This document shows positions 1-64,000 of a DNA stretch of 64,000 nt, one piece after another. This stretch comes from Dehalococcoidia bacterium (GTDB taxonomy: Bacteria; Chloroflexota; Dehalococcoidia; GIF9; UBA5629), in NCBI GenBank assembly GCA_050011565.1, contig JBEKIW010000001.1, positions 512,001 through 576,000 of the forward strand. The letters are read 5' to 3'. Position 1 is the stretch's first letter, and each line of letters starts with the position of its first letter. The translations under genes were made by a program, and so were the position numbers. Below the pieces are notes generated by a model that saw only the letters and a list, made by a program, of their open reading frames with translations, was not told the DNA's origin and searched no databases.

Positions 1-203
1 GGCAGCTTTATCGGCCATCCGAAGAAACCAGGCGGCGCAATGATGGAACCGTGACTCGATTTCTCGGCGAATTTTTCGTCCCAGTAAAATGGATTCGGGT
101 CATCCACGGCATCGGCAAATCTCTTAATAGACCCCTTCTCCACCTCGCAGGCCACAGTGCCGATGCTTTTCCCGATGAATTTGGTTACCTCGTCAGGCAG
201 CAT
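1..203 (-). CDS. MaoC/FAS1-like dehydratase N-terminal domain protein (partial, runs off window start)
   Basis: Manual translation from ATG at 203: MLPDEVTKFIGKSIG...EVEKGSIKRFADAVDDPNPFYWDEKFAEKSSHGSIIAPPGF, matching the hotdog-fold MaoC_dehydrat_N pattern; GGAGGTG RBS upstream. Not in the ORF track. Confidence 0.85.
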   Translation of the reverse strand, partial: MLPDEVTKFIGKSIGTVACEVEKGSIKRFADAVDDPNPFYWDEKFAEKSSHGSIIAPPGFFGWPIKL

Positions 204-412
204 GTTACACCTCCCTTTTGGAAACTGGAAACCGCAGTAATTTTATGTTTGTAGCTGCCTATTGTCAAAGGTTTTATTAATTTTTCCAGGCTCATATACT
301 TGGTGCAAATGTATGTTGCGCTAGAATATTATGGTGCACCGCCTATTTATCCCATCCATTGTCGTTAACGGGACCGGTTTCGAGAATTTTTGACAGAAAG
401 CCTTCGGACCTA

Positions 413-441
413 TTGACAAGGTGTTCGCTTTATGATATTCT
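413..441 (+). promoter_or_regulatory. sigma70-type promoter of tetR
   Basis: TTGACA (413-418), 17-nt spacer, TG-n-TATTCT (436-441). Confidence 0.7.
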
Positions 442-446
442 CGATA

Positions 447-475
447 AACCGATTGGTCTAGACCGAGCGTTCACT
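447..475. promoter_or_regulatory. Putative TetR operator
   Basis: Perfect palindrome GGTCTAGACC (455-464) flanked by ACCGATTGGT and GACCGAGCGTTC, directly after the -10 box of the tetR promoter. Confidence 0.55.
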
Positions 476-499
476 CTATAATATTAATTTATTATTAAC

Positions 500-1123
500 A
501 TGCCCACTTCTATAAGAACCTATAGCCAAGATAAGGACTTGGTGAATCTTCGCAGAGAGAAAATTGCGCGATCTGCAACTATGCTTTTTGTCAAGAAGGG
601 ATATGATAAATCAAATATCCGCGAAATTGCCAGGGTTTGCGGCATGAGCATCGGCACTCTTTACCACTATGTCGGATCAAAATACGACATTCTCAGCCTG
701 GTTTTTGATTATGTCATGTCTCGTGAGGCACAGTTTGGCGAGATTGTATCCAGCTTTAACACTCTCCCTCCAACTGAAGCCCTCCAAAAGGCCATAGAAG
801 TTTACTATCGGAATATCCACGAAATTCAAGACATGGTTCTCCTTGGGTATCAAGAATCAAAGAGCTTGCAGCGAGAGGTTCGGGAACGTACTTTTGAACA
901 AGAGAAAAGTATTAACAGCGAGTTTGAGAAGATATTAGCTAGGGGGTGCGAGACTGGGGAGTTTAAGGTGAGTGATATTACTCTGGCTGCGAATAACATA
1001 AGGGTTATCGGCGATACTTGGGCCTTTAACCGCTGGTTATTGGCAAAACGCTATACCATAGAAGAGTACATAAGAGAACAGACCAATCTTATTCTGGATG
1101 GAATACGTTCTCACAGCCGATAG
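500..1123 (+). CDS. TetR/AcrR family transcriptional regulator
   Basis: N-terminal HTH: LFVKKGYDKSNIREIARVCGMSIGTLYHYVGSK. Confidence 0.93.
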   Translation: MPTSIRTYSQDKDLVNLRREKIARSATMLFVKKGYDKSNIREIARVCGMSIGTLYHYVGSKYDILSLVFDYVMSREAQFGEIVSSFNTLPPTEALQKAIEVYYRNIHEIQDMVLLGYQESKSLQREVRERTFEQEKSINSEFEKILARGCETGEFKVSDITLAANNIRVIGDTWAFNRWLLAKRYTIEEYIREQTNLILDGIRSHSR

Positions 1124-1203
1124 CGTAAACGAAGAAGACTCAGAGGGCATAGGCCGTTTACAAATCCGCTCCAAAACTAGCAGAAGTGGAGGAAGGAGCT
1201 AAA

Positions 1204-2817
1204 ATGAACTTTGAGACGAGCGATAAAAATGTGCTTGGTCAGCTGCTAGATGAAAAGGCCGAAAGAAGCAAGGATAAGCCCTTTCTATATTTTGAAGATG
1301 AGAAGATAACCTGCAAAGAAATACGTGAGAGAGTAAATAAGGTTGCAAACGGTTTTGTCCGAATGGGCATTAAGAAAGATGATAAAGTTGCAATCATAAT
1401 GGAGAATTGCCCAGAGTACGTCTATACATGGTTTGCTCTCTCGAAGATTGGTGCTATTGAGGTCCCAATTAACACCTTCCATAAAGGCAGTATTCTTGAA
1501 TATCTAATCAACTATTCCGATGCTGAGACTTTGGTTATAAGTGACAGTGTCATCCCACAGATTAAAGCAATAGAAGACAGTCTGGAAAATATTAAAAAAG
1601 TGATAGTTCACGGATCTACTCGGGAAGCGAGAACTCTGCGCTTCGCTACAGAATCATATCAAACTTTGCTCGATAATCCTTCGTCTTTTCCTCCAATGGA
1701 TGTTCGCCACAACGACTTGATGGCAATCATGTTTACATCCGGGACCACAGGACCATCCAAAGGGGTTATGATAACACACAATCAGGCAATCTTTGTTGCG
1801 AGCCAGTACGTTGACTTTCTTAAATTAAGTGGTGATGACCTCTTCTATCATTATATCCCCTTGTTTCACGAGGCTGGTCAATTTGCAGGGGTGATGGCAC
1901 CCCTGCTTGCCGATATTGCTATAGTATTGAAGAAGGGATTCAGCGCAACCGGCTTTTGGGATGACATTAGAAAATATGGTTGTACTATTTCAGGCATGTT
2001 CGAGGCAGTTCTAAACATACTGTATAAAGCGCCCGAAACGGATGACGATACCAACAATCCTTTGAGGGTATGTGCAACCGCACATATCCCTCCTGACATT
2101 CATGAGCCATTTGAAAAGAGGTTCGGAGTTAGACTGGTCAATGTTTACGGGATGACTGAAGGTGATTGTACGGTGAGCGCAACATACGACGATATCAAGA
2201 TAGGTTCTTTTGGTAAGCCAAGAGGTTATTTTGATGCGAGAATCTTTGATACAGATGATAGGGAGCTTCCATCAAATAAGGTGGGTGAGCTTGCTTTACG
2301 CCCTCTTCAGCCGCACATCATGTTTGAAGGGTACTACAAGATGCCCGAGAACACTTTGGCAACATTCAGAAATCTATGGTGGCATACCGGCGACCTGGCA
2401 TATAAGGATGATGAGGGATATTTCTACTTTTTCGGTAGAGAAAAGGATATGATCAGAAGAGGAGGAGAAAACATCTCTGCCCTCGAGGTTGAAGGGGTGG
2501 TTATGTCACACCCAGATGTAAAGGAATGTGCAGCTGTAGCAGTGGAATCGGACATTTGGGGCGAGGAAGTCAAGATAGTTGTGATACCGAAAGAAGCAAG
2601 GCAAATTAAACCTGAGGAGCTTGTGGCTTACTGTGATGAAAGAATGGCTTACTTTATGGTTCCAAGATATATTGAATTTATAGAAGATTTTCCTAGAACA
2701 GGGGCCAGCCAAAGACCTATAAAAGGTTTGCTTAAAAATATCACGCCAACGACATGGGATAGAGTACGAGCGGGGGTTAAAATTACAAGAGAAAGGGAGA
2801 AGGGAAAGAAAAAGTGA
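1204..2817 (+). CDS. AMP-forming acyl-CoA ligase (CaiC/crotonobetaine-CoA ligase-like)
   Basis: FTSGTTGPSKG, YGMTE, WWHTGD, RRGGENIS motifs; ATG 1204 follows a GGAAGGAG RBS. Confidence 0.92.
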   Translation: MNFETSDKNVLGQLLDEKAERSKDKPFLYFEDEKITCKEIRERVNKVANGFVRMGIKKDDKVAIIMENCPEYVYTWFALSKIGAIEVPINTFHKGSILEYLINYSDAETLVISDSVIPQIKAIEDSLENIKKVIVHGSTREARTLRFATESYQTLLDNPSSFPPMDVRHNDLMAIMFTSGTTGPSKGVMITHNQAIFVASQYVDFLKLSGDDLFYHYIPLFHEAGQFAGVMAPLLADIAIVLKKGFSATGFWDDIRKYGCTISGMFEAVLNILYKAPETDDDTNNPLRVCATAHIPPDIHEPFEKRFGVRLVNVYGMTEGDCTVSATYDDIKIGSFGKPRGYFDARIFDTDDRELPSNKVGELALRPLQPHIMFEGYYKMPENTLATFRNLWWHTGDLAYKDDEGYFYFFGREKDMIRRGGENISALEVEGVVMSHPDVKECAAVAVESDIWGEEVKIVVIPKEARQIKPEELVAYCDERMAYFMVPRYIEFIEDFPRTGASQRPIKGLLKNITPTTWDRVRAGVKITREREKGKKK

Positions 2818-2962
2818 GTCAGTGATATGACTGAATGTTCCTGGGAAAGAAATGTTCAGATATGGGTAGCGCGTTCCAGAATAACACATACTGAAAAAAG
2901 TTACTTTTTGTCAGGGCTATAGGGCAAGCAACACAAAAATATGTTCAGCTAAGGAGGGTGAA

Positions 2963-4114
2963 ATGAAGGCACTTATATTAGGTGGCTGTGGAGTTATGGG
3001 CTCATCGGTCGCTCGAGATCTTATTAAGAGCGATGATATTACGGAAGTTATCCTTGCTGATAGGAGGATAGACATGGCTAAGATGCATAAATCTCTCCAA
3101 AACAGCAAAAAGGTGTCGACACAAACTATAGACGTGGCTGAGTTCAAAGCCTTAGTAAGATTAATAAAGGGGAACGATGTTGTCATCAACTGTGTAGGCC
3201 CATTCTACAAATATGCTATCTCGATTATGAAGGCTACCATAGAAGCAGGTGTCAACTATCTTGATATCATGGATGATTATGACACCACTATTGCTGCTTT
3301 TAAAGAGATGGATCAGCCAGCTAGGAAGGCGGGATTATCTCTTTGCATCGGCTTCGGCAGCAGTCCTGGCTTTGGCAACATAATCGTGAAATACGCTGCT
3401 GATAAACTTGATGAGGTGGATGAGGTTCGTATATTGTGGCTAGGTGCAATAAATGATCCCTCGGGCACAGGAGCGATGGCACATGCTTTCCATTGTCTTA
3501 AAGGCGAGCACCCGCAATACTTAGATGGCAAACTGGTAAATGTCGCTGGATTCGATGGTGAAGAAGAATTTGACTTCGGAGAGCCATACGGTAAGTGTCC
3601 TGTTTATTACTTCGGACATCCTGAGCCAATAACAATTCCCCGCTACATAAAGGGAGTAAAGACGGTGGTTAATAAGGGAGGCTTCCTTCCACTATGGTTC
3701 AATCAACTGATCAAGGAATTAATCGCGCGTGGTTTTGCTGAAGACGAACCTATACTGGTGGGCAGTGCTTCGGTAGTGCCTATAGATTTCGTGACTTCAA
3801 TAATAGGACAATCACCCATCCTTAGAAAGCAGGTGGAGGCATACACAACGGCACCATTTAGTGCTGTTATCAAGGGCAAGGAAGGAAATAAGAATGTAAC
3901 TTATGTCTATAGTTCAGGTGGCGGGGCAATGGCCCCGGGGACTGCAATTCCAGCCTCGATCTGCGCGCAAATGCTAGCCCGCGGCGATATTAAGGTAAAA
4001 GGAGTTGTAGCTCCAGAAGGTTGTATTGACCCTAATGCTTTCTTTAGAGAGTTTGCTAGGAGGGGATTCCGTCTCAGTGAGACAAAGACAGTGACAGAGG
4101 AGATTAAATTTTGA
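2963..4114 (+). CDS. Saccharopine dehydrogenase/lysine 6-dehydrogenase family oxidoreductase (paralogue 1)
   Basis: GGCGVMG Rossmann motif, NCVGPFY, YLDIMDD, GSSPG, GHPEPITIP. Confidence 0.9.
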   Translation: MKALILGGCGVMGSSVARDLIKSDDITEVILADRRIDMAKMHKSLQNSKKVSTQTIDVAEFKALVRLIKGNDVVINCVGPFYKYAISIMKATIEAGVNYLDIMDDYDTTIAAFKEMDQPARKAGLSLCIGFGSSPGFGNIIVKYAADKLDEVDEVRILWLGAINDPSGTGAMAHAFHCLKGEHPQYLDGKLVNVAGFDGEEEFDFGEPYGKCPVYYFGHPEPITIPRYIKGVKTVVNKGGFLPLWFNQLIKELIARGFAEDEPILVGSASVVPIDFVTSIIGQSPILRKQVEAYTTAPFSAVIKGKEGNKNVTYVYSSGGGAMAPGTAIPASICAQMLARGDIKVKGVVAPEGCIDPNAFFREFARRGFRLSETKTVTEEIKF

Positions 4115-4413
4115 TTAATGGACTATTTAGAAAGTAGATAGGGATAGGAGCAGATTTTTAAGGGGAATCCATGAAGCTGGCAAGAGCAAAATAGATTTTA
4201 GTGAGAGTTAATATAAGAGGAACGTTAGGTCTAGACTCAGACCTGTAACAAAACTAAACAGTCTAAGTAAGAAAAGGTGGGCAGAATCAAGAGTACAAAT
4301 TTAAGGTATATAGGCACTGAGGGCTTTACTGAAAGAAGAAAATTGATCTAGTCAGGTATACAAGAACTAAAAGGGCAAGCGGGGCAGAAATATATTTAGC
4401 CAAGGAGGGTGAA

Positions 4414-5559
4414 ATGAAGGCGCTTGTATTAGGTGGCTGTGGAGTTATGGGCTCATCGGTCGCCAGGGATCTTATCAAGAGCGATATCGTTAAACAAGTC
4501 ATCCTTGCTGACAAGAAGATAGACATGGCTAAGGTGCATGAATCTGTCCGAAACTCCAAGAAAATATCTACACAAACACTCGATGTCACTAATTTTGACG
4601 CATTAGTTAAGGCGATAAGTGGAAATGATGTCGTTATCAATACAGTTGGACCATTCTATAAGTTCAGCACTCAAATCATTAAGGCCGCAATAAGGGCATG
4701 TACAAATTACATTGATATTTGTGATGACTATGATGCAACTAAAGACGCTCTCGCCCTTAATGAATCAGCGATAGAAGCGGGGATCTCTATTTGCATCGGT
4801 TTTGGTGCTGGTCCCGGTGTTAGTAATTTGTTAGCCAAGTATGCTGCTGATAAATTAGACACAGTAGATGAGATTAAGTTTTTTTGGGCGGCCGGACTTA
4901 ATGATCCCGTTGGTTTTAGTGCGTTACTCCACGGAATGCACATGTTTACTGGATTAGTGCCCCAATTCCTAGATGGCAAGCTAGTAAATGTGCCTGCTGG
5001 GTCTGGTGGCGAAGAGGTTGAGTTTGTAGAGCCAACTGGTAAAGCTGAAGTCTATTATGTTGGGCACCCAGAGCCAATAACCTTACCACGCTACATAAAG
5101 GGAGTAAAAACTGTCATTAACAAAGGCGGCGTGCTACCAACGTGGGCAAGCAAAATGATCATGGAATGGGTTGATCGGGGATTCCTTGACCCAGAGCCAC
5201 TCAAGATAGGCGACGTGCCAGTATCACCTCAGGATTTTATGGTGATTATTCTAAAGTCCGCGCCAAAATTTAGGAAGCAAGTGGAAAACTATACAGACGC
5301 GCCAAGCATTATCCTCGTCAAAGGTAAAAAAGGGGATAAAAGCATAACCTACAGTTATAGTTCTGGCGGCCGTCAGGCTGCAGGTACGGGCATTGCATGC
5401 TCAATAGCCTCACAAATGCTTTATCGAGGGGATGTAAAGATAAAAGGTGTGGTGGCACCGGAAGGTGCTTTGGATCCCAAGGCTTATTTTGCCGAGTTCG
5501 CCAAGAGAGGTATGAGGGTTTTCGAGGAAAAGACAGTAGTTGAGGAGGTTAAGTTCTAA
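4414..5559 (+). CDS. Saccharopine dehydrogenase family oxidoreductase (paralogue 2)
   Basis: Same motifs; N-terminus nearly identical to paralogue 1. Confidence 0.9.
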   Translation: MKALVLGGCGVMGSSVARDLIKSDIVKQVILADKKIDMAKVHESVRNSKKISTQTLDVTNFDALVKAISGNDVVINTVGPFYKFSTQIIKAAIRACTNYIDICDDYDATKDALALNESAIEAGISICIGFGAGPGVSNLLAKYAADKLDTVDEIKFFWAAGLNDPVGFSALLHGMHMFTGLVPQFLDGKLVNVPAGSGGEEVEFVEPTGKAEVYYVGHPEPITLPRYIKGVKTVINKGGVLPTWASKMIMEWVDRGFLDPEPLKIGDVPVSPQDFMVIILKSAPKFRKQVENYTDAPSIILVKGKKGDKSITYSYSSGGRQAAGTGIACSIASQMLYRGDVKIKGVVAPEGALDPKAYFAEFAKRGMRVFEEKTVVEEVKF

Positions 5560-5749
5560 TTAGAGAGCCCCAGATGCGGGGAATCTTGAAAATCGATAAA
5601 GACAAAGATCAAGAAGGCTATCTATAAACAAGAAGTAAGGGTTCATGATTTCTAAGTGATTGCTACAAATGAAGAGGAGGAGAAACATATGGTGGAGTGA
5701 AAACATAGACCGTTCACTAACTTAATACAAAGAAGGGGGTAAAGTAAGT

Positions 5750-7576
5750 ATGAAAGAAACTAAAAAACGAACGCGGAAAGTAGCTACGCGAATAGAGCCT
5801 TATTTAATGGCACTGCTTGCGCGGAGATTCGAAGTCATCAACAAAGAAATGACCAATACTCTTTTACGTACAGCACGATCGGCTGTTTTAAATATAGCCA
5901 GGGATTTTTCCTGTGCCATAACCGACAAAGACGCCCGGCTTGTTAGCGTAGCGGAAGGCCTTCCAGTCCATACCGGGACCTCTCACATGATCGCAGAGCC
6001 AGTATTAGAGCTGCATAAGCATGAACTGAAGCCAGGTGACTGCTACTTTAATAACAGTGCCTACTACGGCGGGACTCACCTAGCCGATTTCACTCTTGCT
6101 GTACCGGTCTTTTACAAGAATAAACTAACTTTTATCACCGTGAATAGGGCACACCAGGCAGATTGTGGACATCCCGTACCGACCACTTATAGTTATTTTG
6201 CCAAAGATGTATATGAAGAGGGGCCTCACCTCCCTTGTGTAAAGATACAGCAAGACTATAAGGACGTAGAAGATATTATTCGGATCCTAAAGACGAATAT
6301 TCGTGCATCCGATGTATGGTACGGTGATTATCTAGCCCAACTTGGTGCTGTTAGGATTGGAGAGAGAAGAATAATAGAGCTCTGTGAAAAATATGGCCTT
6401 GATATCATAATGGCATTTTCCGATGAGTGGCAAGAGTATGGCAAGCGCAGGATGATTGAGGCGATTAGAAAGCTGCCTAAAATAACCGCCGCCGGCGAAG
6501 ACTGGCACGACCCTATTCCCCTAGTAGCAAACGAAGGTTTTCCAATAAGGGCAAAGGTTAGCGTGGATCCCGATGAAGGCTATATAACCATTGACCTAAT
6601 AGATAACATCGACAACCTTCCTGGTGGTGTCAATCTGAGTGAGGCAACAGTTACTGCTGGTGCGCTGTCAGGAGTATATTATGTACTCGACCCCACCCTA
6701 CCGCATAACGAGGGTGCCAATAGTAGGGTAAAAATCCTAACCCGCGAAGGTGCCTGCATAGGCAGGCCTAAATTTCCCGCTGGGACAGGCGTGGCAACAA
6801 CCGATGCATATGATCGGCTTGTACTCCTCATTGCTAGACTACTTACTGAAGCACTGGGATATCCCTACGGAACAGCCCAAGGTGCCACCGGCATGAATGG
6901 GGCTCCTGTTGTTTCTGGAACGGACTTCCGCCGGGGTAATAAACTCTATGTTAACCAAATGATCCCACAACTGATTATGGGTGGAGGAGGTCATTATGGG
7001 GCAGATGGATGGGTGACCTATGCACTCCCAGGGGTGTCAGGGATGATGACATCTGGTTCCATTGAGATCCTCGAGCAACTCTACCCTATTAAATATGATA
7101 TGTGCCAAGTTGCGACTGACTCATTTGGCGCTGGTCAGTGGGACGGTGGGCCATCTATGGAAGTGGCCCTAGGGCCCAGGAAAGACCCGGCAATTGTTGT
7201 GAGCGTCAGTGATACCAACAAGTTCCCAGTGAAGGGCGTTCTAGGTGGCCAAGATGCTCCGCTATCTCGGAATCAAAAATATAGCATCGAGAAACCGGCA
7301 GAAAAGACTGATGTAACTCCCACTGGGGTTGAGATGCTACAACCTAACGAGAGGATATATTATTGGAAGAGCGGTGGTGCTGGCTATGGCGACCCATTGG
7401 AACGTGATCCTGAGTATGTAAGACACAGGGCTAGAGAAGAATGGATAAGTTTAGAGAAGGCGAGGGATGTATACGGAGTAGTGCTCGACACCAAACCTGA
7501 GAAATATGCCGTAGCCTATGAGGAGACAAGAAAGGTTCGCGAACAGTTAAGAAAGGAAAGGGGGGAGAAAAAATGA
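5750..7576 (+). CDS. Hydantoinase B/oxoprolinase family subunit
   Basis: RTARS..ARDFSCAI, GGTHLAD, AHQADCG, GGAGYGDPLER motifs. Confidence 0.92.
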   Translation: MKETKKRTRKVATRIEPYLMALLARRFEVINKEMTNTLLRTARSAVLNIARDFSCAITDKDARLVSVAEGLPVHTGTSHMIAEPVLELHKHELKPGDCYFNNSAYYGGTHLADFTLAVPVFYKNKLTFITVNRAHQADCGHPVPTTYSYFAKDVYEEGPHLPCVKIQQDYKDVEDIIRILKTNIRASDVWYGDYLAQLGAVRIGERRIIELCEKYGLDIIMAFSDEWQEYGKRRMIEAIRKLPKITAAGEDWHDPIPLVANEGFPIRAKVSVDPDEGYITIDLIDNIDNLPGGVNLSEATVTAGALSGVYYVLDPTLPHNEGANSRVKILTREGACIGRPKFPAGTGVATTDAYDRLVLLIARLLTEALGYPYGTAQGATGMNGAPVVSGTDFRRGNKLYVNQMIPQLIMGGGGHYGADGWVTYALPGVSGMMTSGSIEILEQLYPIKYDMCQVATDSFGAGQWDGGPSMEVALGPRKDPAIVVSVSDTNKFPVKGVLGGQDAPLSRNQKYSIEKPAEKTDVTPTGVEMLQPNERIYYWKSGGAGYGDPLERDPEYVRHRAREEWISLEKARDVYGVVLDTKPEKYAVAYEETRKVREQLRKERGEKK

Positions 7577-9642
7577 CTTATCGGGCTAGCATTGACGTAG
7601 GTGGAACTTTTACTGACCTAGTTTTTACTGATGAAAATGGGGAGCTGGCGGTGTTTAAAGCGTCAACAACGCCACGGGAAACCTGGAAAGGAATGCTTGA
7701 TGCTCTGGAGTTAGCTGGCAAATATTACCAAATGCCGCTGAGTAAACTTTTAGCAGAGACCGCCGCAATTACTTACAGTGGAACAACTGGTACTAACGCC
7801 ATTATTACAGGTACGGGAGCTAAAGTTGGTCTTATATGTACTAGAGGTTTTAGAGACATACTCCTTGCGAGGGAAGCGCCAAGGAAGGAGTCTGCTTACG
7901 ATTGGCCGCCGTTTCCCGAGCCCTACGTTCCCCGATATTTGACCTTGCCAGTAACTGAGAGAATAAATGCTGAAGGCGGTATAGACGTACCTCTTAAAGA
8001 GGACGAAGTCCGCCATGGGGTACGCCAATTTAAGGAATGGAAAGTAGAGGCAATAGCGGTATCGCTTTTATGGTCTATTACCAATCCTATACACGAGGAG
8101 AGGATCGGAGAGATCATCAAAGAAGAACTGCCCGGAATACCCTACGTTTTATCGCATGAATTGAATCCGATCATCCGCGAATATAGGCGAATGATCTCAG
8201 CTGCTATTGATGCTTCGTTGCACCCCATATTAGTGAAAGATATTGATCAGCTCGGCAGGCAGTTGAAGGAAAAGGGGTTTAAAGGAAATCTGCTGGTAGG
8301 TACTGCAAGCGGTGGCGTACTAACACCGGAGGAGGCTTGTAGCCGGCCCATCTATACCATTGGATCGGGTCCAGCGTTAGGTCCTGTTGCAGCTAAATAC
8401 TTCGCCCTAAAAGAAGGAGATAACAATGACGTAATCGTGCTCGATATGGGAGGAACTAGCTTTGATGTCAGTATAGTGACAAAGGGCACTATTGTTGTGA
8501 CAAGGGAGACAATGGTAAAGGATGAAGTATTACCCATAAGTAGGGTAGACGCGAGAAGTGTCGGAAGCGGAGGTGGTAGCATAGCTTGGATCGATCCAGG
8601 AAAGCTCGTGCATGTCGGTCCACAAAGCAGTGGGGCCGAGCCCGGTCCGGCCTGTTACATGAGGGGTGGCAAAGAAGCAACAGTAAGTGATGCCAACCTC
8701 GTCCTTGGTTATCTTGACCCTGATTATTTTCTTGGTGGTAGAATGAAATTAAGTCCTCAGTTGGCACAGGAGTTCATTCAGGGCAAGGTTGCTAAGCCAC
8801 TTAGCTTGGAAGTGCCCGAAGCAGCCTTCACAATTTTTAGCACAGTGACCCACTCTATGATCGCTGCGATACGTGATATAACTATATGGCAAGGCATTGA
8901 TCCCCGGGAGTATCTTATAGTTAGCGGAGGTGGGGCCACTGGCATGCACATCGTGCCCATGGCCCAGGAGCTCGGTGTGAAGCAGGTCCTAATACCTAAA
9001 GTTGCGGGGACACTCAGTGCTCTCGGGGGCCTGGTAGCTGATATAACTACCGAATATAGTGCCAGCTATTTCACGAGCAGCGATCAGTTCGATTATGAGG
9101 CGGCTAACAGTGTATTGGAGTCTCTCCAAAAAAAAGGTGAGGCATTTTTAGCGATGTCTAAAGGGACTTCCCGAGAAGGTAGACTCGAATATTTTGTGGA
9201 GGCGAGATATCCGTACGAAGTATGGGAGCTCTCCATCCCGCTTAGAAGCAATCGAATTAAAGGAGAAAAGGAGCTGGCAAAGCTAATCGAAGACTTCCAT
9301 AATACACACGAAAGGATTTTCGCTGTCAAAGAACCTGGGCAATCTATCGAGTGCATAATCTGGAGAGTAGTAGCAACGACTAAGATAGCACAGATAAAAG
9401 CAAAGGAAATGGCAGCTGGTGGCAAAGATCCATCAGCCGCAATGATTGGCAAGAGAGATGCCTATTTCAAAGACATAGGAGGCTTTGTGAAAACGCCCGT
9501 TTATAGAGGTGACAAGCTAACGAATGGGAATAAGATTGCTGCGCCAGCAATAATTGAGGAGCCTACAACAACGATAGTTCTGTTCCCCGGCTCTAAAGCG
9601 ACCATTACTAGATTCGGCAACTATCTCATTGATGTAGGTTAA
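7573..9642 (+). CDS. Hydantoinase A/oxoprolinase family ATP-binding subunit
   Basis: IDVGGTFTD, SGPALG, DMGGTSFD, GSGGGSIA, GAEPGPACY; 4-bp overlap with the B subunit. Confidence 0.93.
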   Translation: MTYRASIDVGGTFTDLVFTDENGELAVFKASTTPRETWKGMLDALELAGKYYQMPLSKLLAETAAITYSGTTGTNAIITGTGAKVGLICTRGFRDILLAREAPRKESAYDWPPFPEPYVPRYLTLPVTERINAEGGIDVPLKEDEVRHGVRQFKEWKVEAIAVSLLWSITNPIHEERIGEIIKEELPGIPYVLSHELNPIIREYRRMISAAIDASLHPILVKDIDQLGRQLKEKGFKGNLLVGTASGGVLTPEEACSRPIYTIGSGPALGPVAAKYFALKEGDNNDVIVLDMGGTSFDVSIVTKGTIVVTRETMVKDEVLPISRVDARSVGSGGGSIAWIDPGKLVHVGPQSSGAEPGPACYMRGGKEATVSDANLVLGYLDPDYFLGGRMKLSPQLAQEFIQGKVAKPLSLEVPEAAFTIFSTVTHSMIAAIRDITIWQGIDPREYLIVSGGGATGMHIVPMAQELGVKQVLIPKVAGTLSALGGLVADITTEYSASYFTSSDQFDYEAANSVLESLQKKGEAFLAMSKGTSREGRLEYFVEARYPYEVWELSIPLRSNRIKGEKELAKLIEDFHNTHERIFAVKEPGQSIECIIWRVVATTKIAQIKAKEMAAGGKDPSAAMIGKRDAYFKDIGGFVKTPVYRGDKLTNGNKIAAPAIIEEPTTTIVLFPGSKATITRFGNYLIDVG

Positions 9643-9682
9643 TAGGTAAGAGAAGACAATCTCTGAACTATAGAGCAACACG

Positions 9683-10459
9683 TTGATGCTGCAAGTTAGC
9701 AATTTAACCAAACACTTTGGTGGCTTAGCTGCTGTGAACGATCTTTCTTTCGGGGTAGAGAAGGGAGAAATCGTGGGGTTAGTAGGCCCTAATGGGGCTG
9801 GCAAAACTACTGTTTTAAACCTGATTACCGGTTTCTATGAGCCTTCCAAGGGAAATGTAACATTTGAGGGGCGTGACATAACTGGCAAAAAGCCAAGCGC
9901 GATAGCTGCTCTAGGATTAACGCGAAGTTTTCAGTCAAGCGTTCTATTTGATCATCAGACCTGCCTCGAAAATATGCTTATAGCACATCATTTGCAACGA
10001 AAGGCCAACTCTTTCGCCAGAGTATTTGGTACCCGATCCAGCCGAGAAGAGGAGAGGAAAATACGAGGCTTTGCCGAGGAAATCTTGGAGCGCGTGCGCT
10101 TAGTTCAAGTGAACGATCAGCTTGCTGGAAGCTTGCCCTTAGGGTCAAAGCGAGTCTTGGGAATGGCCGTTGTCTTAGCCACTAATCCCAAAATGGTTCT
10201 ATTGGATGAACCAGTAGCTGGCATGGGGCACGCGGAAATCCAAGTTATGAAAAATTTGATTGAGCAGTTAAAGGACGGGGGCCTAACATTTATATTGGTA
10301 GAGCATAATATGAGATTGGTTATGGACATATGCGACAGGATTGTAGTGCTCAATTTCGGCGTAAAACTTGCTGAAGGCACGCCTCGGGAGATAACCAGCA
10401 ACCGACTTGTAATCGATGCTTACACAGGAGGTACAGAGAACAGGGGACATGCTACTTGA
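9683..10459 (+). CDS. livG: Branched-chain amino acid-type ABC transporter ATPase (LivG-like)
   Basis: GPNGAGKTT Walker A, LLDEPVAG, VEHNM. Confidence 0.88.
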   Translation: MMLQVSNLTKHFGGLAAVNDLSFGVEKGEIVGLVGPNGAGKTTVLNLITGFYEPSKGNVTFEGRDITGKKPSAIAALGLTRSFQSSVLFDHQTCLENMLIAHHLQRKANSFARVFGTRSSREEERKIRGFAEEILERVRLVQVNDQLAGSLPLGSKRVLGMAVVLATNPKMVLLDEPVAGMGHAEIQVMKNLIEQLKDGGLTFILVEHNMRLVMDICDRIVVLNFGVKLAEGTPREITSNRLVIDAYTGGTENRGHAT

Positions 10460-11156
10460 ACTAAAAGGCATAGTAGCACACTATGGTGGCGTTGAAGCTG
10501 TCAAAGGCGTTTCTCTGGAGCTTGAGAAAGGAAAACTGATCGGCCTAGTCGGGCCGAACGGAGCAGGTAAGACAACAATTTTGAGAACTATATCCGGGCT
10601 AAAAAAGCCCAGCTCAGGACAGATTCTGCTCCAGGGGGAAAGAATAGACGGGGCATTGCCTGAAAGTATTGTAGCGAAAGGCGTTAGTCAAGTACCCGAA
10701 GGTAGAAGAGTCTTCCCTTACATGACGGTGTATGAGAATTTGAGGATGGGCGGATATCTGCAACAGAACAAAAAGCGCTTTGAAGAGAACCTTTGTTACG
10801 TGTATGAGTTGTTTCCAATACTCAAGATAAAAAACAGACAAATGGCAGGAACCCTAAGCGGTGGCGAGCAACAGATGTTGGCTATAGGGCGCGCTTTGAT
10901 GAGCAATCCAAGGATAGTTTTGATGGATGAGCCAACAATAGGATTAGCTCCATATCTAGTAGAAGCGCTTGCTGAAGCCATTGTTGGGCTGCGGCACAAG
11001 GGCATCAGTGTAATACTAGCAGAACAAAATGTAAAAGTTGCCCTTGACGTTGTTACATGGTGCTACGTGATGGAGTTGGGTGTGATTGTTCTGCAGGGGC
11101 CACCTCAGGATCTCACTCATGATGAACGCATACTGAAAGCCTATCTCGGAGGATAG
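10449..11156 (+). CDS. livF: ABC transporter ATPase (LivF-like)
   Basis: GPNGAGKT, VPEGRRVF, LSGGEQQMLAIGRALM. Confidence 0.9.
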   Translation: MLLELKGIVAHYGGVEAVKGVSLELEKGKLIGLVGPNGAGKTTILRTISGLKKPSSGQILLQGERIDGALPESIVAKGVSQVPEGRRVFPYMTVYENLRMGGYLQQNKKRFEENLCYVYELFPILKIKNRQMAGTLSGGEQQMLAIGRALMSNPRIVLMDEPTIGLAPYLVEALAEAIVGLRHKGISVILAEQNVKVALDVVTWCYVMELGVIVLQGPPQDLTHDERILKAYLGG

Positions 11157-11311
11157 GGTCGCTTTTGGTGAAGAATTACGAGAGAGAAAGGAAATACCTA
11201 ATATGAAAGGAGGGAGAAGGGGATGAAATTTCAGAACTCTAGGTGACTAGAAGGTTGACTTCTTAGATGACTACGGAGTGCTAGAAAGAAATAACACGCA
11301 CAAGGAGAAAA

Positions 11312-12547
11312 ATGAAAAAAATTTTTGCAATATGGTTAATGATTGTACTAGTTGTCACTTTGTCTATTGTGGCTTGTGCCCCAGCAGCACAGGAAGTATC
11401 TTCTAAGACTCTGAAATGGGGGGTATGCTTACCTCTTACTGGTCCTAATGCGGGTTACGGAGTGCCCACGCTCGCTGCAATACAAGTCGAGGTAGCTAAG
11501 ATCAATAGCGAAGGCGGTGTCAAGATAGGAGGAGTCAATTACCAAATTGAGGTTATTGCTGAAGACGACGGGTTTACTTCTGACGGAGCCAAAACCGCGG
11601 GTGAAAAATTAGTTTTTCGTGATAAGGTCAAGTTTATTTGGGGTGGTACAGAATCCAACGATACTTTGGGACTGCAACTGGTTACCGTGCCGAACAAAGT
11701 GATGACCTTTAACACAGCATGGGCAGATACTGTACTAAGGGACCCGGCGACAAAGCAGGCCATTCCTTATTCTTTTAAAGTACTACAAGCTCCTCACGAG
11801 ACGCTCCGGGGAGTATGGGGTTCTATACAGAAAGCCTATCCTGAGATTCACAGGGTTGCTTTGTTTACACCTAATACACTAAGTGGCCATTATGGTCAAG
11901 AACTAAGCGCGAAATTGGTACCGTATCTCGGCTACGAGGTAGTCTATAACGACTATTTTGAGTTCGGCACACCCGATTTCACTTCCTACCTAAGCAAGAT
12001 ACTTGCGACAAATCCCGATATTATCCACGGTTCGGCCACTGGTTTGGCGGACTGGGGCTCAATCATCAAACAGTCCCGGGAGATGGGTTACCAGGGATAT
12101 TTTATGTACGAACTAGCTCTCGGCGGGGATTTGCTTTTCAGCGTAGCGACTAAAGAGGCTGCAGAAGGCTTCATTGGGCTTGATTTTCCTTGGCATGGCC
12201 CCAACACAGTGCCAGAGTTAAAGGATTTCAGTGATAAATACGTAGCCGCAGCTGGATTTTGGTTTCCTGAGTTATGCAATCTGCCCATAGCCGCAGAGTG
12301 CCTTGTTCAGGCGATGCAGACCGCTGGCAGTATAGACGATACTGACAAAATCACACAAATCCTTGAGACTTCGACCTTTAACGTTATGGGCCAAAGTGTT
12401 CAGTTTGCAGGAAAAGAATATTATGGGGCAAACCGTGTTCTGGCTGTACCCTTGACGGTAGCCGTGATAAAAGGGGGTGAACTTGTCCCTATAGGAGCCA
12501 TCTCCGTGGCGGAGCAAGTCTCTCCTTGGCCGCCAGGCCTTGACTAG
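11312..12547 (+). CDS. LivJ/K-type substrate-binding lipoprotein
   Basis: Signal peptide with lipobox IVAC; PLTGP..YG, INSEGGV, EDD type I periplasmic-binding pattern. Confidence 0.88.
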   Translation: MKKIFAIWLMIVLVVTLSIVACAPAAQEVSSKTLKWGVCLPLTGPNAGYGVPTLAAIQVEVAKINSEGGVKIGGVNYQIEVIAEDDGFTSDGAKTAGEKLVFRDKVKFIWGGTESNDTLGLQLVTVPNKVMTFNTAWADTVLRDPATKQAIPYSFKVLQAPHETLRGVWGSIQKAYPEIHRVALFTPNTLSGHYGQELSAKLVPYLGYEVVYNDYFEFGTPDFTSYLSKILATNPDIIHGSATGLADWGSIIKQSREMGYQGYFMYELALGGDLLFSVATKEAAEGFIGLDFPWHGPNTVPELKDFSDKYVAAAGFWFPELCNLPIAAECLVQAMQTAGSIDDTDKITQILETSTFNVMGQSVQFAGKEYYGANRVLAVPLTVAVIKGGELVPIGAISVAEQVSPWPPGLD

Positions 12548-12910
12548 GTTGACATTCATTGGTTTCAGTTTTTCGGCAAATGGGTCATCCTTGCTCTTAA
12601 TGTACCGTTGTGTGTAGGTCTGTCAGAAGAACTGAATGGTGTCGTTAAGTTGTTCGCAAGCGATGACTTCGATTTCGTGGTTTCATTCCACGTGTTGAGG
12701 GCAGGGTGAGGATTATGTACATATAAAGAGATATTACGTATCAAGTTCCAGCTAAATGATGTGCAGGCGGGCATAAGCTGAATCTCAACAGCGCTGTGGT
12801 TTTCAATCACTAATGCTGCAAAGTGTTGAGTATCGCTATTGTCCTCCTCAAAACAGCTATGAACGTATAGTCGAAGAATCGCAATTAATATAAAGGGATA
12901 ATACAGCGTC

Positions 12911-13765
12911 ATGGTAACTTCGTTAGCCCAGGTCTTCATTAACGCACTAGAACTAGGTTTGATTTATGCCTTAGTGGCTTTGGGTTTTTCTCTAATTTAT
13001 GGTGTGGGGAGTGTGATATTCTGTACTCACGGTGAAGTGTACATGGTTGGCGCAATGTCCTCTTATTTCTTGACCACTAAACTGGGCTTACCGTTCCCTT
13101 TAGTGCTAATTTCAGTCGGTCTAGGCACAGGTGTCTTTGGCTTATTAATTGAGAGGTTCTTGTTTCGCCGGCTCCGCGGCAATGACTTCGCTATTTTTGT
13201 AGTATCGCTAGCACTAGCTATGGTTATCCTCAACTTGTTCTCAGAAATATTCGGGACTGAACCCGTTCGAGCTAACGAGCTGTTTTCTGGGTACATAGCT
13301 CCAATGGGTGTGAACCTTTCACTAGACAAGATGATAGTAGCACTAATCTCTGTTGGTTTGATACTGGGTTTACACGTCTTCTTTCAGCGAGTAAAGGTTG
13401 GGCAGTCCATGCGTGCCGTGGCGCAGGACCCCGAGGCGGCAGCTTTACAGGGAATTAGCATCAACAAGACCGTTTCACTGACCTTTTTCCTTTCCCTTTC
13501 CCTGGCAGGGGTGGCCGGAGTACTTGTGGCGCCTGTATTTATCATTAATACGGGGATGGGTACTTCTGCTCTCATGAACACTTTTGTGGTTGTAATCTTA
13601 GGTGGCATAGGAAGTTTTCCCGGCGCTATCGCTGGAGGTCTCTTTTTGGGTATTCTGCACGTCGTTGGAGGCCTTTTCATAGGAAAGTTTACCTTTCTCC
13701 TTAGTTTTGTGGCTGTTATCATTTTCTTAGTAGTAAGACCACAAGGATTCTTTGGCCATGAGTAA
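12911..13765 (+). CDS. livH: ABC transporter permease (LivH-like)
   Basis: YALVALGFSLIYG, HGEVYMVGA, MRAVAQDPEAAALQGI, VILGGIGS. Confidence 0.9.
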   Translation: MVTSLAQVFINALELGLIYALVALGFSLIYGVGSVIFCTHGEVYMVGAMSSYFLTTKLGLPFPLVLISVGLGTGVFGLLIERFLFRRLRGNDFAIFVVSLALAMVILNLFSEIFGTEPVRANELFSGYIAPMGVNLSLDKMIVALISVGLILGLHVFFQRVKVGQSMRAVAQDPEAAALQGISINKTVSLTFFLSLSLAGVAGVLVAPVFIINTGMGTSALMNTFVVVILGGIGSFPGAIAGGLFLGILHVVGGLFIGKFTFLLSFVAVIIFLVVRPQGFFGHE

Positions 13766-14765
13766 ATATGGTTTAATGAAACGTATCTCTGTTTTGACCC
13801 TGACGATCGTCTTGCTAGTCTTGCCAGTAGTGGTGCGTAATGACCAGTTCCTAGTACACGTTCTCATCATGGCAGGCGTTTACTGCATACTTGCTGTGAG
13901 TTTGCGTTTTGTATACTTGGCGAACATATGGCTTGTTGGTCCGGCTGCGTTTTACGCTATAGGAGCTTACGGCGTAACTTTGCTGATGCGTGCAATAGGG
14001 CTGTCATACTGGATTTGCCTTCCCTTGGTCGGCGTTGCAGTGGCAATTATTGCTTGGGGATTTGGGTACGTGACTATAAGAGTACGAGGCCTGTATTTCG
14101 CCATATTAAGTATAGCGTTTATCGAAGTTGTCAGATTGACATTTGTAAACACACTGGGTAACCAAATGCTATTAATGGTTCCTGCTCCTAATCCCATAAC
14201 AATTCCACATTTGTTTACAATAGATTTCGCCAGCAAGATGGACTACTACTACTTCATGTTGGCTTTGTTTGCGATAACCCTATTTATTCTGTTCAGAGTG
14301 GAGAGGTCACCAATCGGGGCAAACTTCAAGGCTATTACAGAGAGCGAATTATTAGCCGAAAGCCTTGGCATAAAAGTCGTACGACATAAAGTCTTAGCAC
14401 TCTGTATAGCAGCTTTTTTTATTGGCATAGCAGGTGGTTTTTTCGCTCCCTATAATCAAACTATAAGCCCGGAGTCTTTCACAATTGGGGCTTCAATGTT
14501 GGTCTTGATTCTGATGGTCGTTGGAGGGACAGGTTCCATTTGGGGGCCAGTGATCGGTGCTACTGTTCTAACAATTTTACCAGAGTATCTCCCTGTTAGC
14601 CCTATTGTCGAGAATTCAATTTATGCGGTGTTTGTAATCCTTATTCTTTATTTTCTGCCAGGCGGTCTTGTAAGTCTCCCTAATGTTATTACAGGACAGG
14701 CTTGGTGGCAAAAAACCAAGGAGGCAAGAAATAACATGCTGGCTCGTATACGTAGGGGGTTCTGA
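13758..14765 (+). CDS. livM: ABC transporter permease (LivM-like)
   Basis: RVRGLYFAI, ESELLAESLGI, VVGGTGSIWGPVIGA. Confidence 0.9.
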   Translation: MSKYGLMKRISVLTLTIVLLVLPVVVRNDQFLVHVLIMAGVYCILAVSLRFVYLANIWLVGPAAFYAIGAYGVTLLMRAIGLSYWICLPLVGVAVAIIAWGFGYVTIRVRGLYFAILSIAFIEVVRLTFVNTLGNQMLLMVPAPNPITIPHLFTIDFASKMDYYYFMLALFAITLFILFRVERSPIGANFKAITESELLAESLGIKVVRHKVLALCIAAFFIGIAGGFFAPYNQTISPESFTIGASMLVLILMVVGGTGSIWGPVIGATVLTILPEYLPVSPIVENSIYAVFVILILYFLPGGLVSLPNVITGQAWWQKTKEARNNMLARIRRGF

Positions 14766-14893
14766 TAGTGACTCAGATCTATCATGTTAGAGCGCCTTGT
14801 GGGTTCCTTAGTGAATTTGCAAGCAGCTTATAAGTGGAACTCAAGTTTTATGAAGTCAAGGAAATCAACAAGATTAAGGAGGTAAATAGTAGC

Positions 14894-16099
14894 ATGAAGA
14901 AGATTATAGTATTGGGTGGGGCGGGTTTTATGGGGTCTGAAATAGTTTACCAATTAGTCCAACGTAGCGATGCCAAGATAATTATTGCTGATGCCAATCT
15001 AAGTAAGTTACAGCAGTTTGGTCAGACTAAGCACGAAGCTAGAAAGATAGCTCTCAATGAGCTGAAAGAGAGGGTGGCTACAGTTGCTATAGATGTTGAG
15101 GACTTCAATAGTTTGGTTCATTTGATTAGAAACGCAGATCTGGTAGTCAGTGCTATTGGGCCATTCTACAAGTATGCCAGTAAAGTAACTAAGGCTAGCA
15201 TTGCGGCTGGAGTAAACTTCATAGACATAAACGACGACTATGATGCAACCAAAGAGGTGCTTTCTCTAAATGAGGAGGCAAGAAAAGCAGGCGTTACTGC
15301 GGTAATAGGATGTGGGGGGAGCCCAGGAATGACAAACATGCTAGCAAAATATGGTGCCGACAAAATGGAGAGAGTAGATGATATTCGCATATTCTGGGCA
15401 GAAAGTGGCATAGACCCAACAGGGCCTGCGGCTGTAACTCATTGGTTCCATATCACATCGGGAGACGTTCCCATGTTTATTGAGGGAAATTGGGTTAATG
15501 TTAAAGCTTTATCGGGGCCCGAAGTTGTAGAGTTTTCTCCTCCGCTTGGTAAGATTGAAGTGCGTTATACAGGCCATGCCGAACCAGTGACTTTGCCACT
15601 CTATATAAAAGGGGTGAAAAACGTAACTATTAAGGGTGCGCTTTTTCCGACTCGTATGATGGAGCTCTATAAAATCTTGACTGAAGTTGGCTTTACAAGT
15701 CTAGAAAACTTCACAGTAACAGAGAAATTATCCGTGCCTCTTAGAGAATTAACGACTAGGATTGTCCGGGCTCTTGGGCATTTCAATCCAGCATATTTCG
15801 AAGCCATGTCTGAGGAGGTATCAAAAATATACCAAGACTCTCCGGGAACAACAAGGGTCGAAGTAACTGGTAAAAGGGATGGAGAAAAAGTGCACTATGT
15901 TTATGAAAGTACGATTGATTCAGTAACTCTTGGTACAGCTATACCTGCGGCAATTGGTGCTCTTATGATTTTGGATGGTAAGGCTAAGGGAACGGGTATT
16001 TTGGCTCCAGAGGGCGCTTTTGACTCTGGTCTATTTATCTCGCTGGCCTCTAAGGACGTGCGGGTACACGAGACAGAAACAAGAAAAAGGGCAATATGA
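14894..16099 (+). CDS. Saccharopine dehydrogenase family oxidoreductase (paralogue 3)
   Basis: GGAGFMG, IGPFY, IDINDD, GGSPGMTN, GHAEPVTLP; ATG 14894 follows AAGGAGGT. Confidence 0.9.
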   Translation: MKKIIVLGGAGFMGSEIVYQLVQRSDAKIIIADANLSKLQQFGQTKHEARKIALNELKERVATVAIDVEDFNSLVHLIRNADLVVSAIGPFYKYASKVTKASIAAGVNFIDINDDYDATKEVLSLNEEARKAGVTAVIGCGGSPGMTNMLAKYGADKMERVDDIRIFWAESGIDPTGPAAVTHWFHITSGDVPMFIEGNWVNVKALSGPEVVEFSPPLGKIEVRYTGHAEPVTLPLYIKGVKNVTIKGALFPTRMMELYKILTEVGFTSLENFTVTEKLSVPLRELTTRIVRALGHFNPAYFEAMSEEVSKIYQDSPGTTRVEVTGKRDGEKVHYVYESTIDSVTLGTAIPAAIGALMILDGKAKGTGILAPEGAFDSGLFISLASKDVRVHETETRKRAI

Positions 16100-16124
16100 A
16101 TTTTGTTTAGGAGGTAAGTAAGAA

Positions 16125-16877
16125 ATGGATTTCTCTTTGGAAGGTAAGGTGGCTCTGGTGACCGGTGGCAGCCGTGGCATCGGTGAGGCTATTGCCTTGG
16201 GGTTGGCCAAGGCTGGTGCTGATGTTGCCATAGCCAGCCGTAAGCTGCCTGAACTGGAGAAAGTAACTGAAAAGATAATTGGATTGAGGAGAAAGTCGTT
16301 GGCTATAGCCGCGCATGTAGGCAAGCTCGAAGAAATAAACAATCTGGTTGGCAAGGTCAAGGCTGAGTTTGGGAGGATTGACGTCCTGGTGAATAATGCT
16401 GGTACCAACCCGACTATGGACCAGGCTATAGACATAGAGGAGCGTGCTTGGGACTCCATTATGAACCTCAATTTGAAAGGTTTGTTCTTTCTCAGCCAGG
16501 TAGTGGCCAGGCTAATGAAGGAACAGGGTGGAGGCAAGATTGTAAACGTTGCCTCAGTAGCTGGAATTACCCCCGATATATTACCAGTTTACTCCATCAG
16601 TAAAGCTGGGGTGATCATGGCGACTAAGGTCATGGCGCAGCAATGGGCTAAATACAATATTAGGGTGAATGCCATAGCGCCGGGACTGACCAAGACCCGC
16701 TTCAGTGAAGCTCTTTGGAATAATCCAGAGGTCCTAAAGGGTGCAATGAGCACACTTCCTATGAGGAGGGTAGCCGAACCAGAAGAAATGGTAGGAGCTG
16801 TCATTTACCTAGCCTCCGATGCCTCTAGCTATGTAACCGGGCAGGTTCTCGCCATAGACGGTGGTGCCACTATATGA
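16125..16877 (+). CDS. Short-chain dehydrogenase/reductase (SDR)
   Basis: TGGSRGIG, NNAG, YSISK catalytic YxxxK. Confidence 0.93.
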   Translation: MDFSLEGKVALVTGGSRGIGEAIALGLAKAGADVAIASRKLPELEKVTEKIIGLRRKSLAIAAHVGKLEEINNLVGKVKAEFGRIDVLVNNAGTNPTMDQAIDIEERAWDSIMNLNLKGLFFLSQVVARLMKEQGGGKIVNVASVAGITPDILPVYSISKAGVIMATKVMAQQWAKYNIRVNAIAPGLTKTRFSEALWNNPEVLKGAMSTLPMRRVAEPEEMVGAVIYLASDASSYVTGQVLAIDGGATI

Positions 16878-17171
16878 ATTGGCTGTTGAAAAACCGAGTA
16901 GTGGCCTGTCGGCAAGCAAGCAGCCATGGTAGTGGTTATCCCAGGATGGGACAAATCGGTATGATTGGTAGCCATAATTTAGAAAGAAACAGAGAATATA
17001 GCTAAGTGCCTGACAGGTTTCCTGTTGAAGGATAATACCCTTTCAATAGGCTAGCGTTGCTGATATGTGAGAGAGATGCGGTCATGACAAGCGGGTCAGG
17101 TGTGAGCTGGCCCGTGTTTCGAAATTACGCGTTTCTTACAGAAATAAAGAGAAAAGGAGGTCGAAAGGAAA

Positions 17172-18707
17172 ATGGAGTGTTATCCATGGTGGAACGAAAC
17201 TCAGAAGAAGCTTGCTGAAGAGGTAAAGGCGGTTACAGACGAAGTACTGATTCCGTTGGGTGAGAGATGTGCCTGGAAAAAGGAGTTTCCTTGGGAAGCG
17301 ATAAAGGAGATGGCTAGAAGGGGGTGGTTTGGGGCGCAAATCCCGGCCGAGTACGGGGGTCGGGCAGAGGAATGGGGAGTCACCGGTGCCTGCATCATAC
17401 TGGAGGAGACAGGACGGGCTGGTGAAATATCTTTACCCTTAGCATGTACCATGCAAGGTGGTATTCACCAGATTATTCACGATGGAACCGATGAGCAGAA
17501 GAAGCGATGGCTCCCAAGGATTGCTAAGGGAGAATTACTCGGTGCTATAACTATGACCGAGCCGTATGCTGGTTCAGACATAGCAGGTATAGAGACCACT
17601 GCTGCCAAGGATGGCGATTATTACATCGTCAATGGAAAGAAGAGATTCCAGACCTCGGCTGCAGCAGCAGATATATACATGACCTACGTAAAGACCAGCG
17701 ATAAAGCCGAGGATATAGCCAAATATTGTCACCTTACTGGTTTGATCATTGAGAAGGGGACACCTGGGTTCACGATCGAAAAGGTCAACGATCTCATGGG
17801 GATGGATGGAATATATAATTGCTACCTTAACTTCGACAATTCAGCGGTACCGGTAAAGAACAGAATAGGTGCAGAGGGTTCCGGCTGGCAAGTGATGACA
17901 AGTGGTCTGAACGTAGAGAGAACTCTCGACGCGGCTGCACCACTGGGTTCGATGCGAGAGGCGATTCGATACGCCGTGCAGCACTTACAACGGAGAGTCC
18001 AATTTGGTCAGCGGACGGGAGACATGGCAACAAATCAGTTTAAGGTTGCCGATATGATCTGGAAGCTGCAACTGTCAAGACTACTGACATATTATACGGC
18101 GTACTGCCTTGACCTTGGCAGAGAAGTACCATTGGAAGCAGCAATGGCAAAGATGTACATTACCGATAGCACCTTGCAAACTGCAATTGAAGCTATCCAG
18201 TGTATGGGAGGTAATGGAGTTACCCGGTACTATCCTGTCGAGAGGATTATGAGAGATGTAAAGCTAATGCAAATTGCTGCTGGCACCAACGAGGTGGCGA
18301 GACTTCTCATTTACAGGCAGGGGTTGAGGAGCCTGATGCCAGATTTGAAGGTTCCAGCCAGAGTTATAGACGATGCGCTTAAGGTGCCAATGCCTTTAGG
18401 AAAGGCACCGCCACCAAGGTTATGCTCAAGTGAAGATGATGTCATAAAAGTACTTGGAGAGGAATACCGGATTAATCCAGGGCTGCACATGACAATAGAG
18501 GACATCAAAGGGCTGTTGGCTGTGAACGATGAAGACCTTAAAAAACATCTAGTCAGTCTGGAAAAGAAGGGGTTGGTCAGCCTATATCGGGATAGACGTG
18601 GCACAATCGCCTTAGCTAGGGCAACCTATAAAGGATTAGCTCAGGCAAATCCCCCAGAGTATTACAAATACATCCCAGAATGGGTTGCTAAGAAGGACAT
18701 ATTCTAA
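17172..18707 (+). CDS. Acyl-CoA dehydrogenase with C-terminal winged-helix-like extension
   Basis: TMTEPYAGSD, NGKKRF, RVQFGQ, AIQCMGGNG, IAAGTNEV, then about 120 extra residues. Confidence 0.88.
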   Translation: MECYPWWNETQKKLAEEVKAVTDEVLIPLGERCAWKKEFPWEAIKEMARRGWFGAQIPAEYGGRAEEWGVTGACIILEETGRAGEISLPLACTMQGGIHQIIHDGTDEQKKRWLPRIAKGELLGAITMTEPYAGSDIAGIETTAAKDGDYYIVNGKKRFQTSAAAADIYMTYVKTSDKAEDIAKYCHLTGLIIEKGTPGFTIEKVNDLMGMDGIYNCYLNFDNSAVPVKNRIGAEGSGWQVMTSGLNVERTLDAAAPLGSMREAIRYAVQHLQRRVQFGQRTGDMATNQFKVADMIWKLQLSRLLTYYTAYCLDLGREVPLEAAMAKMYITDSTLQTAIEAIQCMGGNGVTRYYPVERIMRDVKLMQIAAGTNEVARLLIYRQGLRSLMPDLKVPARVIDDALKVPMPLGKAPPPRLCSSEDDVIKVLGEEYRINPGLHMTIEDIKGLLAVNDEDLKKHLVSLEKKGLVSLYRDRRGTIALARATYKGLAQANPPEYYKYIPEWVAKKDIF

Positions 18708-18984
18708 GTTAATCTCAGTAAAGTATGCCTGGTCAGGTTGAAAATACAGCCTTTTCCTGTAAGTGATATATCCTAAGGAAGTTCGGGAACTCTCCATGCT
18801 GCTCAATAATCAATTGATACAGAACGGGAGCGAGCACTGGTTCCGATCGACCACCTAGTGACCTATCGGCAGGCACTGGAGGGAAAACTGGCCGTAATGT
18901 TCATTAAGAGTTGAATTGAGTATTATTCACGAGGCGCGACTGCAATTCTAAATCGTACCAATTCTGTTTCAAGGAGATATTAAC

Positions 18985-20166
18985 ATGAAAGGTGCACTAG
19001 CAGGTGTTACGGTTCTAGATCTCACTCAAGTTCTGAATGGACCTTTTGCGACAACAATGCTTGCCGATCTGGGAGCCGAGGTCATCAAAGTTGAACCTCC
19101 TGAAGGAGAAGTGGCAAGAGCCGCCCCTCCCAAGATTGGAAATGAGTCCTACCCATTTATGCAACTTAATCGCAACAAGAAAAGTGTCACCCTGAACCTC
19201 AGAAGCAAGCAAGGGAAGGAAATCTTCAACAGACTGGCAAGAAAAGCGGATGTGATAGTTAACAACTTCTCACCGGGAACAATGGACAAGATGGGGCTCA
19301 GCTATCAAGAGTTGAAAAGAATAAATCCTCAAATTATCTATGCGTCCAGTTCTGGATTCGGGCAGAATGGGCCTTACTCTTCGCGAAGAGCCTACGATCC
19401 AGTGATCCAAGCTGCTTCAGGTATAATGAGCCTTACCGGCTATCCAGATGATCAGCCCACTAAGGTTGGGCCCAGCATTACTGATTTCATGGGTGGCATG
19501 ATGACCGCTTTGGCTATTGTATCTGCGCTGTATTATCGAAAGGAAACTGGGAAAGGTCAGGAAATAGATATCTCAATGCATGATATTGCATGCAGCATAA
19601 CCCTAGAGTTTTGGGCAGATTATCTTGTAGGCGTCAAGGTCCCACGGCGAGTAGGAAATGAGGATCCTAACGTGGCACCGGCCAACGGCTATGCTGCTCG
19701 GGATGGATACGTGATGATTTTTGCAGGTTTCGATCATGAGTGGGCCAGGCTAGCGAAAACTATGGGAAAAGAAGAGCTAGTCGACGACCCGAGATTCTCG
19801 AGTGCAGAAGCTAGAGTGCGACACCGAAAAGAAGTAGATGCCATAGTGGCGGGATGGGTAGCAAGCAAATCTGTCGAAGAACTACTGAGTGAGCTTGATA
19901 ATGCAAAGGTGGTCTCTGGGCCAGTTCTTAACCTTGAGCAGGTGCTTGACGACCCTCATGTCCGGTATCGTGGAATTATGTCTGAAATTGACCACCCTGC
20001 CGCGGGTAAAGTGAAGGTACTTGGCCCATTGATGAAGTTTTCGCGGTCGCCAGCAGAAATAAGGTCTCCAGCTCCTCTTTTGGGGCAGCACAATGCAGAG
20101 ATTCTTAACGAGCTAGGCTATAGTACTCAGGAGATCGTGGAGCTTCGAAAAAGCGAAGTAATCTAA
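18985..20166 (+). CDS. Family III CoA-transferase (CaiB/BaiF)
   Basis: VLDLTQVLNGPFAT.LADLGAEVIKVE, NRNKKS, RAYDPVIQA catalytic Asp. Confidence 0.93.
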   Translation: MKGALAGVTVLDLTQVLNGPFATTMLADLGAEVIKVEPPEGEVARAAPPKIGNESYPFMQLNRNKKSVTLNLRSKQGKEIFNRLARKADVIVNNFSPGTMDKMGLSYQELKRINPQIIYASSSGFGQNGPYSSRRAYDPVIQAASGIMSLTGYPDDQPTKVGPSITDFMGGMMTALAIVSALYYRKETGKGQEIDISMHDIACSITLEFWADYLVGVKVPRRVGNEDPNVAPANGYAARDGYVMIFAGFDHEWARLAKTMGKEELVDDPRFSSAEARVRHRKEVDAIVAGWVASKSVEELLSELDNAKVVSGPVLNLEQVLDDPHVRYRGIMSEIDHPAAGKVKVLGPLMKFSRSPAEIRSPAPLLGQHNAEILNELGYSTQEIVELRKSEVI

Positions 20167-20690
20167 AAATCTGCCATTCGATTGTCCGAAGGGTATTGCT
20201 TGTTTGTGAGGATTTATTTGGGTTCGGTAGGGAAGGAAATCTCGAAATGCAACTCGACTTCAATGATACTCTTACCATCGGCGAAGAAGTCAATAATGTC
20301 CCCCCTAATTCCTCGTGAGCATTTTCCCCAAACGGTACTCGACGTTTCCACGAAGAATTGAAATCGAACTACGGCTATAACCACTCGAGTTAAGAAAAGA
20401 GCTTGTAACGAGAGAATAAAGTATTGTGACTTCGCCTAGGTTACGGAGTTGCTCACTAGTTTTGGCTATGGCCATTGTTGATTTTTCTGTAACAATATGC
20501 CGTGTGGCCAACATTCGCCTGATTTGTTACCTATGTTGCACGTTCAGCTAAAATGGGGAACTTGAAACAACCACCCAGCCTATTCGTATCAACAGCCGGC
20601 CAGTTTCATTAGAACTCATCGACTTGACAGGTGTTCGACCGAGGCCCAGGCATAGCTCAGTTTTAAGCTCCAGAATAAATTGGTTTCTAT

Positions 20691-21581
20691 TTAGTCCTCC
20701 GGTTCGGCCAAATCTACCCAGCGGTCACCCAACATTAAATCCTGTTTACTTCTATGAGGATGAGCTAACCCCTCTGAACTCTTATACTCCCGGAAGTGAT
20801 GCTCGCGCTTGTCACTTAACTCAATACCGACTGTTTCCCCCGTCGGCACACGTCGGGTAAGTTGCTTTACTTCGGCAACTTTATTCTCAAGCTCAGATAA
20901 CATATGTTCGAGCGAAACTAATTTGGTATTTACCTGATTAATTGAAGTCCGATCACTTCGGACTGACTCCCGGATATGGTTCACAGTTGTCGATAGCTCA
21001 TATAACTCGTTAGCTGTAGCCGTTGCTTTTCCTTCTATTTTCGAGAGATGATCCTTACATGATTCGCCGTTCTCGTGTATACCAGCAGCTAGCATTTTAT
21101 ATGTATTCGATGTCTCATTCTGAAGCGACTTAAATTTTCCAGTAAGCTCGGCTACCATAGTACCCAGCGCCTCTCGAGAAACGTATCCGGATTCCAGTTG
21201 CTCAGTCAGTTTACCGAGCTGCTCACTAAACTGGCTCAGCTGCTGGGTAAGCTCAGCGACCTGCTCAGCTTGCTCAGCTGCTCGCTCACTTACGCTTGCC
21301 AGTCGCCGGGTAAGTGGTACTTCGGTATAACCAGACTGGACATCCAGATCAGAGTCCCTCAGTCCAATAGCTTGCTCTAGCCTTGCTAACCTTTGCTCCA
21401 GGCCACCGAGCCCATGCTGAGCAGGTGGTGGGAACCCAAGGCTGAAGCCTGGGGATTGCTCAGCAAGCTGAGCTGCTGGTTCCTTGGAGCGGTCACCGTT
21501 ATTGGAATGAACAAACTGATTGTGTCCAGCCAAACCCTGCGTATTCTTAAATTCTTTCTTACAGATCGTACAGGTAACCAT
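20691..21581 (-). CDS. C2H2 zinc-finger plus long coiled-coil hypothetical protein
   Basis: N-terminal CTICKKEFKNTQGLAGHNQFVH (C-x2-C-x3-F-x5-L-x2-H-x4-H); heptad-rich L/E/Q middle; AGGAGG RBS. Confidence 0.8.
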   Translation of the reverse strand: MVTCTICKKEFKNTQGLAGHNQFVHSNNGDRSKEPAAQLAEQSPGFSLGFPPPAQHGLGGLEQRLARLEQAIGLRDSDLDVQSGYTEVPLTRRLASVSERAAEQAEQVAELTQQLSQFSEQLGKLTEQLESGYVSREALGTMVAELTGKFKSLQNETSNTYKMLAAGIHENGESCKDHLSKIEGKATATANELYELSTTVNHIRESVRSDRTSINQVNTKLVSLEHMLSELENKVAEVKQLTRRVPTGETVGIELSDKREHHFREYKSSEGLAHPHRSKQDLMLGDRWVDLAEPED

Positions 21582-21683
21582 GATTAACCTCCTTTTCAGA
21601 TGATCATTTTGGCAACAAAGACTAATAGATAGAACAATAGATTAACTGGATATCAAGGTAAGTTCGAAAAAGGTAACAGTATT

Positions 21684-21714
21684 CGGTTTTGCAGTAAGAC
21701 CGCTATAGCCACCA
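21684..21714 (-). other. Putative att-like half-site, inverted relative to the tRNA junction
   Basis: TGGTGG core on the minus strand (CCACCA at 21709-21714); CGGTTTTGC at 21684-21692 matches 8/9 to CGGTTCTGC at 24912-24920 in the recombinase-end arm. Confidence 0.45.
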
Positions 21715-21844
21715 ACCACAGTTAAGTCGAGGATCAAGTCCAAGTCCAAATCAAAGCCCAAATTGAAGTCAAAACAAAAGTCGAAACCAAAGTAAAATTT
21801 GCACATGTTGAGAAAGTCAGCAAAATGGGCACCTGGTTGGTGGC
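21708..21844. repeat. 11-bp perfect inverted repeat GCCACCAACCA/TGGTTGGTGGC enclosing a degenerate hexamer repeat
   Basis: Arms at 21708-21718 and 21834-21844; about 12 degenerate hexamers at 21724-21795 read KSRIKSKSKSKPKLKSKQKSKPK* on the plus strand. Confidence 0.75.
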
Positions 21845-22056
21845 GAGGCAACACTTGCCGTTATATGTATTTTCCCATGTGTCTCGCATTTGATTGCATA
21901 GCCGATTCGGCCCGTGGTGATACCGCCATTTACACTAGTATTCTCCTTAGTATTCTTTACGGGTCTTGTCTCTGCATCTTTACGGCCGCAATTCGGACAT
22001 TTCGACAAATCCGGCGGGATAGTACAACCGCACTCAGGACATTTCATGTTTGACAT
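21817..22056 (-). CDS. Small zinc-ribbon protein (79 aa)
   Basis: CPECG...CPNCG plus CETH...CPFC; AGGAGGT RBS. Confidence 0.75.
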   Translation of the reverse strand: MSNMKCPECGCTIPPDLSKCPNCGRKDAETRPVKNTKENTSVNGGITTGRIGYAIKCETHGKIHITASVASPPTRCPFC

Positions 22057-22221
22057 TTTGACCTCCTTCTAACCTTTGCGAAATAGAAATCAGAGGAACT
22101 GAGTGGTCTTTCTTGACAGATCTGTTTTGTCTCCATGTTCTTCCATGAGCCATATTTATCCCGTCTATCGGAGGACTTCCTGTGCTGCACATAACATGTC
22201 AAAGAGTCCACGTTATCCATG

Positions 22222-22362
22222 TCAGGGACGTTCAGGTCCTCGCTCTTGATCACAAGCATGTTTCGCCAGCAGTCGCTTGGCGATCAGTTTTGCCAAAATC
22301 CTCAAGCCTTGTAACTTTGGCTGTTCACTAACATCGCCGATCTCATACTCGGAGTTTGACAT
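22222..22362 (-). CDS. 46-aa small protein, first gene of the leftward transcript
   Basis: Manual translation MSNSEYEIGDVSEQPKLQGLRILAKLIAKRLLAKHACDQERGPERP; basic amphipathic helix; directly downstream of a consensus promoter. Confidence 0.55.
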   Translation of the reverse strand: MSNSEYEIGDVSEQPKLQGLRILAKLIAKRLLAKHACDQERGPERP

Positions 22363-22385
22363 GGCCGAAATCACCCGATATCGCC

Positions 22386-22478
22386 AAAGTAGCATCTTGT
22401 CAGACAGTTGTCAAGTGATATCATGCCTAAATAATACATCCCACAGCACTTGACAACATATGGTAACTATGCTATTAT
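22386..22478. promoter_or_regulatory. Back-to-back symmetric sigma70 promoters
   Basis: Plus strand: TTGACA 22450-22455, 17 nt, TGc-TATTAT 22473-22478. Minus strand: TTGACA 22414-22409, 17 nt, TGc-TACTTT 22391-22386. The 11-bp IR GTTGTCAAGTG/CACTTGACAAC covers both -35 boxes. Confidence 0.75.
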
Positions 22479-22518
22479 TTCAGCAGCAAATACCATTTTG
22501 AACCTGAGGAGGATGAAC

Positions 22519-23343
22519 ATGGTCAAACGCACCAAAAAACCACCGGTCCCACCCGAGAAGGCCAGGGAGTGGCTGCGGCGCCTTGAAGATAGAGGGGAAT
22601 CTGTGCCGCAGATTGCCAAAACGGATTACTACGATGTCAGGACGGTGCGGAAGCAGGTGGAAAAAGCTAGAGAGGAACGGGACCGACGGCAGTCAAGGCA
22701 GATGGTGCTGCGGGAGGCGCTGGAAATGCACTATGCTGATCTTTGCTCCTTGGCCGAGAAGATAAGGGCCGATCTGATAAGAAATACCCCTTCAAGTCTG
22801 TCGCTGTCACTGAGAGATGATCCGCTATATGAGGCTCTCAAGAAGCATGTGCCCAAACTGCGCGTCTGGAAAAACATTGAGCGGTTGGGGACCATGGAAG
22901 TTGAGTTTCGCGAGGTCGCAACGAACTTAAGACAGCGTATTGCCGCTGAAGCGGGAGAGAGTCTATCGCTGCCAGTTGGCGTAGAACCAGGTAAATCGGG
23001 ACTTGATGAGGATTTCGTCAAGGCAATGCTATCCCACCTAGTGAATAAGGCAAGTCGCGGGCAGGGCCTTGATGACCAGGCTTACAAGACCGTCCCCACA
23101 GATTCGGGAATACGGCTGGAGCGCGGCGTTTTTCTCATAGCGCTGGCACCAAAGGTACGGGTCAAAAAGATACAAACTACGTTTGACAGGATGATGGTCG
23201 AGGCACTGGCATGGGAGGAATATCTCCACATGTCCGGGATTGTGTCCGAGTTCTACCAGATCCTGTCCAAGGTGAAAGATGAGCTCACTAAAATAATTCT
23301 GACGCGGGTGGTACCAGGGAGGTGTGATTACTGTCCGATTTAA
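22519..23343 (+). CDS. HTH-containing protein with C-terminal CxxC, upstream of recombinase (putative regulator/accessory)
   Basis: GESVPQIAKTDYYDVRTVRKQV HTH-like segment; ends VVPGRCDYCPI; GAGGAGG RBS before ATG 22519. Confidence 0.75.
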   Translation: MVKRTKKPPVPPEKAREWLRRLEDRGESVPQIAKTDYYDVRTVRKQVEKAREERDRRQSRQMVLREALEMHYADLCSLAEKIRADLIRNTPSSLSLSLRDDPLYEALKKHVPKLRVWKNIERLGTMEVEFREVATNLRQRIAAEAGESLSLPVGVEPGKSGLDEDFVKAMLSHLVNKASRGQGLDDQAYKTVPTDSGIRLERGVFLIALAPKVRVKKIQTTFDRMMVEALAWEEYLHMSGIVSEFYQILSKVKDELTKIILTRVVPGRCDYCPI

Positions 23344-23401
23344 CAGGGAATGCGGACTACGTGGTATCGTGAGACAATAATCCATTGCTCGGAGGCATGT
23401 C

Positions 23402-24991
23402 ATGAAAGCAGCAATCTACGCTCGAGTGTCATCGGAGAAGCAGGATATCGAACTCTCAATATCAGCGCAGCTGAAAGCGTTACGCGAATACGCGGCGCGA
23501 AACGGTTACGTTGTGGTAAGAGAATTTGTAGACGAGGCGGAGAGCGGCAAGACTTCATCCCGTCCTCAATTTATGGAAATGATTGCCACTGCCAAACGTT
23601 CTTCAAAACCTTTCGATGTCATACTCGTCTGGAAGTATTCCCGCTTTGCTCGTAACCGACAGGATTCTATTGTGTTTAAGACGATGTTGCGAAAGATGGG
23701 AGTCCAGGTGATATCGATCAACGAGCCGGTTGAAGATACGCCAACCGGCAAGCTTACTGAAGCAATCATAGAGAGCTTGGACGAATTCTACTCGGCGAAC
23801 CTGGGCGAAGAGGTTACTCGTGGTATGAGGGAAAGCGCCTCACGAGGGTTCTACATCGCCAGCTACACCCCGTATGGATATAGGCGAATAAGAGTAAGGG
23901 ATGGTGGTAAGGAGAGACCAAAGCTGGAACCTGAACCGCATGAGGCTGAAGTTGTAGTTAGAATGTTCAGGGAAGCCCAAGACGGAAAAGGTCTAAAAGA
24001 AATCCTCAAAGGTCTGAACACAGAAGGTATCAAAGCACCCAGAGGTAAAGGATGGATAAAAACCACTCTTTATCACATACTCTGCAACGAGGCTTATACT
24101 GGCTGCCTGGTCTGGGGCAGAAATAACATCAGGAAATTACCTACCATCCGTGTGGAAAGCGCCTGGCCAGCGATAATCGATAAAGATGCTTTCTTACAGG
24201 TGCAAAGCATACTTAAAAGTCGAGCACCGGCATATCTTCACCCCAAACGAACCGCCAGCAGTTTTCTACTTAGTGGAATCGCTAAATGTGGCTATTGCGG
24301 TAAAGCTCTCGTCGGCAACAACGCCAAGAGTGGAAGATTCAGCTATTACGTCTGCGGAAGCTTGCTCAAGAAGGGATCAGGCGCTTGTAACACCAGATAT
24401 ATCAACAGCAAGGATTTTGAGACACTAGTGATTGACAAAATAAGGGAACATATCTTGACTGAAGACAATTTGCGAGAACTCGTACGTCTGGTAAATGAAG
24501 AGATGGATTCTCTATCTACAGAATATAGGGCAAATCTTGACACCGTTAACTGCGAGATTATGGATGTCGATAAACGTCTGGACAGATTGTACGATGCGAT
24601 CGAGACCGGAAGATTAGAAGACACAGACATAGCACCACGTATAAAACAACTCAGGGAACGCCGAGATAACCTACAAAATAGAAGGTGGGAGCTTGAGTGG
24701 CAGTTAAAGGACCGGAAAGTCGAGCTTGCCGATCTACAAACCGTAAAGCGCTACGTCGATGATCTTAGAAGCCTACTAAGCGACGGTTCTATCATTGAAA
24801 GAAAGTCGTTTATCAAGAGCTTTGTCAAAGAGGTTAAAGTCACAGGGAACCAGGCATGCCTCACCTATACAATTCCAATTTCAAAGGGAGGCACGACGCA
24901 GGAACAGATCGCGGTTCTGCCTACTGTACAACATGGTGGGCCATTGTGGACTCGAACCACAGACCCCGGTCTTATCAGGACCGTGCTCTAA
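23402..24991 (+). CDS. Large serine recombinase (resolvase, recombinase and zinc-ribbon domains)
   Basis: AAIYARVSS catalytic Ser, DEAESGK..RPQF, SRFARN, PYGY, LLSGIAKCGYCG...YYVC...C, coiled coil. Confidence 0.95.
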   Translation: MKAAIYARVSSEKQDIELSISAQLKALREYAARNGYVVVREFVDEAESGKTSSRPQFMEMIATAKRSSKPFDVILVWKYSRFARNRQDSIVFKTMLRKMGVQVISINEPVEDTPTGKLTEAIIESLDEFYSANLGEEVTRGMRESASRGFYIASYTPYGYRRIRVRDGGKERPKLEPEPHEAEVVVRMFREAQDGKGLKEILKGLNTEGIKAPRGKGWIKTTLYHILCNEAYTGCLVWGRNNIRKLPTIRVESAWPAIIDKDAFLQVQSILKSRAPAYLHPKRTASSFLLSGIAKCGYCGKALVGNNAKSGRFSYYVCGSLLKKGSGACNTRYINSKDFETLVIDKIREHILTEDNLRELVRLVNEEMDSLSTEYRANLDTVNCEIMDVDKRLDRLYDAIETGRLEDTDIAPRIKQLRERRDNLQNRRWELEWQLKDRKVELADLQTVKRYVDDLRSLLSDGSIIERKSFIKSFVKEVKVTGNQACLTYTIPISKGGTTQEQIAVLPTVQHGGPLWTRTTDPGLIRTVL

Positions 24992-25010
24992 CCAACTGAG
25001 CTAATGGCCC
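24934..25010 (-). tRNA. tRNA-Ile (GAT)
   Basis: GGGCCATTAGCTCAGTTGGTTAGAGCACGGTCCTGATAAGACCGGGGTCTGTGGTTCGAGTCCACAATGGCCCACCA; cloverleaf with GAT anticodon and encoded CCA. Confidence 0.97.
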
Positions 25011-25018
25011 CGGCAAAA

Positions 25019-25048
25019 AGTATAACTTTTGCGCTGAGATAGTGTCAA
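25019..25048 (-). promoter_or_regulatory. tRNA promoter
   Basis: TTGACA, 18 nt, TATACT on the minus strand just upstream of the tRNA. Confidence 0.65.
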
Positions 25049-25074
25049 GGTTGTTTTGGTGCTCCTTGAAACCG

Positions 25075-26514
25075 TCAATCACGCCTGATAGCCCTTTGAG
25101 CTTCCGCGTATTTGACCAGTGCAGCCATAGCACGTGCAGCCTGCTCAGGTGTGTCATATACAGGTATGCCGGCTTCTTTCAGGATTTCGATAGTAGGGTC
25201 GTCAGTCCGGCGGAAGCGCACAGTAATAATCGGTTTGTTATATTTGTGGGGGAGGGTGGCAAAACGTCTGCAAGCTTGAAACGAAGCTTCGATTGAATTA
25301 GATAAAGTCTTGTCGGTTTCTGCTGATGTGGGTTTAAGCCCCCAAATCATTGGGTTTACGGGAACATTCGTTATCACGCCGTCTATGTAGTCAAGGCCGA
25401 GGAATTTTTCTACTACTAACACCTCGTTAAGGGTGGTGCGGTAGCTGCCGGCGAAGTCAACTGGATTCTTAGCCGGTGGAGCATGAGCCGGTAACAGTTT
25501 TTGTAAATCACTGGTGGTCTCACTGTCGAACTCAGGAACTTCAAGCCCCAGGGAGACGCAGGCGTCGGTAACAACGACACCCTGTCCACCGCTTCCCATA
25601 ATAGCCACTCGTTTTCCCCTGGGCAAGGGTTGTCCTACGAGCGCCTCGGCCATTTCGAAGGAATGTATAGCTTCGCCAGCCCGTATGATACCTACCTGCC
25701 GGCACATACTTTCGAACACGTCCTCAGAACCAGCGAGTGAGGCGGTATGCGATAACGTGGCTCTGGCACCGGCGGCAGTGCTACCGCCTTTATAGATGAT
25801 TATGGGTTTCTCCTTTATAACTTCTCTGGCGAGTTCGAAGAATCTTTTGCCGTCCTTAAAACCCTCCATGTAGAAAACGATGACTTTTGTATCATTATCC
25901 ACGGCAAGGTATTCCAGGTATTCAGAAGCGGTGATATCTGCCTGATTTCCGATGCTGATGAATTTGCTCAGACCGTAACCTTTGGCACTGGCTATTTCGG
26001 ATAGATAGCCGCCGAAGGTACCACTCTGTGACACGAAGGCGATGGCTCCCGGCTTAGGTGCTTGATCGAAGCAGAGGTTGAGCTTTCCGGCGGCACTCCA
26101 TATTCCCATGCAATTTGGGCCCACAAATCGTATCCTTCCTTCTCTGGCTATTCTTACCACCTCTTCTTGAAGCGCTTTACCCTCTTTACCGGCCTCGGCA
26201 AACCCGGCAGAAATAACGATGGCGCCTTTCACATGTTTGGCAACACATTCTTGCATCAGCATGGGCGAGACGGCAGCTGGAGCTACTATAACTGCCAGGT
26301 CGACCTGGTAGGGAACGTCGAGGACGCTTGGATAAGTGGGCAGGCCGAGAATATCTTTTTTATTTGGATTTACCGGATATATAGTTCCACCAAATCCGGT
26401 ATTTAGTGGCCTTTCAACCATTACATATCCCCATTTGCCAGGTCTATCTGAAGCGCCCAGTATGGCGATGGATTCAGGTTTAAAAATAGGCTCCAATTGT
26501 TCTATGACGCTCAC
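25075..26514 (-). CDS. ADP-forming acetate/acyl-CoA ligase alpha-type (CoA-binding) subunit
   Basis: PESIAILGAS, ISAGFAE, VGPNCMG, SQSG, SHTASLAG phospho-His motif; GTG start after AAGGAG. Confidence 0.9.
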   Translation of the reverse strand: MSVIEQLEPIFKPESIAILGASDRPGKWGYVMVERPLNTGFGGTIYPVNPNKKDILGLPTYPSVLDVPYQVDLAVIVAPAAVSPMLMQECVAKHVKGAIVISAGFAEAGKEGKALQEEVVRIAREGRIRFVGPNCMGIWSAAGKLNLCFDQAPKPGAIAFVSQSGTFGGYLSEIASAKGYGLSKFISIGNQADITASEYLEYLAVDNDTKVIVFYMEGFKDGKRFFELAREVIKEKPIIIYKGGSTAAGARATLSHTASLAGSEDVFESMCRQVGIIRAGEAIHSFEMAEALVGQPLPRGKRVAIMGSGGQGVVVTDACVSLGLEVPEFDSETTSDLQKLLPAHAPPAKNPVDFAGSYRTTLNEVLVVEKFLGLDYIDGVITNVPVNPMIWGLKPTSAETDKTLSNSIEASFQACRRFATLPHKYNKPIITVRFRRTDDPTIEILKEAGIPVYDTPEQAARAMAALVKYAEAQRAIRRD

Positions 26515-26536
26515 CGTTTGTCTCCTTATCTGATAT

Positions 26537-26959
26537 TCAATCGACCAGCTCATTAAGGCCGGTATAGTTGTCCATTTGCCGGCGAAGCTGGTAATCAAGT
26601 TCCCCTATTGTTACCTCGGCGGTAGAAAATATGGTTGCCCCGGCCAGATGGCCGCCGGAGCAGATATCATGTCCCGAGAGTTGAATGTGTATGTGGATAA
26701 TAAGTGTATCATCTTTTAATGCTATAGAGCCCTGGGCACAGACAATTTCTAAGGGACCGATATAGTCCACGCTTTCATATTTACCTGGTAACGCTTTCAG
26801 GAAATTGAGTTTGGCGTTATCCACCGAGCCGATAATGCCGATGATTACACCTGACGAGATACTATTATCCTGACAATAATTCGATATGCCGCCAAGCAAT
26901 TCTTGGCCCGGTTTGATCCTGAATACATGTATTTTTTTGAACAACAGGTTGCCTCCCAT
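26537..26959 (-). CDS. PPC domain (DUF296) protein
   Basis: GIIGSV, EIVCAQGSI, HIHIQLS, GGHL. Confidence 0.88.
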   Translation of the reverse strand: MGGNLLFKKIHVFRIKPGQELLGGISNYCQDNSISSGVIIGIIGSVDNAKLNFLKALPGKYESVDYIGPLEIVCAQGSIALKDDTLIIHIHIQLSGHDICSGGHLAGATIFSTAEVTIGELDYQLRRQMDNYTGLNELVD

Positions 26960-27142
26960 TTATTGTCTATTGCTAATTAGTTTATCATAGCTTTAGCCCG
27001 GTCTTCTTTCAATATTTACCTTTTGGCCAATCTGCTAGTCATCTAATTTCAGCGATGTTATACGGGCCTTATCCGTGAGTTGAAGTTATTAAGGTTGTGT
27101 TATACTTATTCGGGTCGGACATGAATTCTAAAAAGTGAGTTA

Positions 27143-28063
27143 GTGATGGGAGTCAGACTTTATAAGGAACCGAAGTTGATTGATCCGGTTTTGATAGCCT
27201 GCTGGCCAGGAATTGGGAACATTGGCATCATGGCTGTCGATATGCTTAGAAGGCTGGTCGCGGCAGAGGAGTTCGGCGAGATAGAATCATGGGACTTCTT
27301 CTATCCCAGAAAGGTTTTGATAAGAGACGGTGAATTGAAAGATTTGGAGTTCCCTGATAACAAGTTCTATTTTAAAAAAACTGGGAAAAAAGATTTATTG
27401 TTCTTTATTGGAGAAGAACAGCCTAGTGATGGCGCGGGAGTTTATGCTGAGGGAACAAAGGCTTATAGAATGGCTAATCTCGTTCTGGACGTAGCACAGA
27501 GATTCGGGTGTCAGAGGGTGTATACATCAGGTGCAGCTGTGGCGCCCATCCATCACACTACCAGGTCGAGGGTTTGGGTGGTGCCTAATAGTAAGGATCT
27601 GCTTGACGAGATAAAACGTTATGGAAATACTGTGCTGATGTCTGAGGTAGAAGGTAGGGACGGTCAAGGTAACATTACCGGGCTGAATGGACTATTGTTA
27701 GGTGTAGCTAAGAAAAGGGGGTTGGAGGCTATATGTGTTATGGGTGAGATACCAATTTACATCCACGGTTTTCCAATTCCGTATCCCAAGGGGTCCAAGG
27801 CAGTGCTTGAGGTATTGAGCGCTGCCCTGGCCATTAAAATACCTATGGACGAAATCAACGCACTTATCGAGCAAAGCGATAGTGAAATCGAAAGTGTTTA
27901 TCAAAAACTTCCTTCAGAGATTAAAGAGCAACTTGATAAATTAAAATATGTTGTTTATGCCAAGCCTAGTGAACCGGAACCGATAACGGAAGAGGACAAG
28001 AAGAAAATCCTGCAGGAAATAGACAAGTTGTTCAAGAAAGACACCGGGAGAGACCAGTTTTGA
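27143..28063 (+). CDS. PAC2 (proteasome assembly chaperone) family protein
   Basis: PVLIACWPGIGNIG, GEEQP, ITGLNGLLLG, CVMGEIP. Confidence 0.85.
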   Translation: MMGVRLYKEPKLIDPVLIACWPGIGNIGIMAVDMLRRLVAAEEFGEIESWDFFYPRKVLIRDGELKDLEFPDNKFYFKKTGKKDLLFFIGEEQPSDGAGVYAEGTKAYRMANLVLDVAQRFGCQRVYTSGAAVAPIHHTTRSRVWVVPNSKDLLDEIKRYGNTVLMSEVEGRDGQGNITGLNGLLLGVAKKRGLEAICVMGEIPIYIHGFPIPYPKGSKAVLEVLSAALAIKIPMDEINALIEQSDSEIESVYQKLPSEIKEQLDKLKYVVYAKPSEPEPITEEDKKKILQEIDKLFKKDTGRDQF

Positions 28064-28899
28064 GCGAGGGGAAATCATTTAAACTGTTTACCAGACCTAA
28101 GTTTGATAATTCGTCGGTGGTTATAGTCTGGAACCAGGATGTCGGGAGGCTCGGCTCAAAGGTTGCTGATTATCTGGCCAGACAACTGGAAGGCCGAGAG
28201 CTTGGCGAAATTAGTCCCGATGGCTTTTTCTCGCTCAGCGGAGTTACAGTAGAAGACGATATAGCTCAATTTCCAGAAAGCAAATTCTATCGGTGCCGGA
28301 CTGAGAACTTTGTGATTTTCAAGAGTGATATACCCAGGTTCGATTGGTACGGGTTTATTAACCTGGTCCTGGATATCGCAGAGAAATATTTTAAGGTTAA
28401 GCAGATATATACCGTTGGTGGTATGGTGCTGCCAAGCGCGCATACTACGCCACGAACGTTGTTGTCGGTGGTCAATTCGACGGAGATGAAGAGGATATTA
28501 GGCGGTTATGACATAGTCCATGACATGGATTATGAAACGCGCGAAGACCAGAGACCAACCTTCAGTTCTTACCTTCTTTGGGCTGCGAAGATAAGAGATA
28601 TTCCCGGTGCCTGCCTTTGGGTACCCGTGCCTTTCTATTTAATGACGGTTGAAGACCCACAGGCTTGTAAGAAAGTCTTGGAATTCTTTAATAGGCATTT
28701 GGAGTTGAATATTAATCTCGCAGATATAGATAAGGAAGTGGAAGAGCAGAACCAGAAAATAGCTCTGGTGAGGGGCCGGTTTCCTGACCTGGACGGTTAT
28801 ATAAGTAAGCTTGAAAGCAATCTTGGACTGACGGCAGACGAGGGTGAAAGACTGGTTAAGAAAATAGATGAATTGCTGGGGGGCAGCCATTCAAACTGA
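28060..28899 (+). CDS. PAC2 family protein (second paralogue)
   Basis: IYTVGG...HT.PR, CLWVPVPFY...DPQA; overlaps the previous gene. Confidence 0.82.
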   Translation: MSEGKSFKLFTRPKFDNSSVVIVWNQDVGRLGSKVADYLARQLEGRELGEISPDGFFSLSGVTVEDDIAQFPESKFYRCRTENFVIFKSDIPRFDWYGFINLVLDIAEKYFKVKQIYTVGGMVLPSAHTTPRTLLSVVNSTEMKRILGGYDIVHDMDYETREDQRPTFSSYLLWAAKIRDIPGACLWVPVPFYLMTVEDPQACKKVLEFFNRHLELNINLADIDKEVEEQNQKIALVRGRFPDLDGYISKLESNLGLTADEGERLVKKIDELLGGSHSN

Positions 28900-28938
28900 A
28901 CCATAACACGGATTTTTACTGGATTGGCCGGCTTAGCT

Positions 28939-29778
28939 CTACTTAGCGCTTTTTGCAATTGCAGCCAGTGCGCCGGGACCACCGTGTACTCCCAATGCAG
29001 GCCCTAGTCTTGATATCCTCGGTATTAGGTTGGGAAAGAGCGACCGGGCGTAGTCAGCCAGCGTTCGTGCATCATCTATCGTAGTACTGTGCACTATGGC
29101 GAGGTCGTCGATGTCTGATGTCGCTATGAAATGGCGCAGTCGGTCTATGCCTTTCATTCGGCTGCGTGTCAATCCGGCTGGACGTATCTCTCCGTTAACA
29201 AGGGTAATCAAAGGCTTGATGTTAAGCTTTGATTCCAGGGCGAAAATGGTATTGCCCAGACGTCCGCCTTTTACTGCATATCTAAGAGTATCCAAAAGCG
29301 CTATGGCATGCAGTTGATTGATAGTGCTATGAGCTTTGTTTACCACCTGTTGTAAGCTGCATCCGGCCCTGGCAGCCTGAGCGGCGACTATGGCAACAAG
29401 ACCCTGCCACATAGTTAAGCCTTGTGAGTCAATAACTTCAATCTTGTAACCTTTTCCTTTGGCAATGTCTCTTCCCACCAGAGCAGAATCGTACATCGCG
29501 CTGTGCTTCCTGGTAACGTGTATAGAGACGATCTCGTTGGTTTCTTTGGCTACCTCTTCATATACCTTGGCAAAATCTCCCGGCGATGGTGCCGCAGTAG
29601 ACGGGTGAATAGAGCTGGTTGTTAGTTTCTCGTAAAATTGGTCACAATCGATATCTACTCCGTCACGGTAGACCTCATTGCCAAAATGAAGATAAGCCGG
29701 CACTACTGTAATACCTAATTTTTTGGCTTCCGCCTGAGTAATATCGGAACAACTGTCAGTAACGATTTTGATTGTCAT
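28939..29778 (-). CDS. DegV family fatty acid-binding protein
   Basis: IVTDSCSD, YRDGVDI, STAAPSPG, KGGRLG, GVHGGPG. Confidence 0.93.
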   Translation of the reverse strand: MTIKIVTDSCSDITQAEAKKLGITVVPAYLHFGNEVYRDGVDIDCDQFYEKLTTSSIHPSTAAPSPGDFAKVYEEVAKETNEIVSIHVTRKHSAMYDSALVGRDIAKGKGYKIEVIDSQGLTMWQGLVAIVAAQAARAGCSLQQVVNKAHSTINQLHAIALLDTLRYAVKGGRLGNTIFALESKLNIKPLITLVNGEIRPAGLTRSRMKGIDRLRHFIATSDIDDLAIVHSTTIDDARTLADYARSLFPNLIPRISRLGPALGVHGGPGALAAIAKSAK

Positions 29779-29987
29779 AAGTTACACTTCTTAATAAAGA
29801 TGGCACTAAAGGATTAAGTTTAGAGTATACTTTATGATTGCAGCCGTGTAAAGTGATTGAATGAAGTTAAGTCATCTGGCTTGAAGTATAAGCGTTAGCA
29901 AGTTACAATTAGGACCGGCTGCTGTCTCAGGCAAGAAGTTTAATAGACTAATAGTACCGATTTACTTTAAACAAGGGCGATAATAGT

Positions 29988-30452
29988 ATGCAACAGATTT
30001 TTCCTTGTCCTGTGTGTGGTGCACAGAACTGTATAGGTCAGGCGTTCTGCCAGGTTTGCGGGCAGAGATTTCAATATAATTGTCCTTACTGTGGTGCTGT
30101 TGTTGACTCTACGCTGGTAAATTGTCCCGGGTGTCGCCAGAGCCTTTTCTGGCCAACACCACAGAGGGTAAAGCCTTTTCCCAAACAACCGGCGGCCGTT
30201 AGAGGACGTGGAGAAGGTGGAGAAGAGGAAACTAAAACCAAACAGAAGTCCGACCCCTGGCTTACGGGATGCCTTGGTTTGGTAATTATTGCGATTTTAT
30301 TGATGGGAGCCTACTTCATTTATGATAATTTCATTAAGGAGAAGCCGTCGCCAACATTGCCGCCGGTATCAGGCGTCGAAACCGGTTTCAAACCAATGGA
30401 ATTTGCAGAATTTAGCCCGATTCACGATATAAGCAGAATGACTCAGATATAG
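29988..30452 (+). CDS. Double zinc-ribbon membrane-anchored protein
   Basis: Four CxxC pairs followed by one TM helix. Confidence 0.8.
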   Translation: MQQIFPCPVCGAQNCIGQAFCQVCGQRFQYNCPYCGAVVDSTLVNCPGCRQSLFWPTPQRVKPFPKQPAAVRGRGEGGEEETKTKQKSDPWLTGCLGLVIIAILLMGAYFIYDNFIKEKPSPTLPPVSGVETGFKPMEFAEFSPIHDISRMTQI

Positions 30453-30485
30453 TGGAACCATAAGAGGAAATTCGTCATACAGCAA

Positions 30486-31271
30486 ATGTTCGATTTCTTT
30501 CCGTATTTTTTCGCTAATCCCAGTGTATGGGGGTGGAGCTTAGCAGTAATCTTTGGTGCTATTTGGCTGGCTTGCTATCGCCCACCGATGATTACTAAGC
30601 CGTGGCTGTGGGTGGTTCTAGTTGCCGGTGCCATTCTGGCACCCATTGCCATCGTCATTACCTACTTCATAGTAGGGGCTGGGATTAGTAAATTACTCAG
30701 TTACTTCTGGAATCAACAGACCGTTGAGAGCTGGAGCTGGCTTCTGAGTATACCATCCATTTTCATTTTTGGACTGGTCTGGGAAGGGGCCAAGTTGTTG
30801 CCGGTGGGCATCTATTGGTGGCGGAAAAACAGGGAGATTGAGCCTAAGTTAGGTTTACTAGTCGGCGCTGTGGCCGGGGCCGGTTTTGGCATACTTGAGG
30901 CGCAGTGGGCGCTTAATTATTTTATTCGCGGTTCTAACTGGAGCTGGCAGCTGGTACAAGCTGAGGGATTTCCGGCGATAACAGGATTCTGGGAGAGTTT
31001 TTTTGTTTTGGGTCTGAACGTCGCTTCTACGGCTCTGGCTGGTTGGGGAGTGGCCAAGGGTTGGGGATGGAAATTCTATCTACTGGCCTGCTTCGTATAT
31101 CTCGTTACTAACTATAATACGGTTTTGGTGAGCCGTGGCCTCGTTTCGGCAACTCAAGCGCAATTCCTTATTGCTGCCTGGGCGCTTATAGTAGTAGGGG
31201 TGACTCTGTGGCTCCGCGAGAGGAAGTCAAAGGCTTTACGCAGGAAATCAAAGACTTTACGCAGGAAATAA
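30486..31271 (+). CDS. PrsW-like intramembrane protein, catalytic motifs degenerate
   Basis: Multi-TM; WEGAK, GAVAGAGFGILEA. Confidence 0.7.
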   Translation: MFDFFPYFFANPSVWGWSLAVIFGAIWLACYRPPMITKPWLWVVLVAGAILAPIAIVITYFIVGAGISKLLSYFWNQQTVESWSWLLSIPSIFIFGLVWEGAKLLPVGIYWWRKNREIEPKLGLLVGAVAGAGFGILEAQWALNYFIRGSNWSWQLVQAEGFPAITGFWESFFVLGLNVASTALAGWGVAKGWGWKFYLLACFVYLVTNYNTVLVSRGLVSATQAQFLIAAWALIVVGVTLWLRERKSKALRRKSKTLRRK

Positions 31272-31286
31272 AAGGGAGGTATTACT

Positions 31287-31601
31287 ATGGATATCGGGTG
31301 GTTCAGAGACCTTGTTATTTGTATCTCGGGACTGGTAATAACAGTAGTGGTCATATTCATCGCTGTGCTGGCATATTTATTATATAGTAAGATAAGGCCA
31401 GTATTGGATTCGATGAAGGCGACTTCGGCGACCATACACGAGATTACTTCTACTGTATACGAGATTACTTCTACTGTGAAGGACGAAGTAGTAAAGCCCG
31501 CAGTTCAATTTGTGACTTTAATTCGCGGTATAGTTCAAGGTATTGAGTTAGCTAGTAAATTATTCAAGAGGGAAGAAAAGAAAGGAGACTGCAATGACTG
31601 A
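31287..31601 (+). CDS. Single-TM hypothetical protein (DUF948/YoxC-like)
   Basis: N-terminal TM plus helical tail; overlaps the YtxH gene. Confidence 0.65.
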   Translation: MDIGWFRDLVICISGLVITVVVIFIAVLAYLLYSKIRPVLDSMKATSATIHEITSTVYEITSTVKDEVVKPAVQFVTLIRGIVQGIELASKLFKREEKKGDCND

Positions 31602-31824
31602 TAGAGACGGAGGCACTGGATTTGGCGTTGGACTTCTGGTAGGGGCGGCACTGGGTCTGGCTATTGGTTTTCTCTTTGCCCCGCGGTCAGGCGAGGAGAC
31701 AAGGCAGTTGTTGAAGGAGAAGGCTGGGGCAGCTCGTGAAAGGGCGGCAGAAGCTACCAGAAAAGTGAGGGAGACTGCTGGCGAAGCCGTAAAGAGAGCT
31801 CGAGCGAAAATGGAAGAAGCCTGA
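31594..31824 (+). CDS. YtxH domain protein
   Basis: GLLVGAALGLAIGFLFAPRSGEETR. Confidence 0.9.
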   Translation: MTDRDGGTGFGVGLLVGAALGLAIGFLFAPRSGEETRQLLKEKAGAARERAAEATRKVRETAGEAVKRARAKMEEA

Positions 31825-31957
31825 GCGAAGCCAGATTAAACTTTACATAATCGCTTAGCACTTCGGTTACTGAGGGCGGTGTGCCCTGGAATAACTCACA
31901 TCTTCACTTATTAACACCCTCGATTTTTAGGACTGAACGCATCGAGAGGAGCTAGAG

Positions 31958-33055
31958 TTGGAGACATCGAGTAACATTTTCAAGAGGCAATGGCGGCTTA
32001 TACTTTTCGTATTAGGCATAATTCTTATTGTCTTGCTTCTAAGTGTTTTTTGGAGGGTCTTACTACCCTTTGTCTGTGGCCTGATACTGGCTTATCTTTT
32101 ATATCCTCTCATTGCATGGCTTGAGCGGAAATTGCCCGGTCAAGGCAGGTGGTTATCAGCCAGACGAGCCTCTCTGATAACAGTTATCTTTATAGTAATT
32201 TTGGTGCTCGTTGGCGTGTTGGCTTTCTATATCTTTACGGGTGTGGTTAGTTCCTTTTCAGTTTTGCTGAAAAATGCGCCACAGTATTTTTCTGAAGGTT
32301 TGAAGACTGTACAGGGTTGGCTTCATGGTCTTCAACAATTGCTTCCGCCTGAAACACAGCAGCAGATGGGAGGTATTGCTCAAAACGCAGGTACGGCATT
32401 GGGTAATGCTATGCAAGGCGCCTTCGCCAATGGCCTATCCGTTGTTTCGAGCACATTTGGAGTAATCTTGGGTTTTATTGCCTTGCCCGTGTTCCTCTTC
32501 TACATCTTAAAAGATTGGGAAAAACTAAGCAGCAGCTTTTATTCTGCTTTTTCTCCGCAGATTGCTGTACATGTCAGAGGTGTTGTTGCGGTCATAGATA
32601 GGGTCTTGGGGCGATGGATTCGTGCCCAGCTGATGCTTTCCGCCGTCGTGACGGTCATGTGTTTTATCGGGTTGTTGGCTTTGGGGATAACATTGGCTCC
32701 AGCGCTGGCTGCTCTACAGGGGCTGATGGAGTTCGTTCCCATACTCGGTCCGTGGATTGGTGGCGCTGTCGGTGTAATTGTCATACTGGCTATCGCGCCA
32801 GAAAAAGCAATTTGGGCGGCCGTTGTCTATCTTGCCGTACAACTGTCAGAAAATTTATTTCTTGTCCCCAGGATTCATGGAGCCTATATGAGGATACATC
32901 CGGCCATGATTTTAGTTTTACTTCCTTTGGGGGCTTATATTGCCGGTTTGTGGGGCATAATACTGGTTGTCCCGTTGACGGCAACGGCTATAGAACTCTA
33001 TAAATATGCGCGCCAGAACCTGATGGCGCAGGAGATACAGCAAGCCTCTGAATAG
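31958..33055 (+). CDS. AI-2E family transporter
   Basis: ILAYLLYP, FYILKD, EFVPILGP, QLSENLFLVPRI, IHP. Confidence 0.9.
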   Translation: METSSNIFKRQWRLILFVLGIILIVLLLSVFWRVLLPFVCGLILAYLLYPLIAWLERKLPGQGRWLSARRASLITVIFIVILVLVGVLAFYIFTGVVSSFSVLLKNAPQYFSEGLKTVQGWLHGLQQLLPPETQQQMGGIAQNAGTALGNAMQGAFANGLSVVSSTFGVILGFIALPVFLFYILKDWEKLSSSFYSAFSPQIAVHVRGVVAVIDRVLGRWIRAQLMLSAVVTVMCFIGLLALGITLAPALAALQGLMEFVPILGPWIGGAVGVIVILAIAPEKAIWAAVVYLAVQLSENLFLVPRIHGAYMRIHPAMILVLLPLGAYIAGLWGIILVVPLTATAIELYKYARQNLMAQEIQQASE

Positions 33056-33083
33056 ATTGCCTTTTCAGTTATTAGACAAGCAA

Positions 33084-35939
33084 CTACTTCGCTAAAGAGT
33101 ACTCTTCCCGTTGCTTTTCCAGCGCACTGCGTAGATATTGGCCGGTGAAGGATGTATCTATATGTGCTACCTCTTCGGGAGTGCCGGTAGCTATGATGTA
33201 ACCGCCTTCATCGCCGGCACCAGGCCCAAGGTCAATAATATAATCGGCGTTTTTCATTACATCTACGTGGTGTTCAATAATCACTACCGTGTTGCCGGCA
33301 TCCACCAGCCGCTGAAGCACCTGAAGCAGGCAGGCTATGTCGGGGAATGACAGGCCTGTAGTCGGTTCATCGAGGATGTAGAGGGTCTTGCCCGTGGAGC
33401 GGCGAGATAACTCAGTAGCAAGTTTTACCCGCTGGGCTTCGCCGCCGGAAAGAGTTGGGGCTGGCTGTCCCAGACGTATGTAGCTTAAACCGACATCACG
33501 CAATGTCTCGAGCTTGTTTCTTACTTTAGGTAAGTGTTCAAAGAAGGTTAAAGCTTCATCTACACTCATATCCAGAATGTCGGCTATATTCTTGCCTTTG
33601 AAATAAATCTCCAGAGCCTCGCGATTGTAACGCTTACCTTTGCATACCTCACAGGGCACTGTAACATCGGGAAGAAACTGCATCTCTATCTGAATATAGC
33701 CTTCGCCCTGACAGGCTTCGCATCGGCCGCCGCGGACGTTGAAGGAAAAACGCCCTGGACGGTAGCCGCGCATACGCGCTTCGGGCACTGTGGCTAACAG
33801 TTCACGAATAGGGGTAAAGGTGCCCGTATAGGTGGCCGGGTTACTGCGCGGAGTACGGCCGATAGGCGATTGGTCGATGTTGATGACCTTATCGATACGC
33901 TCAATGCCTATAATATCGTCACATTTTCCGGGCCTATCCTTGGCTCTGTAAAATATCTGAGCCAGTTTCTTGTAAAGCACCTCGTTGATAAGTGTGCTTT
34001 TGCCGCTGCCTGATACACCGCTGATGCAGACGAACTTGCCCAGAGGTATAGGAACATCAATACTTTTCAGATTGTTCTCGCGTGCACCCTTGATTATCAA
34101 TTCTTTGCCTGAACCGGGGCGGCGACTTTGCGGCAAAGGGATTTGTTTAGCCCTGCTGAGGTATTGGCCGGTTATTGATTCCGGGCACTGCATGATATCT
34201 GTCAGGGTTCCAGCGGCCACGATCTGCCCACCGTGCGCTCCGGCCCCGGGCCCCATATCAATAATATAGTCAGCCGCTCGCATCATGGCTTCATCATGCT
34301 CAACTATGAGAACCGTATTGCCCAGGTCACGCAGTCGCTTCATTGTTCCAACGAGGCGATGAATGTCAGCCGGATGCAGACCAATTGTAGGCTCATCGCA
34401 AATGTAGAGGACTCCCATAAGACCGCTGCCGATCTGAGTAGCCAGGCGGATTCTCTGGGCTTCACCGCCGCTCAGGGTTGCGGAAGGGCGGCCCAGGGTC
34501 AGGTAGCCAAGGCCGATGTCTATAAGAAAGCCCAGGCGGGTGCCTATCTCTTTTAGTATCTGTTGTGCGATCTTTAGCTCGTGTTGTGTTAAACGGGGCT
34601 TGGCTGGGTCAGTAAGCAGATGTATCCATCGTAATGCTTCCGAAGCGGACAGTTCGGTAACGTCGATTATATTCAGGTCGTCTACGGTAATAGCCAGAGA
34701 TTCGGGCTTAAGACGCTTTCCATGACAAACTGGGCAGGGAGAAGAAGCCATATATCGTTCAATGTCAGCGCGGGTATTGCTGGATTCGGTGTCGCGATAA
34801 ATTCGTTCGAGGTAAGGGATGGCACCTTCGTATCCGGTAAAGTATTCTCTGACCCGACCGTAGCGGTTTCGGTATTTGACGAGTTCTCCATCCTCGCCGT
34901 ACAGGACGAGGCTGAGATGCTCTTTGCTTAGCTTATTTACAGGAGTGCTAAGTGAAAAACCGTAGCGGCCGGCTAAATCTTGAAGTTCTCCGACATGCCA
35001 GGCAAACCATCCCCAGGCATGGATGGCACCCTGGGCTAGACTTAGGTCCTTGTTGGGGATAAGTAAGTCAGGGTCTATTTCCAGCTTGATGCCAAGTCCA
35101 CTGCATGCCGGACAGGCTCCGTGCGGGCTATTGAAGCTGAAGGTCCGGGGGGCTATTTCACCCAGGCTCATGCCGCAAACGACGCAGGCGAAGTGCTCGG
35201 AAAACAGCAGTTCATCTCCATCTGTGATTGACACGAGAACGACGCCGGCCCCAAGCTTGAGCGCCGTTTCCACTGAGTCGGCGATGCGGCCTTTTTCAGC
35301 TTCGCCTATCTGGAGCCGGTCGATCACAGCTTCAATCGTGTGCTTTTTGTTCTTGTCCAGTTCGAACTCTTCGGAGAGGTCGCGGATACGTCTATCTACT
35401 CGAACCCGGACAAACCCTGACTTGCGCAGGTCGTTGAAAACGGACAGATATTCACCTTTCCGGTCTCTGATTAATGGGGCTAGAATCATTATTTTGCTGC
35501 CGGTTGGTATTTCCTGCACTGCGTCCACGATTTGTTGCACTGTCTGTCGACAGATTTCACGGCCGCATTTGGGGCAGTGAGGGTGCCCCACACGGGCGAA
35601 GAGAAGTCGCAAATAGTCATAAATCTCGGTCATCGTGCCCACGGTTGAGCGTGGATTGTGGGACGGTCCTTTCTGGTCGATTGAGATAGCCGGGCTTAGT
35701 CCTTCGATGTAATCGACATCTGGCTTTTCCATTCGGCCCAGGAACTGTCGCGCATAGGCAGAAAGCGATTCTACATAGCGGCGCTGCCCTTCAGCATATA
35801 TGGTATCGAAAGCTAAGGAACTCTTGCCCGAACCGGAAACGCCGGTGATGACCACCAGCTTATCACGAGGTATGGCTACGTCTATATTTTTAAGGTTATG
35901 CTCGCGGGCACCTTTTACGATTATTTTGTCTAAAGGCAT
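33084..35939 (-). CDS. uvrA: Excinuclease ABC subunit A
   Basis: [32 protein letters not shown], two LSGGEAQR signatures, zinc fingers. Confidence 0.98.
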
Positions 35940-35989
35940 AGTATGTCCTTGTGGTATAAATTGGCTATTAATTTTAGCACTACGAGCGG

Positions 35990-36116
35990 CTAAATCCTAA
36001 ATCCCAATTTCTAAGATATAAACAAACTTAAAATACTAATGATCAAAACTGTTTTTAAACTTGGAGAATTCGAATTTTGGTATTGTTTAGAATTTAGGGT
36101 TTAGTACTTGGGATTT
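35990..36116. repeat. AT-rich imperfect inverted repeat (MITE/REP-like)
   Basis: CTAAATCCTAAATCCCAATTTCTAAG...TTTAGAATTTAGGGTTTAGTACTTGGGATTT with about 7-nt periodic arms. Confidence 0.55.
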
Positions 36117-36261
36117 CTCAATCTGGTTGCTTACGGAGGTTAAGAATGGCACTACCTCTTTGTTCTGCTGACCAGGAAGGCCGCAACAGGTACGACAATG
36201 AGCAATAAGGCAACGGTGATCCTTACGGGAGTCGATGTCTCGATCTACCCATGTAGGTTTT

Positions 36262-38418
36262 TCAGGATGCCGTTTCAGGGGGTAGCTTTTCGGGGGCAAC
36301 AACCTCTCTGGCAGCGATATCTACCTGCGGCATACCGTCGGTATAGTGAGGTGCGGGCGGTTCCAGTTCCTGCCCGGGAGCATAGATTTGCTCTTCATTC
36401 ACAGTATTCATCCGGCTATAAACTATTTCTACACTACCTTCGTGTGGTTCTTTATGACCACGTGGCAACCAGCAGCTCAAGATTTCCCACTCCTGGAATA
36501 TATCACGTGCCCACATTATGGCTATGCCAGGCATATCTTCGGCCGTCTTTTTGCCACCCGTTGGCAGTTTCGCAGTCCTGGTTTCTACCTGTCTCCAATT
36601 ACTGGCAACTACTCTCAGAGCCCTCTTCGAGGTGAAATTGCATGTCGTAGTTTCCTCTTCAGGTGGAGTTGCTGCTTCGGCTGCTGCCGGTGGTATTGAT
36701 TGCGGTGCCGACAATCTTTTATCTGCCCCAACCATTGGGGCTCCAGGCAGTTCCTTGGCGCCTGTTGTGACCTTTATCTCATCTTCGTATTTCTGGAGAA
36801 GCTCACCGAATTTCTCCATGAGCTGCTCTCTGGTCGTCGCCGGACCTAATTTGGGCTTATCTCCACCTATCATTACCACAGTGGTTTGAGGTGGTTGTAG
36901 GGGCTGTGGAGGTGGTGGTGGCGGCATATACGGATAATACGGTGGTGGCGGTGCCGCCGGTTTTGGCTGCAGACTGCGAAGCAGCAAGTACAGACCGTAG
37001 CCGCCCAGAATAAGCAAGACAATTGTTAGGGGTATCATAATGAACGGCAGGGTGTAATCAGGCTGCCAATCTATCGTTACTGTCTTGGGGCTATCCATCT
37101 GAGTAGTGCCGCTGGAATTGACGGCATTTAGCTTGCCACCGAATATACCGAGAATACCCTGTATTTTGACTTGCGGATTATTCATACTCCATTTTGCTTC
37201 GCTGCCCGCTTTGTACCAATCACTGCCCTCCGCTTCGCCATAAGGTGATGTCAAGGTCAGCCTGTAGTATGTGTCGTAGTAGGCTGTGCAGCTTCCGGCG
37301 GCATTGACTGTCAGGCTCAGATCTCTGCCCGAGACGGTTTCACCTGTAGGTAATTTCCAGTAGGCGAAACGGTATTGTATACCTGGGCTATTCGGGTCAT
37401 TAACCTGGTCCGGGGCACTGGTTCTGAGCGTGTAGTCTTCCTTATACCAACCGGAGCCAGATAGCTGGCCTACCTTTGAGGGCTCGGTTTTGAAGTCGAT
37501 AGAATATTCTGTGTTATAAGTGAAATTCGCATTAGGTGACGATTCATTTATGGTTATGGCATTTTCTTGGGCTTTGTATCTTATACCAACCTCTGTCGGG
37601 TCTTCCACAGTAGGGTCGACGCTAACAGAGCGGATGGCTCCCAGGTCAAGGCTGAGTGTGGTGGATTGGCCGCCATGCAGAGTAGCAATCGTACTTCCTG
37701 AAACGTATACTTTTGTCTGGCCAGCTTTGAGGCCGCTGCTGATGGTGATAGTAGCATCGTAGCCTCCCTTCTCGACGGTTATGCTGAAGCTCTGTTGACC
37801 GGATAGAGGTGTGGCTGAGCTGTCAGTGACCTGAACCATAAAGCTGTAGTTGCCGTTACTGCCTTTGTCAGGAATGCCTGATATATAGCCAGTGCCTGCA
37901 TTGAGAGTTAGTCCTGAAGGCAATGACCCACTGGAGATAGACCAGGTATATGGTGTTGTCCCACCGCTGACTGTAATGACGGCAGAATAGCTTTCACCCT
38001 CTTTTGCCGATAATAAACTGGTTGTAAGGAACCTTAACGGAGGTTGAGTAATAGTTATGAAGAAGCCCTGCGCGGATGAAGGGCCGGTTGTGTCAGTAAT
38101 CGTAACGATAAAGGTAAATGTCCCGGGTGAGGTGGGATTGCCTGAAATAACACCCGTGGCTGCATTGAGGGTGAGCAGGGGTGGCAGAGAGCCGCCTGTT
38201 ACTGCCCAGGTGTAGGCACCCACTGTTGACGCCGCGACTAAAGTCGCTGTATATGGTGTGCCGACCTGCCCATTTGGCAAAGAGCCGGGGAAGATGACTG
38301 GGATTGCCTGTACAGGGCTGGCAATAAGGAAAAATGCACTGAAGATGGCGAGCAGGCAAAGCACTGTCAAGTAAAGGCCACGGCCATTACCCTGGCTCCG
38401 TAAAATATGTTTCTTCAT
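36262..38418 (-). CDS. Surface protein with two putative Ig (He_PIG) domains, further beta repeats, TM helix, Pro-rich linker and cytoplasmic domain
   Basis: Signal peptide; GSLPPLLTLNAATGVISGNPT and GSLPSGLTLNAGTGYISGIP; GSGWY repeats; PPPPY tract. Confidence 0.8.
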   Translation of the reverse strand: MKKHILRSQGNGRGLYLTVLCLLAIFSAFFLIASPVQAIPVIFPGSLPNGQVGTPYTATLVAASTVGAYTWAVTGGSLPPLLTLNAATGVISGNPTSPGTFTFIVTITDTTGPSSAQGFFITITQPPLRFLTTSLLSAKEGESYSAVITVSGGTTPYTWSISSGSLPSGLTLNAGTGYISGIPDKGSNGNYSFMVQVTDSSATPLSGQQSFSITVEKGGYDATITISSGLKAGQTKVYVSGSTIATLHGGQSTTLSLDLGAIRSVSVDPTVEDPTEVGIRYKAQENAITINESSPNANFTYNTEYSIDFKTEPSKVGQLSGSGWYKEDYTLRTSAPDQVNDPNSPGIQYRFAYWKLPTGETVSGRDLSLTVNAAGSCTAYYDTYYRLTLTSPYGEAEGSDWYKAGSEAKWSMNNPQVKIQGILGIFGGKLNAVNSSGTTQMDSPKTVTIDWQPDYTLPFIMIPLTIVLLILGGYGLYLLLRSLQPKPAAPPPPYYPYMPPPPPPQPLQPPQTTVVMIGGDKPKLGPATTREQLMEKFGELLQKYEDEIKVTTGAKELPGAPMVGADKRLSAPQSIPPAAAEAATPPEEETTTCNFTSKRALRVVASNWRQVETRTAKLPTGGKKTAEDMPGIAIMWARDIFQEWEILSCWLPRGHKEPHEGSVEIVYSRMNTVNEEQIYAPGQELEPPAPHYTDGMPQVDIAAREVVAPEKLPPETAS

Positions 38419-38639
38419 AAGTAGGTTTAATGTACCTTGTATCTATTATAGTAGTCAAGCCGATATTTGTCGATACCACATAGTCAACATTTGGGCAATC
38501 AGGATAAAAAAGCAGCTTATTTGGGGATATAACATTGACTAGATCTTGAGCGTGACCGTCGGTTGTGCCATGACATGGTATAATTGTGGCTCCGGACGTG
38601 CCATAACTGATAACAAGTCCGGTGGGCAGGGCTAATACC

Positions 38640-39005
38640 ATGATATATGAGCATTATCGACAACCTCTGATTTCTAGAACTGCGTTTTTCCTGCGCACTC
38701 TTCTGCATGTCGGAATTGCAGTGGGAATTGTGGTCGCTTCACTGGCGCTCGGCATTATCGGCTATCATACGTTCGAGGGCTTATCATTGATTGATTCCAC
38801 AGTCAATGCGGCCATGATTCTCGGCGGCATGGGACCGGTCAATCAGCTATACACAAATGCCGGAAAACTGTTTGCTGCCTTTTACGCACTATTTTCCGGT
38901 ATAGTCTTTCTTATTGCCCTTGCCGTAATGCTTGCCCCGATAGTGCACCGATTACTTCATCGGTTTCATATTGAGTTTGATTCGCAGAGCTCAGCCGACA
39001 GTTGA
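38640..39005 (+). CDS. Small 2-TM potassium-channel-like membrane protein
   Basis: TM, then GYHTFEGLSLIDSTVNAAMILGGMGP, then TM; pore-helix-like layout. Confidence 0.7.
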   Translation: MIYEHYRQPLISRTAFFLRTLLHVGIAVGIVVASLALGIIGYHTFEGLSLIDSTVNAAMILGGMGPVNQLYTNAGKLFAAFYALFSGIVFLIALAVMLAPIVHRLLHRFHIEFDSQSSADS

Positions 39006-39023
39006 TGCGGTATTGAGGGCAAA

Positions 39024-39881
39024 ATGGGGGGAAATTGCCGGGCCGAAATACAACGTGGGACCTTCAGAAAAATCAATGGCTTGAATATCCATGTTTTAGC
39101 GGCTGGAAATGGGATGCCCGTGGTTCTAATTCATGGATTCATGGGGATGGCCTATGACTGGAGATTTAATATTCAAGAACTTGGAAAACATTTCTCGGTA
39201 TATGCATTGGATTTGCCTGGATTCGGCTACAGCGATAAGCCGTTGACTTTTGACTATACTTCAAATGGATATGCGGAGTTTATTGTCTCTTTCTTAAATG
39301 CACATCGTATTAACCGAGCTGTGCTGGTCGGCAATTCGATGGGCGGGCAAATCGCCTTAATGGCCTGTTTGAAATACCCTCATCGAGTCGCCGGGCTGGT
39401 ACTCGTCGATTCGGGTGGCTATCCTCAGAGCGTTGGATTTTTACCTTTCAAGCTATTGAAGACACCTGTAATCGGTGAGATTTCAATGGCACTCATTAAC
39501 CGGACTGTTATCAAGATTATGCTGAGGAAAGGTATATATTTTGACGGCTCCTTTGCTACCGATGAGGTGATTAACAACTACCACGGGGTTTACGGTACGG
39601 TCAATGCCAGAAGAATGCCGCCTATAATTATGCGTACAATAGTGAAAGATGAAGAGTACATAGCTTCAAATTTAAACAATATAAAATGTCCCACTCTGAT
39701 TATATGGGGCGCCGAGGATAGGGTTATTTCACCCCTTCGGGCGGAAATGTTTAACAAAGATATCAGGAATGCTTCAGTCTTGATGATGCCCCAGGCCGGG
39801 CACATGCCCCAGATAGAAAAATCAAAGGCAGTAAATAAGGCCGTAATTAAGTTTTTAATGCCACTATCAACCCGAGCGTAA
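39024..39881 (+). CDS. Alpha/beta hydrolase
   Basis: LIHGF, DLPGFGYS, GNSMGG, WGAED, AGHMPQ. Confidence 0.93.
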   Translation: MGGNCRAEIQRGTFRKINGLNIHVLAAGNGMPVVLIHGFMGMAYDWRFNIQELGKHFSVYALDLPGFGYSDKPLTFDYTSNGYAEFIVSFLNAHRINRAVLVGNSMGGQIALMACLKYPHRVAGLVLVDSGGYPQSVGFLPFKLLKTPVIGEISMALINRTVIKIMLRKGIYFDGSFATDEVINNYHGVYGTVNARRMPPIIMRTIVKDEEYIASNLNNIKCPTLIIWGAEDRVISPLRAEMFNKDIRNASVLMMPQAGHMPQIEKSKAVNKAVIKFLMPLSTRA

Positions 39882-39920
39882 GAGAGCCCTGCGGCGGCCT
39901 CTATCTTTAACCGGGATGCG

Positions 39921-41675
39921 TCATTCGGTTTGTTGAGACCCCTTAACCGGGTTCCGTTTCAGGAAGTCCTGCACGGCCGCGTCCACTGTCGGGAAAACCT
40001 TGGCCCTGTCCAGATGCCCGGCAAGCCCGGAGCGCCGTGCTATTTCACGCACGGGCTGGTGTACTTCGGCCACCATGACTTCTATGCGGTTTCGTTCCAG
40101 TTCGACGGTCAATTTCTCCAGCATCTCAATGCTGGTGATATCCAGTTGGTCATTGGTCACCATGTCAACGATTACGGCCTTTGCCGGCGGGACGCTTGCG
40201 CTGATGAGTTCCTTTAGACGGCTGTGAAATAATGATGCGTTGGCAAAATACAGGGGTGAGTTGAACCTGAAGATGACCAATCCCGGTATCGATTTGTTCT
40301 CGGGATGCCTTCGAATATCAGTGTACGCCCCGGGTTCTCCCGGAACCTGGCCCAATATTGAGCCGTAAGGCCGGCTGGAGCGGTAGATGACAATGACGAG
40401 CGAGAATAGCACCGCTATGGCCAGCCCCGGCAGAACATCTATGATGAGCACGCCCAGAAGAGCTACCATGCCCAGCCAGAACTCAATGGGGTTTATACGA
40501 TAAAACCGCTGCATCTGGCGCCACTTCATCAAATGTGAAACCGCGTAGATAATTATGGCTGCCAGAACTGCCTCCGGCAACATAGTGAAGAGCGGCGTCA
40601 GGGCAACTACGGTAATTAGTCCCATGGCGGCGGCAACGAGGAGCGATACTGAGGATTTAGCGCCGGCGCTGTCGTTAACGGAGGACTGGGACAGGCTACC
40701 ACCTGCAGCCAGCCCGCCCAGCACGGCTGACCCAAGGTTGGCGACACCATAGGAGATGAGCTCTTGATTGGGATTGACCTCATAATCGTGTTTCGAGGCA
40801 AAAGCATTGGCGGCACCTAACCCTTCGGTATAAATAACCAGTGCTATACCTAAGGCGCTGGGTAGCAGCGCCCACCTGGGCAGTAATGTCCACAGGTAAT
40901 CGGGATGGATGTCAGGCAGCACAAACGACGGTAAGCCCGTGGGAATTTTGCCCACGACAGCAACACCGTGAGCAGATAGACTGAAAACGGCGCTAACCAT
41001 TATACCGAGGATGAGCACTGCTAATCCTGAAGGTATGCGGCGGGAAAGCCTGTGCAATACGAAGAGCAGAATTAGGGCAAGGCCACCGACGGCGAGCACC
41101 AACAGATTTGTTTCACCAAGATGATTGAACAAGTACGTAAGTTGCTCTAACGTGTTGCCGGACCCCGCGTGGATACCGAATAATTTGGGTAGCTGCTTGA
41201 CCACTATGAAGATGGCTAAACCGAAGATGAATCCCTCCATAACGGGACGGGAAATAAAATTCGTGATGAACCCCAGTTTGAGTATTCCCGCGAAAATAAA
41301 GATGGCACCTATTATCAGCACGAGGACTGCGACGAGAGCAAAGTAAGTGCTCTGGTCAGGTGGATTTAGGGCTGTCACGGTCGCGGCCAGCATCACTGCC
41401 GAAGCCGATGTGGCCACCACCACAAGCTGCCGGCTCGTGCCGAATATGGCATAGGCTACCAGTGCAGCCAGGACAGTGTACAGACCGGCCTGTGGCGGCA
41501 TGCCCGCCAGACCGGCATATGCCATACCTTCAGGGACTACCACTCCCCACAGTGTTATGCCCGCGATGACGTCCGCGCGCAGCCATTGCCGCCACTGATA
41601 ATGAGGAAGCCATTGCAATATAGGGATAAATGCCAGGCTAAAACGTGCTTTATGTGGTTGGGGTAAGGCGGTCAT
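39921..41675 (-). CDS. SulP family anion (sulfate) permease with STAS domain
   Basis: DVIAGIT..VVVPEGMAYA.LAG.PP..GLY, NQEL, C-terminal STAS (PLYFANA). Confidence 0.93.
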   Translation of the reverse strand: MTALPQPHKARFSLAFIPILQWLPHYQWRQWLRADVIAGITLWGVVVPEGMAYAGLAGMPPQAGLYTVLAALVAYAIFGTSRQLVVVATSASAVMLAATVTALNPPDQSTYFALVAVLVLIIGAIFIFAGILKLGFITNFISRPVMEGFIFGLAIFIVVKQLPKLFGIHAGSGNTLEQLTYLFNHLGETNLLVLAVGGLALILLFVLHRLSRRIPSGLAVLILGIMVSAVFSLSAHGVAVVGKIPTGLPSFVLPDIHPDYLWTLLPRWALLPSALGIALVIYTEGLGAANAFASKHDYEVNPNQELISYGVANLGSAVLGGLAAGGSLSQSSVNDSAGAKSSVSLLVAAAMGLITVVALTPLFTMLPEAVLAAIIIYAVSHLMKWRQMQRFYRINPIEFWLGMVALLGVLIIDVLPGLAIAVLFSLVIVIYRSSRPYGSILGQVPGEPGAYTDIRRHPENKSIPGLVIFRFNSPLYFANASLFHSRLKELISASVPPAKAVIVDMVTNDQLDITSIEMLEKLTVELERNRIEVMVAEVHQPVREIARRSGLAGHLDRAKVFPTVDAAVQDFLKRNPVKGSQQTE

Positions 41676-41697
41676 ATTCCCTTTTCCTCCGCTACGA

Positions 41698-43425
41698 TTA
41701 CCTCAGGAAATAGTTCGGGAATTTTTGGTAGAGCATCTCGAAGTGGCCGAGAAATTGCACCAGGGCTTCTTTAGACCCATCAATCTGTATTTCCGAGCTT
41801 TTTAACGCCTCTGCTATCGGCGTAACTCCTGAAAGGAGCGGCCCCATAGATGCTCGTGTGCCCTTAACAGTGGCCACTGCGTTGCCCGGCAGGCCGGATC
41901 GTACCTCGGCCACGCCACGGCGAATCTCCAGTGTATACTGTTCATCAGTATCGGCATAACGGAAACCTACCGCTTCGGTCAGGTCTAATGTCTCCTCCGC
42001 CTTCAACCGCACCGGCATATTTTCCACCTGGTTCAGGGCTGGGAATAGGCTCAGCACGTCCGGCGATATGAGGAAGTCACCCAGCAACGAGTATATGGGG
42101 TCGAGGTCCAGCGAGCCCTCCAGTATCCTGGCTCCGGTCAGGTAAAACCCCCTCCAGGTTGCATTTATAGCAGCATAGCCGAGCACCCGATAAGCCGCTG
42201 CCTTGAGCTTACGGGCTTCCATATCGTTCTGGTCGATGCGAATCAAGTATGATGTCAGCTCTGCTGCAAACTGCGGGTCTCCACCGATGAATGCCCTATC
42301 TGCCTCTTCCAGTACCTTGTCCCTGCCGCCCATCAATGCCACCAGCCTTTTAGCATATTCAATTCGCGGCGTGGGGTCCAGGTAGCAGGGGTCACCGTCA
42401 AACCAGCCGATACTGCCGCACACTATCTGAGGCACGGAGTGTTTGACGGAGCCGTAGAACGGGCGCAGCCACGGACTGAAGTTCTCAAGGTGTGGTGGTA
42501 ATTTTACCAGTTTGGCGACTTCGTCCTTGGAGTAACCTTTGTTCGAAAAACGAAGCGTCTGGTCATGTGTAAACTGGATGGCGTCCCGGTAGTACATGAG
42601 CACCTGCTGTATATAGTCTCTGCCGGAAATAGGGGTGCCGTGCTGCAGCACCATGTGCTCTGCCTCGGCAGCGAATCCGCGCATGGCATCAATACTGCGG
42701 TACCAGTCGGTGGGGTTGCGGTAGACCGCACCACGCACCGTGTAGATATTGGGGTAGCAGTGGTCCTGGATGACCTCAGCCGATAACAGGGTCTTAGAAT
42801 CCGGTAGATATATGCAAATCTCGGAGTGGGCTTCGCTTGGCACGTAATGCATCTCCATCCTGATGCCGGCCAGTGTGACGTCAAGCTTGTCATGAAAGGT
42901 CTGTGTCGGTGGTATGAATACGTTCTTGCCAGGACCAAAGCTCGGTCCGATTCCAGCGTTCATATCCTTCATATCGTCGCCATCCAGCACCGCGTTGTAC
43001 ATCGATATGGCTCGGGCGCTCATGATGGGGCCGATGAAACCGCTCTCATGGATGTATTCAGGCATCAGCGTCTCATGACTGATGATAGGAACGGCACCGG
43101 AGGCTGCATCCTTCTGGCTGACGAAGGCACCCGTGCCCTGAACATGGTCGCTATGGTGGTGCGTATAGATAATGCTGGTGACCGGTTTTGATGTAATCTT
43201 CTGGAAGTCGGCTAGGACTTCTTGTCCCTGCCTCAGTTCCATACCGGTGTCGACGATGACTATACCGTCCTTCCCCTCGACCATTATAATGTTGGCCAGG
43301 TTATAACCCACCGCGCAATACACGTTGTCGCCGACCTTGTGTATTTTACGCTCGAAAAGTTTGGTGTGTTCTTTCAGTTCAGGGTTGATGCTGGCTGGTA
43401 CATTATGCTCGTGTGTAGTACTCAT
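41698..43425 (-). CDS. Alkyl sulfatase (SdsA1/BDS1-like MBL fold, dimerisation and SCP2 domains)
   Basis: YTHHHSDH, PNIYTVRG..YR, FYGSVKH, GWFDGDP, C-terminal SCP2-like domain. Confidence 0.9.
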   Translation of the reverse strand: MSTTHEHNVPASINPELKEHTKLFERKIHKVGDNVYCAVGYNLANIIMVEGKDGIVIVDTGMELRQGQEVLADFQKITSKPVTSIIYTHHHSDHVQGTGAFVSQKDAASGAVPIISHETLMPEYIHESGFIGPIMSARAISMYNAVLDGDDMKDMNAGIGPSFGPGKNVFIPPTQTFHDKLDVTLAGIRMEMHYVPSEAHSEICIYLPDSKTLLSAEVIQDHCYPNIYTVRGAVYRNPTDWYRSIDAMRGFAAEAEHMVLQHGTPISGRDYIQQVLMYYRDAIQFTHDQTLRFSNKGYSKDEVAKLVKLPPHLENFSPWLRPFYGSVKHSVPQIVCGSIGWFDGDPCYLDPTPRIEYAKRLVALMGGRDKVLEEADRAFIGGDPQFAAELTSYLIRIDQNDMEARKLKAAAYRVLGYAAINATWRGFYLTGARILEGSLDLDPIYSLLGDFLISPDVLSLFPALNQVENMPVRLKAEETLDLTEAVGFRYADTDEQYTLEIRRGVAEVRSGLPGNAVATVKGTRASMGPLLSGVTPIAEALKSSEIQIDGSKEALVQFLGHFEMLYQKFPNYFLR

Positions 43426-43705
43426 AGGAGCTCCTTTTTAAGGTAATATACTGTTGATTTCGTAGTTTAGTTTATGGTTTTGGGGTCTATAGCGGGATAC
43501 AGTATATCTTCTCCGCGGTTTCAAGACAATGATGGGCTTATAGCGGCCTGTTATCCAGAGCTACAATTGCACAATTCGATGGAATGTTACTCATGGCGAC
43601 CCCTGCTACAATCTCCAATAGCGATATCAGATACCCTGTTTAGGTCTGGATAAGTATATAATTAGGGCAAGATTGAAGTGAGTAGATTTCGAGCTGATCA
43701 GGGAG

Positions 43706-44260
43706 ATGATAACCATGTCACTCATGGATTTGATAAAACATAGGAAAAGCATCAGAGATTTTATTGACAGACCTGTTGAGCGCAATAAAATAATGTTATG
43801 TCTTGAGGCAGCAAGGTTGGCTCCCTCTGCATCTAATTCTCAGCCTTGGAAGTTCATCATCGTTGATGACCAGGACGTCAAGAAAAGACTGTGCGATAAT
43901 GCTTTCGGTCGCATGCAATTTTTTAATTCTTTTGCAAAGAAGGCACCGGTCATCGTCGTAATCGTATCTGAAAAAGACAAGTTCTTAACTAGAATAGGAG
44001 GGAGGTTACGTGGTACCGACTATCATCTCATAGATATTGGTATAGCCGGGGAGCATTTTGTGCTGCAGGCAGAAGAGCTAGGGCTTGGAACTTGTTGGAT
44101 AGGCTGGTTTGATGAAGAGGCTGTAAAATCGACACTAAATGTCCCAAAGGATAAGAAAATAGACGTGCTATTAGCATTAGGATATTACAGTGAGAATAGT
44201 ATGAGCATGGAACATAATAGAGAACCGCTGGAGGAGATTGTATCTTTTAATACCTACTGA
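43706..44260 (+). CDS. Nitroreductase family protein
   Basis: RKSIRDF, ARLAPSASNSQPW, GLGTCWIG. Confidence 0.93.
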   Translation: MITMSLMDLIKHRKSIRDFIDRPVERNKIMLCLEAARLAPSASNSQPWKFIIVDDQDVKKRLCDNAFGRMQFFNSFAKKAPVIVVIVSEKDKFLTRIGGRLRGTDYHLIDIGIAGEHFVLQAEELGLGTCWIGWFDEEAVKSTLNVPKDKKIDVLLALGYYSENSMSMEHNREPLEEIVSFNTY

Positions 44261-44326
44261 CTCTTAGAAAGAGGCGGTGAGGCTGCCAAGAGACCATGAC
44301 AGAAAGTGAGCAGTCAAGAAGAAAAG

Positions 44327-44962
44327 ATGAGTAAACATGTTAATAATCAAGCGGTAAAGTTGACAATCTACTCGGACTATGTTTGACCATGGTGCTATGT
44401 CGGCCAAGGTGTGGTCGAACGATTGAAGAAAGAATATAGCGTAGACGTTGAGTGGAGACCTTTTTTCCTTCATCCTGAATGGCCTTCTGAGGGAGTACGT
44501 CTGCCTCCACACGTCCGCGAAAGGTTTTCGACTATATATGAGCGGTTACAGAAAATAGCAGATGATAATAGCTATCCTCTGGTCAGACTAGATAACTTAC
44601 CCAATTCACGACGTGCGCTCGAAGCAAGTGAATACGCGCGTGCACATGGTAAGCACGAAAAATTCCACCGCGTTGTCTTCCAGAAATTGTATGGCGAGGG
44701 GCAGGACATTAGCAAGTGGGAGGTCTTGCATTCAGCGGCGCAAGAGGTTGGGTTGGACGGTGATGAAATGCAGTTCGAGACCGAAGCCGGCAATTACAGA
44801 GACGTACTAGACACCCAACTTGAAAAGGCCTATGCGCTTGGTATCACTGCTGTACCTACGTACATCATTAATGATAAATATCGAATTGAGGGTGCACAAC
44901 CATTTGAGGTGTTCGAACAAGTACTGACGAAATTGGCAGGAAAACGTAAGGAAAGTCCTTGA
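44327..44962 (+). CDS. DsbA/FrnE-like thioredoxin-fold selenoprotein (UxxC)
   Basis: In-frame TGA at 44384-44386 in YSDYV-U-PWCY; GITAVPT cis-Pro loop; SECIS-like hairpin follows. Confidence 0.85.
44400..44418 (+). promoter_or_regulatory. Putative bacterial SECIS element
   Basis: Stem TCGGCCA/TGGTCGA with loop AGGTG, starting 13 nt after the UGA. Confidence 0.7.
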
Positions 44963-45004
44963 AAGAATATGACATTATACTATTTGGCTTTTGGTTTTGG
45001 TCTT

Positions 45005-47011
45005 TTATTCTTTCCTATATGCCATAAATAGTGATGCCAGCAGGCTTAACAGTATCATCAACCCCATGACCCACCAGGTCAGGTTAAAGCGCAGCAGCAT
45101 CTCAGGCGTAGCGTTAATCCGGCTAATCAGGTCTATGTACATTCTGGTAAGCGGCTCCAGCTGCTCCTTTGCCACCCTGTCCAGCGTATCCGCCTGGTCA
45201 AAAAGCCAGGTGGGTCCGCTGATATAGCTGATGATGGGAATGCCAGCCTGGTAATAATAATGCGCGTCGGTGGGCACACCCAGCAGCGACCCCGTAGGGA
45301 AAAGCAAAGTACGTGAGGCATGCGAAGTCGCCACTGAAGTTGCGAATAGGCTCACGGTTACCGGGTTTTCCGTCAGAAATACGCCCCGTGGCTGTACGCC
45401 GTTAGTCAATGGATAAGGCGCCGGCATATAGTCATTGGCGATATGCTCAATGGCGATATCAAACACGGCATTGGAGACGATATCTGCCCTGTGTTCCTCG
45501 ATGAAGGTATAGTTAGTGATACCGCCCACCATATGACTGCCAGTAAACATGAATATCATGGTGTATGGCCTTTGTGACAGCGGTACCTGTGAATAATATT
45601 TCGCCAATGCCAGCACCATGCCCACGCCGCTGCTGTCCTCCACACCGCTCCTCCAGGGTGAATCATGATGTGAATGGACGATGATTATCCTGGAACTCTG
45701 CCCGGGCAGTAGGGCATAGACGGTGGCGCTTTTCCCTCCCATCGGTGCAACTTTAGCCTGCAGCACCAGGTTGATCGTAACCCTGCCCTGTTGCAGTAGG
45801 GTTTTAATTTTCTCACCCTCAGTTGACTTCAGGTACATACTCGGTATGGGTCTCAAAATGCCGTCATAAGGAGCGTAATAGGTGAATTTGCCCATGTCGG
45901 GGTAATCATAGAGTATGCCTATGATGCCTGCCGGGTGGTGCGATTCAGCCGCTTTGTAAAAATCGACATACTTCATCATCCAGCCAATGGGATACGGTGT
46001 CGAGACCCCCTTTAGTGTATTTTCCGGCTCGTAAGCCATATAGCTGAAAGACTTCATCTGGTCCCACGCCAGAGGGGTTGCCGGTATATCAACCAGAATG
46101 ATTTTGCCAGTCACATCCTGCCATTTTGGTTGCGATATATCGCCCAGGTAAACCGCGTCAGCAGTGACCCCGCCGGCTGGTGTAGGACCGCTGTAAGGAA
46201 CATAGAAAGTTTCTGGCTGCCAGGCTTCGTTCGTGCCCGGCTGAACCGTAATGCTCCAGCTTTCTGGCTCCCAGTAGTCGAATGAGCTTTCTTCCACACG
46301 CACGTCCTGATAGCCGAAATCGCGCAGCTTGGCTTCCAGGTAGGCTATAGCCTTATGGTCTGCTTCCGACCCCGTTCGCCTTTCTCCCAGGTTATATATA
46401 TCGCTGATGAAGCCGAAGGTCTGGTCGCGGGTAGGTACGCTGCTCTCCGCAGGTGGCTTAATAGCAGGGTTGGCTAGAAAGGCCATTAACGCCGGCATTA
46501 TTACCAGCGAAATGATCACCAGCAACGAGAGCATGCCCCAAGCCAGCCCGGGTTTGGGTTTGGGGCTGGCTGCCAGCCGGCCGGTGTTATAGAAAACGAT
46601 GCCGCCGATCAGAAAGACCAACCCTGCGATAAGGAACAGGACTGGCTTGCCCGCCAGTATTACTGGCAGTGACAGCACCAGCAGCAGTAGGTTCGAGCCT
46701 CCCACTGTGTATAAGATATATTGCAGCAGGAACCAGATGGATACGTTCATCCACATAAGTCCCATAGCCCGCAGCCACTTCTTTTCCCTGCTGTTGTACC
46801 ACAGCGCGCCCAGAAAGATTATCAGCGGTGGGAACAGTGAGTACCATGCCATAACTATAGCCAGAGGCAGGCTAGACTTATCCAGCAAGATGGCAAACAG
46901 CAAAGGCAGCGCTGAAAAAATCAGGGACAGCATCAGAGATATAACCAGTTGCACCGCCAGGGACCGCCACGAACTATAACCAACCGTACCTGAAGTAGTC
47001 TTCTTGGCCAT
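45005..47011 (-). CDS. Membrane-anchored M28 family peptidase with PA domain
   Basis: Several N-terminal TMs; RRTGS, SHHDS, VEDSSG, TGSHM, PTDA, C-terminal TM. Confidence 0.8.
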   Translation of the reverse strand: MAKKTTSGTVGYSSWRSLAVQLVISLMLSLIFSALPLLFAILLDKSSLPLAIVMAWYSLFPPLIIFLGALWYNSREKKWLRAMGLMWMNVSIWFLLQYILYTVGGSNLLLLVLSLPVILAGKPVLFLIAGLVFLIGGIVFYNTGRLAASPKPKPGLAWGMLSLLVIISLVIMPALMAFLANPAIKPPAESSVPTRDQTFGFISDIYNLGERRTGSEADHKAIAYLEAKLRDFGYQDVRVEESSFDYWEPESWSITVQPGTNEAWQPETFYVPYSGPTPAGGVTADAVYLGDISQPKWQDVTGKIILVDIPATPLAWDQMKSFSYMAYEPENTLKGVSTPYPIGWMMKYVDFYKAAESHHPAGIIGILYDYPDMGKFTYYAPYDGILRPIPSMYLKSTEGEKIKTLLQQGRVTINLVLQAKVAPMGGKSATVYALLPGQSSRIIIVHSHHDSPWRSGVEDSSGVGMVLALAKYYSQVPLSQRPYTMIFMFTGSHMVGGITNYTFIEEHRADIVSNAVFDIAIEHIANDYMPAPYPLTNGVQPRGVFLTENPVTVSLFATSVATSHASRTLLFPTGSLLGVPTDAHYYYQAGIPIISYISGPTWLFDQADTLDRVAKEQLEPLTRMYIDLISRINATPEMLLRFNLTWWVMGLMILLSLLASLFMAYRKE

Positions 47012-47236
47012 GGCCTTCTCCCTCCTTCCTTTACCTGGACGTATTATAACATCAGCCCACCTATTTTACCCTCTGCAGAGGATAAAATGGCTGTCGACTA
47101 AGAATGTCAAGCTTTGCCGGATTGCACTTTATGACGTTTTGTTACTTTTTATTCTGATAATAATGTAAATTTACTCGACAGCCTGTGGCACTATATCAGT
47201 CTGCGGGCCGACAATGTAACAGCCAAGTAGGGACCA

Positions 47237-47776
47237 TTATTGTCCTTTTACTTGGACCGGCAGGCAGGCGACCATGAGGTAGACCTCGGTGGCGTGACCG
47301 GAGAGAAGCTGGTTGGCTTTGCCCAACAGGTCGCGGTAGATACGTCCCAGCTTGTTTTCCGGCACCAGGCCCATGCCGACTTCGTTGGAGACAATGACGA
47401 AGCTGGCATCCAGCCTATCCATGGCGTCGATAAGCTTGTTTATTTCAGCCTTAACTCTTTTTTCCGCTTCCGGATAATCCGGTTCACCATGGAGCAGGTT
47501 GGAGATTAGCAACGTAATGCAGTCAATGACTATTACCTCGGCATCGCCGATTTGTTTCTCTATTTCCTTCCCGATGCCGGTCGGTATCTCCAGAGTTCGC
47601 CAGTTTTTGGGACGGTCTTTTTTGTGCTCGGCAATCCTGGCCTGCATCTCTTCATCCAGCCCCTCGCCGGTGGCCACAAAGAGGACCTTGCTGCCTAGTT
47701 CTCCCGCCAGCTGCTGGGCATAATGGCTCTTACCGCTTCGAGCGCCGCCGAGTAAGAGGATGATTTGTTTAGCCAA
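47237..47776 (-). CDS. cobU: Adenosylcobinamide kinase/guanylyltransferase
   Basis: GGARSGKS, EMQARI..H, DCITL, VSNEVGMG, YRDLLG. Confidence 0.95.
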   Translation of the reverse strand: MAKQIILLLGGARSGKSHYAQQLAGELGSKVLFVATGEGLDEEMQARIAEHKKDRPKNWRTLEIPTGIGKEIEKQIGDAEVIVIDCITLLISNLLHGEPDYPEAEKRVKAEINKLIDAMDRLDASFVIVSNEVGMGLVPENKLGRIYRDLLGKANQLLSGHATEVYLMVACLPVQVKGQ

Positions 47777-48428
47777 GACTGTACTCCGTGATGTCTAAAG
47801 TCCAGTGGTCGTCCCTGGAAATAACGACTGTCCTGCCGATTTTTACGGGCTTTTTAAAGGACGGCCCGTCATAAACAAATGTGTGAAATTCTCCGGCTTC
47901 GCCGCAGACATCAACCCCAAGCTGGCCGAGTTCGGAAGCCAGTTTTTTATCCACCTGCCTGCCCAGCCATTCTTTGCCCAAGAACTTAGCTTTGACGCTG
48001 ACGATAATGGCTTTGAAGCCAGCCTCTATGAAGTCGGTTAAGAGCGTGGGGCTGTCTATTTCCCACAATGGTAACAATGCTTTGATACCTACTTCGCCAC
48101 AGACCCTGTCTATCCAATCCTTGTGTTCCTGCAAGTAGATATCGCCGGTGACCAGACCTGTTATGCCCTCCAGTTTGAGCTTTTCCAGCGCGTCTTTGAA
48201 TCCGGCTTCATAGGTCTCCCAGGTGACTTTTTGTTGCAGTATGGGCAGTCCCATAGCCTGCGCCTGTAAAGCCAACAGCTTGCTGTCGAGGCCGTGGGAC
48301 ATAGCCTTTGTGGAATCGGCATGGATGAAGTTGAGCAAATGGCTGACCTTCAATCCCTGAGAGATTGCTTTCCAGTAGGCGAGGCAGCTGTCTTTGCCGC
48401 CGCTCCATGAAGCTGCATATTCTGTCAT
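47769..48428 (-). CDS. DUF71/diphthine-ammonia ligase-like PP-loop ATPase
   Basis: SWSGGKDS, MSHG, GDIYL, PLW, DVCGEAGEFHTFVYDGP. Confidence 0.9.
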   Translation of the reverse strand: MTEYAASWSGGKDSCLAYWKAISQGLKVSHLLNFIHADSTKAMSHGLDSKLLALQAQAMGLPILQQKVTWETYEAGFKDALEKLKLEGITGLVTGDIYLQEHKDWIDRVCGEVGIKALLPLWEIDSPTLLTDFIEAGFKAIIVSVKAKFLGKEWLGRQVDKKLASELGQLGVDVCGEAGEFHTFVYDGPSFKKPVKIGRTVVISRDDHWTLDITEYSLG

Positions 48429-49159
48429 TGTAACCTCCCAATCAATATTATAAGCAGTAGTACCAGCACCTCAGAAAGCTCATTGATGGCGCCGTAGTTG
48501 TCTCCGGTCAGCCCGCCCAGACGGGAGCGGAAGTAGCCGGCGATGCCGAAGGCAATGAGCCATAGTACGGCCATAAGAACCAATCCCCACCATTTCAGCA
48601 AAACCACAGCTACAATTAAGGCTATGATTGTGGCTATGGTCAGCCTCTGCCAGGTGGCGCCAAGTTTGAAAGGCAGCCCCATGCCGGACCTTCGGGCATA
48701 GGGGAAGGTGAAAATGACGGAGACCATCGTCCAGCGGCTTAAGCTGGGCATAAGCAGCAAGGCCGGTAATATCGTCGACACTGAGAATAGAGATGCATAT
48801 TTGAGCAAAAGTAAGACAACGACGCCGACGATGCCGAAGGCGCCGACCTTAGTGTCCGACATAATATCCAGCCGTTCTTTTTTCGATTTACTGGCAAAAA
48901 CGCCGTCGCAAGTGTCGATGAAGCCGTCGAGGTGATGGGCTCCGGTCAGGATAACCAGGGCTATTATGAGCAGCGCTGTTACCACTGCAGGTGGCAGTAT
49001 CAAAGATAGGCCGTAATAAAGGCCGAGCAAGATAGCTCCAAGAATCAGGCCGACCAGCGGGAAATAAGGCAGTGATTGGCCTGAGGTCTCTGTGGTGACC
49101 TCATGGCGGAGGGGGGTAGGAAATATGGTTAAGAATTGAAGTGCTGCCCAGAAACCCAA
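48425..49159 (-). CDS. cobS: Adenosylcobinamide-GDP ribazoletransferase (cobamide synthase)
   Basis: ALQFLTIFP, TGAHHLDGFIDTCDG, IMSD..VGAFG, GGLTGD.YGA. Confidence 0.95.
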   Translation of the reverse strand: MGFWAALQFLTIFPTPLRHEVTTETSGQSLPYFPLVGLILGAILLGLYYGLSLILPPAVVTALLIIALVILTGAHHLDGFIDTCDGVFASKSKKERLDIMSDTKVGAFGIVGVVVLLLLKYASLFSVSTILPALLLMPSLSRWTMVSVIFTFPYARRSGMGLPFKLGATWQRLTIATIIALIVAVVLLKWWGLVLMAVLWLIAFGIAGYFRSRLGGLTGDNYGAINELSEVLVLLLIILIGRLQ

Positions 49160-49161
49160 AT

Positions 49162-50244
49162 TTAAGCTCCTCCATGTGGTTCCATTGGTTTGGCTTCAGC
49201 AACGCCGGCCTGAGAGAAGGTGGCCATCTGGCTTAGCGTTCTGGCAGCGGCATCGGCCAGAAAGATACCGATAACAGCGCCGGTACCTTCACCCAGCCGC
49301 ATATTCAAATTTAGCAGCGGTCTCAGTCCCAGGAACTGGAGTAACAGCTCATGTCCTGCCTCCGCGGAGAGATGGGCGGCGATGAGGTAGTCTTTGGCCT
49401 GAGGCGACAGGCCGACCGCGATGAGAGCGGCCGCCCCGGAGATGAAGCCATCAATGACTACCGGTATTCTGTAGGCGGCACCGGCTAGCATGACTCCAAC
49501 CAGCCCGCCGATTTCAAAGCCACCAACTTTGGCCAGAACATCCAGCGGGTCTTTAGGGTTCGGTTTATTAATCGATAAGGCTCTCTCTATAACCTTGATT
49601 TTATGGGCAAGCTGCCTGTCGCCAACTCCGGTACCGCGGCCGGTGATTTTCTTGGGCTGTTTGCCGCTGATAGCGGCGAAGACGGCGCTGCTGGCGGTGG
49701 TATTGCCGATACCCATGTCTCCCGTGCCAATAATATCGACTCTTTTTGCCATCTCAGCCTCGACCGCCTGGATGCCGGCCTCTATGGTATCTATAGCTTG
49801 CTGGCGGGTCATTGCCGGTCCTTGTGTCATATTCTGGGTGCCGAAGTCAATCATTTTGCACAGTAATCCGGGCAATGGCTGGAAGCCACCTTTTACGCCC
49901 ATGTCTACAACTATAACCCGGGCGCCTATTTGACCGGCCAGGACGTTTATGGCGGCGCCGCCTTTGAGGAAGTTGATGACCATCTGCCGGGTAACTTCCT
50001 GTGGGTAGAGGCTGACCGTTTCAGCGGCGACGCCATGGTCGGCAGCCATGACAATTATGGATTTATGTTCCAGTTTAGGTGAGGCTGTACCTTTAATTCC
50101 GGCGAGCTGAATTGACAGCTCTTCCAACCTGCCTAGACTGCCGTGCGGCTTGGTCAGGCTGTTCTGGCGGCTTTGGGCAGCGGCCATGGCGGAGCTGTCC
50201 AACGGTTTTATCTCTTTTAATATCGTGTCCAGGGAAGTTGCCAT
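49162..50244 (-). CDS. cobT: Nicotinate-nucleotide-dimethylbenzimidazole phosphoribosyltransferase
   Basis: LTKPHGSLGRLE, ADHGV, GDMGIGNTT, MRLGEGTGA. Confidence 0.96.
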   Translation of the reverse strand: MATSLDTILKEIKPLDSSAMAAAQSRQNSLTKPHGSLGRLEELSIQLAGIKGTASPKLEHKSIIVMAADHGVAAETVSLYPQEVTRQMVINFLKGGAAINVLAGQIGARVIVVDMGVKGGFQPLPGLLCKMIDFGTQNMTQGPAMTRQQAIDTIEAGIQAVEAEMAKRVDIIGTGDMGIGNTTASSAVFAAISGKQPKKITGRGTGVGDRQLAHKIKVIERALSINKPNPKDPLDVLAKVGGFEIGGLVGVMLAGAAYRIPVVIDGFISGAAALIAVGLSPQAKDYLIAAHLSAEAGHELLLQFLGLRPLLNLNMRLGEGTGAVIGIFLADAAARTLSQMATFSQAGVAEAKPMEPHGGA

Positions 50245-50263
50245 AGTTCCGTCTCCTTATCTG

Positions 50264-50788
50264 TTAGTACTCTATGCCGCGGCGGGCGCTTGTCCCCCCA
50301 GTAAATGGATGCTTAATCATGAGCATCTCGGTGACTAAATCAGCTCGCTGGGCAATCTCGGGAGGCGCGTTCCTGCCCGTCAGCACCAGTTCAACCGAAA
50401 CCGGCTTCGAGTCCAGCAATTCCAAAACCTGTTTAATGGTTATCAAGCCCTGGCTTATGGCGACGAAGATTTCATCGAGAACGACCAGGTCGTACTTTCC
50501 ACTGAGTATTTCCTGCTCGGCGTAAGCCAGTGTCTGAAGAGCTTCCTGGCTTAACTGTTCCTTGGATTTCTTAAAACTGTCGCCGATACTTATCTGGACT
50601 ATTTCAAAAGGGTTATGCTGCCTGACAAAAAAATGCTCGCCGCAAGGTTCGCCTTTTATGAACTGGATGAAGGCTACCTTCATGTCTTGTCCGACGGCTC
50701 GTATTGCCAGGCCTAAAGCCGCTGTGCTCTTACCTTTGCCATCGCCCGTGTAAACGTGGACCAGACCTTTGCCGTTCTTTTCAACCAT
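50264..50788 (-). CDS. cobO: Cob(I)yrinic acid a,c-diamide adenosyltransferase (CobO/BtuR)
   Basis: YTGDGKGKSTAALG, QFIKG, VLDE, VLTGR, ADLVTEM...KHPF. Confidence 0.93.
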   Translation of the reverse strand: MVEKNGKGLVHVYTGDGKGKSTAALGLAIRAVGQDMKVAFIQFIKGEPCGEHFFVRQHNPFEIVQISIGDSFKKSKEQLSQEALQTLAYAEQEILSGKYDLVVLDEIFVAISQGLITIKQVLELLDSKPVSVELVLTGRNAPPEIAQRADLVTEMLMIKHPFTGGTSARRGIEY

Positions 50789-52298
50789 GCTTCCTCCCGA
50801 GAGTAATTTCGTAGACCAGTGACATATCGAGGTTGTGTCTGATTATATCCGCTAGTTTATCATACATATCCTGCTTGTTTATCGAAGAAGCCGTAGTTGA
50901 CGGTAATCCGCGAAGCTGTCGCAGCCGGTTCAGCAGCCGGCGAGTGAACTCGGTATTGTGAAATAAGCCATGAATGTAAGTGCCGAATATGAGTCCGTTA
51001 GGGCTAACAGCACCGTCGAAATAATCTAATTTCCCTTGAGGCGTTTCCAGGACATGGAGTGCCGGCCGGCAATTACGGTTTCTGGTTTGACCCATATGAA
51101 TCTCGTAGCCGGTGATATCCATATCCTTCAGGCCTTTAAATAAGCCGTCGTCGGCAGCAATGCGGGCTTTAACCTGGGTGGTTGTTTTGTTGCTGTTAAA
51201 CACAGTGGTGATTTCTAGCAGGCCAAGACCGTCGATTCTATTATGTTTAGATTCGATTTTCTCAGGGTCGAGTATGCTGCTTCCCAGCATCTGATAGCCG
51301 CCGCAAATACCTATTATTGGAACGCCTGACTGCACTAGCTGGATAATAACCGGCACCAGGCCTTGTTGTTTCAAGTGTACTAAATCGGCGACGGTGCTCT
51401 TGGTGCCGGGCAGGATGAGCAGGTCTGGATTGCCTAACTCTGGGGGGCTGGACACATAACGGACGGTACAGCCCTGCTCTTCCAGTGGGTCGAAATCATC
51501 GTAGTTGGAGATATGGGGCAGCCGAATCACAGCTACGTCTAGAGTTCCGTTGGCTGACGTTGTTTGTCTTTCATCCAGATAAACCGAGTCCTCCTGGGCA
51601 ATAGTAATGCCCCGGAAGTAAGGAATGACTCCCAGGACAGGCTTGCCGGTTCGCTTCTCCAGTATGTCCAGGCCCGGCTTCAATAGCTTCAGGTCGCCTC
51701 GAAATTTGTTGATGACAAGCCCTTTGATACGAGCGCGCTCCAGTTTGGTCAGCAGTTCCAGTGTGCCGATTATAGAAGCGAAGACGCCGCCGCGGTCGAT
51801 GTCTCCGACAAGCAGGACGGGAGCTTTAGCCATTCTGGCAATTCTCATATTAACTATTTCCCTTTTTTTGAGGTTTATCTCTGCCGGGCTGCCCGCGCCT
51901 TCGATGACCACAATATCATAGGCAGCAAGCAAATGATTTAAAGAGTCCTCAATAATCTTTAGTAGTCTGGGAGTGTAGCTGTAATACTGGCTGGCCGTTA
52001 GATTTTTGGCTACCTTGCCTAAAACGATTACCTGGGACCTGGCATCGGCTTCGGGTTTGAGCAGGATAGGGTTCATATGTACTGAAGGCTCGATGCCGGC
52101 TGCTTCGGCCTGTACTGCCTGGGCCCGTCCGATTTCACCGCCTTCAGTGGTAACGAAGGAGTTTAATGCCATATTCTGTGCTTTAAACGGGGCGACTTTG
52201 AAGCCGTCCTGCCGGAAAATACGGCATAGTCCGGCCACGATTATGCTTTTACCTACGGATGAAGCTGTGCCCTGTATCATCAGGGTTTTAGCTGGCAT
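50781..52298 (-). CDS. cobQ: Cobyric acid synthase (CobQ/CbiP)
   Basis: QGTASSVGKS, PFKAQNMALNS, EGAGSPAEINL, GICGGYQMLG, GYEIHMG, GTYIHG. Confidence 0.96.
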   Translation of the reverse strand: MPAKTLMIQGTASSVGKSIIVAGLCRIFRQDGFKVAPFKAQNMALNSFVTTEGGEIGRAQAVQAEAAGIEPSVHMNPILLKPEADARSQVIVLGKVAKNLTASQYYSYTPRLLKIIEDSLNHLLAAYDIVVIEGAGSPAEINLKKREIVNMRIARMAKAPVLLVGDIDRGGVFASIIGTLELLTKLERARIKGLVINKFRGDLKLLKPGLDILEKRTGKPVLGVIPYFRGITIAQEDSVYLDERQTTSANGTLDVAVIRLPHISNYDDFDPLEEQGCTVRYVSSPPELGNPDLLILPGTKSTVADLVHLKQQGLVPVIIQLVQSGVPIIGICGGYQMLGSSILDPEKIESKHNRIDGLGLLEITTVFNSNKTTTQVKARIAADDGLFKGLKDMDITGYEIHMGQTRNRNCRPALHVLETPQGKLDYFDGAVSPNGLIFGTYIHGLFHNTEFTRRLLNRLRQLRGLPSTTASSINKQDMYDKLADIIRHNLDMSLVYEITLGRKHG

Positions 52299-53385
52299 GG
52301 TTCAGTGCTCCCATATCTTTGATAGCTTCGATTAGCTTCTGACACTCCGACAAGGAGCGCGGAGCCAGACGTATGTATTCGGGCAAGCCGAACGACGTGC
52401 AATCACGCACCAGTAGACCTTTCTTTAATAAAGCTTGTCTGAAGGTTGCGGCATTGCCCACCCGGACAAGGAAGAAATTGGTTTGTGAAGGCAGCGGCGA
52501 TAGCCCAAGGCATTCCAGCTCTTTTATCAGGAAATTTTTGGCCTTTCGAATTTTGTTATAGCACCCCTTGAGATAACTGTCAGCATTCAGGGCAACGATG
52601 CCAGCTTTCTGGGCCACGCTATTGACATTCCAGGGCGGGCGGACACGTCTTAGTTGGGAGATAATTGATTCCTCAGCTATGGCGTAGCCCAGGCGCAGTC
52701 CTGCCAGCGCATAGTCCTTGGTCATCGACCGCAGGATTACTAAGTTGCCATGGTCTATTAAGTCCACGGATGCCCAGGCGTTTTCGGTGAAAGCGATGTA
52801 GGCTTCGTCAAGCACGATGAGGCTTTCCGGAGCACTTGACATAATCTGTGCAACTTCGCCTCTGGACATATATTGTCCCGTCGGGTTATTAGGATTGCAC
52901 AGAAAAACGGCTTTGGGTTTATGTTTTCGGAGCAATTTTGTGATTTCACATACATCGAGATGGAAATCCGGCTCTTTAAGAACGGGCTGTTTCATTATTT
53001 TAGCATCGGCGAGTTGACAAGCGGTTTGGTATTCGCTGTAGGTCGGCTGTGGGATAATGACTAAATCATTGGGTTCAAGGTAGGCGGCAGCAGTAAGCCT
53101 GATTAGCTCCGTGGAACCGTTGCCTACAATGAGCTTGCCCGGGGATATGTTTAGTTTTTCAGCTAGTGCCTGTCTTAGTTCGCTGGCTTCAGAGTCGGGA
53201 TAGTGTTCGACTGATGCGTTGACTAAGACTTCCTTTATGCCTGGCGGTGGCCCGAACGGATTAATGCTGACGCTGAAGTCGAGGACAACCTCCGGCAAAA
53301 TACCAAGTCTCTTCAACTCCTCGTAGTCAATGCCACCATGAATGCTGGGGGCAAGCCTATTTATAGCTGGTCTATGCTGCAACAA
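52288..53385 (-). CDS. cobD: L-threonine-O-3-phosphate decarboxylase (PLP)
   Basis: HGG, LDFSVSINP, CNPNNPTG, DEAY, RSMTKDYALAGLRLGY; corrinoid operon context. Confidence 0.88.
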   Translation of the reverse strand: MLQHRPAINRLAPSIHGGIDYEELKRLGILPEVVLDFSVSINPFGPPPGIKEVLVNASVEHYPDSEASELRQALAEKLNISPGKLIVGNGSTELIRLTAAAYLEPNDLVIIPQPTYSEYQTACQLADAKIMKQPVLKEPDFHLDVCEITKLLRKHKPKAVFLCNPNNPTGQYMSRGEVAQIMSSAPESLIVLDEAYIAFTENAWASVDLIDHGNLVILRSMTKDYALAGLRLGYAIAEESIISQLRRVRPPWNVNSVAQKAGIVALNADSYLKGCYNKIRKAKNFLIKELECLGLSPLPSQTNFFLVRVGNAATFRQALLKKGLLVRDCTSFGLPEYIRLAPRSLSECQKLIEAIKDMGALNHAS

Positions 53386-54319
53386 AATATATTACCTCGG
53401 CTAACATCAATATTGAGCACCACATGATGGCAGTCACTACAATAATTTGCCGGGAGGCATCAATAGTATTCAGTGACAATGGAAGATGGTTGTCACCCAA
53501 CTTGTAATGACCGGCCTTTTCCAATTGTACGTCGAGCGCGCCGGCGACGGCACTCATTGTCCAGCCGGCGTTGGGGCTCTCTGTTTTATTGTGGTCGCGA
53601 ATCATAATATGCCAGGCCTGTGAGATATTCTTTCGACATATCAATGCCGCCAGAACTATCAGCAGTGCAGTAACCCGTGCCGGGATAAAATTGGCGACAT
53701 CGTCTAATCGGGCAGCGAATTTACCCACATATTCCCATCGTCCACGGTAGCCTATCATAGTATCATAGGTATTTATTACCCGGTAAGCTATGGCACCAGG
53801 CACGCCGAAGATAGAGAAGTAAAACAGAGGAGCTACAAAGCTGTCGCATATATTCTCGGCTGCCGACTCTACTGCAGCTGAAATCACCTGGCTCTGGCTG
53901 AGCTCAGTGGTGTCGCGGCTGACCAGAGACCTCAAACTCAGGCGCGCCTGTCCCAGGTTATCTTTAGACAGGAGTCTTTTAACCGAATCAACAGCTTGCC
54001 TGAGTCCTCGTAAGGAAAAACTGAATTTCAGCAGAAGACCCGAGATAATGACATAGACTATAAGGTTAAACTCACTGAGTTGAGCAAATAAAAAATAAAC
54101 AGCGGTCACAATTAGTCCGAGCGTAACTAAAACGATACCGGCGCCATAAGCCATCTGCCTGAATTTTCCCCTTTGTGGAGCCAGCTTCGTTTCCAATGAA
54201 ATTAGCTTCCCTAACCAGGCTACCGGATGCCAGGTGTTTGGTGGCTCACTTAAAATGAGGTCGAGCGTGAGGGCTATGAGCAGAATAACTATTTTTCCCA
54301 TCGTTTCTGCAATAATCAT
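53372..54319 (-). CDS. cbiB: Adenosylcobinamide-phosphate synthase
   Basis: HPVAWLG, LVSRDT, AENICDSFVAP, ARLDDVANFIPAR, SPNAG. Confidence 0.95.
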   Translation of the reverse strand: MIIAETMGKIVILLIALTLDLILSEPPNTWHPVAWLGKLISLETKLAPQRGKFRQMAYGAGIVLVTLGLIVTAVYFLFAQLSEFNLIVYVIISGLLLKFSFSLRGLRQAVDSVKRLLSKDNLGQARLSLRSLVSRDTTELSQSQVISAAVESAAENICDSFVAPLFYFSIFGVPGAIAYRVINTYDTMIGYRGRWEYVGKFAARLDDVANFIPARVTALLIVLAALICRKNISQAWHIMIRDHNKTESPNAGWTMSAVAGALDVQLEKAGHYKLGDNHLPLSLNTIDASRQIIVVTAIMWCSILMLAEVIYFVAA

Positions 54320-55104
54320 TTGTCTTTATCAGAGACGATAAGGGTAGCCGGCAATTTGTTAACCGGATGAGGATAGACATAGACTTCCGCCCCGTAAACG
54401 TCCTTGATAGTCTTAGCATTTATCACTGCCTGAGGAATGCCCTGGCAGTAGACCGTTCCGTTGCTGAGCACTACCAGCCGGTCGCAATATTGAGATGCCA
54501 GGTTTAAATCATGAAGCGTCACCACCACAATTAGTTTCTGTTTTCGGCACAATTGGCGCGCCAAATCTAAAGTTTCTATCTGGTAATTAATGTCCAGATT
54601 GGCGGTAGGTTCATCCATAAGCATTATTTTCGGCTCCTGGGCCAGGGCACGGGCGATAGTCAGGCGCTGTCTTTCACCTCCGGACAGCTCGCCAACTCTG
54701 CGTTCAGCAAAAGCAAGCGTCTGGGTAGCTTCCATGACAGCTTTTACGATAGCCAGGTCCTTTTTCCCTTCGTACCTTAGTAGGCCCAGATGAGGGGTAC
54801 GCCCCATAAGCACCACCTCGAGGGCGGTGAACGGTTCAGGTAAGGTCGGGTTTTGAGGCACGACAGCTACCAGTTGGGCTAGTTTCTGCCTGTTTATGCC
54901 AGATATGTCACTGCCGTCAAGGAAGATTTTTCCGCTGCCTGGCTGGATAAGTCGGGTTATGCCCCTTATCAAAGTCGATTTGCCGGAACCGTTGGGACCG
55001 ATGATGCCCAGCATCTCTCCAGGTCTGGCTTCGAAGCTGATGTTACGGAGCACAGTTTGTTTGCCGTAACCCAGGCTGACGTTATCAAGTCGTAAGTTGA
55101 ACAT
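54316..55104 (-). CDS. btuD: Cobalamin/siderophore ABC transporter ATPase (BtuD-like)
   Basis: GPNGSGKST, LSGGERQR, DEPTANLD, HDLNLA. Confidence 0.88.
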   Translation of the reverse strand: MFNLRLDNVSLGYGKQTVLRNISFEARPGEMLGIIGPNGSGKSTLIRGITRLIQPGSGKIFLDGSDISGINRQKLAQLVAVVPQNPTLPEPFTALEVVLMGRTPHLGLLRYEGKKDLAIVKAVMEATQTLAFAERRVGELSGGERQRLTIARALAQEPKIMLMDEPTANLDINYQIETLDLARQLCRKQKLIVVVTLHDLNLASQYCDRLVVLSNGTVYCQGIPQAVINAKTIKDVYGAEVYVYPHPVNKLPATLIVSDKDK

Positions 55105-56184
55105 TTAAAATATGGCTCTCTTCTTTTGTCGCAATAGATAAAGAAAGAAAGGGGCTCCCAGAAAGGCAGTGATAACACCAATGGGCACCTCGGTAGGCGC
55201 CAGCATGGTTCGGGCGGCAGTGTCGGCCAGAATCAAGAAAATGGCTCCGGCAAATGTAGCCAGTGGCAACAGGAAGCGGTGGTCAGGGCCCCATATAAGC
55301 CGCATGGCGTGGGGGATAATGATGCCGACAAAGCCGATAATACCGCAGAAGCAGACCGCAGCCGCGGTTATCAATGTTGCAGCTCCGAGCAAAATTAGCT
55401 TGACTTGTTCCACATTGATGCCCAGCTGCTGTGCCTGTTCTTCATCGAGTTGCATTACGTTCAGAGGCCGGGCATAGAGCCATATGATTACTGTACCAAC
55501 GAGAATGTAGGGCGTTACCATTGCCACCTGCCACCAGCTGGTTAGCGCAAATGAACCCAGGAGCCAGGAGATGATGCCGTGTAATCTGTCGCCTGAGGCA
55601 ATCATCAGGTATGAGGTAATCGCCGCCAGAAAAGCACCGATAGCTACACCAGCCAGGATTAACGTAGTCATGGGTAGAGTTTTTCCGACTTTGGCTATGG
55701 AGTAGACCATAACTGCTGCTGAAACGGCACCAACGAATGCCAGTAGGGGGATGCTGCCGATTTGCCATGATACCGGCAACATAAAACCGATGACAGCTCC
55801 TAAAGCTGCGCCTTGAGCCACTCCGATGAGATACGGGTCAGCCAGAGGGTTACGGAAAAGTCCCTGATATGTGGTTCCGGCCACAGCCAATGCAGCACCT
55901 ACCAGACCGGCCAGCAATAACCGTGGCAGGCGAATATCAAAAATGATAATTTCTGTGTTGCTTGTCCAGGTTGGTTCGATATGGATAAGAGGCAATTTAG
56001 ATAACAGGATATGAAATAACGTACCAAAGGGAATATCAGTGCTGCCTATACCCAAAGTAACCACAATCGTTATTCCCAAAAGCAGGGCCATCCCAACGAT
56101 GGCGTAAATTCGACTGCGCCACTGTATGGGGTAAACAGTAGTGGTCTCTGGTATGGCTGCGTCCTTTAGCGATTCCAGCGCCAT
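55105..56184 (-). CDS. btuC: Cobalamin ABC transporter permease (BtuC-like)
   Basis: IRLPR, QGLFRNPLADP, GIIGFVGIIIPH. Confidence 0.9.
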   Translation of the reverse strand: MALESLKDAAIPETTTVYPIQWRSRIYAIVGMALLLGITIVVTLGIGSTDIPFGTLFHILLSKLPLIHIEPTWTSNTEIIIFDIRLPRLLLAGLVGAALAVAGTTYQGLFRNPLADPYLIGVAQGAALGAVIGFMLPVSWQIGSIPLLAFVGAVSAAVMVYSIAKVGKTLPMTTLILAGVAIGAFLAAITSYLMIASGDRLHGIISWLLGSFALTSWWQVAMVTPYILVGTVIIWLYARPLNVMQLDEEQAQQLGINVEQVKLILLGAATLITAAAVCFCGIIGFVGIIIPHAMRLIWGPDHRFLLPLATFAGAIFLILADTAARTMLAPTEVPIGVITAFLGAPFFLYLLRQKKRAIF

Positions 56185-56185
56185 T

Positions 56186-56926
56186 CTAGACTATCCTTGT
56201 CACCGTATACCTGAGTTCCTCGTTTCCCGTAAGACACGAGACATTATTTAAATGCTTCTTAGCCATAATCACCGCGGTTTTCATTTCATTACTTGTCGGC
56301 CGCCGCCATGGATTATCACCTGCTGGAAAATAGGCATCAATCCGATAAGGGATATCCCTATCAACGTGACCAATGAACCTGGCGATTTTTTCAATTTCGT
56401 TGTGCTCAATGTATTCAGGGATAAAGATACTTTCAGCTCTAAGCTTGGCTCCGGATTTGTATAGAGAAATAAAATTAGCTAGAGCTTCTTTATTGGATTT
56501 ACCGGTGTACTCGCGGTGTAGATTGTCAGTGTAAGCCTTAATGCTGAAGACAATCTCATCAAAGTATTGTGCAGTCAATACTTTGAAGCCATTGGTTAGC
56601 AGTATATTGCGGGTAGCATATTCCTCGTGCAGGTTTTTGGCTAGCTCGGGCAGCTCCGGGTCGGTAGCTGGCTCCTGCCCCATAAAAAAAGCTTGTTGCA
56701 CCTTCAGTTTGCGTACAGTGTCTTGAACCTGGTCAATGCTGAGGAATGTTTTCGGCTCCAGTTTGGCCATCTTGTTTGGCTGAAAGATGGCCTCTTTTGT
56801 TTCTTCGAGATGGCAGTCGTAGATTTCCTTGCGGCACAGGCAGGCACGGCAGCTTAGGTTACAGCCCCAGAAGTGAAGGTAAACTGCCTTTGGCTCCGGC
56901 GAATAAGTGATATGATAGATATTCAT
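56186..56926 (-). CDS. Radical SAM protein (PFL-activase-like), function unknown
   Basis: GCNLSCRAC (CxxxCxxC), GQEP, LLTNG, FSIKA. Confidence 0.88.
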   Translation of the reverse strand: MNIYHITYSPEPKAVYLHFWGCNLSCRACLCRKEIYDCHLEETKEAIFQPNKMAKLEPKTFLSIDQVQDTVRKLKVQQAFFMGQEPATDPELPELAKNLHEEYATRNILLTNGFKVLTAQYFDEIVFSIKAYTDNLHREYTGKSNKEALANFISLYKSGAKLRAESIFIPEYIEHNEIEKIARFIGHVDRDIPYRIDAYFPAGDNPWRRPTSNEMKTAVIMAKKHLNNVSCLTGNEELRYTVTRIV

Positions 56927-57846
56927 TTGAATTTTTCGAATAGTTCCGGATGAATAAATTGTGCCATCTCTTCCAGTGCTTCTACCACGCGAGGACCGGG
57001 TCGATCTATCAGGTCACCATCTATTTTGTACACTCTGCTATTCAGCAGTGCCTGAGTATTTTTCAGCCTGGACTCAGATTTTATGTATTGCCAGGGCAAG
57101 TCCTCACCGGTGCCCATGCCAACAGAGACGATAATTACCTCTGGGTCTCTGTTAATGACTGTCTCGAGGTCGATTGTTTTGTCGCCGGTGATATCGGAGG
57201 CAATGTTTTGCCCGCCCGCCTGGCTGATTACATCGTTGCTTAGAGTCCCTGTGCCAGCGGTCCACAGCGGGTCATGCCAGGTGACGTAAAAAACCCTCGG
57301 TCTTTGGGCAGAAGACAATTTTTGTGTTTTGTCAGCTATTTCTTTAATACGTGCGCTCAGGTCTTTAACCAGTTCAGAAGCCACTTTGTCCTGCCCCGTA
57401 ATTTCCCCTACCAATTTGATGCTGTCCAGCACATCATTGAGGGAGCCCGGGGTTAAAGCGACAACTGTTATTCCAAGGTTTTCCAAGGCTGGGATAATGG
57501 TCTTATCGTGTATCCGGGTTGCCAGCACTAAGTCTGGCCTGAGTGAAACGACCTTTTCTATGTCCACAGTACTGAAACCACCAACTTTAGGTTTAGTCTT
57601 GGCTGCTTCAGGATAGTTACAGTACTCAGTGTCGCCTACTACTTTATCTCCCAACCCGAGAGCGAACAGGATTTCGGTATTGCTTGGTGCCAGAGATACG
57701 ATCCTTTGGGGTACTGTGTTGATCGTTACTTTTCTACCCAGACCGTCAACTATGTTGCCTGGGGGAGATTGTGGAATACAGCTGAGTAGAACAAGCGCGG
57801 TTAATGCTATGGCGATGTAAAAGCTATGGCGGATATATTTACTCAT
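56923..57846 (-). CDS. btuF: Cobalamin-binding lipoprotein (BtuF-like)
   Basis: Lipobox LLSC; PQRIVSLAPSNTEILFALG, RPGPR; ATG 57846 after AAGGAG. Confidence 0.9.
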   Translation of the reverse strand: MSKYIRHSFYIAIALTALVLLSCIPQSPPGNIVDGLGRKVTINTVPQRIVSLAPSNTEILFALGLGDKVVGDTEYCNYPEAAKTKPKVGGFSTVDIEKVVSLRPDLVLATRIHDKTIIPALENLGITVVALTPGSLNDVLDSIKLVGEITGQDKVASELVKDLSARIKEIADKTQKLSSAQRPRVFYVTWHDPLWTAGTGTLSNDVISQAGGQNIASDITGDKTIDLETVINRDPEVIIVSVGMGTGEDLPWQYIKSESRLKNTQALLNSRVYKIDGDLIDRPGPRVVEALEEMAQFIHPELFEKFK

Positions 57847-57870
57847 TATCGTCTCCTTCAAATAGACAGT

Positions 57871-57905
57871 AAAATAAAATCCCCTTGCTTTGGAGCAAGG
57901 GGATT
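57871..57905 (-). terminator. Intrinsic terminator, expression platform of the riboswitch
   Basis: AATCCCCTTGCT/AGCAAGGGGATT 12-bp stem followed by a T-rich tract on the minus strand. Confidence 0.8.
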
Positions 57906-57924
57906 AATTAAAAATAATAAATCC

Positions 57925-58066
57925 CACCCCCTTACTCCGCGGAGGCAGCTATACTAGTAAGGCCGATGTTCTGACTTTCACAGCAGGCGGGACTGTGCCG
58001 GAATTTCACCGGTTTGCATACCAATTAAGCCCTGGGTCACCCTTGGGCACCCTACTAAAGCTATTC
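57925..58066 (-). ncRNA. Cobalamin riboswitch (short, atypical)
   Basis: GGTGCC...CTTAA...CCGGTGAAATTCCGG-CACAGTCCCGCC-TGCTGTGA-AAGTCAG, with a downstream GCGG for the kissing loop; upstream of btuF; promoter TTGACT-17-TATTCT at 58106-58078. Confidence 0.82.
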
Positions 58067-58178
58067 AGTTAATAAATAGAATAGCTGGAAACCGGGCTAA
58101 AGTCAATAGTCCGAAAGAATATACTGTTCAGAATAAAGAATAGAACAAAACCCCTATAAAAAGACAGTATTATTTCGC

Positions 58179-58207
58179 TTGCCTCGTTTGATTGTGCATG
58201 ATATAAT
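58179..58207 (+). promoter_or_regulatory. Putative promoter upstream of folD-fhs
   Basis: TTGCCT, 17 nt, TG-n-TATAAT. Confidence 0.6.
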
Positions 58208-58501
58208 CCGAGTTTGGCAGTAAGCTCGGAGTCCTAATTTAAATCGACCTTGGATAATTGCACTCCAAATCCCGAGCTTATTATTTTGGCTGGGGCAAAG
58301 TCTTTAAGTTCTGAATCAACCATTCTTGGTCATTGTGTAAAAAGACAATGGTATAGTACTGTCTAACGAGCGACCTGAAATCGGAAATAACCGGAATAAA
58401 TAAAAAGACTGGGGGTGAGAATAGCTAAAAATACCAAAGCAGTTCTGCATTTCATTTTGGCCGGAATCTAAACGGTTGAGCAACAGGGAGGAAAATAAGA
58501 T

Positions 58502-59389
58502 ATGACTGCAAAAATCATCAGTGGCACCGAAGTAGCTGCTGAAATTCGCCAGGAATTAAAAGGCAGAGTAAAAAAAATTGTAGATAAGGGGATTACTCCG
58601 GCACTGGCTGTGGTGCTGGTGGGAGAAGACCCGGCATCGGTATCTTATGTTACCGCCAAAGCGAAAGGCGCTGAGGAAATAGGCATGCATGAGGAGACCA
58701 TCCGGCTGCCGGCCGATACCCCGGAGAAAAAAGTTCTCGATACCGTAGAAAAGCTGAACAAAGACGAGAAATTCCATGGCATACTTGTTCAGTTGCCGCT
58801 ACCCAAACATATAGATACTGAAAAGGTAATTAGCTTCATCTCAGCCGAAAAAGACGTGGATGGCTTTCATCCAATCAACGTCGGTAAGGCGCTCAGGGGT
58901 GAGCCCTGCCCTCTGCCTTGTACCCCGCATGGAGTGCAAGAACTATTGATTAGAAGCGGCAACAGCCCTGAGGGCAAACATGTCGTCATTTGTGGGCGGA
59001 GCAATCTTGTGGGTAAACCTCTGGCGGCTATTTTGATGCAGAAGAAGAAAGGCGCTAATGCTACAGTCACTGTTTGCCATACAGGGACCAAAGATATTGG
59101 TTATTTTTCCAGGCAGGCTGATATAGTGGTGGCAGCTATGGGGGCGCCTAAGGCGATAACTGCTGACATGATCAGAGAAGGTGCAGTGGTTATCGATGTC
59201 GGCGTTAACCGCGTGGAAGATAAGACAAAAGAGAAAGGCTTCCGCCTGGTCGGTGATGTCGACTTTGATGCCATGAAGGAGAAGGCATCGGCCATAACTC
59301 CGGTCCCCGGCGGCGTCGGGCCTATGACAGTGACTATGCTGCTGCTGAACACTGTGGAAGCAGCTGAAAGAAAAGCGGGTATCAGCTAA
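58502..59389 (+). CDS. folD: Methylenetetrahydrofolate dehydrogenase/cyclohydrolase
   Basis: GILVQLPLP, KDVDGFHP, PCTP, GRSNLVGKP, TPVPGGVGPMT. Confidence 0.97.
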   Translation: MTAKIISGTEVAAEIRQELKGRVKKIVDKGITPALAVVLVGEDPASVSYVTAKAKGAEEIGMHEETIRLPADTPEKKVLDTVEKLNKDEKFHGILVQLPLPKHIDTEKVISFISAEKDVDGFHPINVGKALRGEPCPLPCTPHGVQELLIRSGNSPEGKHVVICGRSNLVGKPLAAILMQKKKGANATVTVCHTGTKDIGYFSRQADIVVAAMGAPKAITADMIREGAVVIDVGVNRVEDKTKEKGFRLVGDVDFDAMKEKASAITPVPGGVGPMTVTMLLLNTVEAAERKAGIS

Positions 59390-59472
59390 CAAAGTGAAAT
59401 CTCGGGAAATATTTATTTTCTCGATTTTCAGAGTAAAGTAACAATAAATAGAAAGGAAAAGGAGGTTGTTAT

Positions 59473-61233
59473 ATGCCCTATGATGCAGTAAAAATGAAAG
59501 ACTGGCAAATTTCAGATGCCGCCGAGAAGAACATGCCGACACCCGAAGAGTGGCGTGAAAAGCTGGGACTGCAGAAGGATGAGATTATCCCATTTGGCAG
59601 GTTATGCAGGCTTGATTTCATGAAAATCATTGAGCGGCTCAAGAAAAAGGCTGACGGCAAATACATTGAGGTAACCGCTATAACGCCGACACCACTAGGC
59701 GAAGGTAAAAGCACGACTTCAATGGGGCTTTTAGAGGGCCTGGGTAAACGGGGTAAGAATGTGGGCGGCTGTCTACGCCAGCCATCCGGCGGCCCCACTA
59801 TGAATATCAAGGGGACAGCTGCCGGTGGTGGCAATGCGCTTCTAATTCCCATGACCGAGTTTTCCATGGGGCTTACCGGCGACATCAATGACATCATGAA
59901 TTCCCATAACCTGGCTATGGTGGCGCTCACTGCCAGGATGCAGCATGAACGGAACTACGATGACGCCGAGCTGGCTAAACGCAACCTGCGGCGATTGGCT
60001 GTCGATCCAACCCGCGTAGAGATGGGCTGGATCATGGACTTCTGCGCTCAGAGCCTCAGGAACATTGTTATAGGTCTGGGCGGCCGCATGGACGGTTTTC
60101 TTATGCAGTCTAAGTTCGGTATTGCTGTGAGTTCCGAGCTTATGGCTATGTTGTCCATAGTCAAAGACCTGGCTGACCTGCGCCAGAGAATGGACAAAAT
60201 CACTGTTGCTTTCGATATGAAGGGTAAGCCGGTGACTACAGGTGACCTGGAGGTAGGTGGCGCCATGACTGCCTGGATGCGCAATACCATCAATCCCACG
60301 CTGATGTGTACCGCTGAATACCAGCCGTGCATGGTGCATGCCGGCCCCTTTGCCAATATAGCAGTAGGACAGTCATCCATTATTGCCGACCGCATCGGTC
60401 TGAAGATGTTTGACTACCACGTTACCGAGAGTGGTTTTGCCGCTGACATTGGCTTTGAGAAGTTTTGGAACGTCAAGTGCCGCTTAAGCGGGTTGATACC
60501 CCACGTATCAGTGCTCACCACTACTATCAGAGCTTTGAAGATGCACGGTGGAGGACCTAAGGTGGTAGCCGGACTGCCCTTACCCGATGCTTATACAAAA
60601 GAAGACCTTAAAACACTGGAAAAAGGTCTACCCAATATGATACATCACATTAACACCATCAGAACAGCCGGCATTAACCCGGTGGTCTGTATAAATGCCT
60701 TCCACACCGATACCAAGGATGAAATCGCCATGGTGCGCAAGGCAGCCGAGGCAGCCGGTGCCCGCTGTGCTGTTTCCACTCATTGGGCAAATGGCGGTGA
60801 TGGCGCCCTGGAGCTAGCTGATACGGTCATGGATGCCTGCAACCAGAAGAACGAGTTCAAATTCTTATACCCTCTGGAAATGAAGCTCCGCGAGCGGGTA
60901 GACAAAATTGCCAAGGTGGTCTATGGGGCTGACGGTGTATCATGGACGCCCGACGCTGAAGCCAAGGCCAAGATGCTTGAGAGCGACCCGCAATACGGCG
61001 ACTTTATGACCATGATGGTAAAGACACACTTGAGCCTGACGCACGACCCTGCTATAAAGGGCACTCCCAAAGGCTGGACATTACCTATACGCGACGTCTT
61101 AATCTATTCCGGCGCAAAGTTCCTTTGTCCCTGCGCCGGGACCATCAGCCTGATGCCGGGCACCAGTTCCGACCCTGCCTACAGAAGGGTGGATGTTGAT
61201 GTAAAGACCGGCAAGGTGATGGGTCTGTTTTAA
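59473..61233 (+). CDS. fhs: Formate-tetrahydrofolate ligase
   Basis: [47 protein letters not shown]. Confidence 0.96.
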
Positions 61234-61255
61234 AGAAAAACAAAGGGAATTCTTT

Positions 61256-61290
61256 AAGGCTGGGTGGCGCATTGCGCCACCCAGCCTTTT
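61256..61290 (+). terminator. Intrinsic terminator after fhs
   Basis: AAGGCTGGGTGGCGCA-T-TGCGCCACCCAGCCTTTT. Confidence 0.85.
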
Positions 61291-61316
61291 CAGTTACAAT
61301 CAAATTCGGGGTTAAA

Positions 61317-62753
61317 TTGAACGACGAAGAATTGCTTCGGGAATTCGAGCCCATATTTTACCCTAAGTCTATTGCTGTAGTCGGCATTTCCCAAAATATA
61401 TTTAAGGTGGGCTCACTCTGGCTGAAAGCCGTTATGGATGCCGGCTTTAGAGGTGCTATTTATCCGATTCACCCTCGAGGCGGTGAGTTTCTAGGATTGA
61501 AAGTCTATACCAGTATTAAGGAAGTTCCGGAGATTGTGGACTATGTTATCGTCTCCATTCCCAGAGAAGCCGTACCTGAACTGCTGGATGATTGTGCTCA
61601 TAAAGTAAAAACTATTCATTTCTTCACTGCCGGCTTCGGTGAGGCAGGCGATGCCACGGGGAGACAGTTGGAGGAGGAATTGATAAGCAAAGCGCGACAC
61701 GGCGGCTTCCGTATTATCGGGCCTAATTGTATTGGCGTTTATTCTCCGGAAGTTCGAGTACCCTATGGGCCCAGCGGCAGGATAGGCGAAGTCGGCTCGG
61801 TAGGCTTCATTTCCCAGAGTGGGGGAATAGGGGAAAAGTTATTCGAGCTGGGACTTGCCAGGGGTATCAGATATAGCAAGGGCATCAGCTTCGGCAACGG
61901 TATTGACCTGGATAGCCCCGATTATATGGAGTATATGTCCGCAGACCCGAGAGTCTCCGTTATCGGCGCCTATCTCGAAGGAACGAAAAACGGTCACCGG
62001 CTATTTATCAAGATGAAGGACGCAGCCAGGTTGAAGCCACTAATTGTGTGGAAAGCCGGCAGGACTGGCATTGGTGCCGCAGCCGCCGCTTCACATACCG
62101 GCTCCCTGGCAAGTTCCGCGGCCATTTGGTCGGCAGCCCTGAGGCAATCCGGTGCTATCGAAGTCCAGGATGTCGAAGAGTTGACCGATACTTTGCTCAT
62201 TTTTCAACAGCTTGGGCAATTGGAAGTCAAAGGAAATGGCATTGCTGTCGTTGGCGGGCTTGCCGATGGTGGCGGCGGTATTTCTGTTTCAGCCAGCGAT
62301 GCCTGTGCCGAACTTGGACTTAATATTCCCCCGCTCTCCTCCGAGACGAGACGAAAGTTGACCAACCTTCTAGGCAGGGTAGGCAGTATCTTGCGCAATC
62401 CCGTAGACGTAAGTCAAAGTGGCAGCAATCGTTCCATGATAAAAGAGGCTGCGGGGCTGGTCCTTGCCGATTCCTCAATTGACCTTGTAATAGTGCAAAT
62501 AGATGCGGGTATACTGTTAAAATACTTGCCCTGGGAGCTGGTCGAATCCATATTTACTGTTTTTATCGAGCTGAGAAATGAGCAGGAAAAGCCGATAGTT
62601 ATCGTCTCTCCTCCCGGCGCTTTCGAGTCGCAACGCATCGAAATGGAGCAGCAACTAGCTCGAGCTTCAATACCCGTCTTTCCTACTATGAAACGGGCGG
62701 CTAAAGCTATCATAAACTTGAGTCGATACTCTCAATTCCGGAATATGGACTAG
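61317..62753 (+). CDS. ADP-forming acyl-CoA ligase alpha-type (CoA-binding) subunit
   Basis: PKSIAVVG, FTAGFGE, IGPNCIG, ISQSGG, SHTGSLA; start codon uncertain (TTG 61317). Confidence 0.88.
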   Translation: MNDEELLREFEPIFYPKSIAVVGISQNIFKVGSLWLKAVMDAGFRGAIYPIHPRGGEFLGLKVYTSIKEVPEIVDYVIVSIPREAVPELLDDCAHKVKTIHFFTAGFGEAGDATGRQLEEELISKARHGGFRIIGPNCIGVYSPEVRVPYGPSGRIGEVGSVGFISQSGGIGEKLFELGLARGIRYSKGISFGNGIDLDSPDYMEYMSADPRVSVIGAYLEGTKNGHRLFIKMKDAARLKPLIVWKAGRTGIGAAAAASHTGSLASSAAIWSAALRQSGAIEVQDVEELTDTLLIFQQLGQLEVKGNGIAVVGGLADGGGGISVSASDACAELGLNIPPLSSETRRKLTNLLGRVGSILRNPVDVSQSGSNRSMIKEAAGLVLADSSIDLVIVQIDAGILLKYLPWELVESIFTVFIELRNEQEKPIVIVSPPGAFESQRIEMEQQLARASIPVFPTMKRAAKAIINLSRYSQFRNMD

Positions 62754-62757
62754 CAAT

Positions 62758-62982
62758 ATGGAAGGACTGGGCAAGATTCTGCTTATTGTCGGCGGCATTA
62801 TAGTAATTCTAGGGCTGATATTGGTTTTCAGCAATCATATCCCCTTTCTAGGCAAGTTGCCCGGCGACATATTCGTAAAGAGAGACGGTTTTTCCTTTTA
62901 TTTCCCTATTGTCACCTTACTAATTTTGAGTATTCTAATAACCATAATAGTGAATGTTATTTTGCACTTCCTGAACAAATAA
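62758..62982 (+). CDS. DUF2905 family membrane protein
   Basis: GKLPGDI...FYFPI motif. Confidence 0.88.
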   Translation: MEGLGKILLIVGGIIVILGLILVFSNHIPFLGKLPGDIFVKRDGFSFYFPIVTLLILSILITIIVNVILHFLNK

Positions 62983-62994
62983 TAAGCTATTCTT

Positions 62995-64000
62995 ATGAAG
63001 ACGAGCGACTTCGACTATCACTTACCTCCTGAGTTAATTGCACAAATACCATTGGAACCACGAGACCAATCCCGCCTTATGGTTCTGCGTCGATGTGACG
63101 GTTCCATAGAACACCGGCGCTTTTATGAGATTATCGACTATCTTGAAAACGGTGACACTATGGTGTTTAACAATAGCCGTGTCATACCGGCCAGAATCAT
63201 GGGGCAAAAACACAATAGCCAAACAAAAGTAGAATTACTGCTATTGCGTCGCTTGGGCAACAACATCTGGGAAACGCTGGTCCGACCGGCCAGAAAGGTT
63301 ACGCCTGGCACCGAAATTAGGATAGCCGGTGCGCCTCATGCTGCTGATGAAGAAATGAACGCTGAGGTGTTGGAACAGGGCGAGGGCGGTATTAATATTA
63401 TCCGCTTTTCAGACGATAGCTTGCTTGAGAAATACGGCCAAATCCCTTTGCCGCCTTACATATCGACTCCACTGGCCGACGCGGAACGTTATCAAACAAT
63501 ATACGCTCAAACGAATGGCAGCGTAGCAGCGCCTACAGCCGGGCTGCATTTTACCTCGCGATTACTGAGTGAGTTAGAGAAGAAAGGCGTTCGACTGGCT
63601 TTTGTCACGCTTCACATCGGGCTTGATACCTTCCGGCCGGTGCGGGTTGAAGACCCCAGCCGGCATGTCATCCATAAGGAATACGGCGAATTAACCTCAG
63701 AAGTCACCGCTTTGGTTAATGAGACCAGGGAGCAGGGCAGAAAGGTAATAGCTGTGGGCACCAGCACTGTGAGATTGCTGGAAGCAGCTGCTAGGACCGG
63801 CACCATTCAGCCTTTTGCCGGCTGGGTGGACCTGTTAATCTTGCCCGGGTACAAATTTCGTGTCACAGATGTCATGGTCACCAACTTCCATTTACCCAGG
63901 TCAACGCTGTTGATGCTGGTCTCCGCCTTTGCCGGCAAGGATTTTGTTCTGCAATCCTACGAGCAAGCCAGGAGCCTTAATTACCGCTTCTACAGCTTCG
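62995..64000 (+). CDS. queA: S-adenosylmethionine:tRNA ribosyltransferase-isomerase (partial, runs off window end)
   Basis: MKTSDFDYHLPPELIAQ.P...RDQSRL, PLPPYI, RYQT, GSVAAPTAGLHF, TLHIGLDTF, TNFHLP.STL, YRFYSF. Confidence 0.96.
   Translation, partial: MKTSDFDYHLPPELIAQIPLEPRDQSRLMVLRRCDGSIEHRRFYEIIDYLENGDTMVFNNSRVIPARIMGQKHNSQTKVELLLLRRLGNNIWETLVRPARKVTPGTEIRIAGAPHAADEEMNAEVLEQGEGGINIIRFSDDSLLEKYGQIPLPPYISTPLADAERYQTIYAQTNGSVAAPTAGLHFTSRLLSELEKKGVRLAFVTLHIGLDTFRPVRVEDPSRHVIHKEYGELTSEVTALVNETREQGRKVIAVGTSTVRLLEAAARTGTIQPFAGWVDLLILPGYKFRVTDVMVTNFHLPRSTLLMLVSAFAGKDFVLQSYEQARSLNYRFYSF

Follow-up and report, generated by a model that had tools for sequence, protein, structure and literature searches.

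The region described here, part of a 64,000-nucleotide stretch from a Dehalococcoidia bacterium (hereafter the window), forms the recombinase-bearing end of a mobile genomic island of 39.1 kb at the 3' end of a tRNA-Ile(GAT) gene, and its one real oddity is an element end in backward orientation, which still codes for a recombinase tail. This backward end is most likely a fossil that dates from a nested insertion or from one inversion event, and we think it probable that it stems from a sister element that inserted in reverse and subsequently lost its own recombinase-bearing end, within an island that otherwise has normal direct attL and attR ends. A preliminary description of the sequence had also considered that the 3.2-kb segment carrying the recombinase inverts itself, a proposal that is not supported by our analysis, which has so far given no sign of a working switch. 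The relevant features are compiled in Table 1.

Table 1. Features of the recombinase end of the island (window coordinates).
Feature	Position	Strand	Basis or remark
Genomic island (part within window)	1..24942	.	Whole island G000:C1:497820 (window -14180) to C1:536942
Non-coding spacer between C2H2 gene and metabolic cargo	20182..20690	.	No ORF of at least 90 aa
C2H2 zinc-finger and coiled-coil protein, 296 aa, gene behind P' arm in such elements	20691..21581	-	Weak C2H2 Pfam matches
70-aa ORF: hexamer repeats (~21725-21800), then core, then recombinase-type tail	21642..21854	-	ORF list and sequence
Alternative recombinase tail codons	21645..21713	-	Top tblastn match to L082 tail, window and genome
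Inverted half-site of P' type, with core TGGTGG and an arm motif that ends at a distance of 23 nt	21684..21714	-	Sequence and arm spacing
Three small ORFs, one a 79-aa zinc-ribbon protein (21817-22056)	21817..22395	-	ORF list and domain search
Promoter-like site upstream of accessory gene	22450..22478	+	11/12 consensus positions, extended -10 TG; consensus match only
Conserved accessory protein, 274 aa	22519..23343	+	Homologues directly upstream of recombinase in many loci
Large serine recombinase (LSR), 529 aa, last 18 codons within tRNA gene	23402..24991	+	Pfam Resolvase, Recombinase, Zn_ribbon_recom; phrog_95 integrase, E 3e-118
attR P arm, also coding the last conserved recombinase residues	24904..24933	+	Fixed distance from tRNA end in 12/13 junctions shown
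10-bp repeat common to distant attL, holding core TGGTGG	24933..24942	+	Repeat match; crossover at GG 24938-24939 inferred
tRNA-Ile(GAT), B' half of attachment site	24934..25010	-	ARAGORN; kept in 40/41 genomes searched

The island is delimited by 10-bp direct repeats located at C1:497820 and C1:536933 (C1 denoting the contig), with a spacing of 39,113 bp. The left repeat defines an attL that lies 14.2 kb to the left of the window in direct orientation with respect to the attR at the tRNA gene. The arm at this left end mirrors the P arm at the right end at 15 of 17 bases, and the two ends thus display the direct orientation and the mirrored arms around a shared core that are found in serine-integrase elements. 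The empty target site is preserved in related genomes, where the DNA corresponding to the left flank (C1:491282-497703) adjoins tRNA-Ile in G012, G004, G011, G013 and, in part, G001 with 72-90% identity and where the right flank is kept from base 24934, the position at which homology to seven relatives ends. Because the left flank adjoins the relatives' own tRNA-Ile gene in four genomes, and partly in the fifth, positions 1-24942 of the window form the right part of the 39.1-kb island. The segment 276-24933 shows no synteny in relatives, and a synteny search for a left end within the window detected no shared DNA to the left of 24934 in 13 genomes of the genus. The preliminary description had considered a direct junction to be lacking and had named its discovery as a partial refutation; with this junction in place, the region is in kind an ordinary island end. 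The search to the left of the window that it had suggested thus recovered the direct half-site, and the second recombinase that it had named as another target was not found in the island. The genome also contains a second, decayed element whose ends are direct, carry the core TGGTAG and lie about 3.1 kb apart, and direct end orientation is the norm for this recombinase family.

The sequence TGGTGG at 24934-24939 corresponds to the CCA end of tRNA-Ile(GAT) on the minus strand. An exchange at the GG inside this core would keep the tRNA intact, the proposed crossover position following from a symmetry center that was read by eye from attP-like palindromes in L130 and other loci. A joint representing the attP of an excised circle was not listed among the assembled contigs.

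The protein at the island end is classified as an LSR by Pfam domains PF00239 (E 5.8e-34), PF07508 (E 2.4e-23) and PF13408 (E 2.1e-13), which all score past their cut-offs, whereas its best similarity in NCBIfam, to CcrB, falls well under the cut-off (153.6 bits vs 900). Its reading frame ends 57 nt into the tRNA gene, and no other ORF with a Resolvase domain was found between 20691 and 24991, the upstream gene for the 274-aa protein included. Homologues are present in 111 of 401 genomes of the class, and the genome itself holds one intact family recombinase and one pseudogene located about 340 kb away. Of 112 family genes examined, 83 have a 3' end that abuts or runs antisense into that of a tRNA gene, with 12 tRNA species represented; overlapping loci are included in this count, the number of distinct junctions being 68. 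The family specialises in tRNA 3' ends, with a recombinase frame that always continues past the proposed exchange point and into the tRNA gene. On the element arms, the enzyme would recognise GTTC/GAAC at a distance of 21-24 nt from the core and, on the tRNA side, the conserved T-loop would provide GAAC at 15-18 nt, a difference in spacing that equals the usual attP/attB offset of such enzymes. In A118-type integrases, the distal motif is found about 5 bp nearer to the core on the host side. The recombinase shares its three-domain architecture and attP arms that form imperfect inverted repeats with the integrases of phiC31, Bxb1 and the A118 type and with staphylococcal CcrB. The sites of those enzymes usually reside in protein genes or in intergenic DNA. 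In contrast, the host half-site here is formed by tRNA sequence, namely the conserved acceptor and T arm, and the recombinase gene spans attP.

For the 274-aa protein encoded upstream, no match to a Pfam, NCBIfam or PHROG family was obtained, and it is a candidate directionality factor or regulator. The zinc-ribbon protein encoded between this gene and the inverted site has a homologue in L090 with 66% identity, which is there co-oriented with the recombinase. By eye, a similar repeat tract adjoins the homologue in that locus. On the other side, the non-coding spacer has no copy elsewhere in the genome, and run X5 contains a contig of 6.5 kb that is 97.5% identical to 17081-20181 and diverges at both sides.

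The P arm of attR contains CGGTTCTGC at 24912-24920, which is followed by 13 nt and by the core TGGTGG at 24934-24939. On the plus strand, CGGTTTTGC at 21684-21692 is followed by 16 nt and by CCACCA at 21709-21714, and the two sites thus flank the intervening segment in inverted orientation, as had been stated in the preliminary description. The half-sites, the core, the open tail with its stop at 21642 and the gap of 60 nt to the C2H2 gene, which it had listed, are all present in the sequence. We considered a chance coincidence of 9-mer, hexamer and open frame. The DNA similarity of the arms taken by itself is at chance level, as the score of their local alignment was reached in 200 of 200 shuffles, and the 9-mer with up to one mismatch occurs 14 times in the window. 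In 500 resamples of the 4.7-kb region 20167-24880, this 9-mer was found beside TGGTGG or CCACCA in 1.4% of cases, but a pair of this kind appeared in 23% once any 9-mer of the arm was allowed, and in a position-weight scan the inverted site ranked just fifth among 334 anchored candidates. The arm-to-core spacing of 23 nt, conversely, is also found in four of seven attP-like sites of related loci, and the motif class of the inverted site has, in the P' position, one match in the 2-Mb genome, besides L082 and L124 among the loci. A position-weight scan based on P arms hit only ORF-internal sites in L062, L069 and L074 and was discarded. From the scan with P' arms, two inverted candidates were rejected, that in L099 because it lies, by eye, within an IS-type gene and that in L097 because its core differs from the locus's own junction.

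What speaks against coincidence is the protein that the site encodes and the gene that follows it. If the two sites are joined by coordinates, the recombinase acquires an open tail with a stop at 21642-21644, 60 nt before the start of the C2H2 gene at 21581. When this tail was aligned to C-termini of related recombinases, as the preliminary description had proposed, it was 52% identical over 21 aa to the corresponding end of the L082 recombinase and gave the best tblastn match to this independent sequence, with E 0.002 in the window and E 0.069 in the 2-Mb genome. In L082, the recombinase, its P arm, the core, a P' arm of the same class, the tail and the C2H2 homologue, which begins 33 nt past the stop of the tail, follow each other in this order and in the same orientation. 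In G353, a C2H2 homologue with 61% identity (HMMER; 57% by tblastn) is located behind the same P' arm and tail, and 80% DNA identity extends over 548 nt of the C2H2 gene downstream of the inverted site. We therefore regard the inverted site as a genuine P'-type half-site beyond chance, based on the match of the tail, the 23-nt spacing and the presence of the C2H2 gene behind the tail in L082 and G353, and coincidence as a most improbable explanation. The claim of a true att half-site with an in-frame recombinase tail has thus held up. A search of the region with recombinase C-termini returned only noise, including a repeated weak match antisense to the start of the C2H2 gene. A match in the order of cargo genes with G353 was rejected, as the CoA-transferase and hydantoinase genes are just 26-33% identical.

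The P' arm, the tail and the C2H2 gene together constitute a conserved element end in L082 and G353, which in the island would be the left-end cassette of a sister element placed backwards. A sister element of the same family would have entered the island in reverse orientation and would then have lost its own recombinase end, in which case the inverted site is a fossil and not a working switch. Of the origins suggested in the preliminary description, an insertion in opposite orientation fits best, given the conservation of the cassette in L082 and G353; at the same time, the island and its surroundings revealed neither a second family recombinase nor a right end matching the sister element, so that a deletion has to be assumed, and the flank beyond the inverted core is element DNA instead of host DNA, with the block of zinc-ribbon gene and repeats also found in L090. 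These observations count against a sister element. In a different origin, the cassette 20691-21714 would be the native left end of the same element that was flipped once, with the attL at C1:497820 being derived from an older island joined in tandem. The co-oriented arrangement in L082 would be converted into that of the window by turning either 21715-24937 or the block to its left, the zinc-ribbon block is oriented oppositely relative to the recombinase in L090, and tandem islands with serine recombinases are among those described at ssrA in Dehalococcoides (PMC3146451). Still, the arm of the distant attL mirrors the P arm far better (15/17) than does the inverted site, which shares the 9-mer only, no remnant of an older recombinase end is found between the two blocks, and the L082 recombinase belongs to a clade other than that of the window in a quick tree. 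Such a one-off inversion is thus possible but unlikely, and the sister element remains the origin that we favor. In L082 and L124, the P arm of a family recombinase is directly followed by the same P' class, which could therefore be a site that the enzyme of the window uses. The quick tree places recombinases joined to both P' classes in one clade, which excludes the recombinase of the window. A near-identical recombinase adjoins tRNA-Val in L081, and L082 may therefore represent either a tandem junction or an element that has been excised.

Engineered switches exploit serine integrases to invert DNA that lies between two att sites of opposite orientation. In the rewritable versions of these switches, inverted sites of the attL and attR type flank a segment that is turned one way by the integrase with its directionality factor and the other way by the integrase alone. 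By analogy, a directionality factor would permit recombination between the tRNA junction (attR type) and the inverted site (attL type), which turns 21715-24937, the enzyme alone would revert it, and each flip would change the tail and the position relative to the C2H2 gene while leaving the tRNA intact; we consider such an active module to be quite improbable. The same low probability applies to its extension to a natural, self-encoded set/reset switch that exchanges the tRNA-encoded for the native tail, couples or uncouples the C2H2 gene and decides on the excision of the 39-kb island, with an intact tRNA in both states. Features that would suit an active module are the two TGGTGG cores, which are identical, opposite in polarity and separated by 3.2 kb, the conserved accessory gene upstream, the open frame of the tail, whose divergence from that of L082 (52% identical) is no greater than that between the enzymes (64% identical), and the host-side arms of the family, which are not conserved among seven relatives, so that an odd flank might be tolerated. 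Against it, a single orientation was observed in contigs of four runs from four studies, in which rare variants are dropped: 17000-24967 is collinear in the contig of X1, possibly the source sample, the site at 21684-21714 is crossed in its present arrangement by contigs of X3, X4 and X5, and a joint 21713/24938 was not listed. A metagenome search found one close copy (100%), which is probably the source contig, and since all other matches have at most 73% identity, they offer no second context for the element. The layout is also not conserved in related loci, as in none of the 67 other junctions is the junction's own arm repeated in inverted orientation next to a core, which makes it unique among 68. 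It is equally unique among tail matches, where five non-self matches upstream of recombinase ends, in four elements, are all direct, and the sole inverted one, in L125, falls on the P arm of L125 itself. Finally, the interior of the inverted arm has no TGTACA-like motif of the kind common to the P arm and the distant attL, and no directionality factor was identified. In contrast to engineered switches, the flanked segment here codes for the recombinase itself and shows no sign of turning.

The closest described counterparts are the ssrA islands of Dehalococcoides, whose serine integrase is DsiB (McMurdie et al., 2011; PMC3146451). A serine recombinase of about 540 aa is located there at one island edge, and its ORF always passes over the att site and continues into either the small-RNA gene or the following island. 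The far edge is marked by a short direct repeat derived from the 3' end of the RNA gene, reported to be 20 bp long with insertion in the T-loop, and the islands carry accessory metabolism and form tandem arrays. Similarly, the island described here has an LSR at its edge with an ORF overlapping the att site and the RNA gene, a far-edge repeat and metabolic cargo. Unlike the ssrA islands as presented there, the family targets tRNA genes (12 species; tRNA-Ile in the window), the repeat has 10 bp with a putative crossover at the end of the acceptor stem, the partner gene encodes the 274-aa protein instead of the small serine recombinase DsiA, and no ParB, Mom or pseudo-tRNA modules were found among the ORFs scanned.

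Our results thus extend the pattern of the Dehalococcoides ssrA islands to tRNA genes. Serine recombinases of a widespread set apparently rely on the conserved T-loop and the CCA end of many tRNAs as host half-site, and, with the recombinase gene itself spanning attP, this family may be of some interest for the mining of such enzymes and their sites. If shown to recombine, the backward site would represent a naturally occurring equivalent of the memory switches engineered from integrases.

The gene for the large serine recombinase ends antisense within the tRNA-Ile gene, which contains the last 18 codons of its reading frame. Homologues were identified in 111 of 401 genomes of the class (E 1e-60 or better), and 79 loci were obtained in a metagenome scan for the family. 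At 83 of 112 recombinase 3' ends, a count that includes overlapping loci and amounts to 68 distinct junctions, the gene adjoins a tRNA 3' end and reads antisense into the tRNA gene. Targets comprise 12 tRNA species in total (loci L033-L153), most commonly Ile-GAT (21), Val-CAC (15), Val-GAC (9), Ala-GGC (8) and Ala-TGC (8), and the 30 nt ahead of the tRNA end retain their sequence and register across family junctions.

Genes at the tRNA junction and the inverted site (window coordinates)
Feature	Position	Strand	Remarks
tRNA-Ile(GAT)	24934-25010	-	
Large serine recombinase, 529 aa	23402-24991	+	Resolvase, Recombinase and Zn_ribbon_recom domains
C2H2 gene	20691-21581	-	

In certain loci (L130, L153/L145, L124, L086, L082 and L102), the tRNA is replaced by an attP-like palindrome, whose centre, as judged by eye, is the GG at bases 5-6 of the core TGGTGG. 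The element arms end in GAAC or AAAC 23 or 24 nt from this centre, and on the tRNA side the GAAC is supplied by the T-loop at a distance of 15-18 nt from the inferred core. The attP and attB half-sites of serine integrases differ by a known offset, to which the spacing of arm versus T-loop would correspond by analogy. A precedent for a serine integrase reading frame overlapping its att site and an RNA gene is found in the ssrA islands of Dehalococcoides, where the overlap is described as invariable (PMC3146451).

Several loci depart from this simple organization. In L090, L094, L134, L149 and L048, the recombinase end adjoins an incomplete tRNA, of which just the 3' half is present up to a break near the anticodon loop; in L094, a complete tRNA-Val is located 164 nt beyond this half. 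Convergent pairs of family recombinases with 3' ends overlapping by about 46-61 nt (G173:C1:3044477-3047565, G284:C1:37611-40702 and G314:C1:2847556-2850647) appear to be two elements meeting head-on at their recombinase-side (P) arms. On the contig of L102, three sites follow in direct order, the first (9524) joining a recombinase P arm to an opposite (P') arm, the second (12087) a host-type arm to the same P' arm and the third (17254) being an intact tRNA-Val site with a host-type arm near-identical to that of the second, which may reflect elements arrayed in tandem or a contig assembled from coexisting forms.

The preliminary description had presumed that a direct partner of the tRNA junction was absent, but we located one outside the window. 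Searching the whole genome with tail peptides of attP-like loci returned a strong match at C1:497822 (+) on the same contig (82% identity over 17 aa, E 2e-5), where the DNA proceeds from the flank through TGGTGG into an arm mirroring the P arm of the window at 15 of 17 positions. A 10-bp repeat is found at C1:497820 and C1:536933 (window 24933), with a spacing of 39,113 bp. The region C1:491282-497703 matches DNA directly beside tRNA-Ile in the genomes G012, G004, G011 and G013 at 72-90% identity, and in G001 partly. Since this left flank adjoins their tRNA-Ile and the right-hand homology with seven relatives begins exactly at 24934, the site is unoccupied in the relatives; judging from both flank matches, window 1-24942 forms the right portion of a 39.1-kb island. 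The left part of the island (C1:497820-512000, L154) encodes a Type ISP restriction-modification enzyme, an AAA_15/AAA_21 ATPase with a DUF4276 partner, a Hypoth_Ymh protein, a phosphotriesterase and MaoC-type dehydratases, and the cargo within the window includes CoA-ligase, hydantoinase, ABC-transport, acyl-CoA dehydrogenase and CoA-transferase genes. The latter acyl-CoA dehydrogenase and CoA-transferase genes (17081-20181) are the only part matched, at 97.5%, by a 6.5-kb contig of sequencing run X5 (depth 21), which diverges at both ends.

The genome has a second, small element of this family in a decayed state (L002, C1:193745 to about 196860-196870). Its attL-type and attR-type ends are in direct orientation, with the core TGGTAG and mirrored arms; its recombinase is a pseudogene interrupted by stops, and it includes part of a tRNA-like 3' end without an ARAGORN call. 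Additional orphan P'-type ends with recombinase-type tails are located at C6:90861(-), C1:443513(+) and C4:160227(+), the first being near-identical to the attL arm of the island and the DNA behind it for about 85 nt.

At the inverted site (21684-21714, minus strand), all elements of the preliminary description were recovered, namely the 9-mer at 24912-24920, TGGTGG at 24934-24939, the 8/9 copy of the 9-mer at 21684-21692 and CCACCA at 21709-21714, and the joined frame reproduces the predicted tail, with a stop at 21642 and the C2H2 gene 60 nt further on. On DNA alone the resemblance is weak: the score of the best local alignment between the junction and 20167-22449 was reached in 198 of 200 shuffles and that of the inverted site in 200 of 200, and the window contains 14 copies of the 9-mer when one mismatch is allowed. 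In 500 resamples of a 4.7-kb stretch, the 9-mer lay beside TGGTGG/CCACCA in 1.4% and any 9-mer of the arm in 23%.

The alternative tail does resemble the C-terminus of a related recombinase. With the L082 tail as query, the best tblastn match in the window is 21713-21651 (-), with 52% identity over 21 aa (E 0.002), and no other stretch of the 2-Mb genome scores better (E 0.069). The L124 tail aligns here as well, and the tails have in common a short motif that closes with TFFEL or FFEI. The arm motif class of the inverted site, when placed as P' arm next to a core, has a single occurrence in the genome; among the loci, L082 and L124 have it. In L082, a gene whose start resembles the C2H2 gene follows 33 nt after the tail stop, and in genome G353 a full homologue lies behind the same arm and tail (61% identity by HMMER, 57% by tblastn; DNA 80% identical over 548 nt of the gene). 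The recurrence of this order marks P' arm, tail and C2H2 gene as a conserved left-end cassette of family elements. We consider the inverted site real and a chance resemblance hardly credible.

On contig G353:C16 (L160 5510-10037), the cassette sits behind tRNA-Arg and two tyrosine-integrase genes, the TGGT expected of a CCA end is missing from its core, and this contig carries no recombinase of the family. A hexamer-period repeat tract with an open frame rich in Asp-Phe-like repeats is located 3' of the zinc-ribbon gene in the window (21725-21800) and in L090 (4140-4215); run X4 shows a 6-nt deletion in this tract at 21735.

In the window, cassette and recombinase lie on opposite strands. The best reading, which we regard as probable, takes up one of two options in the preliminary description, a sister element in opposite orientation inside the island, which would since have lost its recombinase end. 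The other option, a recombinase module that actively flips, is consistent with the identical cores at tRNA junction and inverted site, the open tail frame, the lack of conservation of host-side arms within the family and the joining of the same P' class to a family P arm in L082 and L124. It is nevertheless improbable, as a contig of run X1, possibly derived from the source sample, follows the order of the window throughout 17000-24967, and contigs of X3 (21480-22547), X4 (21303-21721) and X5 (21618-21856) cross the inverted site in the present arrangement; the joint 21713/24938 is absent from the contig listing, in which rare forms would be invisible. Furthermore, a copy of the own distal 9-mer beside a core, inverted or direct, was found at 0 of 67 other junctions, all five non-self tail matches upstream of recombinase ends are direct, and so are the ends of the decayed second element.

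Two further observations do not count against a flipping module. In a quick tree, recombinases joined to either P' class form one clade and the window recombinase belongs to another, and its cognate P' arm is thus not fixed by the tree. A recombinase nearly identical to that of L082 adjoins tRNA-Val in L081, and L082 may therefore represent either an excised element or the joint of two elements in tandem. That the element's own left end was inverted once is possible, if rather unlikely. With the sister element as the preferred origin, the backward cassette is a curiosity within an island of known type.
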